A stretch of 64,000 nucleotides of DNA from an uncultured Candidatus Moduliflexus sp. (GTDB taxonomy: Bacteria; Moduliflexota; Moduliflexia; Moduliflexales; Moduliflexaceae). Position 1 is the first letter of the stretch, and each line of letters starts with the position of its first letter. Below the pieces are notes generated by a model. It had not been told where the DNA came from, ran no database searches, and worked only from the letters and a program-made list of their open reading frames with translations. The position numbers and the translations under genes were made by a program. The DNA is taken from assembly GCA_964602655.1 (NCBI GenBank), contig CAZRSF010000017.1:24116-88115 (forward strand), written 5' to 3'. Positions 1-64,000 of the stretch are shown piece by piece.

Positions 1-758
1 AAGGCACGCAAATCGGCGTGTTCGAAGAAACCGAGCAAGACATGATCGAAGGCGTACTCAGTCTGGATGAACGACGCGTCAATATTGTCATGACCCCGCG
101 TTCGCAAATGGTCTGGCTTGATGTTGCCGATTCGCTCACAGATATTCGCACGGCAATTGTGAGAAGCAAACATTCGCATTTTCCTGTCGCAGAAGGCGAA
201 CTCGATAATGTCATCGGCATTTTGGACGCCACCGAACTGCTGGCATTAAACGGGACGGAAACATCATTCGATCTGCGGGCGCACGTCCATCCAGCCTTGT
301 TTATTCCAGAAAATTTTTCCACGCTCAAAACATTGGAGATTTTTAAACGCGAACGCACCCACATGGCGCTTGTGATTGATGAGTATGGCGGCATCGAGGG
401 GTTAGTCTCGTCGAATGATATCCTGGAAACCATTGTCGGCGATATGTTTTTAGATGAATCGCAGACTGAACCTCGCGTGTTTCAGCGCGAAGACGGCTCG
501 TTTCTGTTGGATGGATTGCTGCATATTGACCAGTTGAAGAAGTTTTTCGACATCGAAGAACTGCCGGATGAAGACGAAGCCAATTACCAGACCGTCGGCG
601 GGTTTGTCAGCAGTCATATCGAGCATCTCCCCGCCGAAGGGCAGCATTTCGAATGGAACAACATGCGCTTCGAAATCATGGATATGGACGGTCGGCGCGT
701 GGATAAGGTGCTGGTGGTTTTGCTCAAAAAGGAACAGTCGGTTTCGGAAGAAAAATAA
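1..758 (+). CDS. HlyC/CorC-family transporter-associated protein, C-terminal part (CBS pair + CorC_HlyC domain); 5' end lies before the window
   Basis: The ORF is open from base 3 in frame with the 18..758 ORF. The translation shows tandem CBS-like segments followed by a CorC/HlyC transporter-associated C-terminal domain (…PAEGQHFEWNNMRFEIMDMDGRRVDKVLVV), as in TlyC/CorC proteins. Confidence 0.75.
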   Translation, partial: GTQIGVFEETEQDMIEGVLSLDERRVNIVMTPRSQMVWLDVADSLTDIRTAIVRSKHSHFPVAEGELDNVIGILDATELLALNGTETSFDLRAHVHPALFIPENFSTLKTLEIFKRERTHMALVIDEYGGIEGLVSSNDILETIVGDMFLDESQTEPRVFQREDGSFLLDGLLHIDQLKKFFDIEELPDEDEANYQTVGGFVSSHIEHLPAEGQHFEWNNMRFEIMDMDGRRVDKVLVVLLKKEQSVSEEK

Positions 759-819
759 ACGGATTTTCTGTAAGATTCATTCTCGGCGCGAATCATTCGA
801 TGATTCGCGCCGATGGTGT

Positions 820-3800
820 TTATTGTGCCTGCCCAATGCGAGGATCAGATGCCAGAATATCATCGCAGATTGCACGATCTTCCACGCTGAGGATTGGGGT
901 ATTTTTCAGGTAATTTTTCACAAAACCGCATAATTTTTCGAATTGCGTTTGCCAATCCAAACGAATATCCCAAAACCTGATCGAGCCATCTTTGGCTGAA
1001 GATACCAGCATATTTCCATCTGGAAAGAACGCAAGACCAAAGACTTGCGCCTGATGTTCATCGAATGAGCCGAGCAAATCTCCATCTGAGACATCCCAAA
1101 TCTTGAGAGTTTGATCCATGCTCGCAGACGCCAATAGTGTTCCATCGGGGCTGAAAGCAACATTTGTCACCCCGCTTCTATGCCCGTTCAGCGTTCGGAT
1201 CAGGGCTTTGCTTTCAACATTCCATAGCTTGATTGTCTCATCCCGACTGGCTGACGCCAGTATCTTCCCATCTGGACTGAACGCAAGATTACGGATATTA
1301 TTCGTATGACCGGACAACGTTGTCAGAAGCTGCTGCGTTTTCACATCCCAAAGATGCAATGCGCCTTCGAATCCACCTGATGCAAGAATTTCCCCATCTG
1401 GACTGAACGTGACCGCATTGACTTTTTTCGCTGGAGAGATTTTGAATGTCGTAAGCAATTTCCGTTCGACAATATTCCAAAGCTTGACAGTTGCGTCATG
1501 ACTTCCCGATGCCAACAACTCGCCGTCGGGACTGAATGCGACGGCAGACACAGAATCGTTATGGCCTGCGAACGTGGCAAGTTCCTTTTTTTCCTCAATA
1601 CCCCAAAGCTTGATCTCTTTGTCTTGGCTTGCTGATGCTAATAATTTTCCATCAGGGCTGAATGCGACCGAAAGGACTGGTTTCTTATGATAGCCAGTAA
1701 AGACGGTTGTCCATGCTTTCTCGTCGAGACGTTTTACCATTACAGTATTGTCATTATGCCCACTGGCAAGGAGCGTTCCATTAGGGTTAAGCGCAATTGC
1801 GGGAATCGAACTGTCGCCGCCTTCGAGCAGGTTTTCTGGTCGGGCTTTTTCAATATTCCAGAATGTTAATTCTCCGCTCGAATCTCCAGAGGCTAACGTC
1901 AGCGGCGATTGAGAAAAGCTGAGACTGAATACGCTGTTTCCGTTGCCTTTCAATGTCGCATACGTTTGCCCTGTTGCGACATCCCAGAGCATGATCGTTG
2001 CGTCGTTACTTGCAGAAGCCACAAGCGATCCGTCCGGGCTAAATTTGACACTATTCACATTGTCTGTATGGGCGGTAAAGGTGTTGAGGAGCGTTCGCGT
2101 TCGCACATCCCAGAGCTTGACGCTCTTATCCCAACTGCCAGACACTAATTTTGTCCCGTCAGGACTGAGAGCAATCCGGGTAATGACATTATTGTGCGCT
2201 TGCAGGGACGTGAATCGGACGGGATTGCTATTCTCCCGGAAGAAGAGATGCCCGGAAGAAGTCGCCGCAATAATGGTCGCATTGTCAGGAGAGAACATCA
2301 CGTTGGTTATTGCGCTTGAAAGGCCATCTTTTTTTGTTGAAAACGTCTCTAAAAGTTTCCTTGAAGGAATGTCCCATACGCGTACAGTTCCATCCCATCC
2401 CCCTGAAAGCAAACGTGTTCCGTCAGCATTGAACGCCACGCTTTCGACATGGACTGTTTCGCCATCTAACGTTTGCAGGATTTGCCCGGAAGCAACATCC
2501 CACAGTTTTACCGTTTTATCATAGCTTCCGGATGCCAGCAACTTACTGTCAGGGTTGAATGCCACGCTGAAAACTTCCGCGTCATGTCCTGTCAATCTGG
2601 CATGAAGCGTTCCATCTGCCACGTTCCAGATACCGATGGTGTTATCCATGCTTGCTGAAGCTAAAAATGCCCCATCAGGGCTGTATTGAAGATATTTGAC
2701 GGTTTTCTGATGACCGGCTATTCGATTCTTTTGCCGGATTCCGCCAAGCACATCTTTGAGTTCGAAGAATGCCTGATATTGCAGCTTTTTCGGAATATTC
2801 GGCTGAGACGCTAACTTGCCAATGCGAATCCAGTCCAGCACAGGCTCAAGGTCGTGCTCTCGTTTCGCCGTGATGTCTTTCGTCTTGTAGATCAGCGTTT
2901 CAAGTTCTGAATTCGGCGACGCTGCGGGCGTTGTGGTGACAGGAGCAGTGAGGCGAGGCCATAATTGCCAGCCACCGACAGCGAGGAGCAGCATGACCGC
3001 GGGAGTGAGAAGCACAAGCGGTTTCGGCTGCCGAAAGACGCGCTTCCCTTTCCGCAATCTCTCGAAATCTTTTCGAACCGAATGACTTGATTGATACCGC
3101 TGTTTCCAATCCGACAGTGTCATCCGTTCAAGAACAAGGCGGCAGCTTCGCGAAATATTCGGGCTGAACTGACGCAATAAGGCTGTGTTCGAGTGCTCTG
3201 TTTCTCCCAGAGATGTCCTGGAAAGCAGCGTCGTCAGCGTCATGCCGAGCGAATAAATATCCGAGGCGGGCATGGCGCGGCCTTCGAACTGCTCGAACGG
3301 CATGTAGCCATACGTGCCGACAATCGTCGAGCCGCCGCCGATGGTGGAATAATCCGCGCAAATTTTCTCGCGTACCGCGCCGAAATCAATCAACACGACG
3401 CGGCCTTCCGGCGTGACGATAATATTGCTCGGCTTGATGTCGCGATGAATAATCGGCGGCGTGAAACTGTGCAGGTAATCAAGAATGTTGAGAATTTCCA
3501 GCCCGACGTCTATGACTTCGCGTTCGGTAAAGTGCGTCCCTTCCGCCAACTTCTGCGCTAAACTTTTTCCGTCAATATACTCCTGCACAAGATAGAACTG
3601 CACATCTTCGCCGCTTTCCACGCTGAAAAAATCAAGATGTTTGGGAATCTGCGGATGATCTGACGTTTTGAGGATATTGGCTTCACGTTCGAACAGTTCG
3701 TAGGTTTTCCACTCATCAAGTTTGCGAAATGACAAACATTTAATCGCGCAACATTGATTTGTTTGCGTGTCAAGAGCGCGATACGTCGTCGCAAACCCGC

Positions 3801-3849
3801 CGCGCCCTAAGATGTCTTGAAGCTCGTAGCGATTATTCAACAGCATCAT
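820..3849 (-). CDS. Serine/threonine protein kinase with a central transmembrane segment and C-terminal WD40 repeats
   Basis: The N-terminus has Hanks-type kinase motifs (GRGGFATTY…AIK, HRDIKPSNII, DFG). A hydrophobic segment follows, then more than 12 WD40 units with WD/GH-x-WD spacing (LASAS.D.T..LW). Confidence 0.9.
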   Translation of the reverse strand: MMLLNNRYELQDILGRGGFATTYRALDTQTNQCCAIKCLSFRKLDEWKTYELFEREANILKTSDHPQIPKHLDFFSVESGEDVQFYLVQEYIDGKSLAQKLAEGTHFTEREVIDVGLEILNILDYLHSFTPPIIHRDIKPSNIIVTPEGRVVLIDFGAVREKICADYSTIGGGSTIVGTYGYMPFEQFEGRAMPASDIYSLGMTLTTLLSRTSLGETEHSNTALLRQFSPNISRSCRLVLERMTLSDWKQRYQSSHSVRKDFERLRKGKRVFRQPKPLVLLTPAVMLLLAVGGWQLWPRLTAPVTTTPAASPNSELETLIYKTKDITAKREHDLEPVLDWIRIGKLASQPNIPKKLQYQAFFELKDVLGGIRQKNRIAGHQKTVKYLQYSPDGAFLASASMDNTIGIWNVADGTLHARLTGHDAEVFSVAFNPDSKLLASGSYDKTVKLWDVASGQILQTLDGETVHVESVAFNADGTRLLSGGWDGTVRVWDIPSRKLLETFSTKKDGLSSAITNVMFSPDNATIIAATSSGHLFFRENSNPVRFTSLQAHNNVITRIALSPDGTKLVSGSWDKSVKLWDVRTRTLLNTFTAHTDNVNSVKFSPDGSLVASASNDATIMLWDVATGQTYATLKGNGNSVFSLSFSQSPLTLASGDSSGELTFWNIEKARPENLLEGGDSSIPAIALNPNGTLLASGHNDNTVMVKRLDEKAWTTVFTGYHKKPVLSVAFSPDGKLLASASQDKEIKLWGIEEKKELATFAGHNDSVSAVAFSPDGELLASGSHDATVKLWNIVERKLLTTFKISPAKKVNAVTFSPDGEILASGGFEGALHLWDVKTQQLLTTLSGHTNNIRNLAFSPDGKILASASRDETIKLWNVESKALIRTLNGHRSGVTNVAFSPDGTLLASASMDQTLKIWDVSDGDLLGSFDEHQAQVFGLAFFPDGNMLVSSAKDGSIRFWDIRLDWQTQFEKLCGFVKNYLKNTPILSVEDRAICDDILASDPRIGQAQ

Positions 3850-3891
3850 CCGCCTCCGCTGCCGCTGTGTACTTTTTTACGAAATTATGCG

Positions 3892-5085
3892 TTATTCTTT
3901 TTTCTCTGGGATGGCAGGCGTTTTCAGGCTGACCAATTCTGTCAGAAGTTGATTGAAACCGCTATACACATGCAGCGTTTGAATCTGCTCGGTCAGTTTT
4001 TCCAGCGTTTCCAACTCTTTCAGCCGCATGAGCGTCGGGCTGTCTTCCATCAATTTCGCCGTGTTCAGCAGCGAACGGGTCGCAGCGGTTTCTTCGCGGC
4101 GTTTGATCAAATTCGCCTCCGCCAGCTTTTTCGCTTCGATCACTTTATTGACTAATTCCCGCATATCGCCCGGCAGAATCAAATCTTTGACGCCGAGGCT
4201 GCGCAGGTCAATCCCGATTTCCGCCATTTTCGGACGCGCCGTGTTCAAAATCGCCGGATTGATCGCCTCTTTGTCGTCTAATAATTCATCCAGCGTTTTG
4301 CCGCCTACCGCTTCCCGCAAGCCGAATTGTAACTCTTTGTAGAGATGTTCGGTGTAATTCGACACGCTCGTCCGCGCCTTCACCGGATCGGTCACGACGA
4401 ACCAGCAGGTCAGCGTGATACGCAAGCTGATGCGGTCTTTCGTCAGCAATTCCTGGCCGGAAATATCGGTTTGCTGCAAGCGCGTGTCAATCGTTTCGCA
4501 GCGAATATCGCGCCCGAATTTCCAGAAACCATACACGCCCGGCGGCAGCGTCCGCTCCAATTTCCCATTCACGAACAACAGCCCGACAGACGCTTCAGGA
4601 ACAATCTGGCAAAGAAACGAGGTCGGATTTTTTATGCGCATAAACTGCTGCAATTTTTCCGCTGGAATCTCATACGAATCGGAAATATCCATCAACTCTA
4701 ACGAGAGCGTATGAAACGCCTTCCAGTAGAGCTTGCGCGTTGCAGGCAAAACAATTGTAGAAAAATGGCCGTCTTCGAATAACATCCCGACTTGCTGATC
4801 CAACACGTCTGTCGCGAAAAAATGCTGCGCGACAATTTCGGGATATTCCTTACGCAGCATATCGGCGAGAGGGCTGTTAAATTCCAGCGAGTTCACGTCA
4901 TACACATCATACGTAAGGTCGCCAAGCGGATTCGGAAAATAATAGACGCCAGGCAGCAACACCTGAAGCAGCCGTCCCTGCCGAAAAACTAACGCGCGTT
5001 CATGTGCCGCAACGGTGATCTCTTCCCGCATCAGCAGCTTATTGACAAGCGAATACAATGATTTGATCATAATGTGACCTCTCAA
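3892..5085 (-). CDS. SPFH/Band-7 domain protein (slipin/flotillin-like)
   Basis: The translation contains an SPFH core (…ISGQELLTKDRISLRITLTCWFVVTDPVKA…) followed by a coiled-coil C-terminus. The true start may be the internal Met at 5070. Confidence 0.65.
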   Translation of the reverse strand: MRGHIMIKSLYSLVNKLLMREEITVAAHERALVFRQGRLLQVLLPGVYYFPNPLGDLTYDVYDVNSLEFNSPLADMLRKEYPEIVAQHFFATDVLDQQVGMLFEDGHFSTIVLPATRKLYWKAFHTLSLELMDISDSYEIPAEKLQQFMRIKNPTSFLCQIVPEASVGLLFVNGKLERTLPPGVYGFWKFGRDIRCETIDTRLQQTDISGQELLTKDRISLRITLTCWFVVTDPVKARTSVSNYTEHLYKELQFGLREAVGGKTLDELLDDKEAINPAILNTARPKMAEIGIDLRSLGVKDLILPGDMRELVNKVIEAKKLAEANLIKRREETAATRSLLNTAKLMEDSPTLMRLKELETLEKLTEQIQTLHVYSGFNQLLTELVSLKTPAIPEKKE

Positions 5086-5089
5086 TAAG

Positions 5090-5116
5090 CCTCACAGGTT
5101 TTTAAAACCTGTGAGG
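5090..5116. repeat. REP-like palindrome, family 1 (CCTCACAGGTTTT-TAAA-AACCTGTGAGG); other copies at ~10474-10504 and ~43766-43796
   Basis: A perfect inverted repeat is visible in the sequence. Three near-identical copies occur in the window, all intergenic. Confidence 0.8.
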
Positions 5117-5398
5117 TTTGGAAAAGAAGGGGAAAACTGAACGCCTCACAGCATTAAACGCGGTCTCCGGCTTCAGGATGGCAGATGTGCCTGTATTACG
5201 GTGCGAATCGTTCATGCGTCGCCGCTGCCGAAACAACGGCTCAACATGCGCGACGCCGCGCCGTTCAAGGCCATACCGTCATCCGGTATCCGCCGGAGCG
5301 CAGGGCGTCAATTCTGTCCGGCGCAGCCGGTTGACCGAAACTTGCCCGGCCTTCCAGCCCGCCGCTGAGACGTTCAGCATCCCCTGGTAAAGGAATTT

Positions 5399-5470
5399 GG
5401 GACAGGGCTCGAACCTGTGAACTGAGCGGTATTAGCGCTCTGCTCTAACCAACTGAGCTACCCATGGTGG
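5399..5470 (-). tRNA. tRNA-like gene, probably degenerate (pseudo-tRNA)
   Basis: The reverse complement reads TAGCTCAGTTGGTTAGAGC (D-arm), GAGCG-CTAATAC-CGCTC (anticodon arm), ACAGG-TTCGAGC-CCTGT (T-arm), CCCA. Only 4 bp of acceptor stem can pair, and the anticodon loop gives the non-standard AAT anticodon. This is consistent with a decayed Met/Ile-type tRNA. Coordinates are accurate to about ±3. Confidence 0.4.
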
Positions 5471-5494
5471 CGAGCGTTCTAACCATCTGAACTA

Positions 5495-5532
5495 TCCGGT
5501 TGCCCGGAGCGGGACTCGAACCCGCGACCTCT
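5495..5532 (-). pseudogene. tRNA 3'-half fragment: variable hairpin, T-arm (GCGGGTTCGAGTCCCGC) and acceptor 3' strand TCCGGGC-A, with no matching 5' half
   Basis: The reverse complement reads …CGCGAGAGGTCGCGGGTTCGAGTCCCGCTCCGGGCAACC. It is followed directly by another D-arm-like fragment (GGATAGTTCAGATGGTTAGAAC). I found no complementary 5' acceptor strand within 400 nt. Confidence 0.4.
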
Positions 5533-5810
5533 CGCGTGGCGGAAATGTCCGTTTCGGCATCGGCACGCAAAGACTCAATTCGCAGAATCTCCGCGCCAGC
5601 GAGGCATGTAGAACCCCAACTTTTGACGCCTGAACGTTGGTGTGACACTTCCGATTTAAAGAGATAAAAAAGAATGGAAAATCTGTCAAGCGTTTCTTGA
5701 GAGAAACCACAAACGGTCAGGGCAAACGCATCTCAATAGGTGATTTGAGGGCGTGTTCAGCGCACACCCCGATTCATCGGGGGGTGTTGGAACGACCGGA
5801 CGCCAGCAAG

Positions 5811-5830
5811 CACCGCTTCAGCGGGTTTTT
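5811..5830 (+). terminator. Intrinsic-terminator-like hairpin (CCGCTTCAGCGG + GTTTTT) inside a symmetric hairpin-rich element
   Basis: A GC hairpin followed by a T-tract is visible on the plus strand. The reverse-complement hairpin CCGCTGAAGCGG lies 25 nt downstream. Confidence 0.4.
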
Positions 5831-5980
5831 CGTCGGACGGGACACCGCTGAAGCGGTTCGGGGGGAGACAGGAACGTGTCCCACACCCCGATGAATCGGG
5901 GTGTGGGCTCAACCCATGCCTGTCACGCCTTCACATCAAGCATGTAGATGCGTTTGCCCTGCACAAACGGTCATTATTTA

Positions 5981-6061
5981 CCACGAAACACACGAAAATA
6001 TGGAGAACGTCTTCATCGGATGAATAATTTGATTTTTTCGTGTATTTCGTGTGTTTCGTGG
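5981..6061. repeat. Small element bounded by 17-bp inverted repeats CCACGAAACACACGAAA / TTTCGTGTGTTTCGTGG; a related copy lies at ~8054-8118
   Basis: Perfect terminal inverted repeats flank about 47 bp of AT-rich DNA. A second element with CACGAAAGGCACGAA / TTCGTGCCTTTCGTG arms follows the OsmC gene. Confidence 0.6.
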
Positions 6062-6110
6062 TGTGATAAAAAGCTTGACGGATTCCAGAATGATTTCTAA
6101 ACGATGTTGC

Positions 6111-6974
6111 ATGATGTCGCCGTATCAACCAATTCAGCCAATGCTCAACCTGCGCCAGCAGCCGGGCTTTCGCAAGCAGAATGTCGCGCCGGATAGTCGC
6201 CTGCGCCCGTATATTTTCTGCTACTGGACGATGTATTCGGTCATGCCGCTTCAGATGCCCTGCGAAATACATGGCGTGCCGGACGGTTGCATTGATATTT
6301 TTCTGCATTGCCATCATTTTCGAACGACCTATCTGCTCGGTATTACGGAATCGCCAGTATTCCTGCCGGTTCCTGAACGCATTCAATATTTCGGCATCCG
6401 ATTTCTTCCCGGGAAAATTCATCATTTCTTTTCGCTGCCGCCTGCCGAACTGTATGATCGCCTGATTGCCGCGCATGACATCATCGGTCGAACGTTTCAA
6501 GAGATCGAAGAACAATTGCTGTTCGCGCGGTCGTTTCAAGACCAGATTGCGATTGTCGAGGCGCTGTTATTCAGGCTGCTGGCTCGCCGCACCTATCAGC
6601 CTGACGCGCGGTTCATGCGGATGCTGCGCCAGATTTACGCGCAGCACGGACAGATATCCGTTGAGCAGCTTGCGAAGCAGGAGCAGATCAGTGCCCGCCA
6701 TCTCCATCGCATGTTCGAGGCATTCTTAGGGATCGGCGCGAAAAAATTCTCGCGCATCATCCGCTTTCAGCATATTCTTGGGCAAATGCTCTCCGATAGG
6801 CCAAACCCTTTCATTGATCTGGCGTTAGATCACGGCTATTTCGATCAGGCGCATTTCATTAATGATTTTCGGCAGATGTTCGGAAAAGCGCCGTCGTCAG
6901 CCATCGTATCGCTTCCAGGCACACCATTTCCCGCCAAAATGGGAAACGTAGTTTCTGCAATACCAGAAGTATGA
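6111..6974 (+). CDS. AraC-family transcriptional regulator
   Basis: The C-terminus has an AraC-type double HTH (…LAKQEQISARHLHRMFEAFLGIGAKKFSRIIRFQHILGQML…LALDHGYFDQAHFINDFRQMFGKAPS). The start is uncertain: the ORF opens at a GTG at 6051 inside the repeat, so I chose the ATG at 6111. Confidence 0.8.
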   Translation: MMSPYQPIQPMLNLRQQPGFRKQNVAPDSRLRPYIFCYWTMYSVMPLQMPCEIHGVPDGCIDIFLHCHHFRTTYLLGITESPVFLPVPERIQYFGIRFLPGKIHHFFSLPPAELYDRLIAAHDIIGRTFQEIEEQLLFARSFQDQIAIVEALLFRLLARRTYQPDARFMRMLRQIYAQHGQISVEQLAKQEQISARHLHRMFEAFLGIGAKKFSRIIRFQHILGQMLSDRPNPFIDLALDHGYFDQAHFINDFRQMFGKAPSSAIVSLPGTPFPAKMGNVVSAIPEV

Positions 6975-7114
6975 GATTCAGTTTAAGGGCGTTCCCTGGC
7001 TGATTCCTGTAAAAATCGGTTGTGCAGGCTGATGGCATGGGGTTCGCATAGTAAATGATAGAAATTTATTGTCCATCATGTCATTTCACACATACCAACA
7101 TCAGGAGAATTATT

Positions 7115-7405
7115 ATGAAATTTTTTCAATGGTTATCTCTCTCGACAGTCTTCGGAATGTTTTTTTTCAGCGGTTGCGCGCCGTCAGTTTCTGTCACTCC
7201 CGCCGGACAGGATCGGCAGTATGAAGTCAGCGTATCGTCAAATGAATTCAGCGTCAGCGACACGAACGAATTGATTACGCTCTGGCATGAAAAAGCGCGT
7301 GAGGCGTGTAACGGCGGAAATTATAAGGTTATTACTCGCGATGTCATTCAGAAATCAGAACCGGTAGAGGAAACGTTGATGACAGGAATTATCGAATGTG
7401 AATAA
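7115..7405 (+). CDS. Small lipoprotein, hypothetical
   Basis: The RBS AGGAG lies 8 nt upstream of the ATG at 7115. The protein has a signal peptide with the lipobox FFSGC and is 96 aa long. Confidence 0.55.
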   Translation: MKFFQWLSLSTVFGMFFFSGCAPSVSVTPAGQDRQYEVSVSSNEFSVSDTNELITLWHEKAREACNGGNYKVITRDVIQKSEPVEETLMTGIIECE

Positions 7406-7620
7406 ACGCGGCAATAGATTGAAAAAGCCTGAAAGAAGCTCTTCTTTCAGGCTTTTTGCATTTTCCGTACACATATTTCAGGCATGTCCGATTTTTCCAA
7501 GACAATACAATTTTTTCTCTTATAATTAAAGTATGACAGCTTTTCGCGAGAGAACACATATTCGACGAACAGGTTATTCGCCAACACAGCAAACAATATA
7601 GCAACAGGAGATATTAAATC

Positions 7621-8046
7621 ATGGGCAATCACTTATCAGCCACCGTCACGTTAACCAACGATAAAATGCAATTTGCCGCGTCAACCCGCGCCAACCCGAA
7701 AGTGCAGATGGATTATTTCCCGCCGGTCGGCGACGGTGAGGGCTATACCGGATTGGAAATGCTGCTGATGGCTTTTTGCGGATGCAACGCGTCGTCAATC
7801 GTGTTCCTGCTGCGCCGAATGAATAAGACTGTCGCGGGCTTCACCGTCAATGGCAGCGGAGAGCGCCGCGAACAGCACCCGACCTGCTTTCGGACTATCG
7901 CATTAGAATACATCATCACATCGCCGGATATTGAAGAAAGTGATCTGCAACAAGCGATTCGAATGACAGAAGAAACTTACGGTCCGGTCTGGGCGATGCT
8001 GAAAGGCAATGTCGAAATTACGACGACCTTCCGCGTTCAACGTTAA
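7621..8046 (+). CDS. OsmC/Ohr-family peroxiredoxin-like protein
   Basis: The protein is 141 aa with the OsmC signature region (…GEGYTGLEMLLMAFCGCNASSIV…) and the conserved Cys pair. Confidence 0.8.
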   Translation: MGNHLSATVTLTNDKMQFAASTRANPKVQMDYFPPVGDGEGYTGLEMLLMAFCGCNASSIVFLLRRMNKTVAGFTVNGSGERREQHPTCFRTIALEYIITSPDIEESDLQQAIRMTEETYGPVWAMLKGNVEITTTFRVQR

Positions 8047-8215
8047 TCTTTACGCCACGAAAGGCACGAAAAAGAAACCATAAAAATCTTCGTGCCTTTC
8101 GTGTGTTTTGTGGTTTCGAAAGACGAATTTTGTTGCCTTCCCCTTTGACGCATGTTACGCAATCCGCGTTGTTGTCCGAATTCTGATATATCAAACGAAC
8201 TCAAGGAGCGAATAT

Positions 8216-8776
8216 ATGAGATGGAACAGCCTGTTATGTAGTGTGTTGATGGGGGCGGTTGCGCTGTCCGGGTGCGGCAAAAAAGAGACGCCGCAAGAAC
8301 GCGCGGAGAAAGCGATGGAACAATTGAAGAAAATTTCGGCGTGCGAATTGGTGACGAAAGCCGAGATGGAAGCGATTCTCGGTGTAACGCTCGCCGAGCC
8401 GGACGGCAAGGTTCCCGTGACGAGCGCCCCGCCGATGTGCTCTTATACTGCCGCATCAGAAAACCTGAAAGACTTCCTTTCAGTCACTCTGATGGTATTA
8501 CCTTCATCTGACAGCGACCCGAAAAAAACGTATGACACGTTTCTCAATAGCGAAAACGGACTTCTGAAGCAGATCCCGAACGCGAAGATCGAACCGGTGG
8601 ATGGATTTGGTGGTGCTCCTGCGTTTTGGTATGGAGAAATGCATCAATTGTATGTGTTTACGCCTGACATCGTCCTGAGCGTGACCGGAATGTCGCCCCA
8701 GCAGCCGGAGAAAATAACGCTGGAGACACATAAAAAAATTGCGGAAACCGTCTTGCCGCGCCTGCCGAAAAAATAA
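8216..8776 (+). CDS. Lipoprotein, hypothetical
   Basis: The RBS AAGGAG precedes the ATG at 8216. The protein has a signal peptide with the lipobox LSGC. I recognised no domain. Confidence 0.55.
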   Translation: MRWNSLLCSVLMGAVALSGCGKKETPQERAEKAMEQLKKISACELVTKAEMEAILGVTLAEPDGKVPVTSAPPMCSYTAASENLKDFLSVTLMVLPSSDSDPKKTYDTFLNSENGLLKQIPNAKIEPVDGFGGAPAFWYGEMHQLYVFTPDIVLSVTGMSPQQPEKITLETHKKIAETVLPRLPKK

Positions 8777-8820
8777 ATATTCCAGCCGCGAAATATACGA
8801 AAATATATCGTTATTCAAGC

Positions 8821-8849
8821 CCTGACAGGGTGTAAAACCCTGTCAGGGC
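8821..8849. repeat. REP-like palindrome, family 5 (CCTGACAGGGT-GTAAA-ACCCTGTCAGGG); a variant lies at ~46570-46601
   Basis: A perfect inverted repeat sits between convergent genes. Confidence 0.7.
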
Positions 8850-8856
8850 TTGTGGT

Positions 8857-10320
8857 TCATCTCAGCATTTTTTTGAGTTTGAACGTCAGCATGGCGATAA
8901 ACATGATCGCGTAACGCTGGAAATCGGCGAAGGATTTGATATTCTGCACGACGGTCGGGATTTTGCGCAGCAGCGAAAATTTCTTTTTGGCTCCGGCAAA
9001 ATGGAACATCAATTCGCTGATCTGCCACCAGGTCAATTTGTCCATGTAGAGCGGCACATGCCCTTGCGCGGCAGGCAGCAGCACGACGCGATGATCGTTC
9101 GGATTCGTCCACGAAAAATCTTCCGGGATTTTGCCTTCTTGCCGCGCCCGCTGTTCAAGCTCCGTGCCGGGATAGACATGGGCAATCGCGACGCTGATGT
9201 CGCAGCGGTTTTTCACCTGATCAATAATTGCTATCGTTTCCTGCGCCTCTGCCCACGTTTCGGTGGGATGGCTGAACATGAAAAACGGATTCGGTGTCAC
9301 GCCGTATTCCAGCGCCCAATCAATGAATTGGCGCGCCTGCTCCAATGTCGCCACTTTTTTCACAATTTCCTGCGCCACGCGGTGATTACCGGACTCGATG
9401 CCGAACCCGGCGTAAAACATCCCCGCCTGCGCCATTTTTTCCGTCAATTCCTTTGTCATCAAATCCACGCGGACTTCGCAATACCATTTGATGTCGAGTT
9501 TGCGTTCGATGATCAGGTTGCAGATTTCCGCCGCGCGTTTCGGGTTGTAATTGAAGGTGTCGTCATAAAACCAGATCACTTTTGCGCCGTAGCGATCCAT
9601 GACATGTTCGACTTCTTTCAGCACATTCTCCGGCGTCAGGCCGCGCACGCGCCGCCCCCAGTTGTTCGGCGTGGCGCAGAAGGTGCAGTGAAACGGGCAG
9701 CCCCGGCTCGTCATGATATTCGCCGCCGGTTGCAGCCCTTTGCCCGGCACGTCGAGCTTGAAATTGTATCTGTCGTAGGGAATCAAATGGCGGGCAGGCA
9801 TCGGCAGCGTGTTCAAGTCCGGGATGCGCTGGCGCGGGCTATTTTCGATGATCTGGCCGTTTTCGTAGAATGACAGGCCATCCACTTTGCGTAGCGACTC
9901 CCGCGCTTGCAACGCCTGCGCGAGTTCGACAATCGTGACTTCGCCTTCACCGCTGACGACGCCGTCCACGTAAGGCAAATGGCTCAACGTATCGCGCGCC
10001 GTGCCGGTGAAATGCGGGCCGCCCATCACGACAAACGCTTGCGGGCGGGCGCGTTTGGCGACTTGCGCCAAGCGAAAACTCTGAAACCGATTCTCCGTCG
10101 TCGTGGTAATGCCGATGATGTCGGGTTTGTCGGCCTCGAATTTCTTCGCCAACTCGTCCCACGTCAGGCGCAGCACGTCCGCCGGCACGACTTCCACGTC
10201 AATTTTCTGCTGCTCTAATGCCGCCGCGAGATATAACACGCCTAACGACGGCATGGTCGAGCCATGACTCCAACGCTCGGCGAAATAACCGCCGGGCGGC
10301 AGACATAACATCACTTTCAT
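8857..10320 (-). CDS. B12-binding-domain radical SAM protein (class B radical SAM family)
   Basis: The N-terminus is a cobalamin-binding Rossmann-like domain. The radical-SAM cysteine motif SRGCPFHCTFC is present, and a long C-terminal domain follows. Confidence 0.85.
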   Translation of the reverse strand: MKVMLCLPPGGYFAERWSHGSTMPSLGVLYLAAALEQQKIDVEVVPADVLRLTWDELAKKFEADKPDIIGITTTTENRFQSFRLAQVAKRARPQAFVVMGGPHFTGTARDTLSHLPYVDGVVSGEGEVTIVELAQALQARESLRKVDGLSFYENGQIIENSPRQRIPDLNTLPMPARHLIPYDRYNFKLDVPGKGLQPAANIMTSRGCPFHCTFCATPNNWGRRVRGLTPENVLKEVEHVMDRYGAKVIWFYDDTFNYNPKRAAEICNLIIERKLDIKWYCEVRVDLMTKELTEKMAQAGMFYAGFGIESGNHRVAQEIVKKVATLEQARQFIDWALEYGVTPNPFFMFSHPTETWAEAQETIAIIDQVKNRCDISVAIAHVYPGTELEQRARQEGKIPEDFSWTNPNDHRVVLLPAAQGHVPLYMDKLTWWQISELMFHFAGAKKKFSLLRKIPTVVQNIKSFADFQRYAIMFIAMLTFKLKKMLR

Positions 10321-10684
10321 ACGCTTGCTCCTATTTTTCGAAATATTATGCGCAGGGGCGCGGTCTCCGCGCCCAATAAGACCATCCCAGCCATAAATGG
10401 CCGGTCTGAAAGCTGAAGCAGGCTAAAGCCCGCTGACAGGGCGCTTATGAAGATTAATATCGTGTCGCCCAGAGACCTCACAGGTTTTAAAAACCTGTGA
10501 GGTCTGATTAAAAATCAATGCTCGCATCTATAACAGCCCTGGGCGCGGAGACCGCGCCCCTACGCATTAGGTTCATGTTTTGAATTGTGATACCAGATGA
10601 TGAAAATGATGTCTGCTGTCAAGGTTTTCTCGGAAGGAAAGCGCTGTATTAATTGAAACGACTGTTCTATCAATTGAACCACAG

Positions 10685-10725
10685 CGTAGGGGCGTTCAGT
10701 AGGGGCGTTCAATTGAACGCCCCTA
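10685..10725. repeat. REP-like palindrome, family 4 (GTAGGGGCGTTCA-ATTGAACGCCCCTAC), 1.5 tandem copies; other copies at ~11589-11616, ~31998-32024, ~50058-50083 and ~51291-51338
   Basis: The inverted repeat overlaps the CHAD stop codon. A second copy lies between the CHAD start and the ppk1 stop. The copy at 51291-51338 has 24-bp perfect arms and bridges the mreB and DHH stop codons. Confidence 0.75.
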
Positions 10726-11565
10726 CGCTTGCGACGCCGCCGAAAACTCCGCCCAACACGCCTGAAATTCGCGGAAATAGGTTTCTTTTTCATCGCGGAT
10801 TTTCAGGAACAGCATATCGTAGGCGCGTTCATCCGTCAAGGCGGAAGCGTTGGCGTGAGTCTCATGAAAATCGTTGAGATGTTCTTTCGCCACATCGCCG
10901 TCATGCCAGTGGCCGAGCGCCTGATAAATGCCGCGCAACATGCCGTCTAATTCCGCGCTGTATTCGATTCCGGGAAAACAGCGTGTGGCAATCTCAAGCG
11001 TGTAGCGCGTTTCTTTGGCTAAAATGCGGAGCGGATGCAGAGAACTCTCTTTCAGGTCGCGCTGTTCGTATTCATGCAATTCTTGACGTTGAGCATCGAG
11101 GCGGTCGCGCATGTTTCGAGCGGCGTCCTCTTCTCTCAGCGGCGCAAGCGCTCGAATCAGTCGTTCGCCGTTGCGATGAAGCTCCTCTTCGAGATCGAAA
11201 TGCGCGGCAAACGCGGCAAACGATGCGCCAGCGCGGAGTTCTTTCCGTTTTAGCTCGTTATAATATTCGCTCAGAAAGACGCCCATCTCTTTCGCCCAGG
11301 CGCGGGTGAGTTCCTGCTGCACCTGCGCGTCGCGCAAATCGCCGCTGACTTTGAACAGTTTGCGAATCGGGCGCAGATATTTTTTCGACGGAAACGCCTC
11401 TGGCGCAAGGCTTTCGACTAAACGGAAGCACGCGCGGAGTTGTTTGATGCCGACGCGCATGTCATGCAGCGCATCCGGGTCGCGATAAGCCGCGGCGCGT
11501 TCAAAATTCGCCTGAATGCTTGCGGCGAGCGTCTGATAATATTCGAAAAAACATTGTTGAAACAT
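10723..11565 (-). CDS. CHAD-domain protein (polyphosphate-granule associated)
   Basis: The protein is all-helical with conserved His/Arg-rich CHAD motifs (ALHDMRVGIKQLRACFRL…LRDAQV). It sits next to ppk1. Confidence 0.75.
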   Translation of the reverse strand: MFQQCFFEYYQTLAASIQANFERAAAYRDPDALHDMRVGIKQLRACFRLVESLAPEAFPSKKYLRPIRKLFKVSGDLRDAQVQQELTRAWAKEMGVFLSEYYNELKRKELRAGASFAAFAAHFDLEEELHRNGERLIRALAPLREEDAARNMRDRLDAQRQELHEYEQRDLKESSLHPLRILAKETRYTLEIATRCFPGIEYSAELDGMLRGIYQALGHWHDGDVAKEHLNDFHETHANASALTDERAYDMLFLKIRDEKETYFREFQACWAEFSAASQA

Positions 11566-11637
11566 AGTGGAATTGAGGCATATCCAACGTAGGGGCGTTC
11601 AATTGAACGCCCCTACCGTTTTGTCATGATTATAGTA

Positions 11638-13791
11638 TTATTCAGTCGGCAGTTGCCGTTGCAAATAGGCGTAAATCGCCTCTTGCGAGCGCAACGGCTC
11701 GGCGTCGGGGATGCGGCGGTATTGGTTATCCAGCGCCTCTGTGATCATCCGCGCTTTGACGTTATCCTGCCACTGCAAATCAAAATAGGTGCGCAATTCT
11801 TTTTGCAACGCTTCATCGTAAATCGGACAGGCGACTTCGACGCGCGTATCGAGATTTCGGGTCATCCAATCGGCAGACGCGATATAATATTTTTCCCGTC
11901 CGCCGTGACAGAAAATGAAAATGCGCGAATGCTCCAAAAATTTATCCACAATGCTGATAATTTCGATATTCTCGCTGATTCCCGGCACACCCGGCACAAG
12001 CGAACAAATGCCGCGTACGATCAGGCGGATTTTTACCCCGGCGCGGCTCGCGTCATAGAGCGCCTCAATCATTCCGGGATCGGCGAGGCTGTTGAGTTTG
12101 ACGTAAATATACGCCTTCTTCCCGGCGGCGGCATGACGGATTTCAGACCGGATCAGTTCGTTCCAGCGGTCGCGCATAAAAAACGGAGACACGAGCAGAT
12201 GTTTGTAGGTCGTCAATTTATAATTGGTTTTCAGGAAATCGAATAACGCTTTCACCTCGTTCGTCAGGCGTTTATCGGCGGTCAGCAGCGTATGGTCGCA
12301 ATAGAGGCGGGCGGTGTCTTCGTTGAAATTGCCGGTGCCGATGGCGGCGTACCGTATCCGCTTGCCGCGTTCCAGGCGGGTAATCAGGCAGAGTTTGCAA
12401 TGGACTTTCAACTCCGGGATGCCGTATAAGACCCGCGCTCCTTCCTCGATCAATTGATTCGCCCAGTAAATATTGGCTTCTTCGTCGAACCGCGCCCGGA
12501 ACTCAAATAACACGGTCACCTGTTTGCCGTTGCGCACGGCATGACTCAGCGCGTTGACGATTTTCGAGAGTTCCGCCACCCGGTACAGCGTCATCCGAAT
12601 CGTCGTGACGTTCGGGTCTATCGCCGCTTCCCTGAGCAGATCGACCATGTAATCGAACGATTGATACGGGTAATGCAGCAGAATATCCCGCGCGCGAATC
12701 GTCTCGAACAGGCTTGTTCCCGCCTGAATGTCTTTATGCGGCAGCGGTTTGATCGGCGGGTATTGCAGCGCAGTCGGCGCGAGTTTCGGAAATTTCATAA
12801 AATCTTTGAAATTGAGATGACGCCGTTCCGGCAGCAGCGTGTCATGTCCGCTGAGATTCAAGCGCTTCGCGAGGAATTTTAAGAATTTGTCTGACATCCT
12901 CCAGTCGTATGTCAAACGGACTGGTTTGCCTTTGGGTCGCATTTTGAGACTTTTGGAAATTTTTTCGACAAAGCTCTGGGTCACATCGTCTTCAATATCT
13001 AACTCGGCGTCTTTGGTCACTTTAATCGGGAATGCTTCCACGACATTCCAACCCGAAATCGCGAAGAGTTCCGGCAACCCGAAGTTGACCAATTCTTCCA
13101 GCAGCATCACGGTCGTATCGCCATTATGGACAGGCAGCGTGATAAATCGAGACATCTCGTCGGTAGGAACTTCGACGATTGCATATTCCGACGCCGGCTT
13201 GCGTCTTGAGCCTTTCTGCTTGGCGTGCAAATGGACGGCAAGATAGATCGCCTGTTCTTGCAGCACCGGAAATTTCGGAAGTTGGCTCGCCATCATCGGC
13301 ACAATCGCGGGACGGACTTTTTCGGTGAAATACGACCGGAGAAATGCTTCTTGCTCAGGCGTCAACTCGTCGCGCGTCACGATAGAAATATCCTGGGCGC
13401 GCAGCGCGTCCAAAATGGTCTGATAATACTCTTCGAACTGAGACTGCTGATTTGTCACAATATGCTGAATTTCGTTCAGCGTTTCGTGTGGGTGTTTTTC
13501 TTCAGTTCGAAGTTTTGGATCAAGGCGTAACGACCGTTTCAGCGTCGCAACGCGCACCCGGAAAAATTCATCTAAATTCGATGAAAAAATCGCTAAAAAT
13601 TTGACCCGTTCCATGAGCGGCACGGTCGGATCGTTCGCTTCCTGCAACACTCTGGCGTTAAAACTCAACCAACTGATTTCGCGGTTAATGAGAGGAATTT
13701 CTTGTTTTTGGGCACTCATGATTGTCTTTCGGAAACCTTGAATGAATTCCTGCCGCCCTGCCAGGATTCGAATACCGTAGCAGGGCTGCAA
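11638..13791 (-). CDS. ppk: Polyphosphate kinase 1
   Basis: The protein is 717 aa with PPK1 N-terminal and catalytic motifs (…EISWLSFNARVLQEA…RVKFLAIFSSNLDEFF…) and tandem PLD-like C-terminal domains. Confidence 0.95.
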   Translation of the reverse strand: MQPCYGIRILAGRQEFIQGFRKTIMSAQKQEIPLINREISWLSFNARVLQEANDPTVPLMERVKFLAIFSSNLDEFFRVRVATLKRSLRLDPKLRTEEKHPHETLNEIQHIVTNQQSQFEEYYQTILDALRAQDISIVTRDELTPEQEAFLRSYFTEKVRPAIVPMMASQLPKFPVLQEQAIYLAVHLHAKQKGSRRKPASEYAIVEVPTDEMSRFITLPVHNGDTTVMLLEELVNFGLPELFAISGWNVVEAFPIKVTKDAELDIEDDVTQSFVEKISKSLKMRPKGKPVRLTYDWRMSDKFLKFLAKRLNLSGHDTLLPERRHLNFKDFMKFPKLAPTALQYPPIKPLPHKDIQAGTSLFETIRARDILLHYPYQSFDYMVDLLREAAIDPNVTTIRMTLYRVAELSKIVNALSHAVRNGKQVTVLFEFRARFDEEANIYWANQLIEEGARVLYGIPELKVHCKLCLITRLERGKRIRYAAIGTGNFNEDTARLYCDHTLLTADKRLTNEVKALFDFLKTNYKLTTYKHLLVSPFFMRDRWNELIRSEIRHAAAGKKAYIYVKLNSLADPGMIEALYDASRAGVKIRLIVRGICSLVPGVPGISENIEIISIVDKFLEHSRIFIFCHGGREKYYIASADWMTRNLDTRVEVACPIYDEALQKELRTYFDLQWQDNVKARMITEALDNQYRRIPDAEPLRSQEAIYAYLQRQLPTE

Positions 13792-13800
13792 TCGAATTTT

Positions 13801-14673
13801 TCAGTCTGCGCTCTCCTCCGAATCTGTCGCTGTCTGCTGCGACGGCTTCGCCGCGCACTTCGGCGTTTTGACCTTTGGCGATTTCGCCTTCGGGCGTTCG
13901 ATTTCTCCGGTCACTTGCGACGCGGCAGGCTCGTCATGCTTGATGGCGTCGTCTTGTCGCAGCCTGTCGATCCGTTTCAATTCATTGATTCCGGCCAACG
14001 CCTCGACTTTCGAGGACTGCAAAACACGCGTCAGTTCTTTGGCGAGCTTTTTGCTGGTTTTTTTCAGCACTTTTTGCACATGCTGGGACACGCCGGAGTC
14101 AATTCCTTCCATAATCGAAGCGACCGAGATGGAAATCTCTTCGGAGATCGCCTTTTTTACTTTTTTATAGACTTTGGGCGTGGCGTGTACCGGAAAATCG
14201 AACAGCAGCAGGATGCCGGTCTGTTCGCCGAGCGCTTGCCAACTTGCGGTCTCGAATCCGATCCCGACGACGCCGGTCGTGCGCATCTCAAGCCCTTCCG
14301 TCTCGCTCAGCAGCAAGGCAGCGAGGTTTGACAGCGCGGGTTCATGGCCGAAGAGCATCGCAACGTCATCGCTGTCGTCAAGCTGCGTGAGCAGATGCCG
14401 AATCTCCGCCGCGCCCCCGCCGTAAATTTCTTCTTTCAGCAAAATGTTCCGCACAGGATAGTCGAATTCCGTCGCAAAAATATGCGCGGTTTCAAGGGCG
14501 CGATCCGCGGGACTTGAAATCAAAATATTCGGTGCAATCCTTTTTTTCCCCAGCCGTTTGCTCATGGTTTTCGCGTCGTCAACTCCGCGCTTCGTGAGTG
14601 CGCGTTTGAAATCATTGACGCCGGATTCGCTGGAAATCGCTTTGCTGTGCCTGACAAGATAAAGTGTTTTCAT
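13801..14673 (-). CDS. Histidine-phosphatase-family protein (SixA-like phosphohistidine phosphatase) with an acidic/lysine-rich C-terminal tail
   Basis: The RHG motif is present (LYLVRHSKA). The chosen ATG at 14673 lies 5 nt after the PPK2 stop, which suggests translational coupling. The longer ORF reading up to 14850 would overlap PPK2. Confidence 0.65.
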   Translation of the reverse strand: MKTLYLVRHSKAISSESGVNDFKRALTKRGVDDAKTMSKRLGKKRIAPNILISSPADRALETAHIFATEFDYPVRNILLKEEIYGGGAAEIRHLLTQLDDSDDVAMLFGHEPALSNLAALLLSETEGLEMRTTGVVGIGFETASWQALGEQTGILLLFDFPVHATPKVYKKVKKAISEEISISVASIMEGIDSGVSQHVQKVLKKTSKKLAKELTRVLQSSKVEALAGINELKRIDRLRQDDAIKHDEPAASQVTGEIERPKAKSPKVKTPKCAAKPSQQTATDSEESAD

Positions 14674-14678
14674 AGTTG

Positions 14679-16196
14679 TTACCGTAATTTCCCTTCGATT
14701 GCGTGAATCACTGTTTTTAAGGTTTTGATGCGAGCGTAGTATTTCGAATTCGCTTCCACAATCGTCCAGGGCGCGTACGCCGTGCTGGTGCGGAAGAGCA
14801 TTTCGTCCACCGCCGCCTCGTACACGTCCCATTTCTCGCGATTGCGCCAATCTTCTTCCGTAATTTTCCAGGTTTTATTGTCATCGCGCTGCCGATCTTC
14901 GAAGCGTCGCAACTGTTCTGCCTGGTCTATATGCAGCCAGAATTTCACAATCGCCGCGCCAAAGTTGGCGATATGTTCTTCCATTTCATTGATTTCTTGA
15001 TATGCCCGCCGCCACGCCTCTTCTTTGCAGAAGCCCTCAATGCGTTCGACCAGGACGCGCCCGTACCAGGTGCGGTCGAAAATGGTGAGATGTCCGGCTT
15101 TCGGGAACGCTGTCCAGAAACGCCAGAGGTAATGATGCGCCTTTTCGATGTCATTGGGCGCAGCCACTGGAATCACTTCATAACCGCGCGGATCCATGCT
15201 CTGCGTCAGCCGTCGGATATTGCCCCCTTTGCCTGCCGCGTCCCAGCCTTCATACAAAATAATGACCGGAATGCGCTTGCGATAAATCTCGTGTTCCAAC
15301 TCGAACATTCGTTTCTGACAGGTTTTCAGTTCGTTTTCATATTCTTCCGGCGATAAGGTCGCCGAGAGATCGACTTTTTTCAAGATTGACGCGCCGAGCG
15401 TGCTGAATGCGTCTGGCGCGGGCGGCGTCCCCGCTGGCGCTGCGGCGTCGTTGACGACGACTGTCGCGGCCTGCCGCAGCAAATTGATCTGCCGGATTTT
15501 AGCGTCAATGCTATCAATGGCGGTTTTAAACACCTTCACCGTCGCAAAGTGTTTGTCGTGCGCTTCAATGACCGTCCAGGGCGCGAAGCTGGTGTCCGTT
15601 TTCGCCAGCATCTCCTCGACCGCGTCGAGATAGGCCGCATATTGTTCATGATGCCGCCAGTCTTCTTTCGTGACTTTCCACGACGTTGTCGGTGATTTCT
15701 CAAGCTTTTCGAAGCGTTTGCGCTGCGTCTCCTTGCTGATGTGCAGGAAGAATTTGATGATGAGCGCCCCCTCGTTGGTCAATTGCCGCTCGAACGAGGC
15801 AATTTCCTGATACGAACGCAGCCATTCCGGTTTTTTGACGAGTTTGTCGATCCGTTCCACTAATACGCGCCCGTACCAACTGCGGTCGAACACGGCGATG
15901 CGGCCTTTAGCCGGGGTTTTGATCCAGAAGCGCCAGAGAAATGGGCGTAAGCGTTCTTCTTCGTTCGGCGCGTTAATCGGAAGCACGACAAATCCGCGCG
16001 GATCGAGCGTCTGAATCAGGCGATTGATCATCGTGCCTTTGCCTGCCGCGTCCCAGCCTTCGAAGACGAGAATAATCGGAAGATTCAAGGCGCGAGCTTC
16101 CCGCTGCAACAGACCCAATCGTAGTTCCAAATCCGGCATAATGGTTTTGTATTGGTCTTTCTCAAGCGATTTAGCAAGATCGATCTGATCTAACAT
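14679..16196 (-). CDS. ppk2: Two-domain polyphosphate kinase 2 (PPK2 family, polyP:AMP/ADP phosphotransferase-like)
   Basis: Two tandem PPK2 domains are present. Each has a Walker-A-like EGWDAAGKG motif and a lid region. Confidence 0.9.
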   Translation of the reverse strand: MLDQIDLAKSLEKDQYKTIMPDLELRLGLLQREARALNLPIILVFEGWDAAGKGTMINRLIQTLDPRGFVVLPINAPNEEERLRPFLWRFWIKTPAKGRIAVFDRSWYGRVLVERIDKLVKKPEWLRSYQEIASFERQLTNEGALIIKFFLHISKETQRKRFEKLEKSPTTSWKVTKEDWRHHEQYAAYLDAVEEMLAKTDTSFAPWTVIEAHDKHFATVKVFKTAIDSIDAKIRQINLLRQAATVVVNDAAAPAGTPPAPDAFSTLGASILKKVDLSATLSPEEYENELKTCQKRMFELEHEIYRKRIPVIILYEGWDAAGKGGNIRRLTQSMDPRGYEVIPVAAPNDIEKAHHYLWRFWTAFPKAGHLTIFDRTWYGRVLVERIEGFCKEEAWRRAYQEINEMEEHIANFGAAIVKFWLHIDQAEQLRRFEDRQRDDNKTWKITEEDWRNREKWDVYEAAVDEMLFRTSTAYAPWTIVEANSKYYARIKTLKTVIHAIEGKLR

Positions 16197-16713
16197 AATA
16201 TGTCTCCCTTTTATTTGTTAAGATTGTGTGAGCGCAGCGTTAAATTTCGATAAAGGGCAGGTAGGCGCGATGTCTTCTCGTTCATAGCAACACTCGCAAT
16301 TATTTCCGTATCGCGAACGAGGACGTTCGCAGTACGGAGGGCTGAAGAGTTACCAAAAATCTTAATGGAATCGCCTCATGTTTGTCAAATGAAAAGTAGT
16401 CAAAAATCATCTCCTGATGATTCATCGTACTATTTAATGCAAATCTGTCATAAAGCCAACGAATGAATACGGAAATGTCTAAAAAATACCGATTGCATTT
16501 GAACCCATTATGTATGATTTATATGTCGAAACGCAGTGTTGTTGTACAGCATGACACTAAAAACATGTAAGGAGAAATTGGAGGAGGACACTTGCGTGAG
16601 CGGGACATGAAAGGAGAATGCTGAAAAAGAGGAAACCATACTTCTTGCCGAAGATAGAACGCCCCGGCCTTACGAAAAATTCGTTCAACCGAGGCGTGGG
16701 TGATGCGCTGAAT

Positions 16714-16914
16714 TCATGCGACTCTCAAGCTTTTTACGGCATTCACAAGCGAAATCACGGCGCTTGCAATTCCTAAAAGCGTCATCGTCGAAGTGTCCGG
16801 CACCGGACTGATTTGATGTGGATTGATGATGTATGTGAGCGTCCCGACAATAAAATTTGCCAGGCAGAACAGATACATAAATGAAGCGAATGCATGTTTC
16901 ACCAGGCTTTGCAT
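16714..16914 (-). CDS. Small hydrophobic protein (2 predicted TM helices), hypothetical
   Basis: The RBS AAGGAGAG lies 8 nt upstream of the ATG at 16914. The protein is 66 aa and sits inside an AT-rich gene-poor region. Confidence 0.35.
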   Translation of the reverse strand: MQSLVKHAFASFMYLFCLANFIVGTLTYIINPHQISPVPDTSTMTLLGIASAVISLVNAVKSLRVA

Positions 16915-17496
16915 AGAAACGCTCTCCTTTATTTATCGTATGTGCCGAAAGGCAATTGTTGCTATATTAACGTATTTTTCGTACTCGACACTGTTTGTTA
17001 TAGCACATTTCATGCCAATTATAGCGCTCTTCATAAGTAAGCATTGGGCACTCCTGCGGCGCTGCCGTAAATGTTCGTTCCATGTTGTTGCAGAAGATAC
17101 GAGGCGGGGGAGAGGGCGGTAACCTTCAGGATTCGGTAAAATAAATATGATGATTTCATATAGGTCAGAAAATTTTCATGCGGTTCGTGATTTCTGGTTT
17201 ATTCAGTTTATTTTTTCACAAGCTACGCGATTCAGAGATAATCATGTGAATAATGTTTCGTAATTGGCATGGTGGATAAAATAGACGCCATGTTGTTGAG
17301 TAGATGAGCAAGATGAACATGTATCGAAGTCAACATAACGCAGACGCGTAAAATGCGTGGAGCACGCTTTTGAGAGCATGTGCCGCCAGAATGCCTTATA
17401 GTAGCGAAATAGCGATTTCCCCCTCCCGGCAGATTTCAAGTTCACATAATCCACATTAGCGGACGTTGAGCGATACATAAGAAAGACTTGCCCCTT

Positions 17497-17703
17497 TTAT
17501 ACAGCACTATACGCCTGTTTCAATTTAAAAAAGTTCACCATAATTACGCGCAACAATCGTTTACAACAAATCGCTGTCAAAAAGACTATCAGCGTAGCAA
17601 GCAGATTGCCGCGTTTCGAAAGATTCGTTTCCAGTTTCTCCGTGATGACGGTAATGGCAGAGTCGAACTCGTCGCGTTCAGCCTTGCTTTTCAATGGAGT
17701 CAT
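17497..17703 (-). CDS. Small protein with a C-terminal TM helix, hypothetical
   Basis: The ATG at 17703 lies immediately downstream of a perfect 12-3-12 palindrome. The protein is 68 aa. The RBS is weak, so this call is speculative. Confidence 0.25.
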   Translation of the reverse strand: MTPLKSKAERDEFDSAITVITEKLETNLSKRGNLLATLIVFLTAICCKRLLRVIMVNFFKLKQAYSAV

Positions 17704-17710
17704 TCCGCGT

Positions 17711-17737
17711 GTATCCTGGATAGAGTATCCAGGATAC
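17711..17737. promoter_or_regulatory. Perfect palindrome GTATCCTGGATA-GAG-TATCCAGGATAC, operator-like
   Basis: The palindrome has 12-bp perfect arms, sits in an AT-rich intergenic region and abuts a small ORF start. Confidence 0.4.
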
Positions 17738-18099
17738 ACCCCCGGTGTTGGCCTATTTGTGAAATAATTGCTATGTCGTCATTGTGATTCACGATGTTTC
17801 TCCTTTATTAAAATGAATTAGTTCACATGGTCTCTCTCTCGCTCTGCTCCAAAGATGCCTGGGTCAGACATTCTCGGCGATAATACGGTAAGAATGGGGA
17901 ATGCGCGGCTTCTTGTTCTCCCCATTCTTGCCATTTACGAGATGAATAGCCACCTCTCCCCCGTTTCGTCCATCTTCCGTTTTCTCTTTGTGAAATATTT
18001 TTTATTTTATCATTTCTATTGACACAATCGGCGTGACTTTTGAGATTGATTGCAAAAGCAACCTTCTGCACTCTTCAACACATTTCATCGGAGGCGCGT

Positions 18100-18978
18100 A
18101 TGAAACGCTATGTATTTGTTTCACTGTTCCTGATGTCTGTTTTCGGAAGTTCGACGGCTCTCTCCCATACGATTTACACAAAAGACGGCAGAACCATCTC
18201 TTCGCCGGATGTGTGGGAAGACGTTCAAGGGTATTATATTGATGACGTGTCGTTGTATGCGTATAAAACGGCGGGTATGTCCGATGGGCTTGTGAATAAA
18301 CTAACCGAGCTTCAGTTTCAGATTGCGCGTACCAAAGAGCAGCTTTTACACCGCATCGGTTCTGCCATCGGCGCGGCGAATGTCCGCAAATTCCAGCCGA
18401 CCATCGAAAAATATATCGAAGAAAAAGTCGTGATCTCGTATGAAAAAGGAGGCAATACGCTCAGTCTCGAAAAGGATGAAGTCGAAAAAATCGTGTATGA
18501 AACGCCGCCGCCGCCTTTGAAAATGGATTTGATTGACTCCGATGACGCAGAAACGCGGCAGGCGATTGCCGCCGAGGAAGAACGCCTGTACGAGCAGCTA
18601 CGCGAGGCGCGCGATTCGAAAAATACCCTGCCCGCCGGAGACCCTGGAAAGCGGATGCATGAAGAAACCGCGCAGAAGATTCAATCGAAAATCAATGAAC
18701 TGAAACGAAATCCGATTGGCTATTTTTTGCGCTATCATCCGAAAAGCGTCACGCTCTCCGCGCCGATGACGCCTGACGAATGCGCCAAACTCTGTGGCGG
18801 AGCGCCATCGAAAGTGGATAAACCGACGATTGCGAATACCTCGGAAGAAATGACGATCTACAAACGCTGCGTCGCCCGCTGTACGAATCCGCAGCAAGCG
18901 CTTGACGAAGAGAAGGACTCCTTGAAACGAAAAACAGATGACACTGAAGAAAATAGTGAGGAGGGGCAAGAAGATTAA
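18100..18978 (+). CDS. Secreted coiled-coil protein with a Cys-rich C-terminus, hypothetical
   Basis: The RBS GGAGG precedes the ATG at 18100. The protein has a signal peptide (MKRYVFVSLFLMSVFGSSTA). Confidence 0.55.
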   Translation: MKRYVFVSLFLMSVFGSSTALSHTIYTKDGRTISSPDVWEDVQGYYIDDVSLYAYKTAGMSDGLVNKLTELQFQIARTKEQLLHRIGSAIGAANVRKFQPTIEKYIEEKVVISYEKGGNTLSLEKDEVEKIVYETPPPPLKMDLIDSDDAETRQAIAAEEERLYEQLREARDSKNTLPAGDPGKRMHEETAQKIQSKINELKRNPIGYFLRYHPKSVTLSAPMTPDECAKLCGGAPSKVDKPTIANTSEEMTIYKRCVARCTNPQQALDEEKDSLKRKTDDTEENSEEGQED

Positions 18979-19421
18979 GCGTTCGTCTGACCGATTTTTT
19001 GTTTTCCCGCCTGTTTCAAGAGCAGGTACAACGTATCGAATGAAACGGATGGTAGCCGTTCTTGAATCGTAGCAAGAACCGATTCCCAAAGTTGTTCTTG
19101 ACGGGCGGCATCGAGAAACTCGCACGCCTGCCACGTCTGCCGCAGAATCACGGCATCCAGCGCGGCGTCAATCGCATCGGGAATCAGATGCTCGACTTTC
19201 AGCAGTCCCGCTTCTGCCAGCCATTCGACATGCCGGGCGACCGTCCGCACGTCGGCGAGGTCTTCTAATTGTGACACAGTGATAATGCCTTCCGCAGCTT
19301 CGACGCGCAAAAGAATCTGTCGGATCAGATGGATATTTCGTTTCACAACATCTCCATACGTAACTAATAGACATCTCGCCGATGACCGATTTTTAAAATA
19401 TTGATTTCCTGCTGTTGCCAA
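18975..19421 (-). CDS. DUF2513-like small protein, hypothetical
   Basis: The segment …IHLIRQILLRVEAAEG…VEWLAEAGLL… recalls the DUF2513 family, often phage-associated. This is my recollection of the family, not a search result. The start is uncertain. Confidence 0.4.
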   Translation of the reverse strand: MATAGNQYFKNRSSARCLLVTYGDVVKRNIHLIRQILLRVEAAEGIITVSQLEDLADVRTVARHVEWLAEAGLLKVEHLIPDAIDAALDAVILRQTWQACEFLDAARQEQLWESVLATIQERLPSVSFDTLYLLLKQAGKQKIGQTNA

Positions 19422-19618
19422 TTGACATCAAATAAAACACGATAATTTCCAATACGCAATCGGTATTCCGCGAGAGGATGATTGTTCAGGCGCTTAATCT
19501 GCGAGATACCTGGAAACATGCGCAACTCTTCGATCCCTTCTTTGATTACGGATAATTGATGAGGCGCAATCTTTCGCAAGTCTTTCATCACGCTTTGCGC
19601 ATACACGAGATTAAACAT
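19364..19618 (-). CDS. Type II toxin, RelE/ParE family
   Basis: The C-terminal motif …YRLRIGNYRVLFDVNWQQQEINILKIGHRRDVY is typical of RelE/ParE toxins. The gene overlaps the upstream small gene by 8 nt. Confidence 0.8.
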   Translation of the reverse strand: MFNLVYAQSVMKDLRKIAPHQLSVIKEGIEELRMFPGISQIKRLNNHPLAEYRLRIGNYRVLFDVNWQQQEINILKIGHRRDVY

Positions 19619-19805
19619 GTACACTCTCCCAAATCGCTTCGTGCGTCAACGTGTTGCCCTGACGAATCTCTTCTCGCCTCTGCGCAATCTCTTTTTTTAA
19701 CGCCTGATATTTTGATTGATGAAGCAACAGTCGTATAAAATACGACACCTTCTCCTTGTCTTCTTGATCGAGCTTTTCTATGATGTCCATTTCTAACGGC
19801 GCCAT
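19611..19805 (-). CDS. Antitoxin partner of the RelE/ParE toxin (small addiction-module component)
   Basis: The protein is 64 aa, helical, and sits immediately upstream of the RelE-family gene, overlapping it. Confidence 0.6.
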   Translation of the reverse strand: MAPLEMDIIEKLDQEDKEKVSYFIRLLLHQSKYQALKKEIAQRREEIRQGNTLTHEAIWESVHV

Positions 19806-19844
19806 TTTCAGACCTTTTATGCTATATGTTAACGTATCGTTATA

Positions 19845-22712
19845 TTATCCCTTCTGCCGCCGTTCCGCCATTTCGCGGATTTTGGTTTCGGTTTTGTCAA
19901 TGACTTCGTATTCCAACGTTTCTTCGATTTCCTGAGCGTCAATGTAGCTGTACGGCTCGGCGATGACGGCGTAGCGGCGGCGCAGCGTCGTCAATTCGAC
20001 CGGCTCTTCCGCTCCGGCAAACAGCATCGGCTGAATCGGGATCGGCGTGGTAGTCGCCAATTCGATGACTTCATGCTCGACCTGCGACGGGTCGTTGAAA
20101 TCCACAATCGCAAACCGGGAAATCGAGGACAGGGCGGCGACGGCGGCGAGCGATTCCGCTCCGCCGGGCTGTTTCACGTCCAATTTCAACGGCGCGTACC
20201 GGCGTTTTCGCAGCAGCTTGCGAATCGCCTCAAGCTCCGCGAGCCGCTCCTCTGAAAATCGCCCTAACATCAAGACCACTTTTTTCGCCACGCCATCCGA
20301 AATTTCGCGAACTTCCTGATCCTCAATCAACAGCGAAATCAATTGAATCACGTTGAGATGATCGACGGTAATCACGCATTCATCGTCTTCTTTCAGCACG
20401 AGATTCCATTGCCGCGTCTCGTCGTCCGTGTTGATATTGCAAACCGACAGCCCATACACCTGACAGCCGGACAGGTCGGCGCCGCTGAGGTTGGTTTCCA
20501 TGAATCGCGCATGGCGCAAGTCCGCGTCGCGCAGGTCGGCATGGCTCAAATCCGCTTGCTGAAAATTGACCCAGCGCAGGTCGGTGCCGCTCAAATCGGC
20601 GTGATTGAAATCCGCGCCGGTCAGCGTGGCGGCGCTCAAATCCGCCCAGCGGATCGAGGCGTGGCGCAGATCGGCGTGGCTCAAGTTTGCCCAACGCAAA
20701 TCGGTTTCATTGAGCAGCGTTTTGGCAAGGTTCGCTTCGGTCAAATCGGCTTCCAGCAGGTCAACGCCGTTCAAATCCATGCCGCTCAGATTCGCGCCGC
20801 GCAATTTGACTTTGCTCAGGCAGACCTGCCGCAGATTGACCTGCCGCAGGTCGCTTTCGTTCAGAATCGCGCCAGACAGGTTGGTTTCGTTGAAGTTCGC
20901 GTTTGTGAAATCGGTCTGGCTCAAATCGGCGTCCTGGAGATTCGCGTTATTCAACATCGCGCCGGAAAGATTGGCTTTTTTGAGATTGGCCTTTTTGAGG
21001 TTGGCGCGGCTGAGGAAGGCGTTCGACAACTCTGCGCCACTGAGGTTCGCGCCTTCCAGATTCGATTCGATGAGAAACGCGCCGCGCAACTCGGCTTTGC
21101 TGAGGTCGATATTTTGCAGGGACACCTTGCTGAGATTCACTTTCGCGAGCTTTGCGCGGCTCAAATTCGCGTCGCGGAGCATGACATCGCTCAAATCGGC
21201 TTCCGTCATGTTCGCTTCGCTGAGATTCGTGCCGCTCATCTCGGCGTGTTTCAGATTGGCGCCCGTCAAATCAGCCCAGCGCAGGTCTGATTTTTCCAAT
21301 AAGGTCTCGCTGAGATCGGCCTTGCACAGTTCCGTGCCCCATAAATCCGCGCGGCTCAAATCCGCCCGATGCAATCGCGCTTTTATCAGGTTGCCGCCGC
21401 TGAGATTCGCCCATTTCAGGTCGGCGTTTTCCAGATTGGCCTCCTGCAAACAGGCTTTATTCAGATTGGCGCGGCTGAGATTCGCGCCGGTCAGAATGGC
21501 ATGGCTGAGATTCGCGCCGCTGAGGTTCGCCCAGCGCAAATCAGCTTTGGCGAGGTCAGCGGCGCTCACGTTGGCATCGCTCAGGTTTGCGCCCTGCAAG
21601 ATCGCGCTGCCGAGCTTCGCCTTGCTCACGTCAGCCCCGCTGACATCCGCGCCGCTCAGGTCAGCCCCGCGCAAATCCATCTCGCGCAAGTTCAGCTTTT
21701 GCAAATTGCATCCGCGCAGGCTCACGCGGCATAATGCCACCTCGGCCATATCAATCTGGCGCAAATCCGCGCCGCTGAGATTCGCGCCGTTCAAATCCGC
21801 GCCTTGAATTTGAATGCTGCTGACATCCACTTCGCTCAAATCCACATTGGTAAGGTTCGCATTGTGAAAATCGGTTTCATGCAGATACGCGCCCCAGATG
21901 TCGGCGTTGCTGAGGTCTGCGCCGACGAGAATCGCCTGGTTGAGGTTTGCGCCGCTCAGGTCAGCCCCCCCGAGGTCTGCGCCGGTGGCGTCCGCGCCGG
22001 TCATATCTGCGCCGCAGAGGTTCGCGCCGCGCAGGTTGGCCTCATTCAGGTTTGCGCCGTGCAATAACGCGCCGCGCATATTGGTTTTATTCAAGGAGGC
22101 TTTGCTGAAATTGAGATGCGAGAGAATCGCTTTGCTCAGATTCGCTTCAGTCAGAACGGCTTTGCTGAAATCCACCTCGGTCAGCGTCGTGTTGGCAAGT
22201 GTCGCGCCCGTCAGATCAGCGCTGCTGAGATTGGCGCCGTTCAAGGCGACTTCGCTGAGTGTCACGCCGGAGAGGTTCGCCCGGCTCAGATCAGCGCCTT
22301 CGAGGTCAGTGCCGCGTAATTCGGCGCGTTCCAATTCCGCTTTGCCTAAATCAACCTTTTTGAGCGTGCTTCCGGTTAAGTCCGCGCCGCGCAGATTCGC
22401 GCCATTCAAATTGGCTTCAGTCAGGTCAGCGCCAGACAGCGTCGCCTCGCTCAAGTTTGCGCCGCGCAGATTTGCGCCGCGCAGATTTGCGCCAGAAAGC
22501 GTTGCGCCGCTCAAATTCGCGCCCCAGAGGTTCGCGCCTTCCAAATTGGCGTCGCTCAGGTCAACCTTGTGAAAATTTACCTCTAACAGATGCTCTTTGC
22601 TCAGTTGCGCCTCGCGCAAATCCAGCGCTTCTGTCGAAGGATGCTCCTGCCGCCATTGATTCCATGCTCCCGCGCCTGCCTGTAACCGCTCAAGATCGTG
22701 CTGCTTTGCCAT
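19845..22712 (-). CDS. Giant pentapeptide-repeat protein (~670 aa of A(D/N)LxG-type repeats) with an uncharacterised ~270-aa C-terminal domain
   Basis: The translation is dominated by ANLSGANL/ADLSGADL pentapeptide units. GAGG lies 7 nt before the ATG at 22712. Confidence 0.9.
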   Translation of the reverse strand: MAKQHDLERLQAGAGAWNQWRQEHPSTEALDLREAQLSKEHLLEVNFHKVDLSDANLEGANLWGANLSGATLSGANLRGANLRGANLSEATLSGADLTEANLNGANLRGADLTGSTLKKVDLGKAELERAELRGTDLEGADLSRANLSGVTLSEVALNGANLSSADLTGATLANTTLTEVDFSKAVLTEANLSKAILSHLNFSKASLNKTNMRGALLHGANLNEANLRGANLCGADMTGADATGADLGGADLSGANLNQAILVGADLSNADIWGAYLHETDFHNANLTNVDLSEVDVSSIQIQGADLNGANLSGADLRQIDMAEVALCRVSLRGCNLQKLNLREMDLRGADLSGADVSGADVSKAKLGSAILQGANLSDANVSAADLAKADLRWANLSGANLSHAILTGANLSRANLNKACLQEANLENADLKWANLSGGNLIKARLHRADLSRADLWGTELCKADLSETLLEKSDLRWADLTGANLKHAEMSGTNLSEANMTEADLSDVMLRDANLSRAKLAKVNLSKVSLQNIDLSKAELRGAFLIESNLEGANLSGAELSNAFLSRANLKKANLKKANLSGAMLNNANLQDADLSQTDFTNANFNETNLSGAILNESDLRQVNLRQVCLSKVKLRGANLSGMDLNGVDLLEADLTEANLAKTLLNETDLRWANLSHADLRHASIRWADLSAATLTGADFNHADLSGTDLRWVNFQQADLSHADLRDADLRHARFMETNLSGADLSGCQVYGLSVCNINTDDETRQWNLVLKEDDECVITVDHLNVIQLISLLIEDQEVREISDGVAKKVVLMLGRFSEERLAELEAIRKLLRKRRYAPLKLDVKQPGGAESLAAVAALSSISRFAIVDFNDPSQVEHEVIELATTTPIPIQPMLFAGAEEPVELTTLRRRYAVIAEPYSYIDAQEIEETLEYEVIDKTETKIREMAERRQKG

Positions 22713-22761
22713 ACCGCCTCGTTCTTCGATGTTTCGTAAATAATACACGCCACAGAGGAAA

Positions 22762-22794
22762 GCTGTCAGACACGCTCAGAACGTGTCTGACAGC
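22762..22794. repeat. REP-like palindrome, family 3 (GCTGTCAGACACG…CGTGTCTGACAGC); other copies at ~24265-24297 and ~30889-30921
   Basis: Perfect 13-14-bp arms are visible in the sequence. All copies are intergenic. Confidence 0.75.
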
Positions 22795-22873
22795 TTATGT
22801 CAAGGCGTAACTTTCTGCCCTCATGCGTTGCTGTCAAGAAAAAACTTGCCCGCAACCCATTCGCGGCAACCGC

Positions 22874-24244
22874 TTACATTGGCGGCGTTTCCGTAACAGG
22901 AGCGAAATCCGCCACTCGCTGATGCTGTTCGCGTCCGAAATACCAGCGCAGCCGAAAAAAATTCGCGCCTCCGCGCCAGAGTTCGTCGAAAAAAACGATC
23001 CAGAGCAGGCCGAACAGTCCGGCGTGAAGCGGAAATATCGCCAGATACGCTAACGGAATGATGATCAGTGTGCCGATGATCTGCGTCTTCAACATCCATT
23101 TCGTATCGCCTCTGGCGCGGATGGAGTTCCCACCGATGACATTCATGGCTTGCGGAAAGATTGTCAGCGCGACGACATATATCAGCGGTCGCAACGCGCG
23201 AATCCGCTCCGGATCATTCAGAAAAATGCCTAAAATCATGTCGGGAAACAGGCAGAAAAACACGGAAACAATCAGACAGATTCCGAGCGAGAGCGATAAT
23301 GTCGTCGCGCCGATCCGTTTCGCCAGCAGCAGGTCTTTCGCGCCGACTGCCCTGCCGACCAATGAAATTGTCGCGACCCCAAGTCCGAAATAGATGCTGA
23401 GATTAAAAATTTTGATGGTATGGGTAATGCCGAAAAAACCTGCGGATTCGGGGTCTAACGCATTTAAGAATCCAACCATCACGGTATTGCCCGCCGACCA
23501 AATCATCATTTCCAGACCTGCTGGAACGCCGAGTTTGACCACTTTGCCGTATAATTCCAGCGCTGGGGCGAATATCCCGCGCCACGAGATCGGCACGCTG
23601 GATTTGCGCGCCAACATCCAGAGAATGACGGCGCTGCCCATCGTCCCGCTGATGACGGTTGCCCAGGCCGCGCCAGCCACGCCCATTTCCGGAAAGCCCC
23701 ATTTGCCGAAAATCATGCAGTAATCCAGCGGAATATTCACTCCAGCGCGAATTACCGCGCCAATCGTAATCGGCAGCGTATTCCCCTGCCCTTGAAAAAT
23801 CGCGCCCGCCGTCAAGACCATCCCGTCAAACAGGAATTGCAGCGAGAGGATGCGGATGTAGGTGTCGCTCAATTCAAGAATTTCCCCCTGCGCTCCTAAT
23901 GTCGTCAACACGGTTCGCCCAAATATCTGCCACAACACGAGATAGACCAGGCCGATGATTTGATTGTAACAGAGCGATGTCTCACCGATTCTGCCGGCGC
24001 GTTCGCGCTGTTTTGCGCCGAGTGTCTGAGCGATCAAGATATTCGTGCCAGTGCTGAACGACATAAAAAACGACAGAAAGAAAAAGTAGGAGACGCGGGC
24101 GTTCTGAATCGCCGAGAGTCCCAGAGTGTTATAATGGCCGACAAAGGCCATATCTGTGGACATTTGCAGGTATTGCACCAAAAATTGCGCGCTTGATGGC
24201 AACGCAATCAGCAAAATTCGTTTCAACAGTTCTTTTGTGGTCAT
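22874..24244 (-). CDS. MATE-family efflux transporter
   Basis: The protein has 12 TM helices with MATE N-terminal motifs (…LLIALPSSAQFLVQYLQMSTDMAFVGH…). The start is either the ATG at 24244 or the upstream one at 24295. Confidence 0.85.
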   Translation of the reverse strand: MTTKELLKRILLIALPSSAQFLVQYLQMSTDMAFVGHYNTLGLSAIQNARVSYFFFLSFFMSFSTGTNILIAQTLGAKQRERAGRIGETSLCYNQIIGLVYLVLWQIFGRTVLTTLGAQGEILELSDTYIRILSLQFLFDGMVLTAGAIFQGQGNTLPITIGAVIRAGVNIPLDYCMIFGKWGFPEMGVAGAAWATVISGTMGSAVILWMLARKSSVPISWRGIFAPALELYGKVVKLGVPAGLEMMIWSAGNTVMVGFLNALDPESAGFFGITHTIKIFNLSIYFGLGVATISLVGRAVGAKDLLLAKRIGATTLSLSLGICLIVSVFFCLFPDMILGIFLNDPERIRALRPLIYVVALTIFPQAMNVIGGNSIRARGDTKWMLKTQIIGTLIIIPLAYLAIFPLHAGLFGLLWIVFFDELWRGGANFFRLRWYFGREQHQRVADFAPVTETPPM

Positions 24245-24433
24245 AAAAATATTCGTTTGGTAAAAGTTGTCAGACACCTCGAAGGTGTCTGACAACTTGA
24301 TAGAAATAGAGTGATCATGTTGAGGATTGCATCAAAATCAGGCGGATTGAAGTCAAGGGAAAAAACAGCAGCGAATCATTGCTTGACATTCCCGGCGATT
24401 CTGCCGAACATGTCCCTCAAAGGAGGCGTGGCG

Positions 24434-25438
24434 ATGGCGTCGAATCTCAACATGACGAATTTGCTGAAAATTATCACGGAAATCAAAACCAATCCGCATC
24501 AGACGCCGGAAGAGCTTTATTCGACGTTTGGCATCTCGAAAGCCGGATTTTACAAGTACAAACAGCGATTGGCGCAGGAGATGGACTTCGAATTTCATTA
24601 TGAACGCGGGCAAAAATGTTTCATGATTGATCGCGAGCCGTTTTTACCGACGCTCAATCTGGAACTCGGCGAACTCTCCGCGCTTGTCTTGAGCATGGGA
24701 CAATTTTACGCTTCAGGCGGCGATTCGGTCGTGACCTATCGCGCGTTGAAAGCGGTGCAGAAGCTGGTGGCGACCTGCGCCGATCACTCGGTTCGCCGTC
24801 AATTAGACCTGATGCTGGATGAAGCGATTGCCAATCGCGGGTACGGTTGCAAAGAGCAGATATTGCAGTTGGTGGAGCAGGCAATTCAAACACGCAAGAT
24901 TCTGCGCATTCATTACTTTTCACATTCAGAAGGGATGAAAGAGCTTGTGCATGAGGTCGAGCCGTATCTGATTTTTTTCAAACGCCGCACGTTGTACATG
25001 GATGCGCATTGCCGCGCAAAATGGGGCACGATTCGGATGTATCGCCTGAATCGGATACGCAACGCGGAAATATTGCCGCAGACCTCGTTCGAAGTTCGAG
25101 AAGAATATTCCTTCAAACAGCGCCATCGGCATGCCTTTTCGATTTATACCGACTACGCCGAAGATACGCCGACGCCAGTGCGGATTCGTTTCAACCAGCA
25201 TAAAGCGCCGTATATCGAAGAAGTGCTGTGGCATCCGTCGCAAAAAATCTTGCCAGACCCGGAACGACCAGGCAGTATTCTGTTCGAAGTCACGGTGTCA
25301 TATCCGAAAGAGGTGATCTGGTGGATGCGGCAGTGGGGGAGCGATGCGGAAGTTCTCGATCCCCCCGAAATGCGGCAATATGCGTTAGAATTGGCGCGGC
25401 AGGAAGCGCGGATATATGAGCGGCAGGAGATAAAATGA
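24434..25438 (+). CDS. WYL-domain transcriptional regulator (N-terminal HTH, WYL, C-terminal extension)
   Basis: AGGAGG precedes the ATG at 24434. The WYL core is present (…YLIFFKRRTLYMDAHCRAKWGTIRMYRLNRI…). Confidence 0.75.
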   Translation: MASNLNMTNLLKIITEIKTNPHQTPEELYSTFGISKAGFYKYKQRLAQEMDFEFHYERGQKCFMIDREPFLPTLNLELGELSALVLSMGQFYASGGDSVVTYRALKAVQKLVATCADHSVRRQLDLMLDEAIANRGYGCKEQILQLVEQAIQTRKILRIHYFSHSEGMKELVHEVEPYLIFFKRRTLYMDAHCRAKWGTIRMYRLNRIRNAEILPQTSFEVREEYSFKQRHRHAFSIYTDYAEDTPTPVRIRFNQHKAPYIEEVLWHPSQKILPDPERPGSILFEVTVSYPKEVIWWMRQWGSDAEVLDPPEMRQYALELARQEARIYERQEIK

Positions 25439-25524
25439 GAGAAACCACAGATGACACAGATTTCACAGATAAAGACCGACAAGAAAAAATCTGTGAAATC
25501 TGTGTCATCTGTGGTTAAAAACTT

Positions 25525-26334
25525 ATGAGGACGCATAACATCACCGAAATTCGCAGCGCGCAGAATCCCAAAATCAAATTCCTGATGCAGCTCGATAAAC
25601 CGCGAACGCGGCGAGACGAACATCTTTTTGTCATCGAAGGATTTCGGGAAATTCGGCTGGCGCAAGAGGCCGGATACGACATTCAGCAGGTCTTCTGGTG
25701 CCCGTCAATCGCCAGCCCGCATCCGATAGACGCCTTGATCGCGGCCTTGCCGGACAGCGTTGCGCTCTATGGGGTCAGCGGCGACCTGTTCGCGAAAATC
25801 GCGTATCGGGAAAATGTGGATGGTTTGCTGGTCGTCGCGCGGACGCAGTCATTCGAGTTAGCGCAATTGCGCCTGCCGCCGAACCCGCTGCTTATCGTGC
25901 TGGAATCGGTCGAAAAACCGGGAAATCTTGGGGCGATTCTGCGCACCGCCGACGCCGCCCGCGCGGATGCCGTGCTGATCTGCGATCCTCAGACTGATAT
26001 ATATAGCCCGAATGTCGTGCGGTCGAGCCTCGGCTGTCTCTTTTCGTGTCAGATTGCGGTAGATTCGTCTGCGAATGTTCTTGAATTCTTACGCCAACGC
26101 AACATTCGGACGTACGCGGCGGCGCTGACCGCAGCACAGTGGTATCATCAGACTGATTTTACCTGCCCCAGCGCGATTGTCATGGGTGCGGAAGCATTCG
26201 GATTGAGTGATGTCTGGCTGCGCGGCGCGGATACGCAGATCAAAATTCCGATGCTCGGCAAAGTGGATTCCTTGAATGTCAGCGCATCCACCGCGATTCT
26301 CGTGTATGAAGCCCGACGCCAACGCGGTTTTTGA
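25525..26334 (+). CDS. TrmH/SpoU-family RNA 2'-O-methyltransferase
   Basis: The SpoU methylase motifs are present (…GNLGAILRTADAARADAVLIC…VDSLNVSASTAILVYE). Confidence 0.85.
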   Translation: MRTHNITEIRSAQNPKIKFLMQLDKPRTRRDEHLFVIEGFREIRLAQEAGYDIQQVFWCPSIASPHPIDALIAALPDSVALYGVSGDLFAKIAYRENVDGLLVVARTQSFELAQLRLPPNPLLIVLESVEKPGNLGAILRTADAARADAVLICDPQTDIYSPNVVRSSLGCLFSCQIAVDSSANVLEFLRQRNIRTYAAALTAAQWYHQTDFTCPSAIVMGAEAFGLSDVWLRGADTQIKIPMLGKVDSLNVSASTAILVYEARRQRGF

Positions 26335-26343
26335 GCATCCAAG

Positions 26344-26370
26344 CCTGCCAGGGTTCGGAGCCCTGGCAGG
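26344..26370. repeat. REP-like palindrome, family 2 (CCCTGCCAGGGTT-yyG-AACCCTGGCAGGG); other copies at ~30154-30186, ~33024-33056, ~37532-37564, ~40550-40576 and ~55315-55347
   Basis: Perfect or near-perfect inverted repeats are visible. Six copies occur, including two inside co-directional ABC-transporter operons (tupA|tupB and ATPase|permease). Confidence 0.8.
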
Positions 26371-26384
26371 GGGTTTTCGTGCGG

Positions 26385-26924
26385 TTATTCTGACGAGGCG
26401 ATTGTTTCCTCGGCCTGAAGTCGTTTATACTCGGCGATGACCTGCTTGCCGTAGTACGTACTCCGGTTATAGCCCATGAGCGTCGCTTTCAGGCTGTTGG
26501 TTCGCGCAAATTTCCGCGCGAGGAAATAGGCGGCGGTTGCCAAGCTGTCATGCCGATTCAGCGGGTCTTTGATCTTATCTCCGTCGCCGTCCTGTCCATA
26601 GAGAAAAAACGTGGACGGCAGAATCTGCATGTAGCCCATTGCGCCAGCATACGACCCCTTAAAATCGGAGATCGGGCGCTGCGTGTGGCGAGCGATTTTT
26701 GCGAGGTACTTCAATTGCACAGCGTTTACCACCTCCGAAACTCGATACGTTCCGGTATATTTGCCTTCCCGCGTTTCAACGATGCTTACCGCGCGCAGCA
26801 AATGCGGCGAAATGCCATACTTACTGGCGACGGCATACAACTCAGCGTCTGTTTGCGCAAACGCCTCGACCGAAACAGCGATCAGGCAGAACCCTGTCAT
26901 AAGGCACAGCATACATTTTTTCAT
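26385..26924 (-). CDS. Lytic murein transglycosylase domain protein (SLT/MltB-like), secreted
   Basis: GGAGG precedes the ATG at 26924. The protein has a signal peptide and SLT motifs (…RAVSIVETREGKY…AGAMGYMQILPSTF…). Confidence 0.7.
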   Translation of the reverse strand: MKKCMLCLMTGFCLIAVSVEAFAQTDAELYAVASKYGISPHLLRAVSIVETREGKYTGTYRVSEVVNAVQLKYLAKIARHTQRPISDFKGSYAGAMGYMQILPSTFFLYGQDGDGDKIKDPLNRHDSLATAAYFLARKFARTNSLKATLMGYNRSTYYGKQVIAEYKRLQAEETIASSE

Positions 26925-27343
26925 TTGGCGTCCCTCCATGGCAGCCGCGCGGATGTATTGACCGAACAACTGCCCCCCTCCATGTGATATTATAAGAAGT
27001 GAGTACGGTCGAACTTTTTCGCCATTGTATCCTCCAGTAAAAAGGTGATTGATGCCTGAATATGGACGTGTCAGCCCTTTCCGCAAAAAGGGCTGACATT
27101 ATGACAGAACAAAGAGGATTACGTTAAAAAAATTAGGAAGGATTTCTGAAAACAGAGGAAACAGCCGAACGCCTCTCTGACTGTACTTTTGCCGACGTCT
27201 GACGCGGGGCAGCCTCAGCGTCTCTTGCGCAACATCGAAACGCCACTGAATTTTATTCCGCGCCCTCTGCGAAGTCGTCTGCAAGCGCATCGTTAGGAAT
27301 AGTCTCGCCCCCTGAGACTCCTTTCGTTATCCGAATTGATGTA

Positions 27344-27865
27344 TTAATCTGGTTGAATCACTCCATAGCTACCAAGTTGTTCCAATGGTATTGATGGCCA
27401 TCTTACTGGTAGTTCTAAATTCGTGATGTGATCTGTAATTTCCAATGGCCTTTTCTCAAAAAAGAATTGTTCTGTTTGAGCAAATACGTTATTTGAATTT
27501 TTTCTAAAAAGGATCGCTCGTATTTGTACATAATAGTATCCAGGCTTTTTTGTAAACGTATACGGAATCACGTTTTGATGTTCTGTTCTTTCACGGTCTA
27601 AATTGACAGTATCCATAATTTCATACGTATCTTTGATATATTGTTCCTCTGGATATGTTCCATGCGGAGGAGGATCATCTTTCCTCTTGACCGGAAAGAA
27701 TGCTAAACTGACGATCATTCCATAATTATGTGGAACGTCTTCAATAACAACGTTTCCAGTGATTGTTTTTTCCTGATGAAACCACCCCATAATTTTCTTA
27801 TTCCTCTCCTCACATGCGGTGAATAGCATTACACATGAAATAATAATACATGCTAATTTTCTCAA
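27344..27865 (-). CDS. Lipoprotein, hypothetical (AT-rich gene)
   Basis: The protein has a signal peptide with the lipobox FTAC. Its GC content is low compared with flanking genes. Confidence 0.5.
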   Translation of the reverse strand: MRKLACIIISCVMLFTACEERNKKIMGWFHQEKTITGNVVIEDVPHNYGMIVSLAFFPVKRKDDPPPHGTYPEEQYIKDTYEIMDTVNLDRERTEHQNVIPYTFTKKPGYYYVQIRAILFRKNSNNVFAQTEQFFFEKRPLEITDHITNLELPVRWPSIPLEQLGSYGVIQPD

Positions 27866-27987
27866 AGCACTCCCTTTTTATATGTGCGCTTTCCTAACAA
27901 GAGACGCTACTAACTTTCAATCAAACGTAATGGCGCAATGGAGTCAGCGTATTGTCAGTCATGAGGTTGTTCCTGTCGTTCTTTATT

Positions 27988-28986
27988 TCAAAAACTCACG
28001 CCGACCGTCGCGCCGAAATACATCTGGCGTCCTTCGACGGTCAAATCAATCCCGGTTGCGCCGCGTCCCTCGTCCTCGCCACCGTAAAAGGATTGCGTCT
28101 GATCCCCTTCGAGATCGTAGGCGGCATAATTCGCCAGCACGGAAAGCGACCGGTTCGGCGTGATATGCCAACGAAGATCGCCGCCGATAGCCCAAAACAT
28201 TCCATCGGTCTCCCCTGTGCTTAATTTCTGACGCAGCAGATGATCATCTTCATCTTTGCATGTTGCAATCGGGCTGAAAAGGCCATAGGCATTGACATCA
28301 ACGGCGCTATTCGGCACACTGGAAGAAAAAGCGACTCCGACATACGGCACATCTATTTTTTGCTGATACGTAATGCCGGTTCCCGGCAATTGCCCCTGAT
28401 AAAATTCATCAGGATCAATTGTCCATTGCTCTCCGTTTTTAGCCTCCCAATCCCATTGTGTGTAAGAAAATCCTAACAGAACTCCCAAAGACATTGTTTC
28501 ATTTGAGGGAAGCGCGGAGAGAATATCGTACCGCACATTGATATCAAAATGCTTTCCGTCCACAGACGAATCCGACTCAGAATAGATTGCCTTTTGGCTG
28601 CCGTAATAGCCATACAGCCAATCGCTATCCTTCATCGTACCGGTCTGATCATACACTGAAACCCAGCCTCCAGCGCTGAGCGTAAAACGATTTAATGGGT
28701 GGAACGACCCAACACCACCAATGTAAAGAGTTCCGTCTAACGGCCATTCCAATTCGCTTTTCCATCCCCCATCCTGTTTTCCTTCGATAGTATAGGTCAT
28801 CTGGCCGAATTCGACAAATGAAGAGAGCCCTAAGAAGAATCCTGACGTCGTTCCTTCCTCTTCGAACAAAGATGATGCGCTCACCGGCGGAATGGAGGCG
28901 ATCTGTCCCCAACTTACGGCAGGAAAAAATAAAGAAATGAGCACAAGAATCCCGCCTGCTTGACATTGTCTGAAAATTCGCTGCAT
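27988..28986 (-). CDS. Omptin-family outer-membrane protease (peptidase A26-like beta-barrel)
   Basis: The protein has a signal peptide and segments resembling E. coli OmpT (SELEW~SQLDW, AGGW, MKDSDWL~MVDQDWM, DEDDHLL~DNDEHYD catalytic Asp/His region). It ends in the terminal aromatic …GVSF typical of OM barrels. Confidence 0.6.
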   Translation of the reverse strand: MQRIFRQCQAGGILVLISLFFPAVSWGQIASIPPVSASSLFEEEGTTSGFFLGLSSFVEFGQMTYTIEGKQDGGWKSELEWPLDGTLYIGGVGSFHPLNRFTLSAGGWVSVYDQTGTMKDSDWLYGYYGSQKAIYSESDSSVDGKHFDINVRYDILSALPSNETMSLGVLLGFSYTQWDWEAKNGEQWTIDPDEFYQGQLPGTGITYQQKIDVPYVGVAFSSSVPNSAVDVNAYGLFSPIATCKDEDDHLLRQKLSTGETDGMFWAIGGDLRWHITPNRSLSVLANYAAYDLEGDQTQSFYGGEDEGRGATGIDLTVEGRQMYFGATVGVSF

Positions 28987-29313
28987 AATGATGATACTCC
29001 TTTAAAATAATTGAAATAATGATGACACGATGAGGAAAGGTCGCGTCAAAAAAACGTATGCCTTGCCTATATCCGATCAAAAAAATTGTCAAGAAAAAGC
29101 CTTCTCGTCTTGAATTCCATACGATCTCGAATGGGCAGACGATAAAAAAACATGGAGCACTCAGATTTTTATTGACGTAAAAAGCGTTATCCTTACTTAA
29201 AATAACAGTGTGACATGTCTGTTGCGTTCATGCCGATACGCTCATTTTTTGGATAATAACAATTATAACGGAATGTATCGTTCCGCATTGGTAACAATGG
29301 CGGATGGGTACCA

Positions 29314-30147
29314 TTGCAAATGAAACAACGCTTATTAGGATTATGGTTCTGTTGTCTGCTTCTGTTGTTTTCTGTGTCTTCGGGAATGGCTCAGGAAGCG
29401 CAGGAACGGCTGAAAATGTCCACCACCACCAGCACGGAAAATTCCGGGCTGCTCACCGTCCTGCTCCCGCCGTTCGAACAGGCGTTTAACGTCAAAGTGG
29501 ACGTGGTGTCTGTCGGCACGGGCAAGGCCATCGAACTTGGCGTCAATGGCGATGTGGACGTGGTGTTCGTTCATGCGCGGGAAGCGGAAGACAAATTTGT
29601 CGCCGATGGCGGCGGCGTCAACCGGCGCGACGTGATGTATAATGACTTCGTGATTTTGGGGACGGAGAATGATCCGGCAGGCGTGAAACAGGCGAAAACT
29701 GCGGACGAAGCGTTGAAAAAAATCGCCGATGCGCAGGCCACATTTATTTCACGCGGCGACAAATCCGGCACACACATGAAAGAGTTGGAAGTCTGGCAAA
29801 AAAGCGGCATCACGCCGCAAGGAACGTGGTATATGGAAGCGGGACAGGGCATGGGGGCGGTGCTGACGATGGCGAACGACAAACAAGCCTACACGCTCTC
29901 GGATCGCGGCACATATTTGGCCTTCACGGAGAAAACTTCGCTCAAAGTCGTATCTGAAGGCGATCCGGCGCTCTATAATCCGTATGGGATTATCGCGGTG
30001 AATCCGGCGAAATTCCCGCAAGCCAATTATGTGAAAGCGATGGCGTTGATTGGCTGGGTTACGTCGCCAGAAGGTCAAAAAATTATCCGTGAATTCGGCA
30101 AAGACAAATTTGGCGAGCCGTTGTTTTATCCGTTGGCAATTCAGTAG
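29314..30147 (+). CDS. Tungstate/molybdate-type ABC transporter substrate-binding protein (TupA/WtpA-like)
   Basis: The protein has a signal peptide and the motif …TTTSTENSGLL…VVSVGTGKAIELGVNGDVDVVFVHAREAE…VMYNDFVILG… characteristic of TupA-like binding proteins. Confidence 0.75.
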   Translation: MQMKQRLLGLWFCCLLLLFSVSSGMAQEAQERLKMSTTTSTENSGLLTVLLPPFEQAFNVKVDVVSVGTGKAIELGVNGDVDVVFVHAREAEDKFVADGGGVNRRDVMYNDFVILGTENDPAGVKQAKTADEALKKIADAQATFISRGDKSGTHMKELEVWQKSGITPQGTWYMEAGQGMGAVLTMANDKQAYTLSDRGTYLAFTEKTSLKVVSEGDPALYNPYGIIAVNPAKFPQANYVKAMALIGWVTSPEGQKIIREFGKDKFGEPLFYPLAIQ

Positions 30148-30197
30148 GAACAGAACCCTGCCAGGGTTTCGAACCCTGGCAGGGTTGGGCATCACCG

Positions 30198-30887
30198 ATG
30201 ACATTTCTGCTTGACGCCTTTTACGAAGCGATTCATCTGATTCTCACGTTTGACCCGGAAGTGCTGAACATTGCCGCAACTTCTGTGCGTGTGTCCAGCG
30301 TGGCGATCTTTTTCGCGTCATTAACTGCCGTTCCGCTCGGATTCATCGTGGGAATCACTCAATTTTACGGGCGTGGAGCGCTGCTGACGTTGTTGAATAC
30401 CAGCATGGCCATTCCGACGGTCGTCATCGGTTTGTTAGGGTACGCGCTCATCTCGCGGCAGGGCGTGTTTGGAGAATTCAATCTGCTTTTCACGCCAAGC
30501 GCGATGATCTTCGGGCAATACATTCTGGCCGTGCCGACGATCATGGCGTTGACCATTTCCGCCACTCAAAGCGTTGACCCGCGTATCAGAAAAACAGCGG
30601 TCGTTCTCGGCGCGAATTCATTCCAGGCGGCTATAACGATTTTGCTGGAAGCGCGCTTCGCTGTCATGGCGGCCATTATCACCGGCTTCGGGCGTATCGT
30701 CGGCGAGGTCGGCGCATCCATGATGCTTGGCGGAAATATCAAAGGGTTTACCAGAAATCTTGCGACCGCGATTGCGCTTGAAACCAGCAAAGGCGAATTC
30801 GGGTTCGGATTGGCGCTCGGCATGATTTTGCTGGCGATTGCGCTATTTATCAACATGCTGCTGCGTTTTTTTCAACACAAAGCCTGA
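30198..30887 (+). CDS. ABC transporter permease (TupB-like)
   Basis: The protein is a 229-aa polytopic membrane protein, co-directional with the substrate-binding and ATPase genes. Confidence 0.75.
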   Translation: MTFLLDAFYEAIHLILTFDPEVLNIAATSVRVSSVAIFFASLTAVPLGFIVGITQFYGRGALLTLLNTSMAIPTVVIGLLGYALISRQGVFGEFNLLFTPSAMIFGQYILAVPTIMALTISATQSVDPRIRKTAVVLGANSFQAAITILLEARFAVMAAIITGFGRIVGEVGASMMLGGNIKGFTRNLATAIALETSKGEFGFGLALGMILLAIALFINMLLRFFQHKA

Positions 30888-30930
30888 AAAGCTGTCAGAC
30901 ACGTCTGAAGTGTCTGACAGCTAAGTCGTT

Positions 30931-31959
30931 ATGATGACTTCACAGACGCCTCCAATCTTCGAGATCGAACGCCTCCACCATGCGTATGATGCGCTCGCCG
31001 CTCCGCTGCTCGACATTCCGAATTTGCAAATCTTTCCGGGCAGCATCACCTGTTTTTACGGTCCGAATGGCTCAGGGAAAACCACGTTATTCGAACTGCT
31101 CACCCTGATGCGCCGCCCACAGCAAGGGCGCATTCTGTTTCAGCAGCAAGAAATTTTCCCAAGACGGGACGGCGTGGCTGCCCTTCGCACGAATGCAACC
31201 CTGGTGTATCAAGACCCGCTTTTATTCGATACGACTGTCGAGCGGAACGTGGATTACGGTTTGCGGATGCGGGGTTTGAAACGAAATCTGCGCAAACAGC
31301 GTGTAGAAGAAGCGTTACAACTTGTCGGATTAGAAGGCTTCCAGCCTCGCAAAGCCCGTCAGCTTTCCGGCGGTGAACGCCAGCGCGTGGCATTGGCGAG
31401 AGCGTTAGCCCTGCATCCCTCCGCGCTGCTGTTAGATGAATTTTCCGCGAATGTTGACGAAAAACACCGCGCCCAGCTTGAAACAATTATCCGCCAGATT
31501 CGCGAACGCTTCGGCACGACGATTCTGCTGACCACGCACTACCTGGATCAGGCGTATCGCGTGGCGGATGAGGTACTGCATCTCATGAATGGCCGCCTGA
31601 CTGCGTCCGCGCTGACAAATGTGTTTCGCGGCGTGATTTCGCAAGAACACGGCCACGCGCATTTTTCGAACGGGCGGATTGATTTTGATGTCGTTTCGCC
31701 GCATGACGGCGCGGCGACGGTCGCGATTCCTGCCAACACGATAGTCGTGTCGCCGCATTCATTGGAATCGAGCATGAGGAACGCACTCTGCGGCAAAATT
31801 ACGCATTTGATTGATGGCGGCCATTCCGTGCATTTGAAAGTGGCTGCCGGAGAAACCCTTGATGTGACGCTGACCAAAGAATCCTATCATGACTTGCGCC
31901 TGCATCCCGGCATGGAGGTCTATCTTTATTTCAAAGCGACGGCGGTGGAAGTACTGTAA
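30931..31959 (+). CDS. ABC transporter ATP-binding protein with a C-terminal TOBE (Mop-like) domain
   Basis: Walker A GPNGSGKTT, signature LSGGERQRV and Walker B LLLDEF are present. The C-terminal ~120 aa form a TOBE-like domain. Confidence 0.85.
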   Translation: MMTSQTPPIFEIERLHHAYDALAAPLLDIPNLQIFPGSITCFYGPNGSGKTTLFELLTLMRRPQQGRILFQQQEIFPRRDGVAALRTNATLVYQDPLLFDTTVERNVDYGLRMRGLKRNLRKQRVEEALQLVGLEGFQPRKARQLSGGERQRVALARALALHPSALLLDEFSANVDEKHRAQLETIIRQIRERFGTTILLTTHYLDQAYRVADEVLHLMNGRLTASALTNVFRGVISQEHGHAHFSNGRIDFDVVSPHDGAATVAIPANTIVVSPHSLESSMRNALCGKITHLIDGGHSVHLKVAAGETLDVTLTKESYHDLRLHPGMEVYLYFKATAVEVL

Positions 31960-32058
31960 TGCCAATGATGTTCGAAACGATTATTATGAAGTGATTCGAG
32001 GGTCGTTTAATTGAACGCCCCTACAGGGGCGTCTCTACGGAGAGATAATGGCATTATT

Positions 32059-33012
32059 TTACCGCTCAATGCACTCTTTGACGGCGAGGCGCAGAAACCA
32101 GGTCTGTTTGCCATGCGGCGGGAGCGTGCTGGACATGTTTCGGGCTTTCGACAGATCAGGCTGATCCATCGCGGCGGTGGCCGGTTCGAGAGCGACGTTA
32201 TACTGATGCTCCCACCAGCCTTGATTGAACCAGACGCCGAGATAACGGACAACATCCGGTGGAAAATTGAGATGAAGCGAAAGATTCCTGCCCGGATCGC
32301 TCAATCCGCACCATCCCTCCGACATCGGCGCGGCGAAATAGTATTTCTGGCGTCCCAGGCCATCTGGCGCGGCGAGCGTGGCGAGATCAACGACGCGGCC
32401 ATCTTCAAGCGTCGCGTTAGGAAAATCGTACTCGCGTCCATATTCCCGCAGCGGTTCGCCGGAATAGGCATTCAGAATCTTCGCCATCGCCGGAGGCAGC
32501 AGCAGGCGCGTCCCCGGCGTGAGGTTGAACAACGGGTGCGCTGCCCAGAGGTAATCTAACGGAAAGGGTGAAAGATTGGCTGCGGCATACGCGATTTCCA
32601 GAACGTTGTCGTTCAGGGAGACCGTTTTTTCGAGCAGATACGGCAAGCGGACGCCATTGACCCACAAACGCAAACGTTCTCCAGCGATTTCATAATGCCA
32701 GGGGAGCGACCAGACTTCGCCATGATCCGGCAGCAGCGTACCGTCCCAGACGCCGCCCGCATAACGGCAGGCGTTGATCGTCGGGAACATTTCGTCGAAC
32801 CCGAAAGACTGTGTCCTGCCGAATGGCTGACCGTATTCGGATTTCGGGAATTTCGCGTCCGATTCCTGCCAGAGCAATTCGGCCTCACGCGGCTTATAGA
32901 CGAGCGAAGCGATTTTGGAACCCCATTGCGGCAGAATCGTGGCGCGAAGTTCGGAATTCTCCAGCACGATGCCGTCAACGTCTTTATAGGTTCCGTAGGA
33001 AATTTTGCACAT
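32059..33012 (-). CDS. Aldose-1-epimerase (galactose mutarotase)-like superfamily protein
   Basis: The protein is beta-sandwich-like with a conserved His/Glu pattern. The assignment is tentative. Confidence 0.45.
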   Translation of the reverse strand: MCKISYGTYKDVDGIVLENSELRATILPQWGSKIASLVYKPREAELLWQESDAKFPKSEYGQPFGRTQSFGFDEMFPTINACRYAGGVWDGTLLPDHGEVWSLPWHYEIAGERLRLWVNGVRLPYLLEKTVSLNDNVLEIAYAAANLSPFPLDYLWAAHPLFNLTPGTRLLLPPAMAKILNAYSGEPLREYGREYDFPNATLEDGRVVDLATLAAPDGLGRQKYYFAAPMSEGWCGLSDPGRNLSLHLNFPPDVVRYLGVWFNQGWWEHQYNVALEPATAAMDQPDLSKARNMSSTLPPHGKQTWFLRLAVKECIER

Positions 33013-33062
33013 GAGATAAACTTAACCCTGCCAGGGTTTTGAACCCTGGCAGGGTTGATGAA

Positions 33063-36000
33063 TCAACGCCAGTAGGTCTCGCCGATCATCGCGAGATGCT
33101 GCGCCGCGCCCTGATGATTGACATCTGACTGCGTCACGAACTCCAATTCCCGCCGTGCTTGATCAGGCTTGCCAAGCCCTAAATAGCCTAAACCGAGCAG
33201 ATAATGACAGAGAATCCGATTGCGGTGATTCAGGTCTTCGTCAAAAATCAACAAATCCGGCAGCGACACGGCGAAATAATCAATGCTCGGCTCTGCAAAA
33301 AGCTGCTGTTCCGCGTAATCAATCAGCGCGTGAAACCGGCTGCGAGCGCGATCTTCCTGGCCGAGTTTTTCGAACGCCAATCCTTGATAAAAGATTTGTT
33401 CCGGGGGTTGATCGTTGTAAAACATTGCGGCGGACGGGCGTTCCGCGCCGCGATACGCCTGAGCGAACGAGTTTTCAGCGCGAGCCTGATCCCCTGCTTG
33501 CTGAAATGCGCAGCCTTCCAAATAATAGAGATCATTTTCCGATGCGCCATACAGCTTGCCTTCGCCGAGATTCTGCGGATAGGTTTTGGCGCGGTCGAGC
33601 CAGTCAAGCGCCTGCTCGAATTTGAGGGCTTTCAACGCCTGTTTTGCTAAGCCGAGATGACAGGCGACGTATTGCCCCGACACTTTGCCTTCGCCCCCTT
33701 CCCAGGGGTGAAATTTCCGCGCCGCAATCAGCGTTCTGGCGGTGTCGTATTGTTCAAGCTGATTATACAGCGCGGCGCGTTCCAAATAGAGATCGTCGCG
33801 CAATTCCACTAATGGAAGGTGGCCTTCCAAAAACGCCAAACGCTCTTGCGCCGGGCGATTCAGCTTTTTATAGAGTTGATTCAGTTCCATGAACACCCGC
33901 GCATCCTGCGGATTCAGCGCAAACGCCTTTTCCAGGGCGGCTCGCGCTTCTTCGTGATTCATCCGCTTGTTGTAATACGCCAACGCCAAATTCCGGTGCG
34001 TGGTCGGGAAATGCGGGTCAAGCTCACGCGAGGTTTCCCAGCAGCGGATCGCGTCGTCATACTGCCGCCGGTCATACCAGAAATTGCCGAGATAGTAGAA
34101 CGCTTTCGCGTCCGTCGGATTAAATTCTTTCACCGCTTCCAGCGCCGCGACAGCTTCGAGATGATTCGGAAAGCAATAATCCGGCTTCGCATGCGCCGCT
34201 TTTTGATAGCGCTCCGCAGCGGCGGCATCATGCCCGCGCTGCCACTCGAAATAGCCGAGATAGTAATAGATCATTGGATAGGTCGTGTCGGCGTGTTCGT
34301 CGGCAATGACGCGGGAAAGGAGGTCAATCGCCTCATCAAACAGCCCGGCGGCGGCATAATCGAGCGCATATTCGATATGCGTGTGCGGGTCGTTGCGCAT
34401 GGCGCGTGTCAGCGCTGCGACTTCCTGCGCGGCTTCGGCAGTTTTCCCCTGTTCGCGCAAGAGAAGCGCCCGCTCGTTCCAGACGCCGAAATTGAAATGA
34501 TCAAGCTCAAGTGACGCCTGCGTGAACGCCTCCGCCCGGTCGTATTGCCCCAAATGCCGCAAAATCGCGACGTTCAGATGGCGGCCTTTGTGATTCTGCG
34601 TGTTGCGAGAGAGCGAGCGCTCAATCAATTCCAATGCCAACGCGAATTTTTGCCGGGATGCGGCGATTTGCGCGAGCGCGAAATAGCCGCTGTCCTGCCA
34701 CGCGCCGTTCCAGACGCTTTTGAAAAAGGCGTCGAACGCCTCGTCAAGCTTCCCCTGAATTTTCAGGCTGAGGCCGAGATTGTAATACGGCTCGCCGTCA
34801 TAGGGATTCGGATTGCGCTGCGTCAACGTCTTGATGGCGCGGCGGAAATAGGCTTCGCTGTCCTGAAATTGCCCGTGCCGCAAGAGCCAGAGGCCAAGCG
34901 CGTTGTTATTGCGAATATCCCCCGGATCGCGTTTCAGCGCTTCTTGATAGTACGCCGTCGGATCGTAGGTCGCATGGCGGTATTGTTCCAAATGCAGCCC
35001 GGTCAGATACAATTGCTCCGTCGAAGGGAGTTCCTCCGGCGGCAGCGCCGACTTCGCTGAATCTGGAAGCGGCTTTTTTTCAGGCGTTTCAGGTTGATAA
35101 GAGACTAACAACACGCCCTCTTCGGTTGTCACGGAAACGCGCAAATTTTCAGCGTGTTCGCCTGCCGACAATTCGCAGGAGCGGACAAATATTTGCTCCG
35201 GCGAGACATCAACCGTTTTTTCGAAATAAACCTGAGACGCGCTTTGCAGCGTGATGGTCAGGTTGCGATACGCGGCGGTGACATAGATGCTGACAGTCGC
35301 AGACGCACCAGTGATGTCAAGATTGACGAGCGCGTCGGCAGTCGCGTTTTTCACGACGCCAATCGAATGATATGGCAGAAAATATTGATGGAAAATCTTC
35401 TCTTCACACGGCTGAATCCAGCTAAAATCAGGCTGATTGTCGGTATAAACGCCGGTCATCAATTCGATGTACGGGCCGTCCTCGTCTGTCAAATTCCGAT
35501 CCCACGCCTGCCCGAAATCGCCACAGCCCCAAGTCCACTGCTTTTTGCCAGGGGAAATGTGGTGATCCGCGACATGCAGCACGCCTGCCTGCACGCTGTG
35601 ATCATAGCCGCCGACAAAGTCGTATTTCGACTGAATCGCCATGTAGGAGGTCGGCACGGGGATATTTTTATAGCGGGAAATATCCACGCCAGCGGAGTAA
35701 TCCATTTTGTAATACGTGCCGGTGGCGATGGGGAAGCGGGAGACATCGCGCTTGCCGTGATCAAACACGGCGTGAACGTCGGGCGGAAAGACCGATTGAT
35801 AGTCGTCGTTGACCGACACCGCCGGGTTTGCCCACCAGAGGAAATGCTGCGGCATGGTGGTGCGGTTATACAGTTTGCCGGTGATTTTCAGGTAGGCTTT
35901 GTCGGGAAAGAGCGTGAAGCCCGCCATGCCTTTGGTGCGGAACATCCGCTCCACTTCGCTGACCCAGACGGTCGCGCTGCCGTCGTCATGCGTTTCGAAC

Positions 36001-36419
36001 GCGAAATCTACCGGCTCGAACGTGCTGGGGCGATGATGCTGCGGCCAGTTGAATTCGATGCCGCCGGAAATCCAGGGGCCGGTCAGCCCGACTAACGCCG
36101 GTTTCACGACCTGATTATAGTAGATAAAATGCCGCTTCGCGATTTTATCGTATGCCTCATGCACGCGCCCGCCGAGTTCCGGCAGAATCATGAGTTTGAG
36201 ATAGCGGTTTTCCAAAAACAGGGCATGATACGCTTTTTCGACTTTTTCATCCGAGATGTGTTCGATAATCGGATGCGGATAGACCACGCCGCTGCTTCCC
36301 TGATAGACCCGCTTTTCGAAAAACATCGGGTTTTTATCCGGTTCGCCAATAGGATAGGTCGGCAGCGTAATATCTTCTTCCCAGACGCGCACACACGAAA
36401 AATCTTCCATGATCGTCAA
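33063..36419 (-). CDS. Large (1118 aa) protein: N-terminal DUF5107-like domain plus many TPR repeats
   Basis: The C-terminal ~700 aa are TPR-like helical repeats (A..Y.LG…). The N-terminal ~400 aa resemble proteins annotated DUF5107 (glycoside-hydrolase-like), from my recollection of that family. Confidence 0.6.
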   Translation of the reverse strand: MTIMEDFSCVRVWEEDITLPTYPIGEPDKNPMFFEKRVYQGSSGVVYPHPIIEHISDEKVEKAYHALFLENRYLKLMILPELGGRVHEAYDKIAKRHFIYYNQVVKPALVGLTGPWISGGIEFNWPQHHRPSTFEPVDFAFETHDDGSATVWVSEVERMFRTKGMAGFTLFPDKAYLKITGKLYNRTTMPQHFLWWANPAVSVNDDYQSVFPPDVHAVFDHGKRDVSRFPIATGTYYKMDYSAGVDISRYKNIPVPTSYMAIQSKYDFVGGYDHSVQAGVLHVADHHISPGKKQWTWGCGDFGQAWDRNLTDEDGPYIELMTGVYTDNQPDFSWIQPCEEKIFHQYFLPYHSIGVVKNATADALVNLDITGASATVSIYVTAAYRNLTITLQSASQVYFEKTVDVSPEQIFVRSCELSAGEHAENLRVSVTTEEGVLLVSYQPETPEKKPLPDSAKSALPPEELPSTEQLYLTGLHLEQYRHATYDPTAYYQEALKRDPGDIRNNNALGLWLLRHGQFQDSEAYFRRAIKTLTQRNPNPYDGEPYYNLGLSLKIQGKLDEAFDAFFKSVWNGAWQDSGYFALAQIAASRQKFALALELIERSLSRNTQNHKGRHLNVAILRHLGQYDRAEAFTQASLELDHFNFGVWNERALLLREQGKTAEAAQEVAALTRAMRNDPHTHIEYALDYAAAGLFDEAIDLLSRVIADEHADTTYPMIYYYLGYFEWQRGHDAAAAERYQKAAHAKPDYCFPNHLEAVAALEAVKEFNPTDAKAFYYLGNFWYDRRQYDDAIRCWETSRELDPHFPTTHRNLALAYYNKRMNHEEARAALEKAFALNPQDARVFMELNQLYKKLNRPAQERLAFLEGHLPLVELRDDLYLERAALYNQLEQYDTARTLIAARKFHPWEGGEGKVSGQYVACHLGLAKQALKALKFEQALDWLDRAKTYPQNLGEGKLYGASENDLYYLEGCAFQQAGDQARAENSFAQAYRGAERPSAAMFYNDQPPEQIFYQGLAFEKLGQEDRARSRFHALIDYAEQQLFAEPSIDYFAVSLPDLLIFDEDLNHRNRILCHYLLGLGYLGLGKPDQARRELEFVTQSDVNHQGAAQHLAMIGETYWR

Positions 36420-36531
36420 ACAAACCCCACCCCCGGCCCCGGCCCATCGGGGAGGGGAGAACGTTTCCCCTCTCCTTCGGAGATGGGCAAGGGGTGAGGT
36501 GAAAAGAGAGGTAATGAGGAGTGAATGATGA

Positions 36532-37497
36532 TTACGCTTTTTTGCGTTGTTTCAGTTGGTCTAACAGGATGGCGATTAACAAGATCGTGCCGCGCACAAG
36601 ATACTGATAAAACGTCGGCACATTCCACAAATTCAAGACATCTTGCACCGTTCCCATAATCAGTACGCCAACAATGACGCCGCTCATCGTGCCGACGCCG
36701 CCGGAAAGCGACACGCCGCCCAACACGCAGGCGGAAATGACATCCAACTCGAAGCCGATCGACGAATTGGGCTGACCGCTGGTCATGCGGGACGCGAGTA
36801 TCACGCCGCCGAACCCGGCGACAAAACCTTGCAGGGTGAAAATCACGATTTTGGTCCAATTAACATTCACGCCAGAGAGTCGCGCCGCTTCTTTATTGCC
36901 GCCGATTGCCAGCACGTTCCGACCATACGCGGTGTTGTTGAGAAGGACGCCGAAAATCGCCATAATCACGACGGTCAACAGAATCGGAACCGGAATCCCC
37001 CAAATGACATTATTGCCGATTTTAAAAAACGCCGGAATCGTGATACCGATGGCGACCGCGTTGGAAACGATCAGGCCGAGACCGCGCACGATTTGCAATG
37101 TTGCGAGGGTTGTAATCAAGGGATTCAGACCGAACTTTGCAATAAACACCCCGTTAACCAGACCGACGAGCGCTCCGGCGAGCACGCCTCCAAGCACGGA
37201 AAGAAAGACGTTGCCGGTCACATTCAATAATTTTGCGGTCAACACTCCGGCAAAGGCAACAGTCGAGCCGACGGACAGATCGACATCGCCAGCGCCAAGC
37301 ACAAACAGCATGGTAGCGGCGACCATGCCAATCGTCGTCACCGACAACAACAGGCCGTTCATATTCGTAGTCGTCAGAAAATATGGCACAAACATCGCGC
37401 ACAGCAGAAACATCACGATATATACGACAATCATGCTGGAATTCTGCCAGAGATTTCCAAAAACTTTAATTATTCCTTGTGTCTGGTTGGTTGTCAT
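36532..37497 (-). CDS. Sugar ABC transporter permease (RbsC/AraH family)
   Basis: The protein is a 321-aa polytopic membrane protein with the monosaccharide ABC permease pattern. Confidence 0.85.
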   Translation of the reverse strand: MTTNQTQGIIKVFGNLWQNSSMIVVYIVMFLLCAMFVPYFLTTTNMNGLLLSVTTIGMVAATMLFVLGAGDVDLSVGSTVAFAGVLTAKLLNVTGNVFLSVLGGVLAGALVGLVNGVFIAKFGLNPLITTLATLQIVRGLGLIVSNAVAIGITIPAFFKIGNNVIWGIPVPILLTVVIMAIFGVLLNNTAYGRNVLAIGGNKEAARLSGVNVNWTKIVIFTLQGFVAGFGGVILASRMTSGQPNSSIGFELDVISACVLGGVSLSGGVGTMSGVIVGVLIMGTVQDVLNLWNVPTFYQYLVRGTILLIAILLDQLKQRKKA

Positions 37498-37568
37498 ACC
37501 CTTTGTCTCCTCATTATCTCGTTTTTATCCAAACCCTGCCAGGGTTTCGAACCCTGGCAGGGTTAAAT

Positions 37569-39059
37569 TTACGCTGTCGGCAGCGCCATCGAAAGCAGAC
37601 GTTCTTGATTCACTTCGGCTCGCGGGACTTCACCGGTGATCGCGCCTTCGCGCATGACGATCACCCGGTCTGCAACGCCCATCACTTCGGGCAAATCGCT
37701 TGACACAAACACAACTGCTTTGCCTTCTTCGGCTAATTGATACATCAACTGATAAATTTCATATTTTGCGCCTACGTCAATGCCGCGCGTCGGCTCATCC
37801 AATAAAAACACGTCCATTGTTTCGCTTAACCAGCGCGCTAAAATAACCTTCTGCTGATTTCCGCCGGAAAGATTGCCGAGCAGTTGTTCTCGCGACGGGG
37901 TTTTTATCTGGAGCTTTTTAATGAAATTATCGGTATTTTCGCGTTCCTTCTGTTTATCCAGAAAGAAGCCCGCGCGTAAAAAATGGCGGCGGCAACTGAT
38001 ATTCAGGTTTTCATTGACGGAGCGAATCGGAATAATCCCTTCATACTTTCGATCTTCAGGGCTGAGACAGATACGCTGACGAATCGCTGTAATCGGGTTC
38101 GTAATCGTCGCCAGTTTGCCATGAACGCGTACTTCTCCGGATGTCAAACGTTCTGCGCCGAAGAGCAGTTTCAGCAGTTCGGATCGCCCTGCGCCGACCA
38201 AGCCGAAGAAGCCGACGATTTCACCGCGTGACACGCTGAAGGAGACCTCTTTTTTCAAGCCTTTGCCCCGCAGGTTTTTCACCTCGAACATCGTTTCCCC
38301 GGTTTTGCGCGGGCGATAGCCGTACACATCCTTGATTTCCCGCCCAACCATGCGCTGCACTAACAAATTATGCGTGACGTTCGACATGTCCGTAAAGGTT
38401 TCGATATGCTTCCCGTCGCGAAAGACGGTCACGGTATCGCAAATTTTAAAAATTTCTTCCATGCGATGAGACACGTAAATAATCGCTTTTCCCTGATTTT
38501 TGAGGTTGTCTATAATTTTGAATAATTGCGTCACTTCGCGCGCTGACAGCGAACTGGTCGGTTCGTCGAACGCGATGATTTCTGCGTTATGCAGCAACGC
38601 TTTGCCGATTTCGATCATCTGGCGCTGGCCGATTGACAGGTTTTTCACTTTTGTGGCCGGATCAAAATTTTCCATCAATAATTCGATTTGTTTCTGCGCG
38701 ATCTGGCGCATCTGGCGTTTATCAATAAAGACCGATTTTTTCGGATAGTTCCCGATCATAAAATTTTCAGCGACGGTCATATCGGGAACAAGGTTCAATT
38801 CTTGATAAATGATAGCGATTTTGGCATTCAGCGCGTCGCGGGTAGTCTGAAAAACGTGTTTTTGCCCGCCGATGACAACATCGCCTGACGTTGGAGTATA
38901 CGCCCCGCTGAGAATTTTCAACAGCGTGGATTTGCCCGCGCCATTTTCTCCGACGAGGCCGTGAACGCTGCCTCTGGCAACGCCGAACGACACGTCGTCA
39001 AGCGCCTTGACGCCGGGGAAAATTTTGGAAATATGCTCGAATTCCAGGAAATTTTTCAT
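37569..39059 (-). CDS. Sugar ABC transporter ATP-binding protein with duplicated NBDs (RbsA/XylG type)
   Basis: Two ABC domains each carry a Walker A (GENGAGKST, GLVGAGRSE) and a signature motif. The start was chosen at the ATG at 39059. Confidence 0.9.
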   Translation of the reverse strand: MKNFLEFEHISKIFPGVKALDDVSFGVARGSVHGLVGENGAGKSTLLKILSGAYTPTSGDVVIGGQKHVFQTTRDALNAKIAIIYQELNLVPDMTVAENFMIGNYPKKSVFIDKRQMRQIAQKQIELLMENFDPATKVKNLSIGQRQMIEIGKALLHNAEIIAFDEPTSSLSAREVTQLFKIIDNLKNQGKAIIYVSHRMEEIFKICDTVTVFRDGKHIETFTDMSNVTHNLLVQRMVGREIKDVYGYRPRKTGETMFEVKNLRGKGLKKEVSFSVSRGEIVGFFGLVGAGRSELLKLLFGAERLTSGEVRVHGKLATITNPITAIRQRICLSPEDRKYEGIIPIRSVNENLNISCRRHFLRAGFFLDKQKERENTDNFIKKLQIKTPSREQLLGNLSGGNQQKVILARWLSETMDVFLLDEPTRGIDVGAKYEIYQLMYQLAEEGKAVVFVSSDLPEVMGVADRVIVMREGAITGEVPRAEVNQERLLSMALPTA

Positions 39060-39242
39060 AGAATTGTGATCTCGGAAGAGACGCCCCGACGGGGCGTCTA
39101 TTGTTGAAAAGTTTCCAGCGGTTAACACCGCCGTCTTTATTCCGTAGCCGCTTCGCGGCAGGCCGTTCGCCCTGAAAGGGCGGCGTAATATAGACAGCGG
39201 TTTCAACCGCTGGAAATTTAAGCGGGCTTCACCAGTCGGGTC

Positions 39243-40217
39243 TTACATCGAGCCCATGACTTCTTTGTAGTTGTCGCGGGTGATCAACTGACCGGCAGTC
39301 CAGATGGCTTTTTCCGGTTCTTTGCCATCTTTGATCCAGTTGAACATATTCTCAGCCGTGCCGTAACCATGCTGTTTGGCGGCTAACAGGATTGAACCCA
39401 TCAACGCGGTCGGCTCCGGTTTTTCGAATTCGGCGACCGCTTCCGTGCCATTGATACCAACGGCAATCGCTGAATCTACACTGAATTTCTGGCCTTCCAA
39501 CGCTCTGACAGCACCGATTGCGGAACTATCATTCCCACCGGCAATCACCCACAGTTTGATCTCCGCTTTTTTGGTCAGCGTGATGTTTGCTGCATTGAAA
39601 CTGCCTTCGATATCCAGAGTTTTCATCGGGGAATCGAAAATATTGGCTTCCGGCAGGCCAGCGGCTAACAAGACTTCAGTTGCGCCGTCGGTGCGTTCTT
39701 TAATCGTCGGAAGTTGATCGTAGCTCATGCGCAGGAAACCGACTTGCGTCATATCCCATCCGCGTTTTTTGGCTTCGTCAGCAATCGCCTGTCCGACAGC
39801 TTTGCCGATATTGAAGGCAGAAATGCCCATGTGATGCACATCTTCCATCGGTTTGCCATCGGAGCCGATAAAACGGTCGTCAACGCTCATTACTTTCAGT
39901 TTGGCGGCTTCGGCTTTTGCGACAATGGCCGGTCCAAGTTTCACGTCAGGCGTGCAAATGACAAAACCCTGAGCCTGCTGAGCGGCCAGGTTATCAATTG
40001 CGGCCAACACTTTTTCGCCATCGGTTGCGCCGATTTTGATCAACTCGAATCCTAATGTGTCTGCGGCTTGCTGCGCGTATTTCCATTCATCCTGGAACCA
40101 CGGTTCATCCGGCTGTTTCACTAAAAAGCCGATTTTGATTTTGTCCGCGGCAATCGCGAAACTGCATAATGATAATACCAACAAGCTGACAATTGATAAT
40201 GTGAACAACTTCTTCAT
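39243..40217 (-). CDS. Periplasmic sugar-binding protein (RbsB/AraF-like)
   Basis: AAGGAGAAGAAGACC precedes the ATG at 40217. The protein has a signal peptide followed by a PBP-type I fold. Confidence 0.85.
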   Translation of the reverse strand: MKKLFTLSIVSLLVLSLCSFAIAADKIKIGFLVKQPDEPWFQDEWKYAQQAADTLGFELIKIGATDGEKVLAAIDNLAAQQAQGFVICTPDVKLGPAIVAKAEAAKLKVMSVDDRFIGSDGKPMEDVHHMGISAFNIGKAVGQAIADEAKKRGWDMTQVGFLRMSYDQLPTIKERTDGATEVLLAAGLPEANIFDSPMKTLDIEGSFNAANITLTKKAEIKLWVIAGGNDSSAIGAVRALEGQKFSVDSAIAVGINGTEAVAEFEKPEPTALMGSILLAAKQHGYGTAENMFNWIKDGKEPEKAIWTAGQLITRDNYKEVMGSM

Positions 40218-40360
40218 GGTCTTCTTCTCCTTGAAGTGCGGCTGGTGTTCATGACTTACGGCAGTGCCGTAACGAACCCAGTCCATCATAATGTCCCCCT
40301 CATTCGAAAGGGCGTGAACCTCTGACCAAGATGTGCAACCATACGACAACATTTTTATAA

Positions 40361-40376
40361 GCAAGAGCGATGCCAA
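40361..40376 (-). promoter_or_regulatory. Candidate sigma-54 (-24/-12) promoter TGGCAT-N5-TTGCT driving the sugar ABC operon
   Basis: The minus strand reads TTGGCATCGCTCTTGCT about 140 nt upstream of the binding-protein start. An NtrC-type activator gene lies divergent to it. Confidence 0.5.
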
Positions 40377-40481
40377 CAAGACGACCCACCATATAAAAAT
40401 TTATAACTATCAATTTTATAATATATTACATGATACACACGATTTCTGGCTTGACATTTTTATAGACAAATCGAACAGACT

Positions 40482-40527
40482 ATGTGTCATAGTGACACAT
40501 GCAATAGGGGACATGTGTCACTATGAC
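40482..40527. promoter_or_regulatory. Two TGTGTCA-N3-TGACACA-type palindromes, candidate enhancer (UAS) sites
   Basis: ATGTGTCATAGTGACACAT and ACATGTGTCACTATGAC are spaced about 30 bp apart, between the sigma-54 promoter and the divergent regulator gene. Confidence 0.4.
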
Positions 40528-40590
40528 CCAAACTTATAAGGAACGCAATCCTGCCAGGGGTTCAAACCCTGGCAGGGTTTTTCCAGAAAT

Positions 40591-41931
40591 ATGATCAAAA
40601 CGCTGTTGATTGTTGATGATAAAATCAAATTGTGCGACGCGCTGGCGCAAGCGTTCCAGCAACAGGGCTACCATACGGTGATCGCGACGAATCGGGAAGA
40701 CGCAATTACCGCCTGCGCGTCGCACCCGATTCATGTCGCGCTGTTAGACATCAAGCTTGGCGCGCAGAATGGAGTCGAAGTGTTAGGCGAACTGCTGCAA
40801 CTCCATAAACACCTGCCAGTCATTATGATGACCGGCCATGCGTCGGTGGAAACCGCCGTCCAATCGCTGAAACTCGGCGCATTCGATTATGTTAAAAAGC
40901 CGCTGGATTTTCATCAGCTTGCGAATTTGGTGGAAAACGCGATCCGTCTTTCCGCGCTGAGCGAGGAGAATCAGCAATTGAAAGATCAGTTGATTGACGA
41001 ACTTTCGCCGCGCCTGATTACGCAGACGCCGAAAATGCTGGAAGTCGCGGAAAAGGCCAAAAAACTCGCGGTGACTGATCTGCCAGTGTTGATTTTTGGT
41101 GAGAATGGTACAGGAAAAGAGGTGATTGCTGATTTTCTGCACATCAATTCGCCGCGCAATTCCCGTAAAATGCTGAAAATTAACTGCGCCGCATTCCCTG
41201 AAAGTCTGTTGGATAACGAGCTATTCGGCCATGAAAAAGGGGCGTACACCGGGGCAGATGCGCAGTTCAAAGGCGTGTTCGAGCGGGCGGATCAAAGCTC
41301 GCTCTTTTTGGACGAAATCGGCGACATGCCGCTGACGATTCAGGCAAAAATCCTGCGGGCGCTGCAAAACCGTGAAATCCGGCGACTTGGCGGCAGTCAA
41401 ATGATTCACATTCATGTGCGCTTTATCGCGGCGACGAATAAAGATTTGCAAAAATTGATTGAAAAAGAACGCTTTCGCGAAGATTTGTATTATCGCTTGA
41501 AGGCGGCGGTCATCAAGATTCCGCCGCTGCGCGATCGCAAAGACGATCTTCCGTTGCTGGCGCATCATTTTCTGACCGAATTTGCCCGCGCCACCTCGAC
41601 GCCGGTTAAAACCCTCAGCGACGCAGTCCGCCGGGAATTCTCCCGCTATGATTGGCCGGGAAACGTGCGGGAATTCAAAAATGTCGTGGCGTATGCCGTC
41701 GCGATTGCCTCTGGCGACACGATTCAACTTGACGATCTTCCGCCCGATTTTTTAGAGTTCCCTGAAGAAATTGTGCCGGATAACATGATTGATGAAGTAG
41801 AAAAAAATCTGATTATCAAAATGCTGCAAAAAACCGATTATAACAAAAAACGCACGGCGGAACTGCTGAATATCGGCAGAAAAACCCTCTACCGCAAATT
41901 AGAAAAATATGGCATTACCGTCCCAGAATAA
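40591..41931 (+). CDS. Sigma-54-dependent response regulator (REC, AAA+ sigma-54 activator, Fis-type HTH; NtrC family)
   Basis: The REC domain has the phospho-Asp context (VALLDIKLG). Walker A GENGTGKE, the GAFTGA-like loop and a C-terminal HTH are present. Confidence 0.9.
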   Translation: MIKTLLIVDDKIKLCDALAQAFQQQGYHTVIATNREDAITACASHPIHVALLDIKLGAQNGVEVLGELLQLHKHLPVIMMTGHASVETAVQSLKLGAFDYVKKPLDFHQLANLVENAIRLSALSEENQQLKDQLIDELSPRLITQTPKMLEVAEKAKKLAVTDLPVLIFGENGTGKEVIADFLHINSPRNSRKMLKINCAAFPESLLDNELFGHEKGAYTGADAQFKGVFERADQSSLFLDEIGDMPLTIQAKILRALQNREIRRLGGSQMIHIHVRFIAATNKDLQKLIEKERFREDLYYRLKAAVIKIPPLRDRKDDLPLLAHHFLTEFARATSTPVKTLSDAVRREFSRYDWPGNVREFKNVVAYAVAIASGDTIQLDDLPPDFLEFPEEIVPDNMIDEVEKNLIIKMLQKTDYNKKRTAELLNIGRKTLYRKLEKYGITVPE

Positions 41932-43756
41932 CGCCGATTCGCTGATCGAGTTCGTCAATGTCAGTTTGAACTATGGCGCAACGAAAGCGTTATCGCATCT
42001 CAATCTTGTCATTCGTCGCGCCGAAATTCACGCGATTGTCGGGGAACATGGGGCGGGGAAATCGTCGCTCGGCATGATGTTATGCGGGTTATTGAAACCC
42101 CAGAATGGTCACATCATTATAGAACGGCAACCCTATCGCAGCCTGACGCTCCAATCTGCCCGGAAAATTGGCATTGAAATGGTGCAGCAGCAAACGCTGT
42201 CGCTGAATCCGTATTTTTCGATTGCCGATAATTTCGCGCTCGATAGCCGCCCATTGTATAAACTCTGGCGTAAAAAGCAATCGTTGCAAGCTGCCCGCGA
42301 TTTCCTGGAGCAATGGGGTTTAACGCACATTAACCCCGCTGTTCCGGTCAATACGTTGAACGTGCCGGATCAACTATTTGTTGATATTCTCAAACATCTG
42401 TATCAACGCCCCACCCTGCTGATTCTTGATGAAGCCTTAGAAAAATTGACCACTGCCAATTACAACACCATTGTCGGAATCTTGCAGCGCTTAAAACAGC
42501 AGGGGCGCTCGATCTTGCTGATTACCCACCGCATTGACGATGTGTATCAGTTGGCTGACCGGGTCAGCGTCATCAAACATGGAGAAATTTTGCTCTCCGA
42601 TGAGGTCAAAAACATTGATAAAATCAACCTGATCAAAATGGCCTATACCCAGGTATCAGAGCAACACACGGACAACCTGAATAGGGAATTTTATCAGTTA
42701 TTGAAATACAACGAGGCGATTCTGCGTAACCTGCCGGTAAATTTGATTGTTGCGGATCATGAAAACAATATCAGATTGGTGAATGACTATTGCAAGCAAT
42801 CGTTCGAACTCGATCAGGTTGCTTACATCAACAAACCGCTCGCAGAAGTCGTGACCAGCGCCAATAACGAGGTCGTTGACTTTCTCGATCACGCCCTGTC
42901 CTATCGCGAAGAACACGCCTTTTATCAAGCGCCGATTCGGGTGAATAAGCAAGAAATCATCGGTAATATCAAAACCTTCCCGGTGTATGACGGCAGCCTG
43001 TTCATGGGCACGATGCTGACCATCGAAGATGTGACCGAATACGATCAACTTCAAAAGCAAGTGGTGCTCTCCGAAAAGCTCGCTTCGGTCGGCATGTTAG
43101 CGGCAGGCGTGGCGCATGAAATCAATAATCCGCTGGAAATCATTTACACCTATTTGAGTTTCATGAAATACAAATTTCGCGGGCTGGAACTCCATAAAGC
43201 GCTGAACACGCTGCACGAGCAAATCGCCGATATTTCCAGCATCGTCAGCAATCTTCAGACGTTTTCGGATCGCCATGTCGAGAACGAAGAGGTGGATTTG
43301 AACGATGTGATTCAGAATATGCTGAACCTGTTGAAATACAACGCGAAGTATGAAAATATCGCCATTCATTTCGAACCTGAGAGCGACGACATTCTCATCA
43401 TCACGAACCGCAACGAAATCAAGCAGGTCATTTTGAACTTGCTGAAGAATAGCTTCGAGGTTATGCCATCCGGCGGCGAAATCAGGATTATCACGCGCAT
43501 TTTCGAAGAGAACGGCGGCAAAAACGTGCAGATGACGTTCCAGGATACCGGGCCGGGGATTCATGACAAAAATCCGAACAACGTGTTCTTGCCGTTTTAT
43601 TCGACGAAACACGGCAAAGGGAGCAATAACTTTGGTCTCGGCCTCTCGATCAGTTATAACATCATCAAAAAACACAAAGGGACGATTTCCGTCCAGAATC
43701 TTGAGCAAGCCGGCTGCCAGTTCACCATCACGCTGCCGCAGGCGGCGGCGAATTAG
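41909..43756 (+). CDS. Sensor histidine kinase with an N-terminal degenerate ABC-type ATPase domain, a PAS-like middle and HisKA+HATPase
   Basis: The N-terminal ~230 aa have an ABC Walker A (GEHGAGKSS) and Walker B (LLILDEA) but no LSGGQ signature motif. An H-box (AAGVAHEINNPL) and N/G1/G2 boxes follow. The gene overlaps the regulator gene by 23 nt. Confidence 0.8.
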   Translation: MALPSQNNADSLIEFVNVSLNYGATKALSHLNLVIRRAEIHAIVGEHGAGKSSLGMMLCGLLKPQNGHIIIERQPYRSLTLQSARKIGIEMVQQQTLSLNPYFSIADNFALDSRPLYKLWRKKQSLQAARDFLEQWGLTHINPAVPVNTLNVPDQLFVDILKHLYQRPTLLILDEALEKLTTANYNTIVGILQRLKQQGRSILLITHRIDDVYQLADRVSVIKHGEILLSDEVKNIDKINLIKMAYTQVSEQHTDNLNREFYQLLKYNEAILRNLPVNLIVADHENNIRLVNDYCKQSFELDQVAYINKPLAEVVTSANNEVVDFLDHALSYREEHAFYQAPIRVNKQEIIGNIKTFPVYDGSLFMGTMLTIEDVTEYDQLQKQVVLSEKLASVGMLAAGVAHEINNPLEIIYTYLSFMKYKFRGLELHKALNTLHEQIADISSIVSNLQTFSDRHVENEEVDLNDVIQNMLNLLKYNAKYENIAIHFEPESDDILIITNRNEIKQVILNLLKNSFEVMPSGGEIRIITRIFEENGGKNVQMTFQDTGPGIHDKNPNNVFLPFYSTKHGKGSNNFGLGLSISYNIIKKHKGTISVQNLEQAGCQFTITLPQAAAN

Positions 43757-43808
43757 CGGGATACACACCTCACAGGTTTTAAAAACCTGTGAGGTGTTTT
43801 CGTATTGT

Positions 43809-44558
43809 ATGACATTCATTTCTCACTGGCTTGGGCAGGTCGAATATCAGGCGGCGCTGGCGCAGCAGCACGCGCTGGTTGAGGCACATCGAACGAACGC
43901 TGACATGTCTGACACGCTGCTCCTGTTAGAACATCCGCCGACCTTGACGCTTGGCAGGCGTGCGAACCGTGAGCACTTGCTTGTGGATGAAACGACGTTG
44001 CGGCAGCGTGGATTCGTCGTGTTTGAGGCGGAACGCGGCGGGGACATCACGTATCACGGGCCGGGACAGCTTGTGGGGTATCCGATCCTGAATTTGAAGC
44101 GGCTGTACGGCTCGAACGAGCTTGATCTGCACCGATATGTCAGCGAGATTGAAGAGGTGTTGATATTGGCGTTGGCTGAATTCGGTGTGAAAGGGTGGCG
44201 CTACTCAGGCTATACCGGCGTCTGGGTTGATATTGAAGGTGTTTCGGCGAAAATCGCGGCAATTGGAATCAAGGTCAACAGCAAAGGGATCAGCAGTCAC
44301 GGCTTTGCGCTGAACGTCAATACTGAACTCAGCCATTTTGATCTGATTGTGCCGTGCGGGATTCGTGAACATGGCGTGACCAGCCTGTCGCACTTGCTGC
44401 GACAGCCGGTTACGATTCACGATGTCTTGCCCCATGTACTCTCCGCTTTTCGCCGCGTGCTCGGCTATGAAACCGGGATGTTCTTCCCTTCGACAAGCTC
44501 AGGGAACGATTGCCCAACTTTCCCTGAGCTTGTCGAAGGGAAGAACATCCCCCAGTAA
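43809..44558 (+). CDS. lipB: Lipoyl(octanoyl) transferase
   Basis: LipB motifs are present (…LLLLEHPPTLTLGRRA…ITYHGPGQLVGYPIL…AKIAAIGIKV…). The C-terminal 28 aa are encoded by a 31-bp perfect inverted repeat. Confidence 0.85.
   Translation: MTFISHWLGQVEYQAALAQQHALVEAHRTNADMSDTLLLLEHPPTLTLGRRANREHLLVDETTLRQRGFVVFEAERGGDITYHGPGQLVGYPILNLKRLYGSNELDLHRYVSEIEEVLILALAEFGVKGWRYSGYTGVWVDIEGVSAKIAAIGIKVNSKGISSHGFALNVNTELSHFDLIVPCGIREHGVTSLSHLLRQPVTIHDVLPHVLSAFRRVLGYETGMFFPSTSSGNDCPTFPELVEGKNIPQ
44475..44551. repeat. 31-bp perfect inverted repeat (GGGATGTTCTTCCCTTCGACAAGCTCAGGGA / revcomp) with a 15-nt loop, at the lipB 3' end
   Basis: The repeat is visible in the sequence. Both arms lie inside the annotated lipB C-terminal coding region. 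Confidence 0.7.
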
Positions 44559-44565
44559 TTAGACG

Positions 44566-45960
44566 CTACGACATCCTCAGCGCGTCTTCCCAATGCTCGA
44601 AATACGTCACGTCCAGCGAATCGTCTTCGCCTAAACAGCGCACCGCGCCGCATTCCTGATGATAGACCGAATCATCGAGCAGTGTCTGCAATTTCGGCAG
44701 CGTCCGGGTCGGGATGTCGCAAGCTTTCGTCCATGTTCCTGTATTGATATAGGTAAACGATTCCGCCGACCCATCAATATCGAATGTTTTTGCGGACACT
44801 GGCGTATGCGTATGTCCCATCACCACGTAGCGCGTACCGGGATGATGACGCGCAATCAGCTTTGCGGCCTGCTGGTAATTATCCGTATCGGAAAACAGGC
44901 TGCGGGACTGCGGGCGCGATTCGGTATTCTGCATCATATCGAGCAATTCGTATTCGACGCCGCTGTACCGGGAAAAAATGTGTTCCCATTGCGTTTCGCT
45001 GAACGTTTGCAGCGTCGCGTCGAATTCTCGTTTGAACGAGGGGCTGCTGCGAAGTTCTTGCAGCCGTTCGCGCAGCGCGTTCAGCTTGATGCCGTCCGTA
45101 AAGGCGTCCATATCCATCTGGCGCAGCGTCCGGGTTTTGGGTTTCCATCCGAGCACTGACGATTGCAGGTATTCTTTTAACGGAATACGGAAATTTTTCA
45201 AAAAAATCAGCAATTCTGCGGCGAATTTCGCCGTCACTACCACATCTTCATGCAGCGTGGCCGCTAAGGCGGTTTTCCACATCGGTCGCGCATTATCCAG
45301 CATCGGATAGCGCTCTTCGATGTTGTTGAAAAAATGATCGACAAAGTACGTGCCCCAACAGCTATTCAGGCGGTTGAACGTCACGTTGATCGGCACGTCG
45401 ATCTGGTTGTCGTCGGAATATTGATGCCCATGCGTCACGAACACGCCTTCTTCTTTATACACCATGCCGAATTTGAAATTTTTCGGCGTCGCGCCGATTC
45501 GTTTCATCAGAATGCCTAACACGCGATTCCAGGCCAAATCCACGTCATGGTTGCCGGGAATGATCAGCAATTCATTGCCCGCGATGGCGAGAAATTTCTT
45601 GAGCGCGTCGAATTCGTCCGGATGTCCGGCAATCGCTTTTTGCAGGCGCAGCGCCGATTCCGATTCGGTCGTTCCTAAAAATTTTTGCGGCGGCGCGGAC
45701 ATTGTTCCCAAGATGATTTGCGGAAAATCAATGAAATCGCCATTGATAATCAGGCGGACGCCGCCCAATTTCGACGCCCCGTCCACAAAGGCCACAAAGT
45801 GTTCGGCGGCCTGCTGATCAAAATCTTCTAACCGGTTTTGCTGTCCTTCTCCCAAATGGAGATCGCTGATAATAAATCTCGGTTTTACACTCACGGTCGT
45901 TTCACTCCTTGTGCTCGATGCTGCCGCTCGCCGCCTCAACGGCGGTGCGAGGGGCGGCAT
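44566..45960 (-). CDS. Calcineurin-like metallophosphoesterase
   Basis: Metallophosphoesterase motifs are present (ISDLHLG, GDFID, GNHD). The start may be the GTG at 45894, which has GGAG upstream, rather than the ATG at 45960, which overlaps VanZ. Confidence 0.8.
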   Translation of the reverse strand: MPPLAPPLRRRAAASSTRSETTVSVKPRFIISDLHLGEGQQNRLEDFDQQAAEHFVAFVDGASKLGGVRLIINGDFIDFPQIILGTMSAPPQKFLGTTESESALRLQKAIAGHPDEFDALKKFLAIAGNELLIIPGNHDVDLAWNRVLGILMKRIGATPKNFKFGMVYKEEGVFVTHGHQYSDDNQIDVPINVTFNRLNSCWGTYFVDHFFNNIEERYPMLDNARPMWKTALAATLHEDVVVTAKFAAELLIFLKNFRIPLKEYLQSSVLGWKPKTRTLRQMDMDAFTDGIKLNALRERLQELRSSPSFKREFDATLQTFSETQWEHIFSRYSGVEYELLDMMQNTESRPQSRSLFSDTDNYQQAAKLIARHHPGTRYVVMGHTHTPVSAKTFDIDGSAESFTYINTGTWTKACDIPTRTLPKLQTLLDDSVYHQECGAVRCLGEDDSLDVTYFEHWEDALRMS

Positions 45961-46432
45961 GTTGATTGCTGGAAATCGCCTGCGCCGCGCGTCTCTGCCG
46001 TCGCCAAATCCAGATATGTCCGCCGAGGATTGCTCCGAACGTATTGGCCATCACGTCCGAAACCGATGGAATGCGATGCGGGACGAGACGCTGCTGATAT
46101 TCGATCCATGCGCTGCCGCCAAGCGCGACAAGCAAGGTCAGAATCAAACTGATCGTCATACCATAGCGGAAGATGCGGTGAAAGACAAGAAAAATCATCA
46201 TGCCGATTGGCAGAAAGACAAAAATATTGATCAGCACGTCGCTGATGACGAGTACGCGTTGATACGTCACCGGATGATGATGTTGCAGCGGATACACCAG
46301 CATGTCCTGAATCTTTCCGGGAGGCACGAGAAACATGACCCAGTCGTACAGCGAACGCCCCTGGATCAGCATCAATCCGGCCAATACCGCTCCCATATAC
46401 AGCGCGCCAAGCACCCAATAACGAATTTTCAT
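45902..46432 (-). CDS. VanZ-family membrane protein
   Basis: The protein is a small polytopic membrane protein with VanZ-like topology. The start was chosen at the ATG at 46432. Confidence 0.6.
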   Translation of the reverse strand: MKIRYWVLGALYMGAVLAGLMLIQGRSLYDWVMFLVPPGKIQDMLVYPLQHHHPVTYQRVLVISDVLINIFVFLPIGMMIFLVFHRIFRYGMTISLILTLLVALGGSAWIEYQQRLVPHRIPSVSDVMANTFGAILGGHIWIWRRQRRAAQAISSNQHAAPRTAVEAASGSIEHKE

Positions 46433-46630
46433 AATTAATGATCTCGGAAAAACGTTGCGTACAGCATTATTCACTCATATTGTTCTTCGTATCTCTCGTT
46501 CGTGAAAAGGTCAAGCATTTATTCCAGGAACTTGCGCTGATTATTGATGCGAGCGTTGATTTTTGAGAAGCCCTGTCAGAGTTTAAAACTCTGACAGGGC
46601 TGAAGGCGAGGCGTTGAGGGGAAACGTCAA

Positions 46631-48349
46631 CTATCGTTTACGATGCGTGAGCGCAAATGTCGTTTCCACCGCCATTAAGATCGACAGAATCAGTAGGACG
46701 GTTGACGCCCACGGCACGGCTTCGCTGGTCAGCGCAAACACGCCGCCTTTGAACCAACTGCCGCGAATCATGTTGATGAGCGCCCAGTTACTCATGATAA
46801 ACATCCAGATCGCCGGGATAATTGCCACAATCCAAGCGCCTCGGAATTTAGAGGTCTTATACAACCAGACCGCCACGCCGATCAGCGCTAACCCGGCGAG
46901 CAACTGGTTCGATGCGCCGAACACGTTCCAGAAGACTTTCCACGCCGGAATCGGGTTGCCTTTGGCATCTACGACCGTCCGCATGACGAACAAGAGCGGC
47001 ACGCCTGCGGTCAACGCGGTCGCAAACGATTTGCCCGCCAAATTCTTCCAGCCGGTCAATTCTTCGATAATATAGCGTCCAAGCCGCGTACTCACGTCTA
47101 AGGTGTCATACACGAACGTCGTGAACGCCATCAAGCCGAACGAAATGCCGAAGACGGCGGGGATGCCGAGCAGTTCGAGGAATCGCCCAAGCCCGGAGGC
47201 ATAAATGAAGTTCGGGGATTTGCCGATCAGCGGGCTATCTTTTGCCAGAATCATGACGCACGCCAATGAGATGACCGCGACCAACCCTTCCAGCAGCATC
47301 GCGCCGTAGCCGATAATTTTGGTATCGCCTTCGCGTTTGATCTGCTTGGATGTCGTGCCGGAGCCGACCAACGAATGGAAGCCGGAACACGCGCCGCAGG
47401 CGACCGTGATAAACAGCAGAGGAAACATCGGGAAAAAGAATCCGCCCATTCCCATCTCGCCGCCCAATTTCGTAAACGCCGGATATTCGATCTGGAACCC
47501 GCCGAACAGCACGCCGATTCCAGCGGCTAACAACGACACATAGAGGAAATAGCCGCCGAGATGTCCGCGCGGCTGCAACAGCATCCACATCGGCATAATC
47601 GAGGCGATAAAGCAGTAGAGCAGAATGAACACATCCCACATTTTCTGCGCCGTCATCGGCTCAACGCTCAGCAGCGTGGCCAAATCGAGCGGAATGTATT
47701 TTCCAACCCAGATTGACACGCCGACGAGCGGCAGGAAAATCACGGTGGCCAGCGTCAAATTCATTTTGGTATATTTGAGCACGACGCCCATGATAATCGG
47801 CAGAATCAAATAGAGGAGCGATGACGTGGCAATCGCGCCGCCGCCGACTTTTTCGCCGCTTTCAAGCGTGACCATGCCGACAAACGAACTGGCCGTAATG
47901 TCCGTAAACGCCACGATGATGTACACGAGCGTGATCCAGATGAAAATCATGAACAGGATATAGGCGCGCTGCGACACATTCTCCCGCACAACCTCCGTGA
48001 TCGAACGGGCTTTGTGACGCACGGACGCAATCAGCGACCCCATGTCATGCACGCCGCCGATAAAAATCGAACCGATAATAATCCAGAAGAGCGTCGGCCC
48101 CCAACCGAACATGACGCCCGCTAAAATAGGACCGGTGATCGGCCCTGCCGCAGCGATGGCCGAAAAATGCTGTCCTAATAAAAATTTCGGTTCGACCGGA
48201 ACATAGTCCACTCCATCTTCCATTTCGACCGCAGGCGTTCTTTTGGAGTTATCCAGCTTGAAGACCTTTTTCTCCAAAAATGTGCCATACGTGTAGTAGG
48301 CCAGGAGCAGCAACACTGACGAGACGGCAACGATAAGCAAAATGTTCAT
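46631..48349 (-). CDS. cstA: Carbon starvation protein A family transporter
   Basis: The CstA N-terminal signature is present (…GVDYVPVEPKFLLGQHFSAIAAAGPITGPILAGVMFGWGPTLFWIIIGSIFIGGVHD…). Confidence 0.9.
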   Translation of the reverse strand: MNILLIVAVSSVLLLLAYYTYGTFLEKKVFKLDNSKRTPAVEMEDGVDYVPVEPKFLLGQHFSAIAAAGPITGPILAGVMFGWGPTLFWIIIGSIFIGGVHDMGSLIASVRHKARSITEVVRENVSQRAYILFMIFIWITLVYIIVAFTDITASSFVGMVTLESGEKVGGGAIATSSLLYLILPIIMGVVLKYTKMNLTLATVIFLPLVGVSIWVGKYIPLDLATLLSVEPMTAQKMWDVFILLYCFIASIMPMWMLLQPRGHLGGYFLYVSLLAAGIGVLFGGFQIEYPAFTKLGGEMGMGGFFFPMFPLLFITVACGACSGFHSLVGSGTTSKQIKREGDTKIIGYGAMLLEGLVAVISLACVMILAKDSPLIGKSPNFIYASGLGRFLELLGIPAVFGISFGLMAFTTFVYDTLDVSTRLGRYIIEELTGWKNLAGKSFATALTAGVPLLFVMRTVVDAKGNPIPAWKVFWNVFGASNQLLAGLALIGVAVWLYKTSKFRGAWIVAIIPAIWMFIMSNWALINMIRGSWFKGGVFALTSEAVPWASTVLLILSILMAVETTFALTHRKR

Positions 48350-48721
48350 CTACAACCTCCGCGATGGTCTGAAAAATCGCGATCATCTATCATTTAGATA
48401 GAATGACGTATGCGGTATTTTCCCAGACAGAACATAAATACGATAAACACGTCGAACGCCATTGCGAAATCAACGTGCGTGAATTGGTCAAGAGATTTTT
48501 TAATCACTTATGAAAATGGGGTTCTTGCGCCTCATTCGCAGGCAGAACGCAAAAGTCGTTCATGGTATTTTTACAAGATGGATTGCGAAAATTTTGCGGC
48601 GATTCACGCGGTGTTTATCACGAAACGGAGAAGATTTTATTGACAAGAATCGCACTCCTCTCGTAATGGCCTCAATATAGCGTTCGAGTAAGTGTATTGC
48701 ATCTAAAAAAGGAGCAAACGT

Positions 48722-50032
48722 ATGGCACATCCTGAAATTATGGATAAAGTGGTGTCGTTATGCAAACGGCGCGGATTTATTTTTCAAAGCAGCGAAATTT
48801 ATGGCGGGTTGAATAGTTGTTGGGACTACGGCCCGTTGGGTGTCGAATTAAAGCGCAATGTCAAAGAAGCATGGTGGCGGTCGGTGGTCTATGAACGTGA
48901 TAATGTCTATGGTCAAGATGCCAGCATCCTGATGCACCCGGAAGTCTGGCGGGCATCCGGCCATATCGAAGGCTTTTCGGATCCATTAGTGGATTGCAAA
49001 AAATGCAAGCGGCGTTTCCGTGCAGACCATTTGGAAGACACATCAAAATGCCCGGAATGCGGCGGCGAACTGACCGAATCACGACAATTCAATTTGATGT
49101 TCAAGACATTTATGGGGCCGATTGAAGATACCGCCTCTGTCGTCTATATGCGCCCGGAAACGGCGCAAGGCATTTTCGTCAATTTTCTGAATGTCGTCAA
49201 TACGATGCGGGCGAAGCTGCCGTTCGGCATCGCGCAGATCGGCAAAGCGTTCCGCAACGAAATCACGCCGGGCAATTTTACGTTCCGCACCCGCGAATTC
49301 GAGCAAATGGAAATCGAATTTTTCGTCAAACCGGGCACGGACGACGAATGGCTGGAATTTTGGAAAAATGCGCGTTTCGACTGGTATCTCCGCTACGGCA
49401 TGACGAAAGAACGGCTGCGGCTGCGCCAGCACGACAAAGACGAATTAGCGCATTACGCCAAAGATTGTTACGACGTGGAGTACGAATTCCCCTTCGGTTG
49501 GGCGGAATTGGAAGGCATTGCCAACCGTACCGATTTCGACTTGACGCAGCATCAGACCTTCAGCAAGAAGAATTTGACCTATTTCGAGGAAGAGAGCAAG
49601 TCGCGCTTTATTCCCTATGTCATCGAACCGTCTGCCGGGGCAGACCGCTCGACATTGGCGTTTCTGGTAGATTCGTACCATGAAGAACCGGAGCGTGTCG
49701 TGTTGCGCCTGCATCCGAAACTCGCGCCGGTGAAAGCGGCGATTTTCCCCTTGATGCGCAAAGACGGGCATCCTGAAAAAGCGCAGGAAATCGAACGGAT
49801 GCTGCGCCCGCATTTCAACGTCGAATATGATGAAACCGCCTCCATCGGCAAACGGTATCGCCGACAGGACGAAATCGGCACGCCGTACTGCGTGACGGTG
49901 GATAATGAAACGATGGACAATGCCACTGTGACCGTGCGCGAACGCGATTCGATGGAGCAGGTGCGAATTCCGATTTCCGGCCTCCTGCCGATGCTGTTAG
50001 AACGCCTGAATGCGGAAAAACAGATCGCGTAG
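48722..50032 (+). CDS. glyQS: Glycine--tRNA ligase (dimeric class II type)
   Basis: The GlyRS N-terminus (…RRGFIFQSSEIYGGLNSCWDYGPLG…), class II motifs and anticodon-binding domain are present. Confidence 0.95.
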   Translation: MAHPEIMDKVVSLCKRRGFIFQSSEIYGGLNSCWDYGPLGVELKRNVKEAWWRSVVYERDNVYGQDASILMHPEVWRASGHIEGFSDPLVDCKKCKRRFRADHLEDTSKCPECGGELTESRQFNLMFKTFMGPIEDTASVVYMRPETAQGIFVNFLNVVNTMRAKLPFGIAQIGKAFRNEITPGNFTFRTREFEQMEIEFFVKPGTDDEWLEFWKNARFDWYLRYGMTKERLRLRQHDKDELAHYAKDCYDVEYEFPFGWAELEGIANRTDFDLTQHQTFSKKNLTYFEEESKSRFIPYVIEPSAGADRSTLAFLVDSYHEEPERVVLRLHPKLAPVKAAIFPLMRKDGHPEKAQEIERMLRPHFNVEYDETASIGKRYRRQDEIGTPYCVTVDNETMDNATVTVRERDSMEQVRIPISGLLPMLLERLNAEKQIA

Positions 50033-50275
50033 AATGACAGATCGATATGCCCGATTGCAGGGGCCTTCGATTGAACGCCCCTGCGAAAAATCCTTTTAAA
50101 AAAAATTGACTGGTAACAAGAGAAAAAATGAGCAGATTGCGTATTTCTCATTGACAAAATAAAAAAAATTTTTTACCATTGAATAAACAATATGAAATGA
50201 CAATTGTCCAACTGACAAATTTTTTTACAGATGGGCAATTTTATCTATAGATGTAATATCCTAGAGGCGTAACGT

Positions 50276-51292
50276 ATGTTAAACATGTTCAGATGGTTTT
50301 CGAAAGACCTCGCCATTGATTTAGGGACGGCAAACACACTCGTGTACTTGCGAGGCAAAGGGATTGTGATGAATGAGCCGTCGGTTGTGGCTACTGATAC
50401 CCGTACCGGAAAGATTGTGGCTATCGGACACGAAGCCAAAGCGATGTTAGGGATGACGCCGGATCAGATTATGGCGGTTCGTCCGATGAAAGATGGTGTG
50501 ATTGCCGATTTCAGAATGACAGAAGCGCTCTTGCGCCACTTCATCAAAAAAGTGTGCAGTAACTTTTTGATTCGTCCGCGCGTTGTGGTGGCTGTGCCGT
50601 TCGGGATTACCGAAGTCGAGAAAAAAGCGGTGAAAGATTCGGTCATTCAGGCCGGAGCGAGCGACGTGACCTTGATTTTAGAACCGATGGCCGCCGCATT
50701 GGGCGCTGGGCTGCCGATTCAAGAGCCGTCGGGCAATATGATCGTTGACATCGGCGGCGGCACGACTGAAGTGGCCGTCATTTCACTTTCAGGAATCGTG
50801 TACAGCCGCTCGATTCGGATTGCAGGCGATGAAATGGATGAAGCGATCATTCAGTACATCAAACGGAAGTATAATTTGCTCATTGGCCTCAAGACCGCAG
50901 AAATTATCAAAAAGACGTTAGGATCGGCGTATCCGCTGGATTCTGAAAAAGTGGTCGAGGTGCGCGGACGCGATCTGGCTGGCGGCGTGCCGAATGTGAT
51001 GAAGATTTCCAGTGAAGAAATTCGCGACGCGCTGGCCGAAACGGTGTTTGCGATCATCGAAGCGATTCGCGTGACGTTGGAACGCACGCCGCCGGAATTG
51101 TCCGCTGACATCATTGATCGCGGCATCATTCTAACGGGCGGGAGTTCCTTGCTGAAAAATTTAGATTTTAAGATTAAAGAAGAAACCGGCCTGCCGGTTG
51201 CGCTTGCAGACGATCCACTGACGACAGTTGCCATCGGAACCGGCAAAGCGATGATGGATCCGGAATTGCTGAAAAAACTCGCGATCTCATAA
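50276..51292 (+). CDS. mreB: Rod-shape-determining actin homologue MreB
   Basis: The actin-fold motifs are present ([10 protein letters not shown]…, …[15 protein letters not shown]…). Confidence 0.9.
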
Positions 51293-51336
51293 ACAGAATC
51301 GTCGGGGCGTTCAATTGAACGCCCCGACGATTCTGT

Positions 51337-52488
51337 TTATTCCGACGAAGAATTCGGCGCGGCGACGCCGATTTTATTGAAGATTTTTTGTTTGACTTGC
51401 AAATCGAACATTTTCCATTTTAAATCCTCGTAGTCATTGCCATAAGTTCCGGCCAAAAAACCGACCGGAATGGCAAATCCACCGGCTTCCTGTTTCCCTC
51501 CGCCGAAATATTCGCCATTCTCGCTCTTGCCGAAGGCTTCTTTGATGAACGCATCCGCGTCAATCGTCAGTTTTGACGTGCGGAACGACCCGCTGAGCAG
51601 TTCTTCTTGATTATCGTTGACGACGATGCCATAGACAATGACGGTATGCACATTTTCTTCCGTCAGCAGAAAATCCGCCGCCTGCGCAATCGCGTCGCGC
51701 TCTTCCTGACGAAGATAGCCGATGCCGGAAATACTGTAATTGTCTTTGATCACGCGATTCGCCAAGGCTTTTTCAATGACGTCCATCACTTTTTTCGACC
51801 GCGCCTGCATCACGATTTCGCTCAGCAGATTCGGATTATAGTAATTGCTCAAATAGGCCGCCGCCAGCAGATCGTGCTCGTTCGCCCGGATAAAATCGTT
51901 CGTATCGCTGCGAATGCCATGTATTAAGGCGGTTGCGCATTTGACATGGAACGAGTCGGTCTTATCCAATTCGATCAGTCCTTGCTGCAAGTAGCTGGTG
52001 TAAATCGTCGCCGTCGCGCCGATTTTGCGAATATCATGAAATTCCGGCGACAGGCCGCCAGAACGTTCGTGGTGATCAACAACAATAATCGGCTTGATAT
52101 TGTGCGCTTCAAGTTTTTTGGTCAGCGCGGTGGTTTTCCCCTGGTTATCCACAAACACGCTGCCCTGGTAGCGCGAAAAATCTATGACGTTGTTTTCGGA
52201 ATGACGAATCAACTCGACATTCAATAATTTGACTAACGCAATATTCTGCTGATGGCTGATGCGTCCGGCATAGACGATGTCCACCTCGATGCCGTAATTC
52301 AAACAAATCAGTTTATGCGTCAGCGCGGAGGCAATCGCATCGGGGTCTGGAAAATCCTGAATCGCCACAATATGCGTTTCTCCGCGATGCGCCTCCAAGA
52401 CATCGCGCAGTTTTTCGACTTTCTGGCTGCCGTGAAGCGCCGCAGTCGTCTGTTTGACGTTTTCTTTCACGTCTTCTGTCTCTGACAT
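51337..52488 (-). CDS. DHH/DHHA1-family phosphoesterase (NrnA-like)
   Basis: DHH motifs are present (…VVDHHER…) with a DHHA1 C-terminal domain. The ATG at 52488 is preceded by AGGGG. Confidence 0.75.
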   Translation of the reverse strand: MSETEDVKENVKQTTAALHGSQKVEKLRDVLEAHRGETHIVAIQDFPDPDAIASALTHKLICLNYGIEVDIVYAGRISHQQNIALVKLLNVELIRHSENNVIDFSRYQGSVFVDNQGKTTALTKKLEAHNIKPIIVVDHHERSGGLSPEFHDIRKIGATATIYTSYLQQGLIELDKTDSFHVKCATALIHGIRSDTNDFIRANEHDLLAAAYLSNYYNPNLLSEIVMQARSKKVMDVIEKALANRVIKDNYSISGIGYLRQEERDAIAQAADFLLTEENVHTVIVYGIVVNDNQEELLSGSFRTSKLTIDADAFIKEAFGKSENGEYFGGGKQEAGGFAIPVGFLAGTYGNDYEDLKWKMFDLQVKQKIFNKIGVAAPNSSSE

Positions 52489-52625
52489 ATATTTTCCCCT
52501 GTTTTGACCCGAATACATACATCAAACCGCCTGACATCCGTTCAGAATGCTCTCCGGTTCATGTACAAAAAGCGCCACCCCGATTTCTCAGGGCAGCGCT
52601 CGCGTAATCATTTTCCTCCAAAACG

Positions 52626-55280
52626 TTACGCTGACCAGGACTCCACGACCTGAAACACTTTGTCAAGCGCTTCAGAAAGTTTTTCAGGGGATTTCCCCCC
52701 TGCCTGCGCCATATCCGGGCGTCCTCCTCCGCTGCCTCCGATCAAACCGGCAATCTCTTTGACAATATTGCCTGCATGATATGTCCCGACAAGGTCTTTC
52801 GTGACAACGGAAATCAGCGACACGCGCTCGCCGTCTTCCACTGTCGCCAACACCACGATCCCGGAATGAATCTTGCTTTTCAATACATCCGCGAAATTTC
52901 GCAGCCCTTTCGCGTCAAGATGCTCAACGCGAGCGGCGATGACTTTGATCCCGCGAATCTCTCGCGCCTGTTCGATCAGCGTATCGGTTTGCAGCGTCGC
53001 CAATTTCATTTTCAACCGTTCGACTTCCCGTTCCTGTTCTCTCGATGCGGCCAGCAATTTCTCGATCCGCGCGCTCACTTCTTCCGGCGATGATTTCAGC
53101 AGCGCCGTCGCCCGGCGAAGCTGCTGCTCTTCCTGCTGAATATACGCCAATGCCGTTTCGCCGGTGACGGCTTCGATGCGGCGCACGCCAGCCGCCACGC
53201 TGCTTTCGCCCAGCAGCTTGAACATGCCGATTTCGCCGGTCGCGACCGCATGTGTGCCGCCGCAGAGTTCCATGCTCAAGCCGGGAATCTGCACCACGCG
53301 CACTTTGTCGCCGTATTTATCCTCGAAAAACGCCAACGCGCCCATATCCAACGCTTCATCCAGCCCGACTTCCTTTGTTTCCACCGGTGTATTGGTGCGA
53401 ATACCGTCGTTGACGATGGTTTCGATACGCTGCATCTCGTCCTCGGCAATCGCGGAAAAATGCGCGAAGTCGAAACGGAAACGCTCCGGTGTGACGAATG
53501 AACCGGCCTGTTTTACATGATCGCCTAACACGTCGCGCAGCGCGGCGTGGAGCAAGTGCGTGGTCGTATGATTGCGCCGCGTCCGTTTGCGCCGCGCCTC
53601 ATCTACGCGGATCGTCAGCTTCTGCCCCGCGCGGAGTTCGCCGCGTTCGACGAGCAGATGATGCACGAACAACTGCGGCACGGGTTTCGTCGTATTGGTA
53701 ATCACCGCCGCCGCGCTGCCGTCCGCCGCCGCGATGACGCCCGTATCGCCGATTTGCCCGCCTGATTCGCCGTAGCATGGCGTCGTGTCGAAAATCACTT
53801 CCACGCGATCTCCGGCGACAGCGGAGTTGACAACCTGCTGATCTTTGAGAATGGCGAGAATCGCGGCGTCATGTTCTTCCAAGCGCTGATAACCGGTAAA
53901 ACGAGTGGCAGGAATCGAATTCGAGAGGGTTTTGTAAATTTCGGAGATCGCCACCTCGCCCGAACCTTTCCAGGATTCGCGGGCGCGACTGCGCTGGGCG
54001 TTCATTTCCCGGTCGAACGCCTCCATGTCAATCGTCAAATTGTGGTCTTTGGCGACATCTTGCGCCAAATCGAGCGGAAAACCGAACGTGTCATATAATT
54101 TGAAAATTTCTTTGCCATCCAATGCCGAATTCTGCTGCCGTTCGGTCGCCTCGACCAGCTTGTTCAGCAAATCCAACCCCTGATTCAGCGTATGCCCGAA
54201 GCGGCGCTCTTCGTTCAGCGTCACTTGTACGACATGCTGATAATGGTCGGCGATTTCGCGGTATTCGTCTTTCATGGCGTCAACCACGACCTGAATCCCT
54301 TTATGCAGGAACGGTTCGGTAATGCCGAGCATTTTGCCGTGTCGAGCGGCGCGGCGCATGATGCGGCGCAACACGTAGCCGCGCCCGTCATTGGCGGGCA
54401 GCACGCCGTCGCTGATCAAAAACGTCGTGGAACGCAAATGATCGGCAATGACGCGCATGGACGCGCTATCCTGCGGGTTATCGCCGTATGTCTTGCCAGA
54501 AATTTCTTCCGTGAATCGCAGCATCGGCGCAAACAGGTCGCTTTCGAAATTGCTGTGTTTGCCCTGCATAACGGCAGCCACGCGCTCCAACCCCATGCCG
54601 GTGTCAATGCTCGGTTTCGGCAGCGGCGTCAACGTGCCGGAGGCATCGCGGTCGAATTGCATGAACACGAGGTTCCAAAGTTCGAGATACCGGTCGCAAT
54701 CGCATTTGCCGATGCCGCAATTGTCTCCGCAGCGCATCTCCTCGCCTTGATCGATCAAAATTTCGGAACAGGGGCCGCACGGCCCGGTGTCGCCCATTGA
54801 CCAGAAGTTATCTTTTTTCCCCATGCGAATAATCCGTTCGACTGGTACGCCGATCATGTTTTTCCAGAGGTCGAAGGCTTCGTCGTCGTCCTGATAGACC
54901 GTCGCCCAGAGGCGATCTTTCGGCAGCCCCAGTCTGCCGGTCAGAAATTCCCAGGCGTACTGAATCGCGTCTTTTTTAAAATAATCGCCGAAGGAAAAAT
55001 TGCCCATCATTTCGAAAAACGTATGATGGCGGGCGGTATGCCCGACATTTTCCAGATCGTTATGTTTTCCGCCAGCCCGAACGCAGCGTTGCGCGGTTGT
55101 GGCGCGGGAATAGCCGCGTACATCGTTGCCGAGAAACACATCTTTGAATTGCACCATCCCGGCATTGGTAAATAATAATGTCGGATCATTCTGTGGAACT
55201 AAGGAAGAACTGGGAACGATGGCATGTCCTTTTTCTTCGAAAAACTGTAAAAATTGCTTCCGCAACTCGCGTCCTGTCAT
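52626..55280 (-). CDS. alaS: Alanine--tRNA ligase
   Basis: The protein is 884 aa with the AlaRS catalytic core, the editing-domain HxxxH/CxxxH motifs and a C-terminal DHHA1-like domain. Confidence 0.95.
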   Translation of the reverse strand: MTGRELRKQFLQFFEEKGHAIVPSSSLVPQNDPTLLFTNAGMVQFKDVFLGNDVRGYSRATTAQRCVRAGGKHNDLENVGHTARHHTFFEMMGNFSFGDYFKKDAIQYAWEFLTGRLGLPKDRLWATVYQDDDEAFDLWKNMIGVPVERIIRMGKKDNFWSMGDTGPCGPCSEILIDQGEEMRCGDNCGIGKCDCDRYLELWNLVFMQFDRDASGTLTPLPKPSIDTGMGLERVAAVMQGKHSNFESDLFAPMLRFTEEISGKTYGDNPQDSASMRVIADHLRSTTFLISDGVLPANDGRGYVLRRIMRRAARHGKMLGITEPFLHKGIQVVVDAMKDEYREIADHYQHVVQVTLNEERRFGHTLNQGLDLLNKLVEATERQQNSALDGKEIFKLYDTFGFPLDLAQDVAKDHNLTIDMEAFDREMNAQRSRARESWKGSGEVAISEIYKTLSNSIPATRFTGYQRLEEHDAAILAILKDQQVVNSAVAGDRVEVIFDTTPCYGESGGQIGDTGVIAAADGSAAAVITNTTKPVPQLFVHHLLVERGELRAGQKLTIRVDEARRKRTRRNHTTTHLLHAALRDVLGDHVKQAGSFVTPERFRFDFAHFSAIAEDEMQRIETIVNDGIRTNTPVETKEVGLDEALDMGALAFFEDKYGDKVRVVQIPGLSMELCGGTHAVATGEIGMFKLLGESSVAAGVRRIEAVTGETALAYIQQEEQQLRRATALLKSSPEEVSARIEKLLAASREQEREVERLKMKLATLQTDTLIEQAREIRGIKVIAARVEHLDAKGLRNFADVLKSKIHSGIVVLATVEDGERVSLISVVTKDLVGTYHAGNIVKEIAGLIGGSGGGRPDMAQAGGKSPEKLSEALDKVFQVVESWSA

Positions 55281-55389
55281 AATAATATGACGACGTTATG
55301 CAATAGTATAAACGACCCCTGGCAGGGTGCGAAACCCTGCCAGGGGTGGGGTCTATATTCGTGAATAACGCCGTCGGCATCTCACAAGG

Positions 55390-56604
55390 TTAAAATTTGG
55401 TAAACATGGTACTGTCTGACGATGAATCCGAGGGTTTATTTTCCGACGGAGCTTTGAACACGTTCGCATCCGCCTTTTTATCAGCCGCCATTGACTGTAC
55501 GCTCTCTTCGGTGGACTGAATCCCCTTGACTTTCAACGAGAAATCCGCCGGACGCGTACAATTCAACACCGCTTCGTCGTACGTAATCAAATCTTGCCGG
55601 AACAAATCCAATAACGCCTGATCGAACGATTGCATCCCGTATTGCGACCGCCCCGCTTCGATATATTCCGGGATACGGATGGTTTTTTCCGGTTCGATGA
55701 TGGCCTGCTTGATAATATCGGTCGCGATCATGACTTCGACGGCGGGAACGCGACCCTTGCCGTCTTTTTTCGGGATCAAACGCATAGACAGCGAGGCTTT
55801 TAAGACTTCCGCCAGTTCCAGACGAATCTGGTTTTGCTGATAGGCCGGAAACATGGAAATAATGCGGTTCACTGTCCCCATCGCGTCCGCCGTATGCAGC
55901 GTGCTCATCACGAGATGTCCGGTTTCGGCGGCAGTGATCGCGGTTTCAATCGTCTCGCGGTCACGCATTTCTCCGACAAGGATAACGTCCGGGTCTTGTC
56001 GCAGCGCGCTGCGTAACGCTGTCGCAAACCCTTTGGTATCCGCGCCGACTTCGCGCTGATTGATTAAGGCGCGTTGATCGCGGTGCATATACTCAATCGG
56101 GTCTTCAATCGTGATGACATGCACATCGAGATTCTGATTGATATGTTGAATCATCGCGGCCAACGAGGTTGTTTTACCGCTGCCGGTGATGCCCGTCACC
56201 AGAATCAATCCGCGCGGCTCTAAGGAGAGTTGATTGAGAATCGTGGGCAAACGGAGTTCTTCGACCGTTTTGATCGTGGTCGGAATGGCGCGAAACACGA
56301 TCCCGACGCTGCCGCGCTGCAAGAACGCGTTGCAGCGAAATCGCCCTAAGCCGGGAACGCTGTGCGCAAAATCAATTTCGAAATTATCGTTAAAAATCGT
56401 TTTTTGCTTTTTGTTTAAAATCTGAGACGCAACAGCGACCGTATCCTCGCGTTGAAGCCGAGGCATTTCTTTCAAAATGTGCAAATCGCCATTGATTCGT
56501 AATACCGGAGGATTTCCGACTTTCAGATGCAAGTCCGACGCCCCACGTTCTACCATAACTTTCAAAAGGTCTTGAATATTCATACGCTCACGAGCGAATG
56601 TCAA
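55390..56604 (-). CDS. pilT: Type IV pilus retraction ATPase PilT/PilU family, with a ~45-aa low-complexity C-terminal extension
   Basis: Walker A GITGSGKTT is present with Asp/His boxes typical of PilT. No other pilus genes are adjacent. Confidence 0.85.
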   Translation of the reverse strand: MTFARERMNIQDLLKVMVERGASDLHLKVGNPPVLRINGDLHILKEMPRLQREDTVAVASQILNKKQKTIFNDNFEIDFAHSVPGLGRFRCNAFLQRGSVGIVFRAIPTTIKTVEELRLPTILNQLSLEPRGLILVTGITGSGKTTSLAAMIQHINQNLDVHVITIEDPIEYMHRDQRALINQREVGADTKGFATALRSALRQDPDVILVGEMRDRETIETAITAAETGHLVMSTLHTADAMGTVNRIISMFPAYQQNQIRLELAEVLKASLSMRLIPKKDGKGRVPAVEVMIATDIIKQAIIEPEKTIRIPEYIEAGRSQYGMQSFDQALLDLFRQDLITYDEAVLNCTRPADFSLKVKGIQSTEESVQSMAADKKADANVFKAPSENKPSDSSSDSTMFTKF

Positions 56605-56801
56605 AAGTCATCACGACTTCCATCATCGCCCCTATTCCCTTGCGATATATCTCGACAATGTTGACAGGACGTTATCACCGCCGCCGCCATAACAGATTCG
56701 TTCCTATCATGTCGAAGAATTTCTTTGCTGTCAACTGAAAAGACAGTTTTCTGAAGAAAATCAGATTTTTCTGCCGCTATCGCATTCCTCAATCAGATGT
56801 G

Positions 56802-57515
56802 TCAATGTCGGCTCTCGAAAAATGGAAGAAATAATTGTCGAATGCCCCGCAAAATCGTATCAATCCGATACGGAAAATTCATCGCATATACATCAAGCAA
56901 AATCACGGCATTCGCAGGCAAATCCGAATGGCTGGCAGACCTGAGGCGATCCGATACTGCCCGGTTCACCACATGAATATTCTTATAAATCGCCTCAAGC
57001 CCGCTTAAATCGCACGCAACATTTTTTCCCTCCTTTTTCAAAAAATATTGAGAGAGCAAATACATCGAGGCTGCCCGCCAGATCGTCTCTTCCACGTTCG
57101 CAAGCGGAAGATGGAAACGCGCCATCGGCCTGAAAAAATTGGTATGCGGACATCCGCTGTTGGCGATAATCAATCCTAATAACGAACTCACCCCTTGCTG
57201 CGCGCTGGTGGCCTGGGAAATGACGCGCTCTTTCGTAATAACGTCCATGTAGATGCGCTCATACGACAGGAGTCGGTCGAACCGGTTGACGACATGTGAA
57301 ATTTTCGCCGCATACGGACAATAGGCGTGTTCCGCTTCCGTTAACGGGCAGTTCGGACATTGATAAAACGACAGCCGCGTCCACTCCGGCAACGGCGAGG
57401 GAGACGGCATTTCTACCAGTTCCAGATTCTCGGCGAGTAATTCGAAATGAAAAATTTCCCGCGAACCGTCAGGGAGAGAAAAACGATATTCGATTGATAC
57501 CGTATCCATAGACAA
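56802..57515 (-). CDS. Hypothetical protein with a CxxC…C…C cluster (CPNCPLTEAEHAYCPY)
   Basis: The ORF is 237 aa. Apart from the Cys cluster I recognised no domain. Confidence 0.45.
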   Translation of the reverse strand: MSMDTVSIEYRFSLPDGSREIFHFELLAENLELVEMPSPSPLPEWTRLSFYQCPNCPLTEAEHAYCPYAAKISHVVNRFDRLLSYERIYMDVITKERVISQATSAQQGVSSLLGLIIANSGCPHTNFFRPMARFHLPLANVEETIWRAASMYLLSQYFLKKEGKNVACDLSGLEAIYKNIHVVNRAVSDRLRSASHSDLPANAVILLDVYAMNFPYRIDTILRGIRQLFLPFFESRH

Positions 57516-57520
57516 ACCGC

Positions 57521-58123
57521 TTAATAAGGAGAACGGGCGGAGTCCGGAGGACAGACAGACTCGCGCTGCTTCATGAAAATCGGCGGTGTGGTTGGGTCAA
57601 GGACAAAGACATCCGACCAGAAAATTGTTGGAATACTCGGTGTGGCATAGCGAATCACCGGCCCATCGTCATACAGCCCGACCGCGTCGGCAGCGATTGC
57701 GCCGCGTTGCAGCAAAACGTTCTCAAGACGAGCGTCTGAATCCAGCGTGAGCGTGAGACGTACCGGCGTATCTGCTTGAAACGCGATATGCGACGGCAGC
57801 GACGCGTCTGTTTCGTCCGCGATGCCCGAAAAGAAACCAGTGTCGCTGCTCTGCGTTTCTGTGTAGGTCAACAGATAGTCTCCCGCTTCAGGAATGTTGA
57901 CGCATAATAATTCGGCGCGCGCCTGCCACTCGAATTCCTGAGACGCGGCGTCCCCTGCCGCGAAACCGGACAGCGGATACGCGCCCCCCGATAAGGGCGA
58001 GATCGGCGCTTGTTCGTCATAATCCAGCGTGTTGCATCCCGGATTGACGGCAAGCAGCATCGCAAGCGCGATCCATTGGAATCGTTTTTGCCAAACACAG
58101 GTAGTTCTGTTGATATCGGTCAT
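57521..58123 (-). CDS. Lipoprotein, hypothetical
   Basis: The protein has a signal peptide with the lipobox NPGC. Confidence 0.5.
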   Translation of the reverse strand: MTDINRTTCVWQKRFQWIALAMLLAVNPGCNTLDYDEQAPISPLSGGAYPLSGFAAGDAASQEFEWQARAELLCVNIPEAGDYLLTYTETQSSDTGFFSGIADETDASLPSHIAFQADTPVRLTLTLDSDARLENVLLQRGAIAADAVGLYDDGPVIRYATPSIPTIFWSDVFVLDPTTPPIFMKQRESVCPPDSARSPY

Positions 58124-58200
58124 AAAGAAAGATTCTCCTCACAACAGAGCGTCTTTTGTCAATTGAAAAATGAGGGATTTCTTTCTCATAACCGTGTCAT

Positions 58201-58380
58201 ATAGGAGAAATGATGGAAGAGCGTTTACCGAATATTCATCCTGACGAAGTATTAGAAGAAGAGTTTTTACAACCGTTGCATATGTCAGCGTCGCGGTTAG
58301 CGCAGGCGATCCGGCTGCCGCAACGCCGATTCGAAAAGCAGCTTACGCGAATTGACCATTTTCAGAGGATGCCCGGCTGA
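58201..58380 (+). pseudogene. HigA-like (XRE-HTH) antitoxin gene remnant, truncated or frameshifted after ~50 aa
   Basis: The translation MEERLPNIHPDEVLEEEFLQPLHMSASRLAQAIRLPQRRFEKQL… matches the HigA N-terminal pattern (IHPGEILxEEFLxPLGLS…LA.ALGV) but ends at 59 aa without the C-terminal helices. No toxin gene is adjacent. Confidence 0.5.
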
Positions 58381-58539
58381 TTTATTTCTCCGCGTCAAGT
58401 CCCCACACGCGCCCATTATACGACACGCGGGCGACCGGCCTGCCGTTTTCGGTCAACTCCCCGCCCGACCAATTCCCGCCGCCGAGGTCGTACTGTTCGA
58501 TATAAGCGCGGCAGGCGGCGCTGATTTCTTTGAATTCGA

Positions 58540-59790
58540 TCACAATTTCTTTATATCTGGAATTCCGGCTCTGCTGTTATGGGAATATAATTTTTGCAGA
58601 AAATCGTTTTTGTATGGATCATCAAAACTACAAATAAAACTTAATACAATTTCTTTTCCTTGAAATAAAAATATATCTTTATACTCCATCTGTTTAGGTG
58701 TTTTAGGATATTTTCTCATTTCATTAAATTTATCTAATTTATCTTTGGGAAGAGATTTGGACAATTTATCTATCACCTCTTCAGAAAGATACTGTTGTAT
58801 AATGATTTTGGATTTAAAAATTGCCACAAAATCAATCAGATTATTTTCTATAGATAACGCTGGGAAAAGATGCCAGGAAGGTTCTTTGAATTCTTTAATG
58901 CTTTTCCTCGCTTCTGATTTTAAGGCTAACTCTTGATTATCGAATTGCTGCAATTCAATAAGTTCAAGATATTTCGTGCTGCCTTGTTCAATGTCGCAAG
59001 CGGGGGTGATGACAATCCCATATTTAAGAATCTTTCCAGTATCGAATCTTACAATATCGCCATTACGAATCATTGTTGCATCTGATTCGTAATAAAGCAT
59101 TTTATTCAGGATGTATCTTCGTTTTTCATCTTTCCCAATGCTCTTAGCAAAATCTCGCGCATTTCGTAAAAGTTGCTTCAAATCACCAGTAAATCTGGTA
59201 TTTTTGACCAACTCTCGATGAATAAGATTTAAGATAAAATCATTACTCCAATCTATATTTTCTTCTTCTCCAATAAGAAATTTGAGGAGAGCAGCAATAT
59301 CCTGATTTGGAAGTTGCATTAAATCGAAAAAAACTTTTTCGATTCCGCCTCTGATGACTTGACGATATACATTGCTGATTTGGGCTGTTAGCGATTGTTG
59401 AAACCATTGAGAAATTTTTTGTTCAAGGATAATTGAAGAGACATTTTCTTTAGAAATTGCAGTAATCAATGCTTTCGGGTAAGAAATTTCATCTCTTAAA
59501 ACGCTTTCATCATAATTTGAAATATGATTTGACCAAATAAAGACGGGAATAAAATATCTGTTTTGCAAATGCTTTAAAACTAAGAGACTCAACAAATGGT
59601 TCTGTTCTTCTAAATACCAGTCTAAAATAACCACATCAAAGTTGATGCCAGAATCAAGAATTGTAATCGCGTCATCTTTTGTTCCACAGCAGTGAAGAGT
59701 AATCTGGTTTTGTTGAAAGTCTTCACGTAATGTTTCTTCAAAATCAAGATAGTCATCATCAATAAGTAGCACTCGCTGTACGTTATTCAT
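58540..59790 (-). CDS. Response regulator: N-terminal REC domain fused to an uncharacterised ~300-aa C-terminal output domain
   Basis: REC hallmarks are present (VLLIDDD…, phospho-acceptor context DVVILDWYL, PVFIWS). GGAG lies 9 nt before the ATG at 59790. The start overlaps the upstream kinase stop (ATGAATAA). Confidence 0.7.
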   Translation of the reverse strand: MNNVQRVLLIDDDYLDFEETLREDFQQNQITLHCCGTKDDAITILDSGINFDVVILDWYLEEQNHLLSLLVLKHLQNRYFIPVFIWSNHISNYDESVLRDEISYPKALITAISKENVSSIILEQKISQWFQQSLTAQISNVYRQVIRGGIEKVFFDLMQLPNQDIAALLKFLIGEEENIDWSNDFILNLIHRELVKNTRFTGDLKQLLRNARDFAKSIGKDEKRRYILNKMLYYESDATMIRNGDIVRFDTGKILKYGIVITPACDIEQGSTKYLELIELQQFDNQELALKSEARKSIKEFKEPSWHLFPALSIENNLIDFVAIFKSKIIIQQYLSEEVIDKLSKSLPKDKLDKFNEMRKYPKTPKQMEYKDIFLFQGKEIVLSFICSFDDPYKNDFLQKLYSHNSRAGIPDIKKL

Positions 59791-61921
59791 TATGATTCTC
59801 CGTAAATGTGATTTTGAACGATGCTCCTTGTAATAAACCGATTTCTGGATAATCATCTTTCGATACAAGGGCAATATCCCAATTCTTCTCCTCTAAAATT
59901 TCTTTAACAATATACAAACCAAGCCCCCGTCCATCCTCAATTTTTGTAGTGAAAAACGGTTCGAAAATTTTATCTTTATACCGCGAAATCACTCCAGAAC
60001 CACTATCCGAGACAAACACAGAAGATGTTTTGGCATCAAGAATAATCCGAATACTACGTTTATCCAGTTCGGATTTACGCGACAACCAGAAAATTGCGTT
60101 ATCAATCAGATTGTTAAAAATCTGCATACAAGAGCCTTCTCGCATTTTTACGATAAAACTTTCTCCCTGCATTTCAATCTGAATAGATTCTTTTTCTAAC
60201 CAACGCTCTTGTAAAGCTATCGTATTTTCAATAATCTTCCGGATCTCTAATTCTTTTTCATTTGCAACCTTTTTAACGTAAAACATTGGACCTAAAAGAC
60301 GAATATCATTTCGTAATGCTTCTAAGGAGCTATAGAGCAAATCGAGTTCTTTTTTGATCTTCGGGGATAATGGATCAAGAAATTTTTTGAGTCTTCCTAA
60401 CGCATCAAGAGCGCCACGCACCAGACGAGCAAATTCATGCGTAAATCGTTCAGCGGCTAAACCTGTCCCTGCAAGACTAAACAATGTCTCTTTTTCCTGT
60501 TTCTGTGATTCAAAAGACTCTTTTACTTCTTCCTCAAATGTTGTGATCTCATTCACAGAATTCTCAAGAATCGCGGCAACTTTGACATTATTTTCTTTGT
60601 GACTTTCTGCAAGCTTATCTGCTAAAGTTGAAAGTTTTGTTTTCGCCTGTTGAAGAGGTTCACTATTATAATCCTGTTTTTTTTCTTTTTTCGGCCTATC
60701 TGCTAAACGCTCGTGCTCTAACACTTGTATTGTAGCAAGAACAAGCTCTCGAAATTGATGAAATGCAAGGTTTTCAATTAATCCTTCACGATTGGTCTTA
60801 TCTTTTAAAAGTTGATTTTCGATCTGGTTGACCTCAATCATGCCAATTATTGTTTTATTGTCAATCTTTCCTGTCGGATCTTGCACTCTTCTTTTATCCA
60901 ATTCAAGCCAATCATCACCTCTCTCTCCGTAAGGAAGAATTCGTATTCCATCCCTATAAATACTCACTCCACACAACTCTTCAATATCTTTTTTAATCAC
61001 CCCTGATTTTTGCAACCATTCAGGAGATTTATCATAATTATGCAAATTAACAATAAAGCTACCACAAATAAGTTCTTCTTGTATTTTGAGGGAATATTCT
61101 TTAATTAGATTAATTTGCCCATTTTTTTGAGTTGGTTTATATCCTGGAACAAAAAAATAATATTCAAACTCAAGTACACCTTGAGTATCTACTATGCCCC
61201 AAAATTTATAATGAGCTTTTTCTAAAATGTCAGAGATTTCAAGGTTTCCATATTTCAGAAATTCTTCTGGACAATCTTCAATTTTCAAAGTGACATCAAA
61301 ATCAGTTGCTCCTTTGAATGGACTTTTCATTCTTTTTAAAGTATTAGCAACACGTTTTATATCAGTCTCAGTCCAATTCGATTTCAAATGAGAAATCTCT
61401 AATAATACTCCTGATTCTTCCTGTTGAAATTCTATTAATGATCTTTCTGCATAACCTATTTCAATATCGTTCAGGTCTTTTCCTTCCACATCAAATTCTT
61501 GCCAGTCAATAGAAACTACTAACTCAATATTAGAATCTTTTACTTTAGAAATCAACGTCAGTGTATTTCCGATCTGTTGAGCTGCAAATCTTCCCACTCC
61601 CTTTTCCCCTAATGGAAGCCTACCCAGTAGTGTTCTTTCTTGTTTGGCTTTTTGCTTTTCTTTATGACCTGAGGCAGGATTCATCCACTTCGTAAGAAAA
61701 GTTTCTGTATCCATCCCACAACCATCATCTCTAATAGTGATCTTTGCGCTAGAAGTATTTAACGCAACCATACTCACCTGAACAGAGGTTGCATCAGCAT
61801 CGTAACTATTTTTAACGAGTTCTACAAGCCCAACAGAAGCGTCCTTGATCAGTTGTTCTCCAAGAATCTGGATTAATCTCGCTTTCGGGGTAAAAGCCTG
61901 TTTGCCTGTTTTCATATTCAT
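59783..61921 (-). CDS. Fusion protein: N-terminal MORC/HATPase_c_3-type GHKL ATPase, central linker, C-terminal histidine kinase (DHp-like H-box + HATPase_c)
   Basis: The N-terminus reads …LVELVKNSYDADAT…ITIRDDGCGMD… (GHKL Bergerat fold). The C-terminus has a candidate H-box (ERFTHEFARLV), an N-box (QIFNNLIDNAIFW), G1 (DSGSGV) and G2 (GRGLGLYIVKE). The start codon directly abuts the HerA stop (TAAATG). Confidence 0.8.
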   Translation of the reverse strand: MNMKTGKQAFTPKARLIQILGEQLIKDASVGLVELVKNSYDADATSVQVSMVALNTSSAKITIRDDGCGMDTETFLTKWMNPASGHKEKQKAKQERTLLGRLPLGEKGVGRFAAQQIGNTLTLISKVKDSNIELVVSIDWQEFDVEGKDLNDIEIGYAERSLIEFQQEESGVLLEISHLKSNWTETDIKRVANTLKRMKSPFKGATDFDVTLKIEDCPEEFLKYGNLEISDILEKAHYKFWGIVDTQGVLEFEYYFFVPGYKPTQKNGQINLIKEYSLKIQEELICGSFIVNLHNYDKSPEWLQKSGVIKKDIEELCGVSIYRDGIRILPYGERGDDWLELDKRRVQDPTGKIDNKTIIGMIEVNQIENQLLKDKTNREGLIENLAFHQFRELVLATIQVLEHERLADRPKKEKKQDYNSEPLQQAKTKLSTLADKLAESHKENNVKVAAILENSVNEITTFEEEVKESFESQKQEKETLFSLAGTGLAAERFTHEFARLVRGALDALGRLKKFLDPLSPKIKKELDLLYSSLEALRNDIRLLGPMFYVKKVANEKELEIRKIIENTIALQERWLEKESIQIEMQGESFIVKMREGSCMQIFNNLIDNAIFWLSRKSELDKRSIRIILDAKTSSVFVSDSGSGVISRYKDKIFEPFFTTKIEDGRGLGLYIVKEILEEKNWDIALVSKDDYPEIGLLQGASFKITFTENHNE

Positions 61922-63571
61922 TTACTCCGTATGTTCACGTTTACTTGAGCAAGGCCGCATACTTGTCATAATCGGATGCTGAAATTGAGGCGAAACAATT
62001 ATACAATTTCCTTGTCCTAAAGTAGGGACTTCATCCCAAACAGATTCATTAACGCTACCAGCCGATGTTTTTAATACTTTGAGGTTATGACTGCCGGTTG
62101 TCTGGTGAATAACTTTAGTATTACACAATTCATAAATTTCATCGGGCAGGTGTGATGGCTGTTGAGAGATAAAACAGAGTCCTAACCAACGTTTTCTTCC
62201 CCGTCGAGCGACTTCACGTAAGCGATCCAGCAGAGCTTCCATTTTGCTGGCATTTTCTCTACTGACAAAGGTATGCGCTTCTTCGATGACAATTAAGGTC
62301 GGCGGTAAATTCTCGTCATGGATTTTTTGATCAAACACCTTTCTTAGAAGATAAGCGATTACAATATTATTAACGCGGACATTATAGGAATTACTTAAAT
62401 CAATTACGCTTACTTTTCCTGGTCTGATTAATGCCGTAGGATCAAGATATTCTTCCGCTAAATCAAAGATGCCAAACCTTTTTAGGCGTTCTAATAATCT
62501 TTTAACAACAAACCATGAAGATTTATCTGCCCCATTTGCTGAATTTATATGATCATTTACAGATTTAACTACATCTTTTAACGTAAGATCAGGGTAATCC
62601 TCATCTTCAAGAAATTCATTCTCTTCGAGAGCTTTCCATTGATTAGAAGATGACTTTTTCTTTTGCGCTTTATCTCCATTACAAATCCGATCTCTCACTT
62701 CATTCCATGCACTAATAAATCGGTCTTCCTGATTTTCATTCATCCCCATAATCGCTGATAATTCATAGGGGGAAAGACTTCCAAATGGAATTCCGAATTC
62801 TATAGCATCTTTTCTTTTTGTCTCTGTTGCCAAAGGAAAATATACCTGAAAGTCATTCAACCCTTTGGCAGTAATTTTAAAACGTTCTGCAATTTTTTGA
62901 AATTCTTTGTTTTTAAGAATTTCTTCAGATGGATAATCCATTGAGATATACTCACCTTCTACATCAAGAACAATTACTGCCCAACCTGCTGAACTTGCCT
63001 CTTCAATAAGTACTTGTGAGGAATTTGTTTTTCCAGACCCAACAGTTCCGAATATTCCTGTATTTCTTGGAAGAACTGATTTTTTATTACCATCGAAATG
63101 AACTCGAATATCGCCATACCCACTAAGTTGGCCGAGATACATGTTTCCTTGCAGACGAAGCAAGTCTTCTATTTTTTCAGGCGGTAATGGAAATATAGCA
63201 GACTTTGGGCGTGGTCTCGTTTGAACGCTTGATAAATTCGCAGAAGTAAGGTTAAAAAGGCCGAGCAGTTCTACAAAACAAATACCATGATAATCTGGCA
63301 AAAATCCAATTTTACCAGCCTGAATAATTGCCGTTTTAGCAAACGCAGATTCACGGCTCACAGCATCAGGCGTATAAAAAGGGCCTTTAACAATCCGTGC
63401 CAAATAAAAATGCTCTTCTTTACTGGATTCAACAATGACATATTTCCCTCTGAAGATTTCCTTAATTTTATCAAAAGGAACTCTGATTTCCACTTCGTTA
63501 TTCGACCCGCCAGGCGCTGAATCAAAATTAACAAATCCAATTGCGTGTTCTTTTGCAAAACCTGTTTCCAT
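61922..63571 (-). CDS. herA: HerA-like FtsK/HerA-superfamily ATPase (HAS-barrel N-domain + ATPase core)
   Basis: Walker A GTVGSGKTN, Walker B LIVIEEAHTF and the HerA-type ISQQPSHLPDEIYELCNTKVIHQ motif are present. AAGGAG lies 8 nt before the ATG at 63571. Confidence 0.8.
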   Translation of the reverse strand: METGFAKEHAIGFVNFDSAPGGSNNEVEIRVPFDKIKEIFRGKYVIVESSKEEHFYLARIVKGPFYTPDAVSRESAFAKTAIIQAGKIGFLPDYHGICFVELLGLFNLTSANLSSVQTRPRPKSAIFPLPPEKIEDLLRLQGNMYLGQLSGYGDIRVHFDGNKKSVLPRNTGIFGTVGSGKTNSSQVLIEEASSAGWAVIVLDVEGEYISMDYPSEEILKNKEFQKIAERFKITAKGLNDFQVYFPLATETKRKDAIEFGIPFGSLSPYELSAIMGMNENQEDRFISAWNEVRDRICNGDKAQKKKSSSNQWKALEENEFLEDEDYPDLTLKDVVKSVNDHINSANGADKSSWFVVKRLLERLKRFGIFDLAEEYLDPTALIRPGKVSVIDLSNSYNVRVNNIVIAYLLRKVFDQKIHDENLPPTLIVIEEAHTFVSRENASKMEALLDRLREVARRGRKRWLGLCFISQQPSHLPDEIYELCNTKVIHQTTGSHNLKVLKTSAGSVNESVWDEVPTLGQGNCIIVSPQFQHPIMTSMRPCSSKREHTE

Positions 63572-63584
63572 AGTTCTTCTCCTT

Positions 63585-64000
63585 CTACTTTTGACGTAAG
63601 GAATCTTCTGGCATTTCGGAAAGAAACTCTCCTTCTTGCGCAAGTTTAAACTCAACAATATTATTAAAATCTGTTGCCTTAAACAAAGTTGAACAGAGGT
63701 TATCCGCATAATCAATTAATAACGGAAATCCTTTTTCTCTTTGAAACATTGCATCTCTGGCAATAATTCTTGCGGCCTGTTCGAAATAATCCTGATGTGC
63801 ATGGAAAACATAAGGACGCTGAGAGATTTTAATGATTCCAATAAGAATTTTAGAAGCTTCTTGCTTTAAAAAGTGAGTCATTCTAAGCAATTCTTCTTCT
63901 CGCCATTTGTCTTTTGCCATAAAATCTTCATTTCTCAATAATTCCATTCCAACATTTGTATGCTTTAATAAAAAATATTCTCCTGAATTTAATGCCATAC
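63585..64000 (-). CDS. Partial CDS (C-terminal ≥138 aa) of an unknown protein immediately upstream of the HerA-like gene; the 5' end lies outside the window
   Basis: The ORF is open to the window edge and ends 13 nt before the HerA start. I could assign no domain from the visible part. Confidence 0.5.
   Translation of the reverse strand, partial: MALNSGEYFLLKHTNVGMELLRNEDFMAKDKWREEELLRMTHFLKQEASKILIGIIKISQRPYVFHAHQDYFEQAARIIARDAMFQREKGFPLLIDYADNLCSTLFKATDFNNIVEFKLAQEGEFLSEMPEDSLRQK

Follow-up and report, generated by a model that had tools for sequence, protein, structure and literature searches.

HigA antitoxins belong to type II toxin-antitoxin (TA) systems of the HigBA type, in which the gene for the cognate toxin, higB, is usually located upstream of higA. 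Remnants of genes are common at the edges of genomic and defence islands and at integration hotspots.

TCS-like modules consisting of HEF_HK and Response_reg_2 proteins have been linked to C5-methylase R-M systems and to paraMORC ATPases (Bellieny-Rabelo et al. 2021, PMC8011034). The locus described here is part of a 64,000-nt stretch of DNA from an uncultured Candidatus Moduliflexus sp. (GCA_964602655.1 CAZRSF010000017.1:24116-88115), which is called the window in the following. The 350 bp between a lipoprotein gene and an AT-rich defence island in this window probably consist of two stacked dead gene fragments that originate from successive recombination at a variable hotspot.

Conserved DNA and the variable site

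The DUF6901 protein encoded in the window retrieved two sister genomes, Candidatus Moduliflexus flocculans UASB14 (L006) and a Moduliflexus MAG (L007), with a protein identity of 81%. According to blastn, synteny extends from position 50098 to 58189 with strain UASB14 and to 58169 with the MAG, and then ends. The last conserved DNA is the upstream region (58124-58190) of the lipoprotein gene (57521-58123, minus strand), and a three-way alignment of the window with both genomes diverges after ...TTTCTTTCTCAT. In strain UASB14, the lipoprotein gene and the next gene, which is a different one, are separated by about 290 nt of unrelated non-coding DNA; neither higA, nor the small gene described below, nor the island is present at this site, and the genes of the right flank of UASB14 (a gene for 227 aa and lgt) were not found elsewhere in the window. 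The same site, which follows the lipoprotein/DUF6901/pilT block, has three different contents in the three genomes and represents a variable hotspot of Candidatus Moduliflexus genomes.

In UASB14, a long GC-rich imperfect palindrome (L006:9020-9150; …GTTACGCAGC…CCCCTCC…GGAGGGG…GCTGCGTAAC…), possibly a repeat element or a terminator, is located at the site. The MAG (L007:1-130) diverges from both other genomes directly after the upstream region of the lipoprotein gene, and its contig stops after another 130 nt with a hairpin repeat (AGACCTCACAGG…CCTGTGAGGTCT); it represents the third state of the hotspot. The DUF6901 gene itself (56802-57515, minus strand) is flanked by the lipoprotein gene and a gene for a PilT-like ATPase, and relatives of its product are found from Moduliflexus to Aminicenantes and Desulfobacteraceae MAGs with 49-54% identity.

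Because synteny stops upstream of higA, both the higA remnant and the small-gene fragment are located in variable DNA. The first-pass annotation had considered the beheaded gene a resident one and had placed the left boundary of the island at about 58540. The comparison with relatives lacking the island, which it had suggested as a check, could be made with UASB14, which has neither the island nor higA nor the small gene. A resident gene does not agree with the outcome of this comparison, since both sister genomes are devoid of the small gene and of higA and synteny ends at about 58170-58190. This is the border between core and variable DNA, and the region 58521-58545 is an internal junction of acquired layers instead of the island boundary. 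The end of the core DNA is thereby fixed at about 58190 and the start of the AT-rich module at 58521-58545.

The higA remnant

The first layer contains a 56-codon ORF with an ATG start (higA'; 58210-58380, plus strand). The ORF as such had been recognized before, with its start placed at 58201. Residues 2-43 of its product (58213-58338) resemble HigA and comprise the N-terminal helix, helix 2, and the start of the recognition helix, while the final ca. 13 codons have no relation to HigA. The product matches positions 3-38 of the 81 positions of the NCBIfam model TIGR02607 (antidote_HigA) with an E-value of 2.2e-7 and 30.6 bits, which is below the curated cut-off of 47.7 bits, and a Pfam search returned no HTH family at E<=0.1. 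Solved HigA/VapI structures from the PDB align with residues 3-42. An exhaustive phmmer search of 1.84 billion representatives yielded 323 hits at E<=0.001, nearly all of which cover residues 3-43 or thereabouts with 45-66% identity; a word-index search retrieved no sequence other than the HigA fragment used as the query.

With a HigA profile of 104 nodes, which was built from 15 intact homologues, only nodes 2-43 were found in the window (54.8 bits). Nodes 44-104, which represent the C-terminal ca. 60% of the family, were detected in none of the six frames of 58150-58620, and a search of all six-frame ORFs of at least 20 aa in the whole window with this profile returned nothing besides higA'. 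Intact relatives read on as 'RISEIVxGKRxITADTALRLSRYFGTSxxFWLNLQxxYDLE', whereas higA' has RFEKQLTRIDHFQRMPG* at this position. As the profile stops at node 43 and the rest is found in no other frame, higA' has been cut short and not frameshifted. This agrees with the former description of a match of about 45 aa followed by early termination. Two apparent continuations were rejected: the profile has no match in the +2 frame, where 'PADLFLRV' resembles 'TADTALRL', and the similarity of the minus-strand segment NSRYKEIVIEFKEISAA to HigA nodes 38-54 has a score of -0.4 and is taken as chance.

A HigB-like ORF was not found near higA', as had been noted before, and the neighbouring small ORFs have no Pfam match; only 86 nt separate higA' from the divergent lipoprotein gene. 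Judged by its sequence, higA' is a truncated pseudogene remnant and neither a naturally short nor a working member of the family. Its HigA-homologous part is separated from the stop codon of the small ORF by a spacer of 43 nt (58339-58381, GC content 0.51), which includes the non-homologous tail and the stop codon of higA'. The spacer shows no match to the HigA C-terminus in any frame and, among the fetched loci, is matched only by L005, an identical Logan contig of 10.2 kb that has been assembled separately. A conserved pair of higA and the small gene was considered and rejected, as in the fetched loci none of the small-gene homologues has a HigA-like ORF beside it.

The small-protein gene fragment

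The second layer contains a small ORF on the opposite strand (58382-58543, minus strand), which has 53 codons when read from a GTG start and belongs to an unnamed family with the pattern CRAYI...LGGGNW...SYNGRVW. The minus-strand frame had been recognized correctly, although with the coordinates 58383-58535. That it continues into the AT-rich island and meets a stop only there is confirmed, as the frame is open up to 58576; the claim that it has no proper start is not, as an in-frame GTG at 58543-58541 overlaps the TGA of the upstream gene. The GC-rich core of the ORF, which is securely homologous to the family, comprises 58402-58521.

Among 5.8 billion proteins, 26 homologues of the small ORF were found (best E-value 5e-17), almost all of which have 80-93 aa, and the relationship is far beyond chance. 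The family has the pattern 'M..V.LS...NPD.G.Y....V.V....EAS..CRAYI....LGGGNWTGG.V...G..VARVSYNGRVW'. In the alignment, the ORF in the window begins at about the position of 'EAS..CRAYI', and the first ca. 34 residues including the conserved NPD segment are absent; with an HMM of the family (87 nodes), it matches nodes 29-82 with 84.9 bits. The closest protein relative has 85% identity. At the DNA level, the locus L004 has 94% identity to the ORF across 120 nt, which are exactly the positions 58402-58521, and this homology begins at about node 38. Since intact members have 80-93 aa, the copy in the window has lost about 34-43 codons at its N-terminal end. The family core is retained in all invariant (N24, S41-R45) and all near-invariant columns.

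When an intact member was modelled with AlphaFold2 (pLDDT 87.6), two strands (residues 3-7 and 31-35) were predicted together with a helix (38-51) and a C-terminal hairpin; by this model, the ORF in the window would keep only the part from the helix onward and would have lost both N-terminal strands. The family has no match in Pfam, in NCBIfam, or among annotated PHROGs, and a fold search against the PDB gave nothing significant (best E-value 0.98) and only a faint resemblance to protein G B1. From these comparisons, the small gene in the window is a beheaded copy that has lost its 5' codons. The beheading that had been proposed in the first-pass annotation is therefore upheld, as intact relatives have 80-93 aa with the NPD segment and the break coincides with the GC shift.

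Members of the family are encoded as hypothetical proteins on plasmids of Microvirga, Bosea, Peribacillus, and Nitrogeniibacter and are also found in phages of Dolichospermum, Stenotrophomonas, and Xanthomonas. On metagenomic contigs, they adjoin genes for DUF932 proteins, D12 methylases, or AAA/CHAT/MmeI-type proteins. The small gene is thus accessory and associated with mobile elements. In the Stenotrophomonas and Xanthomonas phage proteins, the family core is joined to different N-termini. In Stenotrophomonas phage A1432 (L020:2465-3199) and Xanthomonas phage DoCa5 (L021:2426-2704), the match comprises HMM nodes 28-81 (strand 2, helix, and hairpin) and is part of longer hypothetical proteins, whose CDSs are annotated with about 244 and 92 aa, respectively, beside genes of nucleotide metabolism. 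Because two phages carry nodes 28-81 with another N-terminus, the family core may fold alone. As a by-product of the analysis, a so far unannotated family of small proteins has been defined that is widespread on plasmids and in phages.

The junction with the AT-rich island

The GC content of the DNA to the left of the site (1-58189) is 0.51. It is 0.49 in the HigA-like part (58210-58338) and 0.675 in the core of the small ORF (58402-58521), and falls to about 0.32 (0.318) at 58521/58522. The following stretch (58522-58543) has a GC content of 0.32 and the island (58544-64000) one of 0.35. This confirms that a GC-rich frame meets an AT-rich island (0.675 in the core versus 0.35 in the island). 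The best estimate for the junction between the GC-rich fragment and the island is 58521|58522 with a zone of 58522-58545; the junction is placed at 58521-58545 because the protein alignment permits homology up to the GTG at 58543. This GTG (58543-58541) and the TGA stop (58542-58540) of the last gene of the island share the sequence GTGA. Overlap of a start codon with the stop codon of an upstream gene is a classic arrangement for translational coupling.

Short repeats around the junction are at chance level, and no tRNA gene was found in 50000-64000. The available sequence extends to 64000 in the window and to the equivalent of 65669 in L005, and both end within the island. Further dips of the GC content compared to about 0.51 are present in the window at 16001-18000 (0.43) and 27001-28000 (0.405) and may mark acquired segments.

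The last gene of the island (58540-59790, minus strand) encodes a Response_reg_2-like protein of 416 aa from its ATG with a weak match to PF19192, which is referred to as RR-like protein. With a coverage of 100%, 75 homologues of 392-406 aa were found. At the junction, the protein ends with ...AGIPDIKKL*, whereas all aligned homologues (35/35) have '...NSRVG(I/T)PDIK.L' followed by another 1-6 residues, and the island shows no 3' non-coding end at this point. Because the last gene of the island ends 1-6 residues before 35 out of 35 aligned homologues, the junction resembles a scar of a deletion or an illegitimate recombination and not a clean insertion. An insertion of about 19 residues (EEVIDKLSKSLPKDKLDKF) in the RR-like protein is absent from all 35 aligned homologues.

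The island (58540-64000 together with L005:1-2085) consists of five genes in one direction, which encode a C5 DNA methylase (beyond the end of the window), a protein of 358 aa without any family match, HerA (ORF of 597 aa), a GHKL protein, and the RR-like protein. The paraMORC-like GHKL protein contains HATPase_c_3 and HATPase_c and a weak HEF_HK match; in Pfam, neither HEF_HK nor Response_reg_2 reaches its cut-off. In another genome (L033:524-10206), the pair of GHKL and RR-like genes follows genes for a PLD-nuclease/helicase protein of 1052 aa (DUF3427) and a GmrSD enzyme instead of HerA and methylase genes, and the RR-like gene is likewise the last one in the operon, with the downstream genes on the opposite strand. 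Due to these other partners, the pair is regarded as a portable two-gene module. A scan of metagenomes with the RR-like protein for other copies of the island returned nothing.

Recurrent truncated copies of the small gene

Further copies of the small gene that are truncated at the 5' end were found in three loci, all of which are TA-dense arrays (DUF4160/DUF2442, YoeB, VapB, TumE, BrnT). The locus L004 has one copy that is cut at exactly the same nucleotide as in the window, and a second piece of 39 nt; its 94%-identical copy is joined to DNA that is entirely unlike that of the window. In L019, the copy starts at HMM node 55. In L024, three copies are cut about 10, 10, and 5 nt further 5' than in the window, with breakpoints defined against the related intact copy L023. 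In L024, invariant residues of the copies are no longer conserved (N to K in GGGNW, W to Y, and one copy cut short), which suggests that these copies are decaying. Potential start codons are present at some short copies, namely ATG in L004 and TTG in copies 1 and 2 of L024, the latter behind a repeated promoter-like segment. A normally short gene in relatives had been named as a finding that would contradict the beheading; short copies do exist (L004, L019, L024), but they resemble decaying fragments.

The locus L024 (200-3815) also contains repeated divergent promoter-like modules of 82-86 nt (two of 82 nt and three of 86 nt), each with a TTGACA motif. They part TA cassettes (TumE, BrnT, and others); in two cases, an 86-nt copy drives a truncated version of the small gene.

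Independent junctions, at least four in number (the window, L004, copies 1 and 2 of L024, and copy 3 of L024), fall within about 10 nt of each other and always leave the 3' fragment in the same orientation. Mobile TA and defence cassettes could repeatedly recombine or attach just 5' of the CRAYI codons, which we regard as distinctly unlikely; if so, the AT-rich island would have arrived in this way as well. By analogy, the copies would resemble the arrays of displaced 3' gene ends that are left by integrative elements replacing the 3' end of their target gene. The clustering of breakpoints may reflect either a recombination hotspot or a retained core with the size of a domain. An attC site or integron cassette was also considered for the repeated 120-nt fragment and rejected: the region 58330-58550 folds no better than shuffled sequences (z = +1.39), and neither Rfam hits nor a notable inverted repeat were found around it. 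Because it has no hairpin structure, the 120-nt segment is not attC-like.

Formation of the locus

As the three layers have GC contents of 0.49, 0.675, and 0.35, respectively, three origins are assumed. According to the favoured explanation, the first layer would be the first ca. 43 codons of a HigA-type antitoxin gene, with the HTH cut inside the recognition helix and without a HigB partner. The second layer, on the opposite strand, would be the 3' half of a small gene that is usual on plasmids, in phages, and in TA/defence arrays and has lost about 34-43 of its 5' codons. The third layer would be the AT-rich island, whose terminal gene abuts the small-gene fragment. The junction at 58521-58545 would have been formed by a deletion or an illegitimate recombination that clipped both partners, and probably not by a clean site-specific insertion into an intact resident gene; the order of these events is suggested by composition only. 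Neither fragment is expected to be functional, and the 53-codon ORF, including its GTGA-coupled start, most likely arose incidentally when the junction was formed.

Alternatively, a single clean insertion of the AT-rich island could have split an intact resident small gene, the 5' half of which would then be located at the right end of the island. The small gene is indeed truncated at its 5' end, which faces the island, and the truncation point coincides with the GC shift. In addition, UASB14 has no island, and the right end of the island, where the 5' half could be located, lies beyond the available sequence. Nevertheless, this explanation is unlikely: neither sister genome has the small gene or higA, and the family is tied to mobile elements. 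The terminal gene of the island ends at the junction, before all 35 aligned homologues, and is not followed by a 3' non-coding island end, and the 94%-identical copy in L004 has the same cut nucleotide but entirely different adjoining DNA. From the former claim that the island had inserted into a gene and thereby beheaded it, the beheading can be retained, while a clean insertion is doubtful in view of the clipped last gene of the island.

It has also to be considered that the 53-codon ORF is a functional core-only version of the small protein, which is coupled to the RR-like gene via GTGA and may serve the island as a recruited accessory. Such a mini-protein is conceivable because the core residues, including every invariant one, have been retained and because its GTG overlaps the upstream stop codon; furthermore, short copies with potential starts recur in L004 and L024, and phage proteins carry the core with other N-termini. 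Several observations make this very unlikely. The GC content of the fragment (0.675) is foreign to the island (0.35), and a linkage to the RR-like gene is not seen elsewhere: in L033, the RR-like gene is followed by genes in the opposite orientation, and in one other fetched module a match to the small family was not found. The loss of invariant residues from the truncated L024 copies suggests decay, and two predicted β-strands are gone from the copy in the window. Neither a promoter-like site for the 53-codon ORF nor, by eye, a Shine-Dalgarno sequence upstream of its GTG was found. Finally, the seven nucleotide differences between the window and L004 cause four amino-acid changes, which is no clear sign of purifying selection.

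An assembly chimera, in which DNA from two organisms was joined at a shared short sequence, is extremely unlikely: although the window seems to be a metagenome-derived contig and the GC step is very sharp, L005 crosses the junction at 100% identity with about 3 kb to the left and about 7 kb to the right, which speaks against a chimera even though this contig may stem from the same reads as the window and would then be non-independent, the junction yields an ordered stop/start overlap, and the GC-rich fragment of about 120 nt has no second copy within the window.

Returning to two stacked gene fragments as the favoured explanation, the biology of the locus is ordinary, with pseudogene fragments stacked at a variable hotspot beside a defence island. 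An annotation as pseudogene fragments is appropriate for higA' as well as for the 53-codon ORF, and the main value of these results lies in annotation and in the interpretation of the neighbouring island.

Comparison with described systems

Like the gene neighbourhoods described in PMC8011034, the island encodes a C5 DNA methylase and, downstream of it, a GHKL protein and then an RR-like protein. In contrast to these modules, HerA and the 358-aa protein are encoded between the methylase and the pair, and a term search of the main text of PMC8011034 returned no mention of HerA as a partner.

The N-terminal ca. 42 residues of higA' resemble the HigA antitoxins of HigBA type II TA systems (TIGR02607; 3trb, 6f8s, 7csv), with which it has the helix (L)PxIHPGE(I/V)L.EEFL and the start of the HTH, 'S..RLA.A..VP..R', in common at 50-66% identity to library members. 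Unlike these antitoxins, higA' lacks model positions 39-81, which correspond to the remainder of the recognition helix and all later helices, scores below the cut-off, has HPDE instead of the HPGE motif that is conserved in the family (G to D), and has no higB upstream. The unnamed small family and the copy in the window have all core residues in common. This copy has 53 aa versus 80-93 aa in intact members and, unlike these, is devoid of the NPD segment and of the two predicted β-strands.

A site-specifically integrated island would have an integrase gene and direct repeats at both ends, often beside a tRNA gene; in the available sequence, which ends within the island, none of these could be demonstrated, and 50000-64000 of the window contains no tRNA gene. 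The site resembles the gene remnants known from island edges in general in its sharp compositional step, in the combination of truncated accessory genes with a TA remnant, and in a site content that differs among the sister genomes.

Follow-up and report, generated by a model that had tools for sequence, protein, structure and literature searches.

Genes and junctions of the AT-rich island

The window analysed here is a 64,000-nt stretch of DNA from an uncultured Candidatus Moduliflexus sp., and the locus of interest occupies its right end (Table 1). As originally predicted, the GC content drops sharply, from 0.513 in positions 1-58500 to 0.353 in positions 58545-64000. The left flank contains two short gene fragments, 58385-58558 (minus) and 58210-58377 (plus), neither of which gave a Pfam match. 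The second had been described as a decayed antitoxin; by eye it looks HigA-like, but the Pfam search did not confirm this. Searches at the left junction of the island detected neither a tRNA nor an integrase, and no flanking repeat either.

Inspection of the ORFs and of their junctions bore out the existence of four tightly coupled genes on the minus strand. The stop codon of herA and the start of the kinase gene form the sequence TAAATG, and the stop of the kinase gene overlaps the start of the regulator gene in ATGAATAA, so that both proposed translational-coupling junctions can be read directly from the DNA. The partial NurA-like ORF ends with TAG and is followed by 13 nt containing AAGGAG and then by the ATG of herA. 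The kinase probably starts at the second ATG, at position 61915 (710 aa), as called on the public contig L102 and in homologues.

L102 is 100% identical to positions 55439-64000 and continues for 1,669 bp past the window. It revealed the full NurA-like gene and, directly upstream of it, a gene for a C5 cytosine DNA methyltransferase (PF00145, 1.2e-51), which is visible only on this contig, outside the window, and is cut there by the contig end. An orthologue of this methylase at another locus (L004) is DrmMII-like (1.7e-160). Since the methylase gene lies just past the window, the unit is a five-gene cassette of the restriction-modification (R-M) type and not a free-standing signalling system. 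The order of its genes is C5 cytosine methyltransferase, NurA-like nuclease, HerA translocase, paraMORC-histidine-kinase fusion and REC-effector. In terms of a type II R-M system the methylase is thus present, while no classical restriction endonuclease domain was found; the candidates for the endonuclease are the output domain of the regulator and NurA-HerA.

Table 1. Features of the AT-rich island and its upstream extension.
Feature	Position	Strand	Remark
AT-rich island, left boundary	58540..58560	.	GC step coincides with the regulator stop codon (58540)
Receiver-domain effector ("RR-like"), 416 aa	58540..59790	-	last gene of the operon
ParaMORC-type GHKL ATPase and histidine-kinase transmitter fusion, 712 aa	59783..61921	-	ORF call
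HerA-family hexameric translocase ATPase, 549 aa	61922..63571	-	ORF call and domain matches
NurA-like nuclease, C-terminal 137 aa, partial ORF	63585..64000 (window end)	-	full gene 358 aa, L102:1009-2085
C5 cytosine DNA methyltransferase	beyond window end 64000; L102:2-1042, incomplete	-	3' end overlaps start of NurA-like gene

Properties of the encoded proteins

The product of the truncated ORF, previously listed as an unknown partial protein, can now be described as a NurA-fold nuclease. Structures were predicted for this protein as well as for the regulator, and the former has the RNase H-like fold of the NurA type. A Pfam search with the protein gave no NurA match, and a profile of 39 sequences of the family compared to the PDB sequences returned nothing at E up to 10. 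The family invariants D79 (DGT), E115, E152/R153, H169 and D315/D318 (DYAD) map to core elements, a placement made without residue-level superposition on NurA, and all of them are carried by the protein from the window. This NurA family, which is not recognisable by sequence, comprises more than 200 clusters and has no Pfam or PADLOC model.

The assignment of the next protein as HerA-like was right. It matches the central ATPase domain DUF87 (PF01935, 2e-24) and HerA_C (PF05872, 1.4e-11), and it contains the Walker A motif GTVGSGKT, the Walker B motif IVIEEAH and ISQQPS...LCNTK. Its best solved relatives are the archaeal HerA proteins of HerA-NurA complexes (9x1l, 7e-24; 4d2i, 2e-23), the PADLOC HerA models match it with about 1e-26 to 2.7e-26, and it is 65-68% identical to its orthologues in syntenic loci. 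HerA variants without the first ~64 aa occur in L040-42 and L005.

A different reading would see here a conjugative or plasmid-transfer ATPase (VirB4/TraC/TraD-like) located by chance beside an ordinary two-component system. Matches to TrwB_AAD_bind (3.4e-7 over 43 residues), TraC (9e-6, with a model cutoff of 567 bits) and TraD point in this direction, but they are weak, short and limited to the P-loop, the HerA models score far better, and the match does not extend to a full-length type IV secretion (T4SS) ATPase. Identity with VirB4/TraC was therefore rejected. Further, the protein has a NurA-fold partner, the neighbourhood is devoid of T4SS genes, and in the plasmid search the regulator had no homologue and HerA matched only distant archaeal plasmid sequences. 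Together with the overlapping junctions and the strict synteny in about 40 loci (see below), this makes the conjugative reading extremely improbable, and we consider it effectively refuted.

The postulated fusion of a GHKL ATPase to a histidine kinase and the REC-effector encoded next to it are both real. The kinase consists of a GHKL ATPase, a coiled coil, a DHp domain with the H-E phospho-acceptor and a CA domain, and it is matched by HATPase_c_3 at the N-terminus (1.9e-20) and by HATPase_c at the C-terminus (3.7e-17). Its N-terminal GHKL head resembles the BbrUII/HgiDII family of restriction enzymes (NF050001, 2.7e-20) and matches REase_II of PADLOC (4.2e-14), and comparison with ThkA (3a0r, 1.4e-11) aligns the H-box. 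The GHKL motifs ELxKNxYDAD, DxGxGM and GEKGVGRFA are conserved, and so are two stretches between the terminal parts, RDGxRxxPYG and DKxNREG; across 36 kinase sequences, conservation is at least 95% for both sets of ATPase motifs and for FTHEF.

The regulator is composed of a REC domain (~1-120), a helical linker (~134-232) and a beta-rich output domain (~240-405), and ends in a conserved disordered tail, RxGxPDI. Its REC fold and the corresponding residues are conserved across the family. The two proteins contain the residues of a two-component system (TCS), namely the phospho-acceptor His in DHp, the N, G1, F and G2 boxes, and the Asp pocket of REC (DD, D, S/T, K). However, Pfam detected neither a transmembrane sensor nor an HTH output in the proteins of the window, so that the pair, if it is a TCS at all, is an atypical, cytoplasmic one. 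The output part, roughly 290 aa long, harbours the invariant residues D245, C265 and D266 (GD...PxCD), which look catalytic rather than purely structural. No nuclease fold or motif was recognisable in it, and it is a candidate for a new enzyme fold.

Conservation of the gene order and exchange of modules

The order C5 methylase, NurA-like nuclease, HerA, kinase and regulator is found again in some 40 independent loci from several phyla, so the association is not due to chance. The counts were made on 42 loci with at least 48% identity in HerA. There the kinase follows HerA in 36/36 and the regulator follows the kinase in 32/32 cases, and the suspected linkage of the three genes is thus strictly conserved. 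The NurA-like gene precedes HerA in 36 of 39 loci, and the C5 methylase is placed as on L102 in 30 of 35 syntenic loci; no C5 methylase was present inside the fetched flank in L045 and L076. In 12 loci, more distant NurA-like/HerA pairs occur without the kinase and without the regulator. One such distant pair (L053) is located inside a MADS-like operon.

The kinase-regulator pair was also detected in other contexts. It is found with HNH_2, or with a PLD/ResIII/DUF3427 protein next to GmrSD and a type I HsdR. At L022 the arrangement is C5 methylase, kinase, regulator and Vsr; in L103-105 the kinase, the RR-like protein, the C5 methylase and Vsr are located amid housekeeping genes, and at L019 the C5 methylase, kinase and regulator stand alone. 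Thus, in other lineages the slot of NurA-HerA is filled by HNH_2 or by a PLD-SF2-helicase nuclease, and such interchangeable modules are typical of defence systems. Vsr or an HhH-GPD glycosylase, both genes of m5C-deamination repair, accompany the cassette, and L004 has RloB/AAA_15 and HEPN as neighbours. The distribution across phyla is patchy, decayed copies exist, and in high-GC hosts the cassette has a lower GC content than its flanks, which supports the proposed defence-like setting. Taken together, the AT-rich island is a mobile cassette of five genes that was acquired by horizontal transfer, and it is almost certainly a defence system of the R-M type, based on methylation.

These data also bear on a role in DNA repair instead of immunity. 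NurA-HerA performs end resection in archaea and Deinococcus, and the closest solved relatives are likewise end-resection machines. The kinase-regulator pair could then signal DNA damage, and the methylase could serve m5C maintenance together with Vsr or the HhH-GPD glycosylase, whose co-occurrence with the cassette fits this idea. However, Mre11/Rad50 are absent, the methylase heads the operon, the nuclease partner swaps among HNH, PLD-helicase and none, and GmrSD, HsdR, RloB/AAA_15 and HEPN occur in the neighbourhoods. Considering in addition the atypical GC content, the patchy distribution and the decay mentioned above, we regard a repair function as improbable.

Proposed mode of action and comparison with known systems

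In the defence cassette, a phosphorelay probably gates restriction, with NurA-HerA as a DNA shredder. According to this model, to which we give a probability of about 60%, the methylase, for which the family assignment is clear, would mark the host DNA. The MORC/MutL-like GHKL ATPase at the N-terminus of the kinase would sense unmethylated DNA and dimerise on ATP, and the signal would pass via the coiled coil to DHp-CA, where autophosphorylation is predicted on the invariant His of FTHEF. The phosphoryl group could then be accepted by Asp57 in the neighbouring REC protein, which has the residues needed, and the phosphorylated regulator would turn on its output domain. Finally, a HerA hexamer and the NurA-like nuclease, paired by fold and gene order, may load on broken or foreign DNA and degrade it processively. 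Processive degradation is modelled on archaeal HerA-NurA and on TdpAB.

Alternatively, sensing may just as well be done by HerA-NurA, or the pair of kinase and regulator may be no more than a safety switch. In the latter case restriction would reside wholly in NurA-HerA (in HNH or PLD elsewhere), and the pair would be a post-translational hold that is kept until methylation or infection is sensed, with the output domain as an adaptor whose RxGxPDI tail docks to HerA or the kinase. R-M systems with C-proteins have a controller of analogous purpose. In line with such a switch, the output domain lacks a nuclease signature, the tail is invariant despite a pLDDT below 50, as expected of a docking peptide, and variable nuclease partners are encoded upstream of a constant kinase-regulator module. 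Against it, D245, C265 and D266 have a catalytic appearance, and the loci with only kinase, RR-like protein, C5 methylase and Vsr hold no other candidate restriction gene, so that the pair must supply the effector, at least there. We hold the safety switch to be rather unlikely. Sister loci contain nothing but kinase, regulator and C5 methylase, in some cases with Vsr; by the logic of gene content, the primary effector, whether DNA-damaging or licensing, is therefore most likely the output domain.

It is thus tempting to speculate, albeit tentatively, that a His-Asp relay serves as the internal trigger of an innate immune system of the restriction kind, in which a MORC-like clamp reads unmethylated DNA and an enzymatic receiver output of novel fold (GD...PxCD) frees the NurA-HerA motor. 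Such a trigger would represent a novel logic of self/non-self restriction and a new class of response-regulator output. The general view of R-M and related systems is that sensing and cleavage are coupled inside one complex. If our model is true, a kinase-receiver relay placed between a MORC-like sensor and the nucleases would give restriction a switch that is tunable, amplifiable and reversible. Further, NurA-HerA, which is best known for archaeal end resection, would serve widely in bacterial immunity, and not only as the TdpAB of thermophiles.

Other defence systems share single components with the cassette. Sir2-HerA, DUF4297-HerA, DndFGH/HerA-FtsK "capture" and MADS are likewise defence systems that pair a HerA-family ATPase and an effector; in the cassette, however, the effector is NurA-like, and those systems have no phosphorelay partners. 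Membership in Sir2-HerA or DUF4297-HerA was rejected, since no neighbour has a Sir2 or DUF4297 domain. MADS was rejected as well, since only HerA matches a mad model (mad8, 1.4e-19) and the other three window proteins match none. DndF/G genes are absent from the cassette, and the Dnd/capture paper makes no mention of phosphorelay-related terms. In the suggested PADLOC scan (2023 models) HerA was recognised by the HerA models, but there is no model for the regulator or the NurA-like protein; the cassette is missed, and defence-system censuses therefore undercount it. Pgl/BREX type 2, with the Ser/Thr kinase PglW, the methylase PglX and the phosphatase PglZ, likewise links methylation-based immunity to protein phosphorylation, but without His-Asp phosphotransfer, and no homologous proteins are encoded in the cassette.

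With HerA-NurA of archaea and Deinococcus and with TdpAB, the restriction arm of the phosphorothioate-based DNA modification system TdpABC, the cassette shares adjacent, coupled genes for a HerA ATPase and a NurA-fold nuclease. It differs in that its NurA-like protein is not recognisable as NurA by sequence, Mre11/Rad50 are missing, the modification is m5C and not phosphorothioate, and a kinase-regulator pair is attached. The paraMORC GHKL ATPases of R-M systems (Iyer, Abhiman & Aravind 2008, PMC2292703) and the BbrUII/HgiDII enzymes have a similar N-terminal GHKL head and the same R-M context, but the C-terminal half of the kinase described here is a histidine-kinase transmitter and not a nuclease or helicase partner. 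HerA is not named in the 2008 paper, nor are receiver domains.

Another of the closest relatives is the HEF_HK/Response_reg_2 pair, which was predicted in silico to be TCS-like and tied to C5-methylase R-M systems (Bellieny-Rabelo, Pretorius & Moleleki 2021, PMC8011034). Both pairs appear to share the architecture of a soluble kinase with HATPase_c_3, DHp with H-E and HATPase_c, and an adjacent receiver protein of ~400 aa whose C-terminus has no assigned domain; both are associated with C5 methylase, Vsr and HNH_2, sister loci included. Judged by sequence, the pair in the window is a divergent branch of this superfamily, with both members below the Pfam cutoffs: the kinase matches HEF_HK with 17.1 bits (cutoff 24.1) and the regulator matches Response_reg_2 (PF19192) with 17.7 bits (cutoff 27). 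Conversely, the profiles A4 and A1 detect bona fide Response_reg_2 members across both the REC and the output domain, and the Response_reg_2 proteins P0265 and P0294, which lie above the cutoff, are matched by the family profile, with 1.2e-14 for the C-terminal domain alone. If our model holds, it would provide the first function for this superfamily, which has been prediction-only since 2021. HerA, DUF87, NurA and FtsK are not mentioned in PMC8011034, and in the searchable literature no paper names HerA or NurA together with the HEF_HK/Response_reg_2 pair. Across this literature, the statement that no system wiring HerA to a phosphorelay has been described thus stands. In summary, the original prediction of a novel two-component HerA system has to be divided: the kinase-regulator pair had already been predicted in 2021, whereas its fixed coupling to NurA-HerA is not described in this literature, the cassette placing the NurA-like and HerA genes between methylase and kinase.

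Gene organization and boundary of the island

As originally predicted, four co-directional ORFs lie on the minus strand at the AT-rich end of the window, and the proposed translational-coupling junctions could be read directly in the sequence. The NurA-like ORF ends with a TAG stop codon, followed by an AAGGAG spacer and the ATG of the HerA gene. The HerA stop codon lies directly against an ATG (TAAATG), and the stop codon of the kinase gene shares bases with the start codon of the regulator gene in ATGAATAA. In homologues and in the gene call of an identical public contig, the kinase starts 6 nt later, at 61915.

Features of the window discussed in this part
Feature	Positions	Strand	Remarks
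tRNA-Ile, anticodon AAT	5395-5466		called by ARAGORN; unusual for bacteria
DUF6901 protein (3.6e-71) and 200-aa protein without Pfam match	56802-58123		between pilT and the island; both genes also present on the identical contig
Short gene fragment	58210-58377	+	HigA-like N-terminus by eye; no Pfam match
Short C-terminal gene fragment	58385-58558	-	ends ...NGRVWGLDAEK; no Pfam match
Regulator (receiver-domain protein)	58540-59790	-	
Kinase (GHKL-plus-kinase fusion)	59783-61921	-	712 aa
HerA-like ATPase	61922-63571	-	
NurA-like gene	63585-64000	-	partial ORF running off the window

Look-up of the window kinase from its second ATG led to this identical contig (Logan contig L102), which matches positions 55439-64000 at 100% identity and continues for 1,669 bp beyond the window. 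It harbours the complete NurA-like gene (358 aa, all family motifs kept) and, overlapping its start, a gene for a C5 cytosine methyltransferase (C5MT; PF00145, 1.2e-51). Therefore the unit consists of five genes: C5MT, NurA-like, HerA, kinase and regulator. The extension proposed earlier thus yielded the full first gene and the methylase upstream of it, but L102 ends while GC is still low (0.33-0.38 from the window end to the contig end).

The reported drop in GC content at about 58550 was confirmed, with 0.51 over positions 1-58500 and 0.35 from 58545 to the window end. The step coincides with the stop codon of the regulator, the last gene of the operon. Since the C-terminal gene fragment abuts this step, it may have been truncated by the island. 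As for the decayed antitoxin postulated next door, the plus-strand fragment resembles HigA by eye at its N-terminus but has no Pfam match. At the left junction, a search for a tRNA, an integrase and flanking direct repeats found none. In higher-GC hosts the GC content of the cassette is below that of the flank (0.35 vs 0.51 in the window, 0.42 vs 0.54 in locus L047 and 0.47 vs 0.61 in L103), and decayed copies exist: in L012 a deletion affects NurA-like/HerA and the methylase is frameshifted, HerA is frameshifted in L016 and L057, and the kinase of L005 carries an in-frame stop. Low GC and decayed copies fit what is expected of a mobile, costly defence module.

Domain composition of the encoded proteins

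The proposed fusion of a GHKL ATPase to a histidine kinase was borne out. The N-terminus of the kinase matches HATPase_c_3 (1.9e-20), with further matches of the same head to the BbrUII/HgiDII restriction-enzyme family (2.7e-20) and to the PADLOC model REase_II. A coiled-coil region in the middle is followed by a DHp matching HEF_HK at 17.1 bits (Pfam cutoff 24.1), and the C-terminus matches HATPase_c (3.7e-17). When aligned to Thermotoga ThkA, the phospho-acceptor His is in register, and both ATPase motif sets and the motif LAGxGLxAERFTHEF are at least 95% conserved among 36 distinct members of the family.

The regulator likewise corresponds to its description as a REC-domain protein with an unassignable output domain of about 300 aa. 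The REC matches are weak (PF19192, 17.7 bits; PF00072, 15.6 bits), and the REC residues D12/D13, D57, S87 and K114 are conserved. To the C-terminal ~290 residues no fold or family could be assigned by profile, PDB-sequence and Pfam searches: a profile of the C-terminus only gave nothing credible against PDB sequences (best E-value 0.2), and against Pfam only scattered single-member matches, such as PUA (0.048). Readings as a PD-(D/E)xK, RNase H-like, papain-like Cys-His or PTP CX5R domain were rejected because the output domain lacks ExK and CX5R as well as any invariant His. Its polar residues Y233, D245, C265, D266 and R407, which are candidates for catalysis, are invariant across the superfamily, which makes this domain the candidate effector.

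The HerA assignment also held: the protein matches DUF87 (2e-24), HerA_C (1.4e-11) and PADLOC HerA models (up to 2.7e-26), and among solved structures its family profile finds archaeal HerA of HerA-NurA complexes first (9x1l, 7e-24; 4d2i, 2e-23). T4SS ATPases are matched as well, which could suggest a role in conjugation, but only in the P-loop. Further, plasmids searched with tblastn contain no homologue of the regulator, and for HerA the only matches are distant and archaeal; this speaks against a transfer module of a plasmid or ICE. We therefore rejected such a module and consider conjugation unlikely.

The first ORF, originally an unknown partial protein, encodes a NurA-like protein. Its family profile finds no NurA by sequence, and the protein therefore belongs to a sequence-divergent NurA-fold family, with the invariant motifs DGT, SE, RERE, HG and DYAD on core elements. 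For the homologue search the full-length orthologue from contig L004 was used, since the 137-aa window fragment retrieved only nine short fragments.

Conservation and exchange of modules

Regulator homologues led to this JGI contig L004, in which a C5 methylase (DrmMII-like, 1.7e-160) and an EndoIII/HhH-GPD-like glycosylase are followed by the same four genes, with identities to the window of 72% (NurA-like fragment), 68% (HerA), 60% (kinase) and 44% (regulator). A regulator-anchored scan of species-representative genomes yielded 20 loci, all in MAGs (Ignavibacteria, Bacteroidota, Acidobacteriota, Desulfococcaceae and 'uncultured proteobacterium'), and a HerA-anchored scan of metagenomes 77 loci; the loci of both scans were mapped with tblastn. 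In 42 loci, a few of which represent one contig in two collections, HerA shares at least 48% identity with that of the window. In this close set the kinase follows HerA in all 36 loci that extend far enough downstream and the regulator comes next in 32/32, in line with the expected co-occurrence of HerA, kinase fusion and REC protein. The NurA-like gene precedes HerA in 36 of 39 loci, and C5MT is present in 30 of 35. In the three loci without a NurA-like gene, an HNH_2 gene and a 242-aa mini HEF_HK kinase are present, and HerA is shortened at its N-terminus. In this variant (L041:6220-12507; also L040, L042 and L005), HNH_2 and the mini kinase (HEF_HK plus HATPase_c) replace the NurA-like gene, HerA lacks its first ~64 residues, and the full kinase and then the regulator are kept.

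Of 18 loci with a more distant HerA (24-43% identical), 12 retain a NurA-like partner, and both kinase and regulator are missing throughout. Genes found nearby encode, among others, N6/N4 methylases, in one case a short pAgo, and a MADS-like set (mad3-like SMC ATPase, small HATPase_c protein and TCAD9/APH kinase-like protein). The MADS-like operon (L053:5487-14108) comprises, in this order, N6/N4 methylase, NurA-like, HerA (mad8-like), SMC-like ATPase (mad3-like, 7.5e-19; Ppl, 1.7e-30), 289-aa HATPase_c protein and the TCAD9/APH protein. The short prokaryotic Argonaute (PADLOC pAgo, 6.6e-52; Pfam Piwi) is found in L062:5157-9074, where it immediately precedes a NurA-like/HerA pair with 33% and 37% identity to that of the window; NurA-HerA may serve there as the effector of a pAgo system.

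The kinase-regulator pair also occurs without HerA: with HNH_2 (L001, L002, L006), with a 1,052-aa PLD/ResIII/DUF3427 protein beside GmrSD and type I HsdR (L003), straight after C5MT (L019), or as C5MT, kinase, regulator and Vsr (L022). Since the window kinase and regulator are closest to HNH_2-type loci (67% and 59%) and its HerA and NurA-like proteins to HerA-type loci, sequence similarity indicates module shuffling among cassettes.

Genes for m5C-deamination mismatch repair accompany the cassette (L009:11188-11814, L004:3079-3759, L022:5211-5708), as HhH-GPD/EndoIII-like glycosylase in some loci and Vsr in others, and are located before the methylase or after the regulator; downstream of the window copy there is none.

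Proposed mechanism and relation to known systems

A C5 methylase travelling with m5C-deamination repair genes is the mark of an m5C self-labelling system; a role of the cassette itself in DNA repair is unlikely. Sister loci hold no genes other than those for methylase, kinase, regulator and, in some cases, Vsr, so that restriction by this superfamily would have to be the task of the kinase-regulator pair. The N-terminal half of the kinase is similar to the ATPase head found in GHKL-type restriction enzymes and its C-terminal half is a transmitter, so the nuclease output would have been outsourced to the receiver protein by His-to-Asp phosphotransfer. The main rival is a safety switch, in which the pair only gates nucleases and the conserved disordered tail of the regulator is a docking peptide; we consider it rather improbable. 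In the branch of the window, a HerA hexamer and a NurA-like nuclease are added which, by analogy to archaeal HerA-NurA and TdpAB, would degrade DNA processively as soon as it offers an entry site. Elsewhere HNH_2 or a PLD-helicase fills this slot. The mechanism as a whole is our proposal, inferred from gene content and homology. The original observation was confirmed, and its interpretation is supported in part.

PADLOC, run as the proposed defence scan, matched no named system, and identity with MADS was rejected, mad8 being the only one of its models to match. The claim that no described system wires HerA to a phosphorelay stands for the literature searched, but the kinase-regulator pair as such had been predicted before. 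HEF_HK (PF19191) and Response_reg_2 (PF19192) originate from Bellieny-Rabelo et al. 2021 (PMC8011034), who predicted a soluble TCS-like pair, related to paraMORCs, of a HATPase_c_3, HEF_HK and HATPase_c protein beside a receiver protein without other known domain. The two genes are 91.6% linked and enriched beside type II R-M genes, especially C5 methylases, Vsr and HNH_2 (PMC8011034). That paper mentions neither HerA, DUF87, FtsK nor NurA, and our literature search found paraMORC and HerA combined nowhere, nothing linking HerA/NurA with a histidine kinase, and no later experimental follow-up of PF19191 or PF19192. Histidine-kinase, MORC, GHKL, receiver and NurA terms are absent from the Aravind-lab paper on Dnd and HerA/FtsK capture systems, as are HerA, NurA, FtsK and receiver from the 2008 paraMORC paper (PMC2292703). 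The single mention of a histidine kinase in a BREX-related paper refers to a Schlafen RNase fusion, not HerA, and the MADS preprint contains no description of such a pair.

Unlike members of HEF_HK and Response_reg_2, the window kinase and regulator both score below the Pfam cutoffs. An exhaustive profile search nevertheless reaches the proteins P0265 and P0294, which pass the Response_reg_2 cutoff and are still matched by a C-terminal-domain profile without REC (1.2e-14 and 9.4e-10). This profile also matches ~510-aa proteins such as P0270, whose locus contains only kinase, P0270, C5MT and Vsr between housekeeping genes. Judged from these matches, the window pair is a divergent branch of the HEF_HK/Response_reg_2 superfamily, and a small one (43 clusters at E up to 1e-30 among 1.84 billion representatives searched). 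Thus, the system is not categorically new, but a conserved form of an already predicted kind, from which it differs by the added NurA-HerA and by its divergent kinase and regulator proteins.

Follow-up and report, generated by a model that had tools for sequence, protein, structure and literature searches.

A soluble histidine-kinase-like protein with two GHKL ATPase modules in a methylase-linked cassette that carries HerA and an orphan protein

Two-component phosphorelays are almost always viewed as membrane sensors that control transcription. What, then, would a soluble histidine-kinase-like protein with two GHKL ATPase modules sense, and where would its phosphoryl group go? This question is raised by a reverse-strand gene (59783..61921) in the window, the 64,000-nucleotide stretch of DNA analysed here. 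The open reading frame encodes 712 aa, and its product was studied using Pfam, AlphaFold, Foldseek and a homologue alignment. Gene callers place the start at 61915, two codons downstream of the ORF start, giving a 710-aa protein (P0001); this form is on record in the databases, and the exact 712-aa form has no record. The original prediction proposed two separate Bergerat folds in this polypeptide, and Pfam, the AlphaFold model (mean pLDDT 81.6) and Foldseek agree on them.

The N-terminal Bergerat ATPase domain is a HATPase_c_3 domain (aa 32-150, 61472..61828, reverse strand; Pfam E 1.9e-20, 73.7 bits against a cutoff of 25). Within its motifs I (E34/N38/D41), II (D65-G67-G69) and III (G105-E-K-G-V-G110), the residues E34, N38, D41, D65, G67, G69 and G105-G110 are 100% conserved in 139 aligned sequences, comprising the query and 138 representatives of 27-45% identity that were chosen independently of the pattern. 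In Foldseek searches against the PDB, the first ~440-490 aa matched the ATPase modules of TRAP1/Hsp90, SMCHD1 and MORC2 (E ~1e-9), so that the region does model as GHKL. Since these alignments cover 440-490 columns, they imply a transducer-like middle region (aa ~200-410, 60692..61324, reverse strand), to which conservation also points. Its conserved block, RDGIRILPYGE..DW...LKDKTNREG, includes R378, which is invariant family-wide. In MORC-type ATPases the ATP site receives a conserved Lys from an S5-fold transducer domain; here K375 is conserved in the clade and is K or Q in the wider family. Of the MORC-like N-terminus originally predicted, the GHKL identity thus stood, but its size of ~130 aa had to be enlarged to ~400 aa (GHKL and transducer-like). 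Residues 17-197 also resemble, in NCBIfam, the GHKL end of BbrUII/HgiDII-type restriction enzymes (NF050001, E 2.7e-20). Membership in that family was rejected, as the match scores 72.5 bits, below the cutoff of 550, and covers only positions 10-185 of a 659-position model. The only PADLOC matches of the kinase, REase_II and MzaB, run through the N-terminal GHKL. As modelled, the first ~400 residues are a paraMORC/Hsp90-like GHKL ATPase with intact catalytic residues, together with a transducer-like module.

The C-terminal part has the organization of a histidine kinase. A helical linker and DHp hairpin (aa 421-549, 60275..60661, reverse strand) are indicated by AlphaFold helices (443-514 and 520-549), by alignment with the DHp of HK853, and by a weak, sub-cutoff match to the DHp family HEF_HK (PF19191; aa 487-546, E 0.0076, 17.1 bits, cutoff 24.1). 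The candidate phospho-acceptor H495 (codon 60437-60439) lies inside LAGTGLAAERFTHEF, and a low-confidence stretch of the model (aa 477-491) directly precedes it. H495-E496-F497 provides the conserved DHp pattern of a His followed by an acidic residue. This His had been singled out beforehand within ERFTHEFARLV; it is invariant in 55 homologues with 52-84% identity and present in 121 of the 139 sequences in the wide alignment. The catalytic ATP-binding (CA) domain, HATPase_c (aa 598-706, 59804..60130, reverse strand; Pfam E 3.7e-17, 63.2 bits, cutoff 26.4), carries N, G1, F and G2 boxes, and its N box (N604/N608), G1 (D639-G641-G643) and G2 (G664-G666-G668) are likewise conserved. NCBIfam gave partial matches to the kinase cores of AtoS, PnpS, PhoR and EnvZ, and Foldseek against the PDB aligned the last ~237 aa with the entire DHp+CA cytoplasmic core of HK853, ZraS and CusS (E ~5e-11, target TM ~0.6). 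The expectation of a complete kinase core was thus borne out, and the model presents the last ~230 residues as a HisKA-type DHp+CA core with intact catalytic residues. Purifying selection acts on both ATP sites and on the H-box, in homologues as distant as 27% identity. The kinase has no transmembrane hydropathy (its highest 19-residue Kyte-Doolittle window is 0.84), which fits the original prediction that it lacks a membrane or classical sensor domain. The two GHKL modules are not a tandem duplication, as their sequences are not similar to each other (BLASTP E 5.2). The activities predicted across the family are autophosphorylation, phosphotransfer, DNA binding and defence against phage.

Immediately downstream, and absent from the original prediction, is the gene for a receiver-domain (RR-like) protein of 416 aa (58540..59790, reverse strand), whose start overlaps the kinase stop by 8 nt. 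Its REC domain (aa 1-118, 59437..59790, reverse strand) has the acidic pair D11-D12, the phospho-acceptor D57 (codon 59620-59622, in an invariant LDW) and K114. The REC fold is genuine, every phospho-acceptor residue is retained, and fold searches returned REC matches only. Response_reg_2 (PF19192) matched it with 17.8 bits against a cutoff of 27, and weak matches to the same model occur in 14 of 21 RR-like family members (best E 2e-5). The conserved C-terminal domain (aa ~233-416, 58543..59094, reverse strand; alignments A3, A4 and A5) has an unassigned fold. Its invariant residues are G244-D245, C265-D266 (58993-58998), P392 and R407-x-G409-x-P411, and none of the 29 RR-like proteins examined, distant and plasmid-borne ones included, lacks the CD motif. 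This domain had no match in PDB profile, Pfam or PHROGs searches, and neither fold nor PDB profile searches gave a nuclease or other effector fold. A PD-(D/E)xK reading of the GD...CD pattern was rejected, as no conserved (D/E)xK follows the CD motif. At distant loci, an ORF of 430-480 aa is tightly coupled 3′ of the kinase, and a 370-column hhalign alignment shows it to be homologous with the window RR-like protein (probability 98%, E 7e-14). These alignments indicate that the kinase and the RR-like protein are the conserved core of the cassette family.

The cassette comprises five translationally coupled genes in the order C5 methylase, X358, HerA, kinase, RR-like. Its upstream end was read from L001, which covers the same locus and another 1,669 bp beyond position 64,000 (window position = 65670 - L001 position). 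The C5 cytosine DNA methyltransferase (L001 2-1042; PF00145 E 1e-51, motifs GGPPCQ, ENV and GNAVPP) precedes X358 and lies just past the window edge; it too was absent from the original prediction. X358 is an orphan protein of 358 aa (L001 1009-2085); the last 138 codons of its gene occupy 63585..64000 (reverse strand), and the full gene extends past the window to ~64661. Next is the gene for a HerA-family hexameric translocase ATPase of 549 aa (61922..63571, reverse strand), which starts with an ATG at 63571 that has AAGGAG 7 nt upstream. Pfam (DUF87 E 2.5e-24, HerA_C E 1.9e-11), PADLOC HerA models (E ~1e-26) and the PDB HerA chains 9x1l, 4d2i, 9c1m and 8ziq all match this protein. The HerA stop codon abuts the kinase ATG. 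A functional link of the kinase to HerA, suggested in the original prediction, is plausible given this immediate upstream position, the translational coupling and a linkage conserved clade-wide. GC content is 35.3% in 58540-64000 and 51.3% in 1-58123; the switch falls exactly at the RR-like stop codon, and 58124..58539 (no strand assigned) forms the edge of the low-GC cassette. The five genes are co-inherited, and the window's own cassette contains no further restriction genes.

X358 had no match in Pfam, PADLOC, PHROG or PDB profile searches. Its family has 221 clusters, all of them without a name, and the 120 homologues listed have neither a Pfam domain nor a name; Pfam (16 members) and PDB profile searches gave no nuclease or effector identity. 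Its DGT and GFPLLIDYAD motifs are reminiscent of NurA. We rejected this identity, for which there was no signal in Pfam (16 homologues, E<=10), PDB profile (E<=10), PADLOC, PHROGs or plasmid tblastn searches. The HerA+X358 insertion is found in 22 of 77 genome loci, within one clade of bacteria and archaea, and the linkage is monophyletic, with translational coupling. Three loci in this clade (L016, L021 and L024) are without HerA+X358, so the module is dispensable. Four archaeal loci (L027, L029, L032 and L035) retain methylase, X358 and HerA together with a kinase that has the His, and examination of their downstream sequence revealed no detectable RR-like gene within 8 kb. The His-Asp step may therefore be non-essential in some variants.

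The kinase family is large, with 3,722 matches at E<=1e-5 and 1,868 cluster representatives (50% identity, E<=1e-30), and was found in 268 species genomes and 91 plasmid records. A phage origin was rejected, as there are essentially no phage homologues. Minimal kinase-RR-dcm(-vsr) cassettes are located on conjugative plasmids, a C5 methylase was detected at 73 of 82 loci examined, and neighbours at relatives' loci include HNH_2, Vsr and SIR2-TPR. PF19191 has precomputed matches in some close kinase homologues and was undetected in a scan of 12 remoter relatives, ten of them chromosomal and two plasmid-borne. Although the original prediction regarded the kinase fusion as unusual, HATPase_c_3+HEF_HK+HATPase_c dominates, with 174 of 222 sequences, in a family whose loci carry an adjoining Response_reg_2 gene and C5 methylases, represented by Pfam PF19191 and PF19192 (Bellieny-Rabelo, Pretorius & Moleleki 2021, Genome Biol Evol, PMC8011034). 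The double-ATPase kinase fusion per se is thus not new. That work, which is purely computational, gives 91.6% linkage and R-M enrichment, in agreement with the kinase+RR-like/methylase linkage found here.

The window proteins and the HEF_HK/Response_reg_2 system of PMC8011034 are similar in their soluble kinase (HATPase_c_3, H-E-F DHp and HATPase_c), in the adjacent divergent-receiver gene without another known domain, and in the nearby C5 methylase and Vsr. However, the window proteins are sub-threshold for both signature Pfams (17.1/24.1 and 17.8/27 bits), and their clade extends into archaea and has HerA and X358 between methylase and kinase, an arrangement unmentioned in the main text of PMC8011034. 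With HisKA-type kinases (HK853, EnvZ, ZraS, CusS), the window kinase shares a DHp hairpin with His and acidic residue, the N, G1, F and G2 boxes of the CA domain, and superposition over the whole core. It differs from them in having an unrelated ~400-aa GHKL module at the input instead of a membrane anchor, PAS, HAMP or GAF, and a partner receiver without a detected DNA-binding output. The MORC/paraMORC R-M ATPases (Iyer, Abhiman & Aravind 2008, PMC2292703) likewise have an intact N-terminal HATPase_c_3 with a transducer-like region and an R-M and defence-island context, but in the window protein the fusion partner of this module is a histidine-kinase core instead of a nuclease or helicase. 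The main text of PMC2292703 mentions neither receiver domains nor HerA.

As in Sir2-HerA, DUF4297-HerA and archaeal HerA-NurA, a bona fide HerA directly follows a small partner gene in one operon. In contrast to these systems, the window cassette has a kinase, a receiver and a methylase, and X358 matches none of Sir2, DUF4297 or NurA by sequence. The precedent for phage defence through a His-Asp phosphorelay is Detocs, a defensive two-component system reported by Rousset et al. in 2023. The methylation-associated defence system (MADS) is multigene, methylation-linked and has a HerA-like ATPase, and the window HerA matches PADLOC mad8 (E 1.7e-19), but HerA is the only one of the eight MADS components with a counterpart here. 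Membership in Detocs or MADS was rejected: the kinase, the RR-like protein and X358 had no such PADLOC match at E<=0.1, in a release that may not include Detocs models. Literature searches on HerA+kinase+methylase systems, MADS and paraMORC found no description of the HerA-linked variant, of which there may still be an earlier mention. What looks new is not the kinase fusion but the mobile DNA-methylase cassette with HerA and the orphan X358.

The most likely hypothesis, to which we give roughly even chances, is that these proteins form the signalling core of a methylation-linked defence cassette that was acquired horizontally and is gated by a His-Asp phosphorelay. Host DNA would be marked by the cassette methylase. 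The N-terminal GHKL module of the kinase would replace a sensor domain, dimerising into an ATP-dependent clamp on DNA or on a HerA-X358 machine, the latter being clamped upon engaging unmarked or foreign DNA. The conformational change would travel along the coiled-coil linker and reach the DHp hairpin, where the C-terminal ATPase would phosphorylate H495; transfer of the phosphoryl group to D57 of the receiver protein would then free the Cys-Asp domain, which could be the effector or could license HerA-X358. HerA-X358 would be a clade-specific add-on that probably threads and processes target DNA. The low-GC island, the HNH_2, Vsr and SIR2-TPR genes near relatives, and the restriction-enzyme-like kinase N-terminus all point towards mobility and defence. 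Moreover, anti-phage defence has been shown experimentally for a paraMORC-type GHKL ATPase that controls a nuclease: in VcSduA, a paraMORC3-type Shedu, the ATPase is needed for defence and is proposed to be a nuclease gate (PMC12137116). A more specific proposal, which we advance only tentatively, is a new R-M-like immunity, in which a MORC-like clamp wired to a kinase turns recognition of unmethylated or foreign DNA into a His-Asp relay that licenses a Cys-Asp effector domain of a kind not seen before and a HerA motor with its novel partner X358. In the receiver-less archaeal variants, the phospho-His or the kinase clamp would then act directly on HerA-X358.

The same genes could instead be a regulatory two-component system that tunes the expression or activity of adjacent methylase or R-M genes and is not itself restriction machinery, with the RR-like C-terminal domain binding DNA or the methylase. 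Signalling control of R-M systems was proposed in PMC8011034, the lack of an assigned family for this domain is compatible with a binding role, and separate HNH_2 or other nucleases are often near relatives. However, Pfam found no HTH or other DNA-binding family among 21 RR-like proteins, and the invariant Cys-Asp pair looks catalytic more than structural. Furthermore, the minimal plasmid cassettes consist of kinase, RR-like protein and methylase, with or without Vsr, and offer no nuclease to regulate, and the window cassette has no other restriction gene. We therefore consider purely regulatory control unlikely.

The archaeal subclade with HerA, X358 and kinase but no RR-like gene within 8 kb raises another alternative, namely that the kinase-like C-terminus is a second ATP-gated dimerisation switch, or phosphorylates HerA or X358, so that a double-clamp regulator would control a HerA-X358 output motor with no phosphorelay. 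The adjoining HerA stop codon and kinase ATG would suit such an arrangement, as would the regulation of HerA partners by complex formation in known defence systems (PDB relatives). It is nevertheless rather improbable, since H495, the Asp and Lys of the REC domain, and the tight kinase-RR overlap are conserved both in the window subclade and among the HerA-less members of the family, which are far more numerous, and some clade members lost HerA+X358 yet retain kinase and RR. Finally, HerA classically pairs with the NurA nuclease, and this pairing, with the X358 motifs that resemble NurA, might suggest housekeeping DNA repair, in which HerA and a NurA-like nuclease resect ends alongside a signalling kinase, rather than a conflict system. 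This we regard as very improbable: X358 lacks a NurA signal in Pfam (16 members) or PDB profile searches, the low-GC island is patchy across phyla with relatives on conjugative plasmids, and the tight C5 methylase and Vsr linkage is R-M-like.

The phosphorelay-gated defence hypothesis is directly testable, because the cassette is compact (five genes, ~7 kb) and soluble, with defined residues that are easily mutated. The kinase family is large and phylogenetically broad, resides in methylase-linked mobile cassettes, and has a MORC-type ATPase at the input and, at the receiver output, an unassigned domain with no detected DNA-binding family. If the hypothesis is true, it would show how prokaryotic immunity can convert DNA-state sensing by a GHKL clamp to a thresholded signal of phosphorylation, and X358 and the Cys-Asp domain, both of them orphans, would gain assigned functions.

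The kinase is encoded on the minus strand at 59783-61921 as a 712-aa open reading frame, and in public gene calls its start lies two codons later (P0001, a 710-aa protein, 100% identical). Pfam places an HATPase_c_3 domain at residues 32-150 (E 1.9e-20; 73.7 bits, cutoff 25) and an HATPase_c domain at residues 598-706 (E 3.7e-17; 63.2 bits, cutoff 26.4), with a weak match to the DHp family HEF_HK at residues 487-546 (17.1 bits vs a cutoff of 24.1). The two ATPase modules have no detectable sequence similarity to each other (E 5.2), which makes them independent Bergerat domains and rules out a GHKL duplication within the protein. With 55 homologues as input, AlphaFold gave a model (mean pLDDT 81.6) in which alpha/beta sandwiches lie at both ends of the protein, and helices 443-514 and 520-549 form a long helical hairpin. 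Foldseek searches against the PDB match the last ~237 residues to HK853, ZraS, CusS and other kinases over their entire cytoplasmic core (E ~5e-11), with the alignment covering the whole target, and the first 440-490 residues to TRAP1/Hsp90, the SMCHD1 ATPase module and MORC2 (E ~1e-9). Pfam, AlphaFold and Foldseek thus agree with the original prediction of a single polypeptide with two GHKL ATPase modules in separate Bergerat folds, the C-terminal one being a DHp plus HATPase_c kinase module. The MORC-like nature proposed for the N-terminal module also stands, given its MORC2/SMCHD1/Hsp90 fold, but its proposed size of ~130 aa does not, since these alignments extend it to a GHKL plus transducer-like region of ~400 aa. 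As predicted, there is no transmembrane domain: hydropathy over 19-residue windows peaks at 0.84, nowhere near a transmembrane value.

Across 55 kinase homologues of 52-84% identity, LAGTGLAAERFTHEF, which includes H495-E496-F497, is invariant, as are the N box (N604, D607, N608), G1 (D639, G641, G643), G2 (G664-R-G-L-G668) and the N-terminal motifs (E34/N38/D41, D65/G67/G69 and G105-E-K-G-V-G110). Because the genome-contig scan found its loci via the peptides AERFTHEF and PLGEKGVGR, conservation of these peptides in that set is partly by construction. Conservation was recounted on 138 representatives found by plain HMMER (27-45% identity), which with the query give 139 aligned sequences. Here every sequence has the N-terminal motifs and R378 (100%), all but one have N608 (138/139), G666 and G668 occur in 138-139/139, D639 is found in 129 sequences (N in nine others), and H495, the predicted phospho-His, is retained in 121. 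Judged by these motifs, the family as a whole seems to have kept two working ATP sites and a working phospho-acceptor.

The double-ATPase kinase fusion, which had been thought unusual, is an already described family, defined by computation only (PMC8011034). Bellieny-Rabelo, Pretorius and Moleleki (2021) defined HEF_HK (PF19191) and Response_reg_2 (PF19192), with HATPase_c_3+HEF_HK+HATPase_c as the dominant architecture (174/222 sequences; PMC8011034). The initial observation is thus confirmed and its domain interpretation is right, and the fusion itself is not novel. The published HEF_HK proteins lack transmembrane segments. In 91.6% of 644 regions a kinase-like gene is linked to a receiver-like one, and the neighbourhoods are enriched in C5 methylases, type II R-M domains, HNH_2 and Vsr (PMC8011034). 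As to ancestry, the family is probably an offshoot of the paraMORC ATPases that Iyer et al. described in 2008 (PMC8011034; PMC2292703). Neither HerA nor a HerA partner is mentioned in the main text of PMC8011034.

In our searches the kinase family comprised 3,722 matches at E<=1e-5 among scored candidates, and 1,868 representatives at 50% identity (E<=1e-30). Two short peptide patterns located it in 268 species genomes, from many bacterial phyla and from Woese-, Thaum- and Bathyarchaeota; it is also present in 91 plasmid records, 58 of them conjugative, and essentially no members were found in phages. Some members are longer, at 870-936 aa, owing to ~190 additional N-terminal residues, and one is 1,401 aa long with the kinase in its C-terminal half (extended or otherwise differing architectures: proteins P0185, P0213, P0218, P0247 and P0257; loci L049, L069, L072, L073, L076 and L082). 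A PF19191 scan gave no match in ten chromosomal relatives (about 28-41% identity) or two plasmid relatives (about 28-29%), all twelve of which carry both HATPase domains. The proteins encoded after these kinases likewise have no Pfam match, and they are homologous to the RR-like protein of the window over 370 columns (hhalign 98.1%, E 7e-14), a stretch that takes in the receiver Asp and the CD motif. The family is therefore wider than the Pfam models capture, and the window's proteins fall in the part that they leave out.

The RR-like protein (416 aa; 58540-59790), encoded 3′ of the kinase, is matched by Response_reg_2 and Response_reg below threshold only. A profile of 21 homologues matches response regulators in the PDB (E 6e-7), and its invariant LDW Asp (D57) aligns with their phospho-acceptor. 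This profile match confirms a receiver-domain protein, which likewise conserves K114 and the acidic pair D11-D12. A helical region (residues 119-232) is followed by a beta-rich domain (residues ~233-416) with the invariant residues G244-D245, C265-D266, P392 and R407-x-G409-x-P411; the CD pair occurs in 29/29 RR-like proteins examined, among them those on plasmids and the most distant ones. Used alone as a profile, this C-terminal domain had no match in the PDB, Pfam and PHROGs returned nothing consistent for it, and in fold searches with the RR-like model receiver matches predominated and yielded no assignment for it. The output domain is conserved and predicted not to bind DNA. The best database match of the RR-like protein is only 59% identical, compared with 100, 95, 83 and 67% for the adjacent kinase, and an identical sequence is absent from the matches although the gene is called on L001, a public assembly of the same locus; the reason is either a much higher rate of evolution of the receiver protein or a gap in the protein collection.

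The kinase gene lies inside a block of 35.3% GC (the remainder of the window has 51.3%), whose boundary is exactly the stop codon of the RR-like gene. The window ends within the cassette, and L001, which extends the same DNA by 1,669 bp, completes it to five genes on a single strand, about 7.1 kb from 58540 to about 65670 in window numbering. These encode, in order, a C5 cytosine methyltransferase (beyond the window, on L001; PF00145, E 1e-51; motifs GGPPCQ, ENV and GNAVPP), the 358-aa orphan protein X358 (63585-64000, its last 138 codons only in the window), HerA (61922-63571; DUF87, E 2.5e-24, and HerA_C), the kinase and the RR-like protein. The methylase gene overlaps the X358 gene, AAGGAG stands 7 nt upstream of the HerA ATG, the kinase ATG directly follows the HerA TAA, and the RR-like start overlaps the kinase stop by 8 nt. 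These overlapping and abutting junctions indicate, at the sequence level, one operon with translational coupling. In a mechanical ORF list HerA has 597 aa from a TTG at 63715 (61922-63715, minus strand) and overlaps X358 by 131 nt; its true start is likely the ATG at 63571, which has a strong RBS and gives 549 aa.

Past the RR-like stop, an ORF tail of high GC that lacks a start codon (about 58376-58539, minus strand) ends in IEFKEISAACRAYIEQYDLGGGNWSGGELTENGRPVARVSYNGRVWGLDAEK and a stop, and a 56-aa HigA/XRE-like fragment lies on the plus strand at 58211-58380, just outside the low-GC cassette (edge region 58124-58539), which suggests that the cassette inserted beside or into a degraded locus of toxin-antitoxin type. 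At other loci the cassette is followed by an HNH_2 endonuclease, Vsr and a SIR2-TPR protein (L004 and L005; L004 11317-14264) or by an HhH-GPD DNA glycosylase (L002 and L003; L002 11343-11942), in keeping with a defence island and with repair of deaminated 5mC. Elsewhere in the window, ARAGORN called a tRNA-Ile at 5395-5466 (minus strand) with the anticodon AAT, which is unusual for bacterial tRNA-Ile.

ORFs were called in all 82 loci and searched with iterated HMMs of the five cassette proteins. X358 is present in 22 of the 77 genome-scan loci, the majority of which (18 distinct loci) carry methylase, X358, HerA, kinase and RR-like genes in full colinear order. Plasmid-borne and other distant relatives have a minimal cassette of kinase, RR-like and dcm genes, with or without vsr. 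In a neighbour-joining kinase tree, every HerA/X358-linked copy falls in one clade, made up of the window's group (Bacteroidota, Ignavibacteria and others), a Chloroflexota/Acidobacteriota subclade and an archaeal subclade; the pair does not occur outside this clade, and three loci within it (L016, L021 and L024) are yet without the pair. The simplest reading is that HerA and X358 were gained once and lost a few times. The X358 family forms 221 clusters; all 120 homologues listed are unnamed or "hypothetical", none has a Pfam domain. On plasmids X358 has no homologue. Its motifs (VVGIDGT, HGPLLPFE, RPYVFHAH and GFPLLIDYAD) recall, as we take it, the NurA nuclease, the classical partner of HerA; sequence-level tests were negative, and X358 was not accepted as NurA.

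In the archaeal subclade, the four loci whose sequence continues past the kinase (L027, L029, L032 and L035) encode a methylase, X358, HerA and a His-bearing kinase (the latter at about 8000-10150). No RR-like gene lies within their flanks even at E<=10, and they share no conserved downstream gene; in a fifth locus of this subclade, L030, the contig stops just past the kinase.

We propose a methylase-linked phosphorelay, a mechanism in whose entirety we place about even confidence. The C5 methylase would mark self DNA, and the paraMORC-like N-terminal module would stand in for a sensor domain, dimerising or clamping in an ATP-driven manner on DNA, or on HerA-X358 engaged with unmarked DNA. The signal could then pass through the coiled coil to the DHp, where the C-terminal CA domain would phosphorylate H495; transfer of the phosphoryl group to D57 would release the Cys-Asp domain as effector or licence, and HerA-X358 would contribute processive handling of the target DNA. 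A precedent is VcSduA, in which a paraMORC-type GHKL ATPase is proposed to gate a nuclease in direct anti-phage defence (PMC12137116).

In support of this phosphorelay, the kinase is soluble, its two GHKL ATP sites are intact and unrelated, its candidate phospho-acceptor His is conserved, and its cognate receiver has an intact acceptor site and a conserved output domain. The phosphorelay is further supported by tight operon linkage to the C5 methylase and, in the window's clade, to HerA-X358, and by the mobile, defence-like context of the cassette. Two other readings are unlikely, and equally so: a two-component system that does no more than regulate R-M genes, and a kinase-like clamp that regulates HerA-X358 without phosphotransfer. 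A housekeeping HerA repair module is very improbable.

Three results go beyond the literature searched: a five-gene HerA+X358 variant that is monophyletic and extends to archaea, the universal presence of a Cys-Asp domain at the receiver output, and the evidence that the Pfam models cover only part of the family. Within this family the output is arranged in three ways, with the RR-like protein alone (most members), with the RR-like protein and HerA-X358 (the window), or with HerA-X358 alone (archaea). This pattern points to a kinase that communicates with both modules, or to a kinase module able to function without a dedicated receiver.

Follow-up and report, generated by a model that had tools for sequence, protein, structure and literature searches.

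The response regulator gene lies at positions 58540–59790 on the minus strand of the window (the whole 64,000-nt stretch of DNA that was analysed) and encodes 416 amino acids plus a stop codon, with the ATG at 59790, the stop codon at 58540–58542 and a GGAG motif 9 nt 5' of the ATG. The upstream kinase gene and the regulator gene overlap by 8 nt, at the stop of the former and the ATG of the latter. A longer reading frame with a TTG start at 59874 was rejected, because all 75 homologue clusters found in a database of 5.8 billion proteins begin at MNN..RVLLIDD. These clusters cover the full length of the regulator (~400 aa each, 35–59% identity), a conservation far beyond chance, and the identical protein was also called on contig L001 of an independent assembly (SRR8925824). 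The preliminary description of this DNA had placed a real gene here as the terminal gene of a HerA operon, and both points hold: the coordinates are correct, the gene is conserved, and it ends a series of co-directional, overlapping genes. A scan for terminators and promoters 3' of the regulator gene gave nothing convincing on the minus strand.

The operon consists, in this order, of genes for a C5 DNA methylase, a NurA-like protein, a HerA ATPase, a GHKL-containing histidine kinase and, last, the regulator. It is cut by the end of the window at position 64000, and its GC content of 0.36–0.38 sets it apart as a low-GC island from the flanks and the genome (~0.5). The methylase gene lies outside the window, upstream of the NurA-like gene, and was located on contig L001 (2–1042; PF00145, E = 1.2e-51). 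The NurA-like gene extends past the window end, so that the window holds the last 137 of its 358 codons (63585–64000, minus strand), with the full gene at 1009–2085 of L001. Its product belongs to a family of 221 homologue clusters without a Pfam family of its own, and the invariant motifs of that family are G-x-D81-G-T, E117, E154-R-E156, H289, D303 and D317-Y-A-D320. A PDB profile search with the 358-aa protein was empty. We read it as a putative NurA-like partner of HerA because of these invariant acidic and histidine motifs and because NurA (PF09376) was its top recurrent Pfam match, a weak one that was found for two of 23 members (E = 0.015). The HerA/FtsK-type hexameric ATPase (61922–63571, minus strand; 549 aa in the gene call on L001, 597 aa as a mechanical open reading frame starting further upstream at 63715) matches PF01935 (E = 2.5e-24) and PF05872 as well as the HerA models of PADLOC (down to 4e-26).

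The cognate soluble kinase (59783–61921, minus strand; 712 aa; PF13589, E = 1.9e-20, and PF02518, E = 3.7e-17) begins with a GHKL ATPase of the paraMORC type (HATPase_c_3), continues with a conserved middle part and a DHp helix in which H495-E496-F497 forms a literal HEF box, and ends with the HATPase_c catalytic domain. Residues 465–680 align with histidine kinases in PDB, and the ATP-binding (GHKL) and H/N/G1/F/G2 motifs are all invariant in 16 homologues. The HEF_HK family (PF19191) matches the kinase with 17.1 bits (E = 0.0076), below its gathering cut-off of 24.1.

The regulator's receiver domain (REC) spans residues 1–130 (59401–59790, minus strand) and is intact, as it had appeared in the earlier description: the acidic pocket D11–D13, the phospho-acceptor D57, S87 and K114 are all present, and the N-terminus shows the (βα)5 fold of CheY-like receivers. 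Among 33 aligned sequences, D57 and K114 are invariant, D12 is kept in at least 90% and Ser/Thr is found in all; D57 is likewise kept without exception in 38 distant relatives. Judged by profile scores, the domain is divergent in sequence, with 15.6 bits for PF00072 (gathering cut-off 30.2). The best Pfam match of the regulator is Response_reg_2 (PF19192), which at 17.7 bits (E = 0.004) is likewise sub-threshold (27 bits).

The remaining ~285 residues (~131–416) have no match in Pfam, NCBIfam or PADLOC, in keeping with the earlier statement that this half carries no recognisable output domain, and gave no match against the sequences of PDB structures. Residues 131–416 were considered as predicted AlphaFold structures, by modelling this half alone (alignment A2; pLDDT 76.6 overall, 80–94 in the β part) and within the full-length protein, and the secondary structure of the two models agrees. 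The first part is an all-helical linker domain of five helices (residues 131–232; 59095–59400, minus strand), which has a pLDDT of 56–85, no fold match and no sequence match; its family-conserved residues are Y142-R143, E151, D180-W181, D184 and H191-R192. It is followed by a predicted β-barrel of the MazF/Kid/CcdB fold with a C-terminal helix (residues ~240–405) and by a conserved, disordered C-terminal tail (406–416), together at 58543–59094 on the minus strand. The barrel has a private helical insertion at ~337–358 and, in the models, the SH3-like barrel fold of MazF and CcdB. On these predicted structures, built on shallow alignments of 20–33 sequences, the output half of the regulator is predicted to share the fold of the bacterial toxins MazF and CcdB. 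Against MazF/PemK, none of the sequence methods reached significance.

Conservation points to parts of the barrel and to the tail. G244-D245, C265-D266, P392 and G409 are invariant across the superfamily down to 17% identity, and the segment DIVRF...TPACDIEQ..., quoted earlier as the possible seat of a nuclease motif, is the most conserved part of the output domain, its G244-D245 and C265-D266 pairs being invariant in relatives of 17–27% identity. C265-D266 is the best candidate for a functional site; we know of no role for a pair of this type in MazF or CcdB. A profile of the output region found 139 matches among 1.84 billion protein representatives, and every sampled full-length match carries a receiver-like N-terminus with D57. 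Since it was found solely behind receiver-like domains, the output is a partner reserved for receivers of this class. Across the family, identity is 82% in the last 11 residues (N-S-R-x-G-x-P-D-I-K-x-L), compared with 40–48% for the remainder of the protein; this conservation of a stretch that is predicted to be disordered (pLDDT <50) suggests a docking motif.

Sequence comparisons lend thin support to homology with MazF. A Pfam scan of 38 members at E ≤ 10 gave no match to MazF/PemK (PF02452) or CcdB, and a PDB profile search with the output region found no toxin. An hhalign comparison with a four-sequence MazF/Kid alignment gave P = 0.0065 and a probability of 5.8% over 25 columns, the sole aligned stretch being R-N-G-D-I-V and strand β2 against K-R-G-D-V and β2 of MazF; in global mode, the alignment was meaningless past β2. 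A search meant to widen the MazF profile retrieved solely near-identical Bacillus NdoA proteins, which confirmed the B. subtilis sequence and added no diversity. The catalytic Arg (before β2) and Thr (end of β3) of MazF seem to lack conserved counterparts in the output family, and the β1–β2 loop, which bears the Arg in MazF, is short in the output domain of the regulator. The stretch ENIDW (residues 177–181) is similar to the MazF-binding C-terminus of E. coli MazE; as W181 is a His in sister clades, this likeness is taken to be a probable coincidence.

The regulator also differs in organisation from MazF/PemK/Kid and CcdB (type II) and from ToxN/AbiQ/CptN (type III, abortive infection). Its barrel follows a receiver and a helical domain in one fused protein and has extra insertions, it carries a family-specific invariant Cys-Asp pair, it shows no significant sequence similarity to these toxins, and the antitoxin gene or RNA that accompanies them is absent here. 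No conserved small antitoxin-like gene adjoins the regulator in 27 loci, and the fused receiver presumably takes the place of an antitoxin as the control element. Both MazF and CcdB function as dimers; MazF binds an extended MazE peptide and CcdB binds GyrA.

The genomic context was followed in these 27 loci (seven from an exact-protein index and 20 from a one-genome-per-species set), which were annotated with phmmer. Their invariant core is methylase–kinase–regulator; the methylase is found in L001, the twin contig, and in almost every locus that is not ended early by the end of a contig. Other genes come and go: the NurA-like and HerA genes are found in ~13 of the 27 loci and an HNH_2 gene directly 3' of the regulator in ~8, and most loci have a mismatch-repair gene of the Vsr or EndoIII-like type. 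In L022 and L024, the methylase, kinase and regulator stand alone (with Vsr in L024) between flanks of housekeeping genes, so that there is no other protein from which a restriction or toxic activity could come. Elsewhere, the loci have defence or mobile genes as neighbours (RloB/AAA_15, HEPN, relaxase/T4CP and toxin-antitoxin genes). In one decayed copy (L015), both the methylase and the kinase are broken and the regulator is intact, a single anecdote that agrees with a regulator doing no harm when its kinase is missing.

The clade is rare, with 20 loci in 185,579 species genomes, all of them metagenome-assembled, from Bacteroidota, Ignavibacteria, Acidobacteriota, Desulfobacterota-type organisms and others. 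Searches of plasmid (PLSDB) and viral (IMG/VR) collections found no relatives. Between related operons, identity amounts to 36–46% for the regulator, 44–55% for the methylase, 52–63% for the kinase and 59–87% for HerA and the NurA-like protein; by this measure the regulator is the fastest-evolving protein of the operon.

Taken together, the regulator operon looks like a restriction or phage-defence system, and its closest described counterpart is the Response_reg_2 (PF19192)/HEF_HK (PF19191) pair. Such pairs beside C5 methylases were described bioinformatically in 2021, in 628 bacterial strains, among them Escherichia, Salmonella, Klebsiella, Yersinia and Vibrio (Bellieny-Rabelo, Pretorius & Moleleki, PMC8011034). 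They are enriched beside C5 methylases, Vsr and HNH_2 and derive from paraMORC ATPases (see also Iyer et al. 2008, PMC2292703), and the regulators have no known domain beyond the receiver and were speculated to play a role in the regulation of restriction-modification. Like HEF_HK, the window kinase is soluble, combines HATPase_c_3, a DHp with a His-Glu-Phe box and HATPase_c, and directly adjoins a receiver protein whose output matches no known domain; loci of the window type also share the upstream C5 methylase with Vsr and HNH_2 nearby. They differ in that both window proteins score below threshold, as do ten relatives scanned individually (best 25.3 bits for PF19192). At E ≤ 10, PF19192 was matched by 13 of 38 distant relatives (best E 1e-7), and its gathering score was reached by none of 30 distant relatives scanned individually. 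The window clade further has NurA-like and HerA genes between the methylase and the kinase, HerA being absent from the Results and Discussion of PMC8011034, and is found solely in metagenome-assembled genomes, unlike the mostly proteobacterial isolates covered in that paper. Because architecture and context are the same but the scores fall below both Pfam cut-offs, we treat the window pair as a divergent sister clade of Response_reg_2/HEF_HK and not as a proven member. A literature search found no later paper that treats Response_reg_2/HEF_HK functionally, and no effector is known to have been put forward for these pairs since 2021.

An experimental precedent for the principle exists in Detocs (Rousset et al. 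2023), with the kinase DtcA, the buffer receiver DtcB and the receiver-effector DtcC, whose effector is swappable. In Detocs, a cytoplasmic histidine kinase passes phosphate to a receiver that is fused to a cell-damaging effector and not to a DNA-binding domain, and the window pair would act alike in principle. The two differ in the sensor (TPRs in Detocs, a GHKL/paraMORC ATPase here), in the effector (a PNP ATP nucleosidase in Detocs, a predicted MazF fold here) and in the link of the window module to a DNA methylase and to HerA/NurA-like genes. To our knowledge, Detocs is so far the sole two-component phosphotransfer immune trigger that has been shown experimentally. In PADLOC, the regulator has no match at all and the kinase none to the Detocs models, and none of the 27 loci contains a stand-alone receiver gene.

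Two further groups of systems share parts with the operon. Over its N-terminal 200 residues, the kinase matches the GHKL module of the BbrUII/HgiDII restriction enzymes (NCBIfam NF050001, E = 2.7e-20; PADLOC REase_II, 4e-14), and paraMORC/BbrUII/HgiDII proteins are similarly associated with cytosine methylase, Vsr and HNH genes (Iyer, Abhiman & Aravind 2008, PMC2292703). Here, however, a complete histidine-kinase core replaces the C-terminal nuclease or the S5-only module, and the output sits on a separate regulator. A HerA beside a putative nuclease in a defence-type operon is also a feature of HerA-NurA resection, of Sir2-HerA/DUF4297-HerA ("Nezha"), of DndH and of MADS mad8, and the window HerA matches the PADLOC models for HerA, mad8 and DndH. 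It differs from the NCBIfam anti-phage HerA models, reaching 56.7 bits against a cut-off of 850, and its partner is weakly NurA-like; MADS, BREX-related and Dnd-related HerA systems were set aside as different from the window operon. Neither the PADLOC models nor our literature search contained a HerA system with a histidine kinase and a response regulator, and the literature search likewise found no receiver-MazF fusions. The suggestion that the output domain would be new holds in part: a closely similar pair beside C5 methylases was described in 2021, with its output left unassigned (PMC8011034). What is known is the Response_reg_2/HEF_HK class, from bioinformatics; what we propose as new are the operon form with HerA and a NurA-like protein and, from the models, the MazF/CcdB fold of the output.

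The reading that we favour, with a probability of roughly 0.45, is that of a methylation-linked defence module in which the kinase phosphorylates D57 to release a MazF-fold effector. Its observed basis consists of the inventory of parts, intact motifs in the receiver and in the two ATPase modules, the synteny and the predicted fold, and statements on the function of the module draw on predicted structure and gene context. Coupling to phosphorylation is suggested because the output occurs solely behind receivers with D57, the kinase motifs are intact, and the kinase and regulator genes overlap. The module would be horizontally mobile and restriction-like, made up of a C5 methylase (often with a Vsr/EndoIII-like protein), a kinase with a GHKL sensor and a regulator that carries the effector, with the NurA-like nuclease and the HerA ATPase as optional parts. 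The GHKL/paraMORC half of the kinase may engage DNA that lacks the mark of the methylase, perhaps once HerA and the NurA-like protein have acted on it, and this engagement would cause the kinase to phosphorylate itself on H495 and to pass the phosphate on to D57 of the regulator. With D57 phosphorylated, autoinhibition by the receiver would be relieved, as in CheB, and/or the regulator would dimerise, after which the MazF/CcdB-fold domain could act as the effector, most likely by attacking RNA or another essential target and arresting growth. The conserved disordered tail probably serves for docking to a partner. An opposite polarity is conceivable, with phosphorylation holding the effector inactive.

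Several points speak against this reading: the shallow alignments behind the predicted fold, the lack of significant sequence similarity to MazF/PemK, the apparent want of conserved counterparts to the MazF catalytic residues, the C265-D266 pair with no known role in MazF or CcdB, and the searches of plasmid and viral collections that found no relatives. In addition, MazF-fold proteins are not known to be DNases, yet a methylase-linked system would classically need one, and most loci carry a separate candidate in the NurA-like and HerA pair or in HNH_2. The MazF catalytic residues that are not recognisably conserved and these nuclease candidates agree with the main alternative, which is somewhat less probable: the MazF-fold barrel and the tail would serve for binding and not for catalysis, and phosphorylation would recruit, activate or release the NurA-like/HerA pair or HNH_2, or tune the methylase. 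This would amount to a post-translational control circuit of a restriction system of the kind that Bellieny-Rabelo et al. suggested in 2021 (PMC8011034), and it would suit the position of the most conserved segment in a disordered 11-residue tail, typical of a docking motif. Against a purely regulatory role, L022 and L024 have no nuclease gene nearby and thus nothing obvious to regulate, and the NurA-like/HerA genes and HNH_2 can each be missing within the family, whereas the barrel, with GD and CD as invariant motifs, is always kept. The polar C265-D266 pair at the N-terminus of a helix may also resemble an active or ligand site more than a pure interface.

The other readings fare worse. That the barrel is a CcdB-like poison, which traps a topoisomerase or another GHKL-type enzyme instead of acting as an RNase, is improbable: MazF-type proteins outscore CcdB in both comparisons, the RGD-type β1 motif is a feature of MazF/PemK and not of CcdB, and there is no sequence similarity to CcdB. 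We consider it very improbable that the regulator is an ordinary housekeeping signalling protein with a protein-interaction output that lies beside HerA genes by chance. Many response regulators do have uncharacterised outputs, but here the order methylase–(NurA-like–HerA)–kinase–regulator is kept across phyla with overlapping genes, in a low-GC island, with a patchy and rare distribution and in defence and mobile neighbourhoods. Scarcely tenable, finally, is the idea of a hidden PD-(D/E)xK DNA nuclease serving as the restriction endonuclease of the module, as hinted at in the preliminary description. In its favour, a system linked to a methylase requires a DNase, no other candidate is present in two loci, and D245 and D266 are invariant acidic residues. 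In the model, however, the segment in question corresponds to β1, β2, a short helix and β3 of a MazF-like barrel, E268 and K273 vary across the family, and no nuclease family or fold appeared among the matches, so that predicted fold and conservation led us to reject it.

Within the favoured reading of a phosphorylation-released effector, a more far-reaching version is doubtful, namely an immunity resembling restriction-modification that dispenses with a DNA endonuclease, in which the GHKL kinase reads methylation and a His-to-Asp relay unleashes the receiver-fused MazF-fold toxin. If true, DNA methylation would act as the gate for abortive infection or post-segregational killing, with HerA/NurA-like and HNH proteins as optional add-ons; for the first time, a MazF/CcdB-fold toxin would be under the control of phosphorylation in cis and not of an antitoxin, and the wider Response_reg_2/HEF_HK systems would gain an effector. 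Should the domain be an adaptor instead, the operon would represent the first restriction-type machinery under post-translational control by a His-Asp relay. If the output is a toxin of the MazF/CcdB type, it would offer a testable mechanism for the whole Response_reg_2/HEF_HK class, link three subjects so far treated apart, namely the paraMORC/GHKL ATPases found in restriction, HerA-based defence and toxin-antitoxin folds, and add a new way to silence a MazF-fold toxin, through a fused receiver instead of an antitoxin.

Immediately upstream of HerA, the operon encodes a 358-aa protein whose gene occupies positions 63585–64000 of the window and runs past its end; the whole gene lies at positions 1009–2085 of L001, the twin contig that carries exactly the same regulator protein. 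This 358-aa protein has 221 homologue clusters and falls in no Pfam family, with NurA as its most recurrent weak Pfam match. Invariant motifs of the protein are G-x-D-G-T, E, E-R-E, H, D, and D-Y-A-D, and as judged from these sequence features it probably represents a new family of NurA-like nucleases paired with HerA.

The composition of the operon varies among the related loci that we compared. In some of these, an EndoIII/HhH-GPD-type glycosylase (annotated by PADLOC as “Type II nicking endonuclease”; L002 3079–3759, L009 112–573, and L012 11182–11811) replaces Vsr beside the C5 methylase, where it presumably provides an alternative T:G mismatch repair function as a substitute for Vsr. Locus L015 (positions 5658–11947) holds a decayed copy of the operon, which lacks HerA and has a methylase split into three fragments, a shortened NurA-like gene, and a frameshift in the kinase; the regulator and a downstream HNH_2 gene are still intact. 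One Ignavibacterium album MAG contains two separate kinase-regulator copies (L020 and L025), and a 2021 study (Bellieny-Rabelo, Pretorius and Moleleki, PMC8011034) describes 2–3 paralogues in some strains.

The stop codon of the regulator forms the exact boundary of the low-GC island (window region 58210–58543). Immediately beyond this point lies a 56-aa ORF (58210–58380, forward strand), and a GC-rich 52-aa ORF on the reverse strand, also outside the island, starts with a GTG that overlaps the regulator stop; the two ORFs may indicate where the island was inserted. By eye, the N-terminus of the 56-aa ORF looks like a truncated HigA/VapI-type antitoxin. Besides the operon island, a second dip in GC content was seen at window positions 16001–18000 (0.435 versus ~0.5).

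Some 22 residues that make up two helices within the MazF-like barrel (residues ~337–358; window 58717–58782) are an insertion private to the regulator of the window, missing in almost all homologues. The helical linker contains the motif E-N-I-D-W (residues 177–181; window 59248–59262), resembling the C-terminal peptide H-E-N-I-D-W-G with which Escherichia coli MazE binds MazF. This likeness is probably a coincidence, because sister clades have His at the position of W181; a less likely alternative is that the motif forms an antitoxin-like plug in cis. The most conserved stretch of the regulator is its C-terminal tail, N-S-R-A-G-I-P-D-I-K-K-L (residues 406–416; window 58543–58575), with 82% pairwise identity versus 40–48% in the rest of the protein. 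Despite this high conservation, AlphaFold pLDDT is below 50 over the tail, which looks like a candidate short docking motif for a partner protein.

Across the L001–L004 operons, the regulator is the fastest-evolving protein (36–46% identity), followed by the methylase (44–55%), the kinase (52–63%), and HerA together with the NurA-like protein (59–87%). Fastest divergence of the regulator is the pattern expected for a component that is under diversifying pressure or determines specificity.
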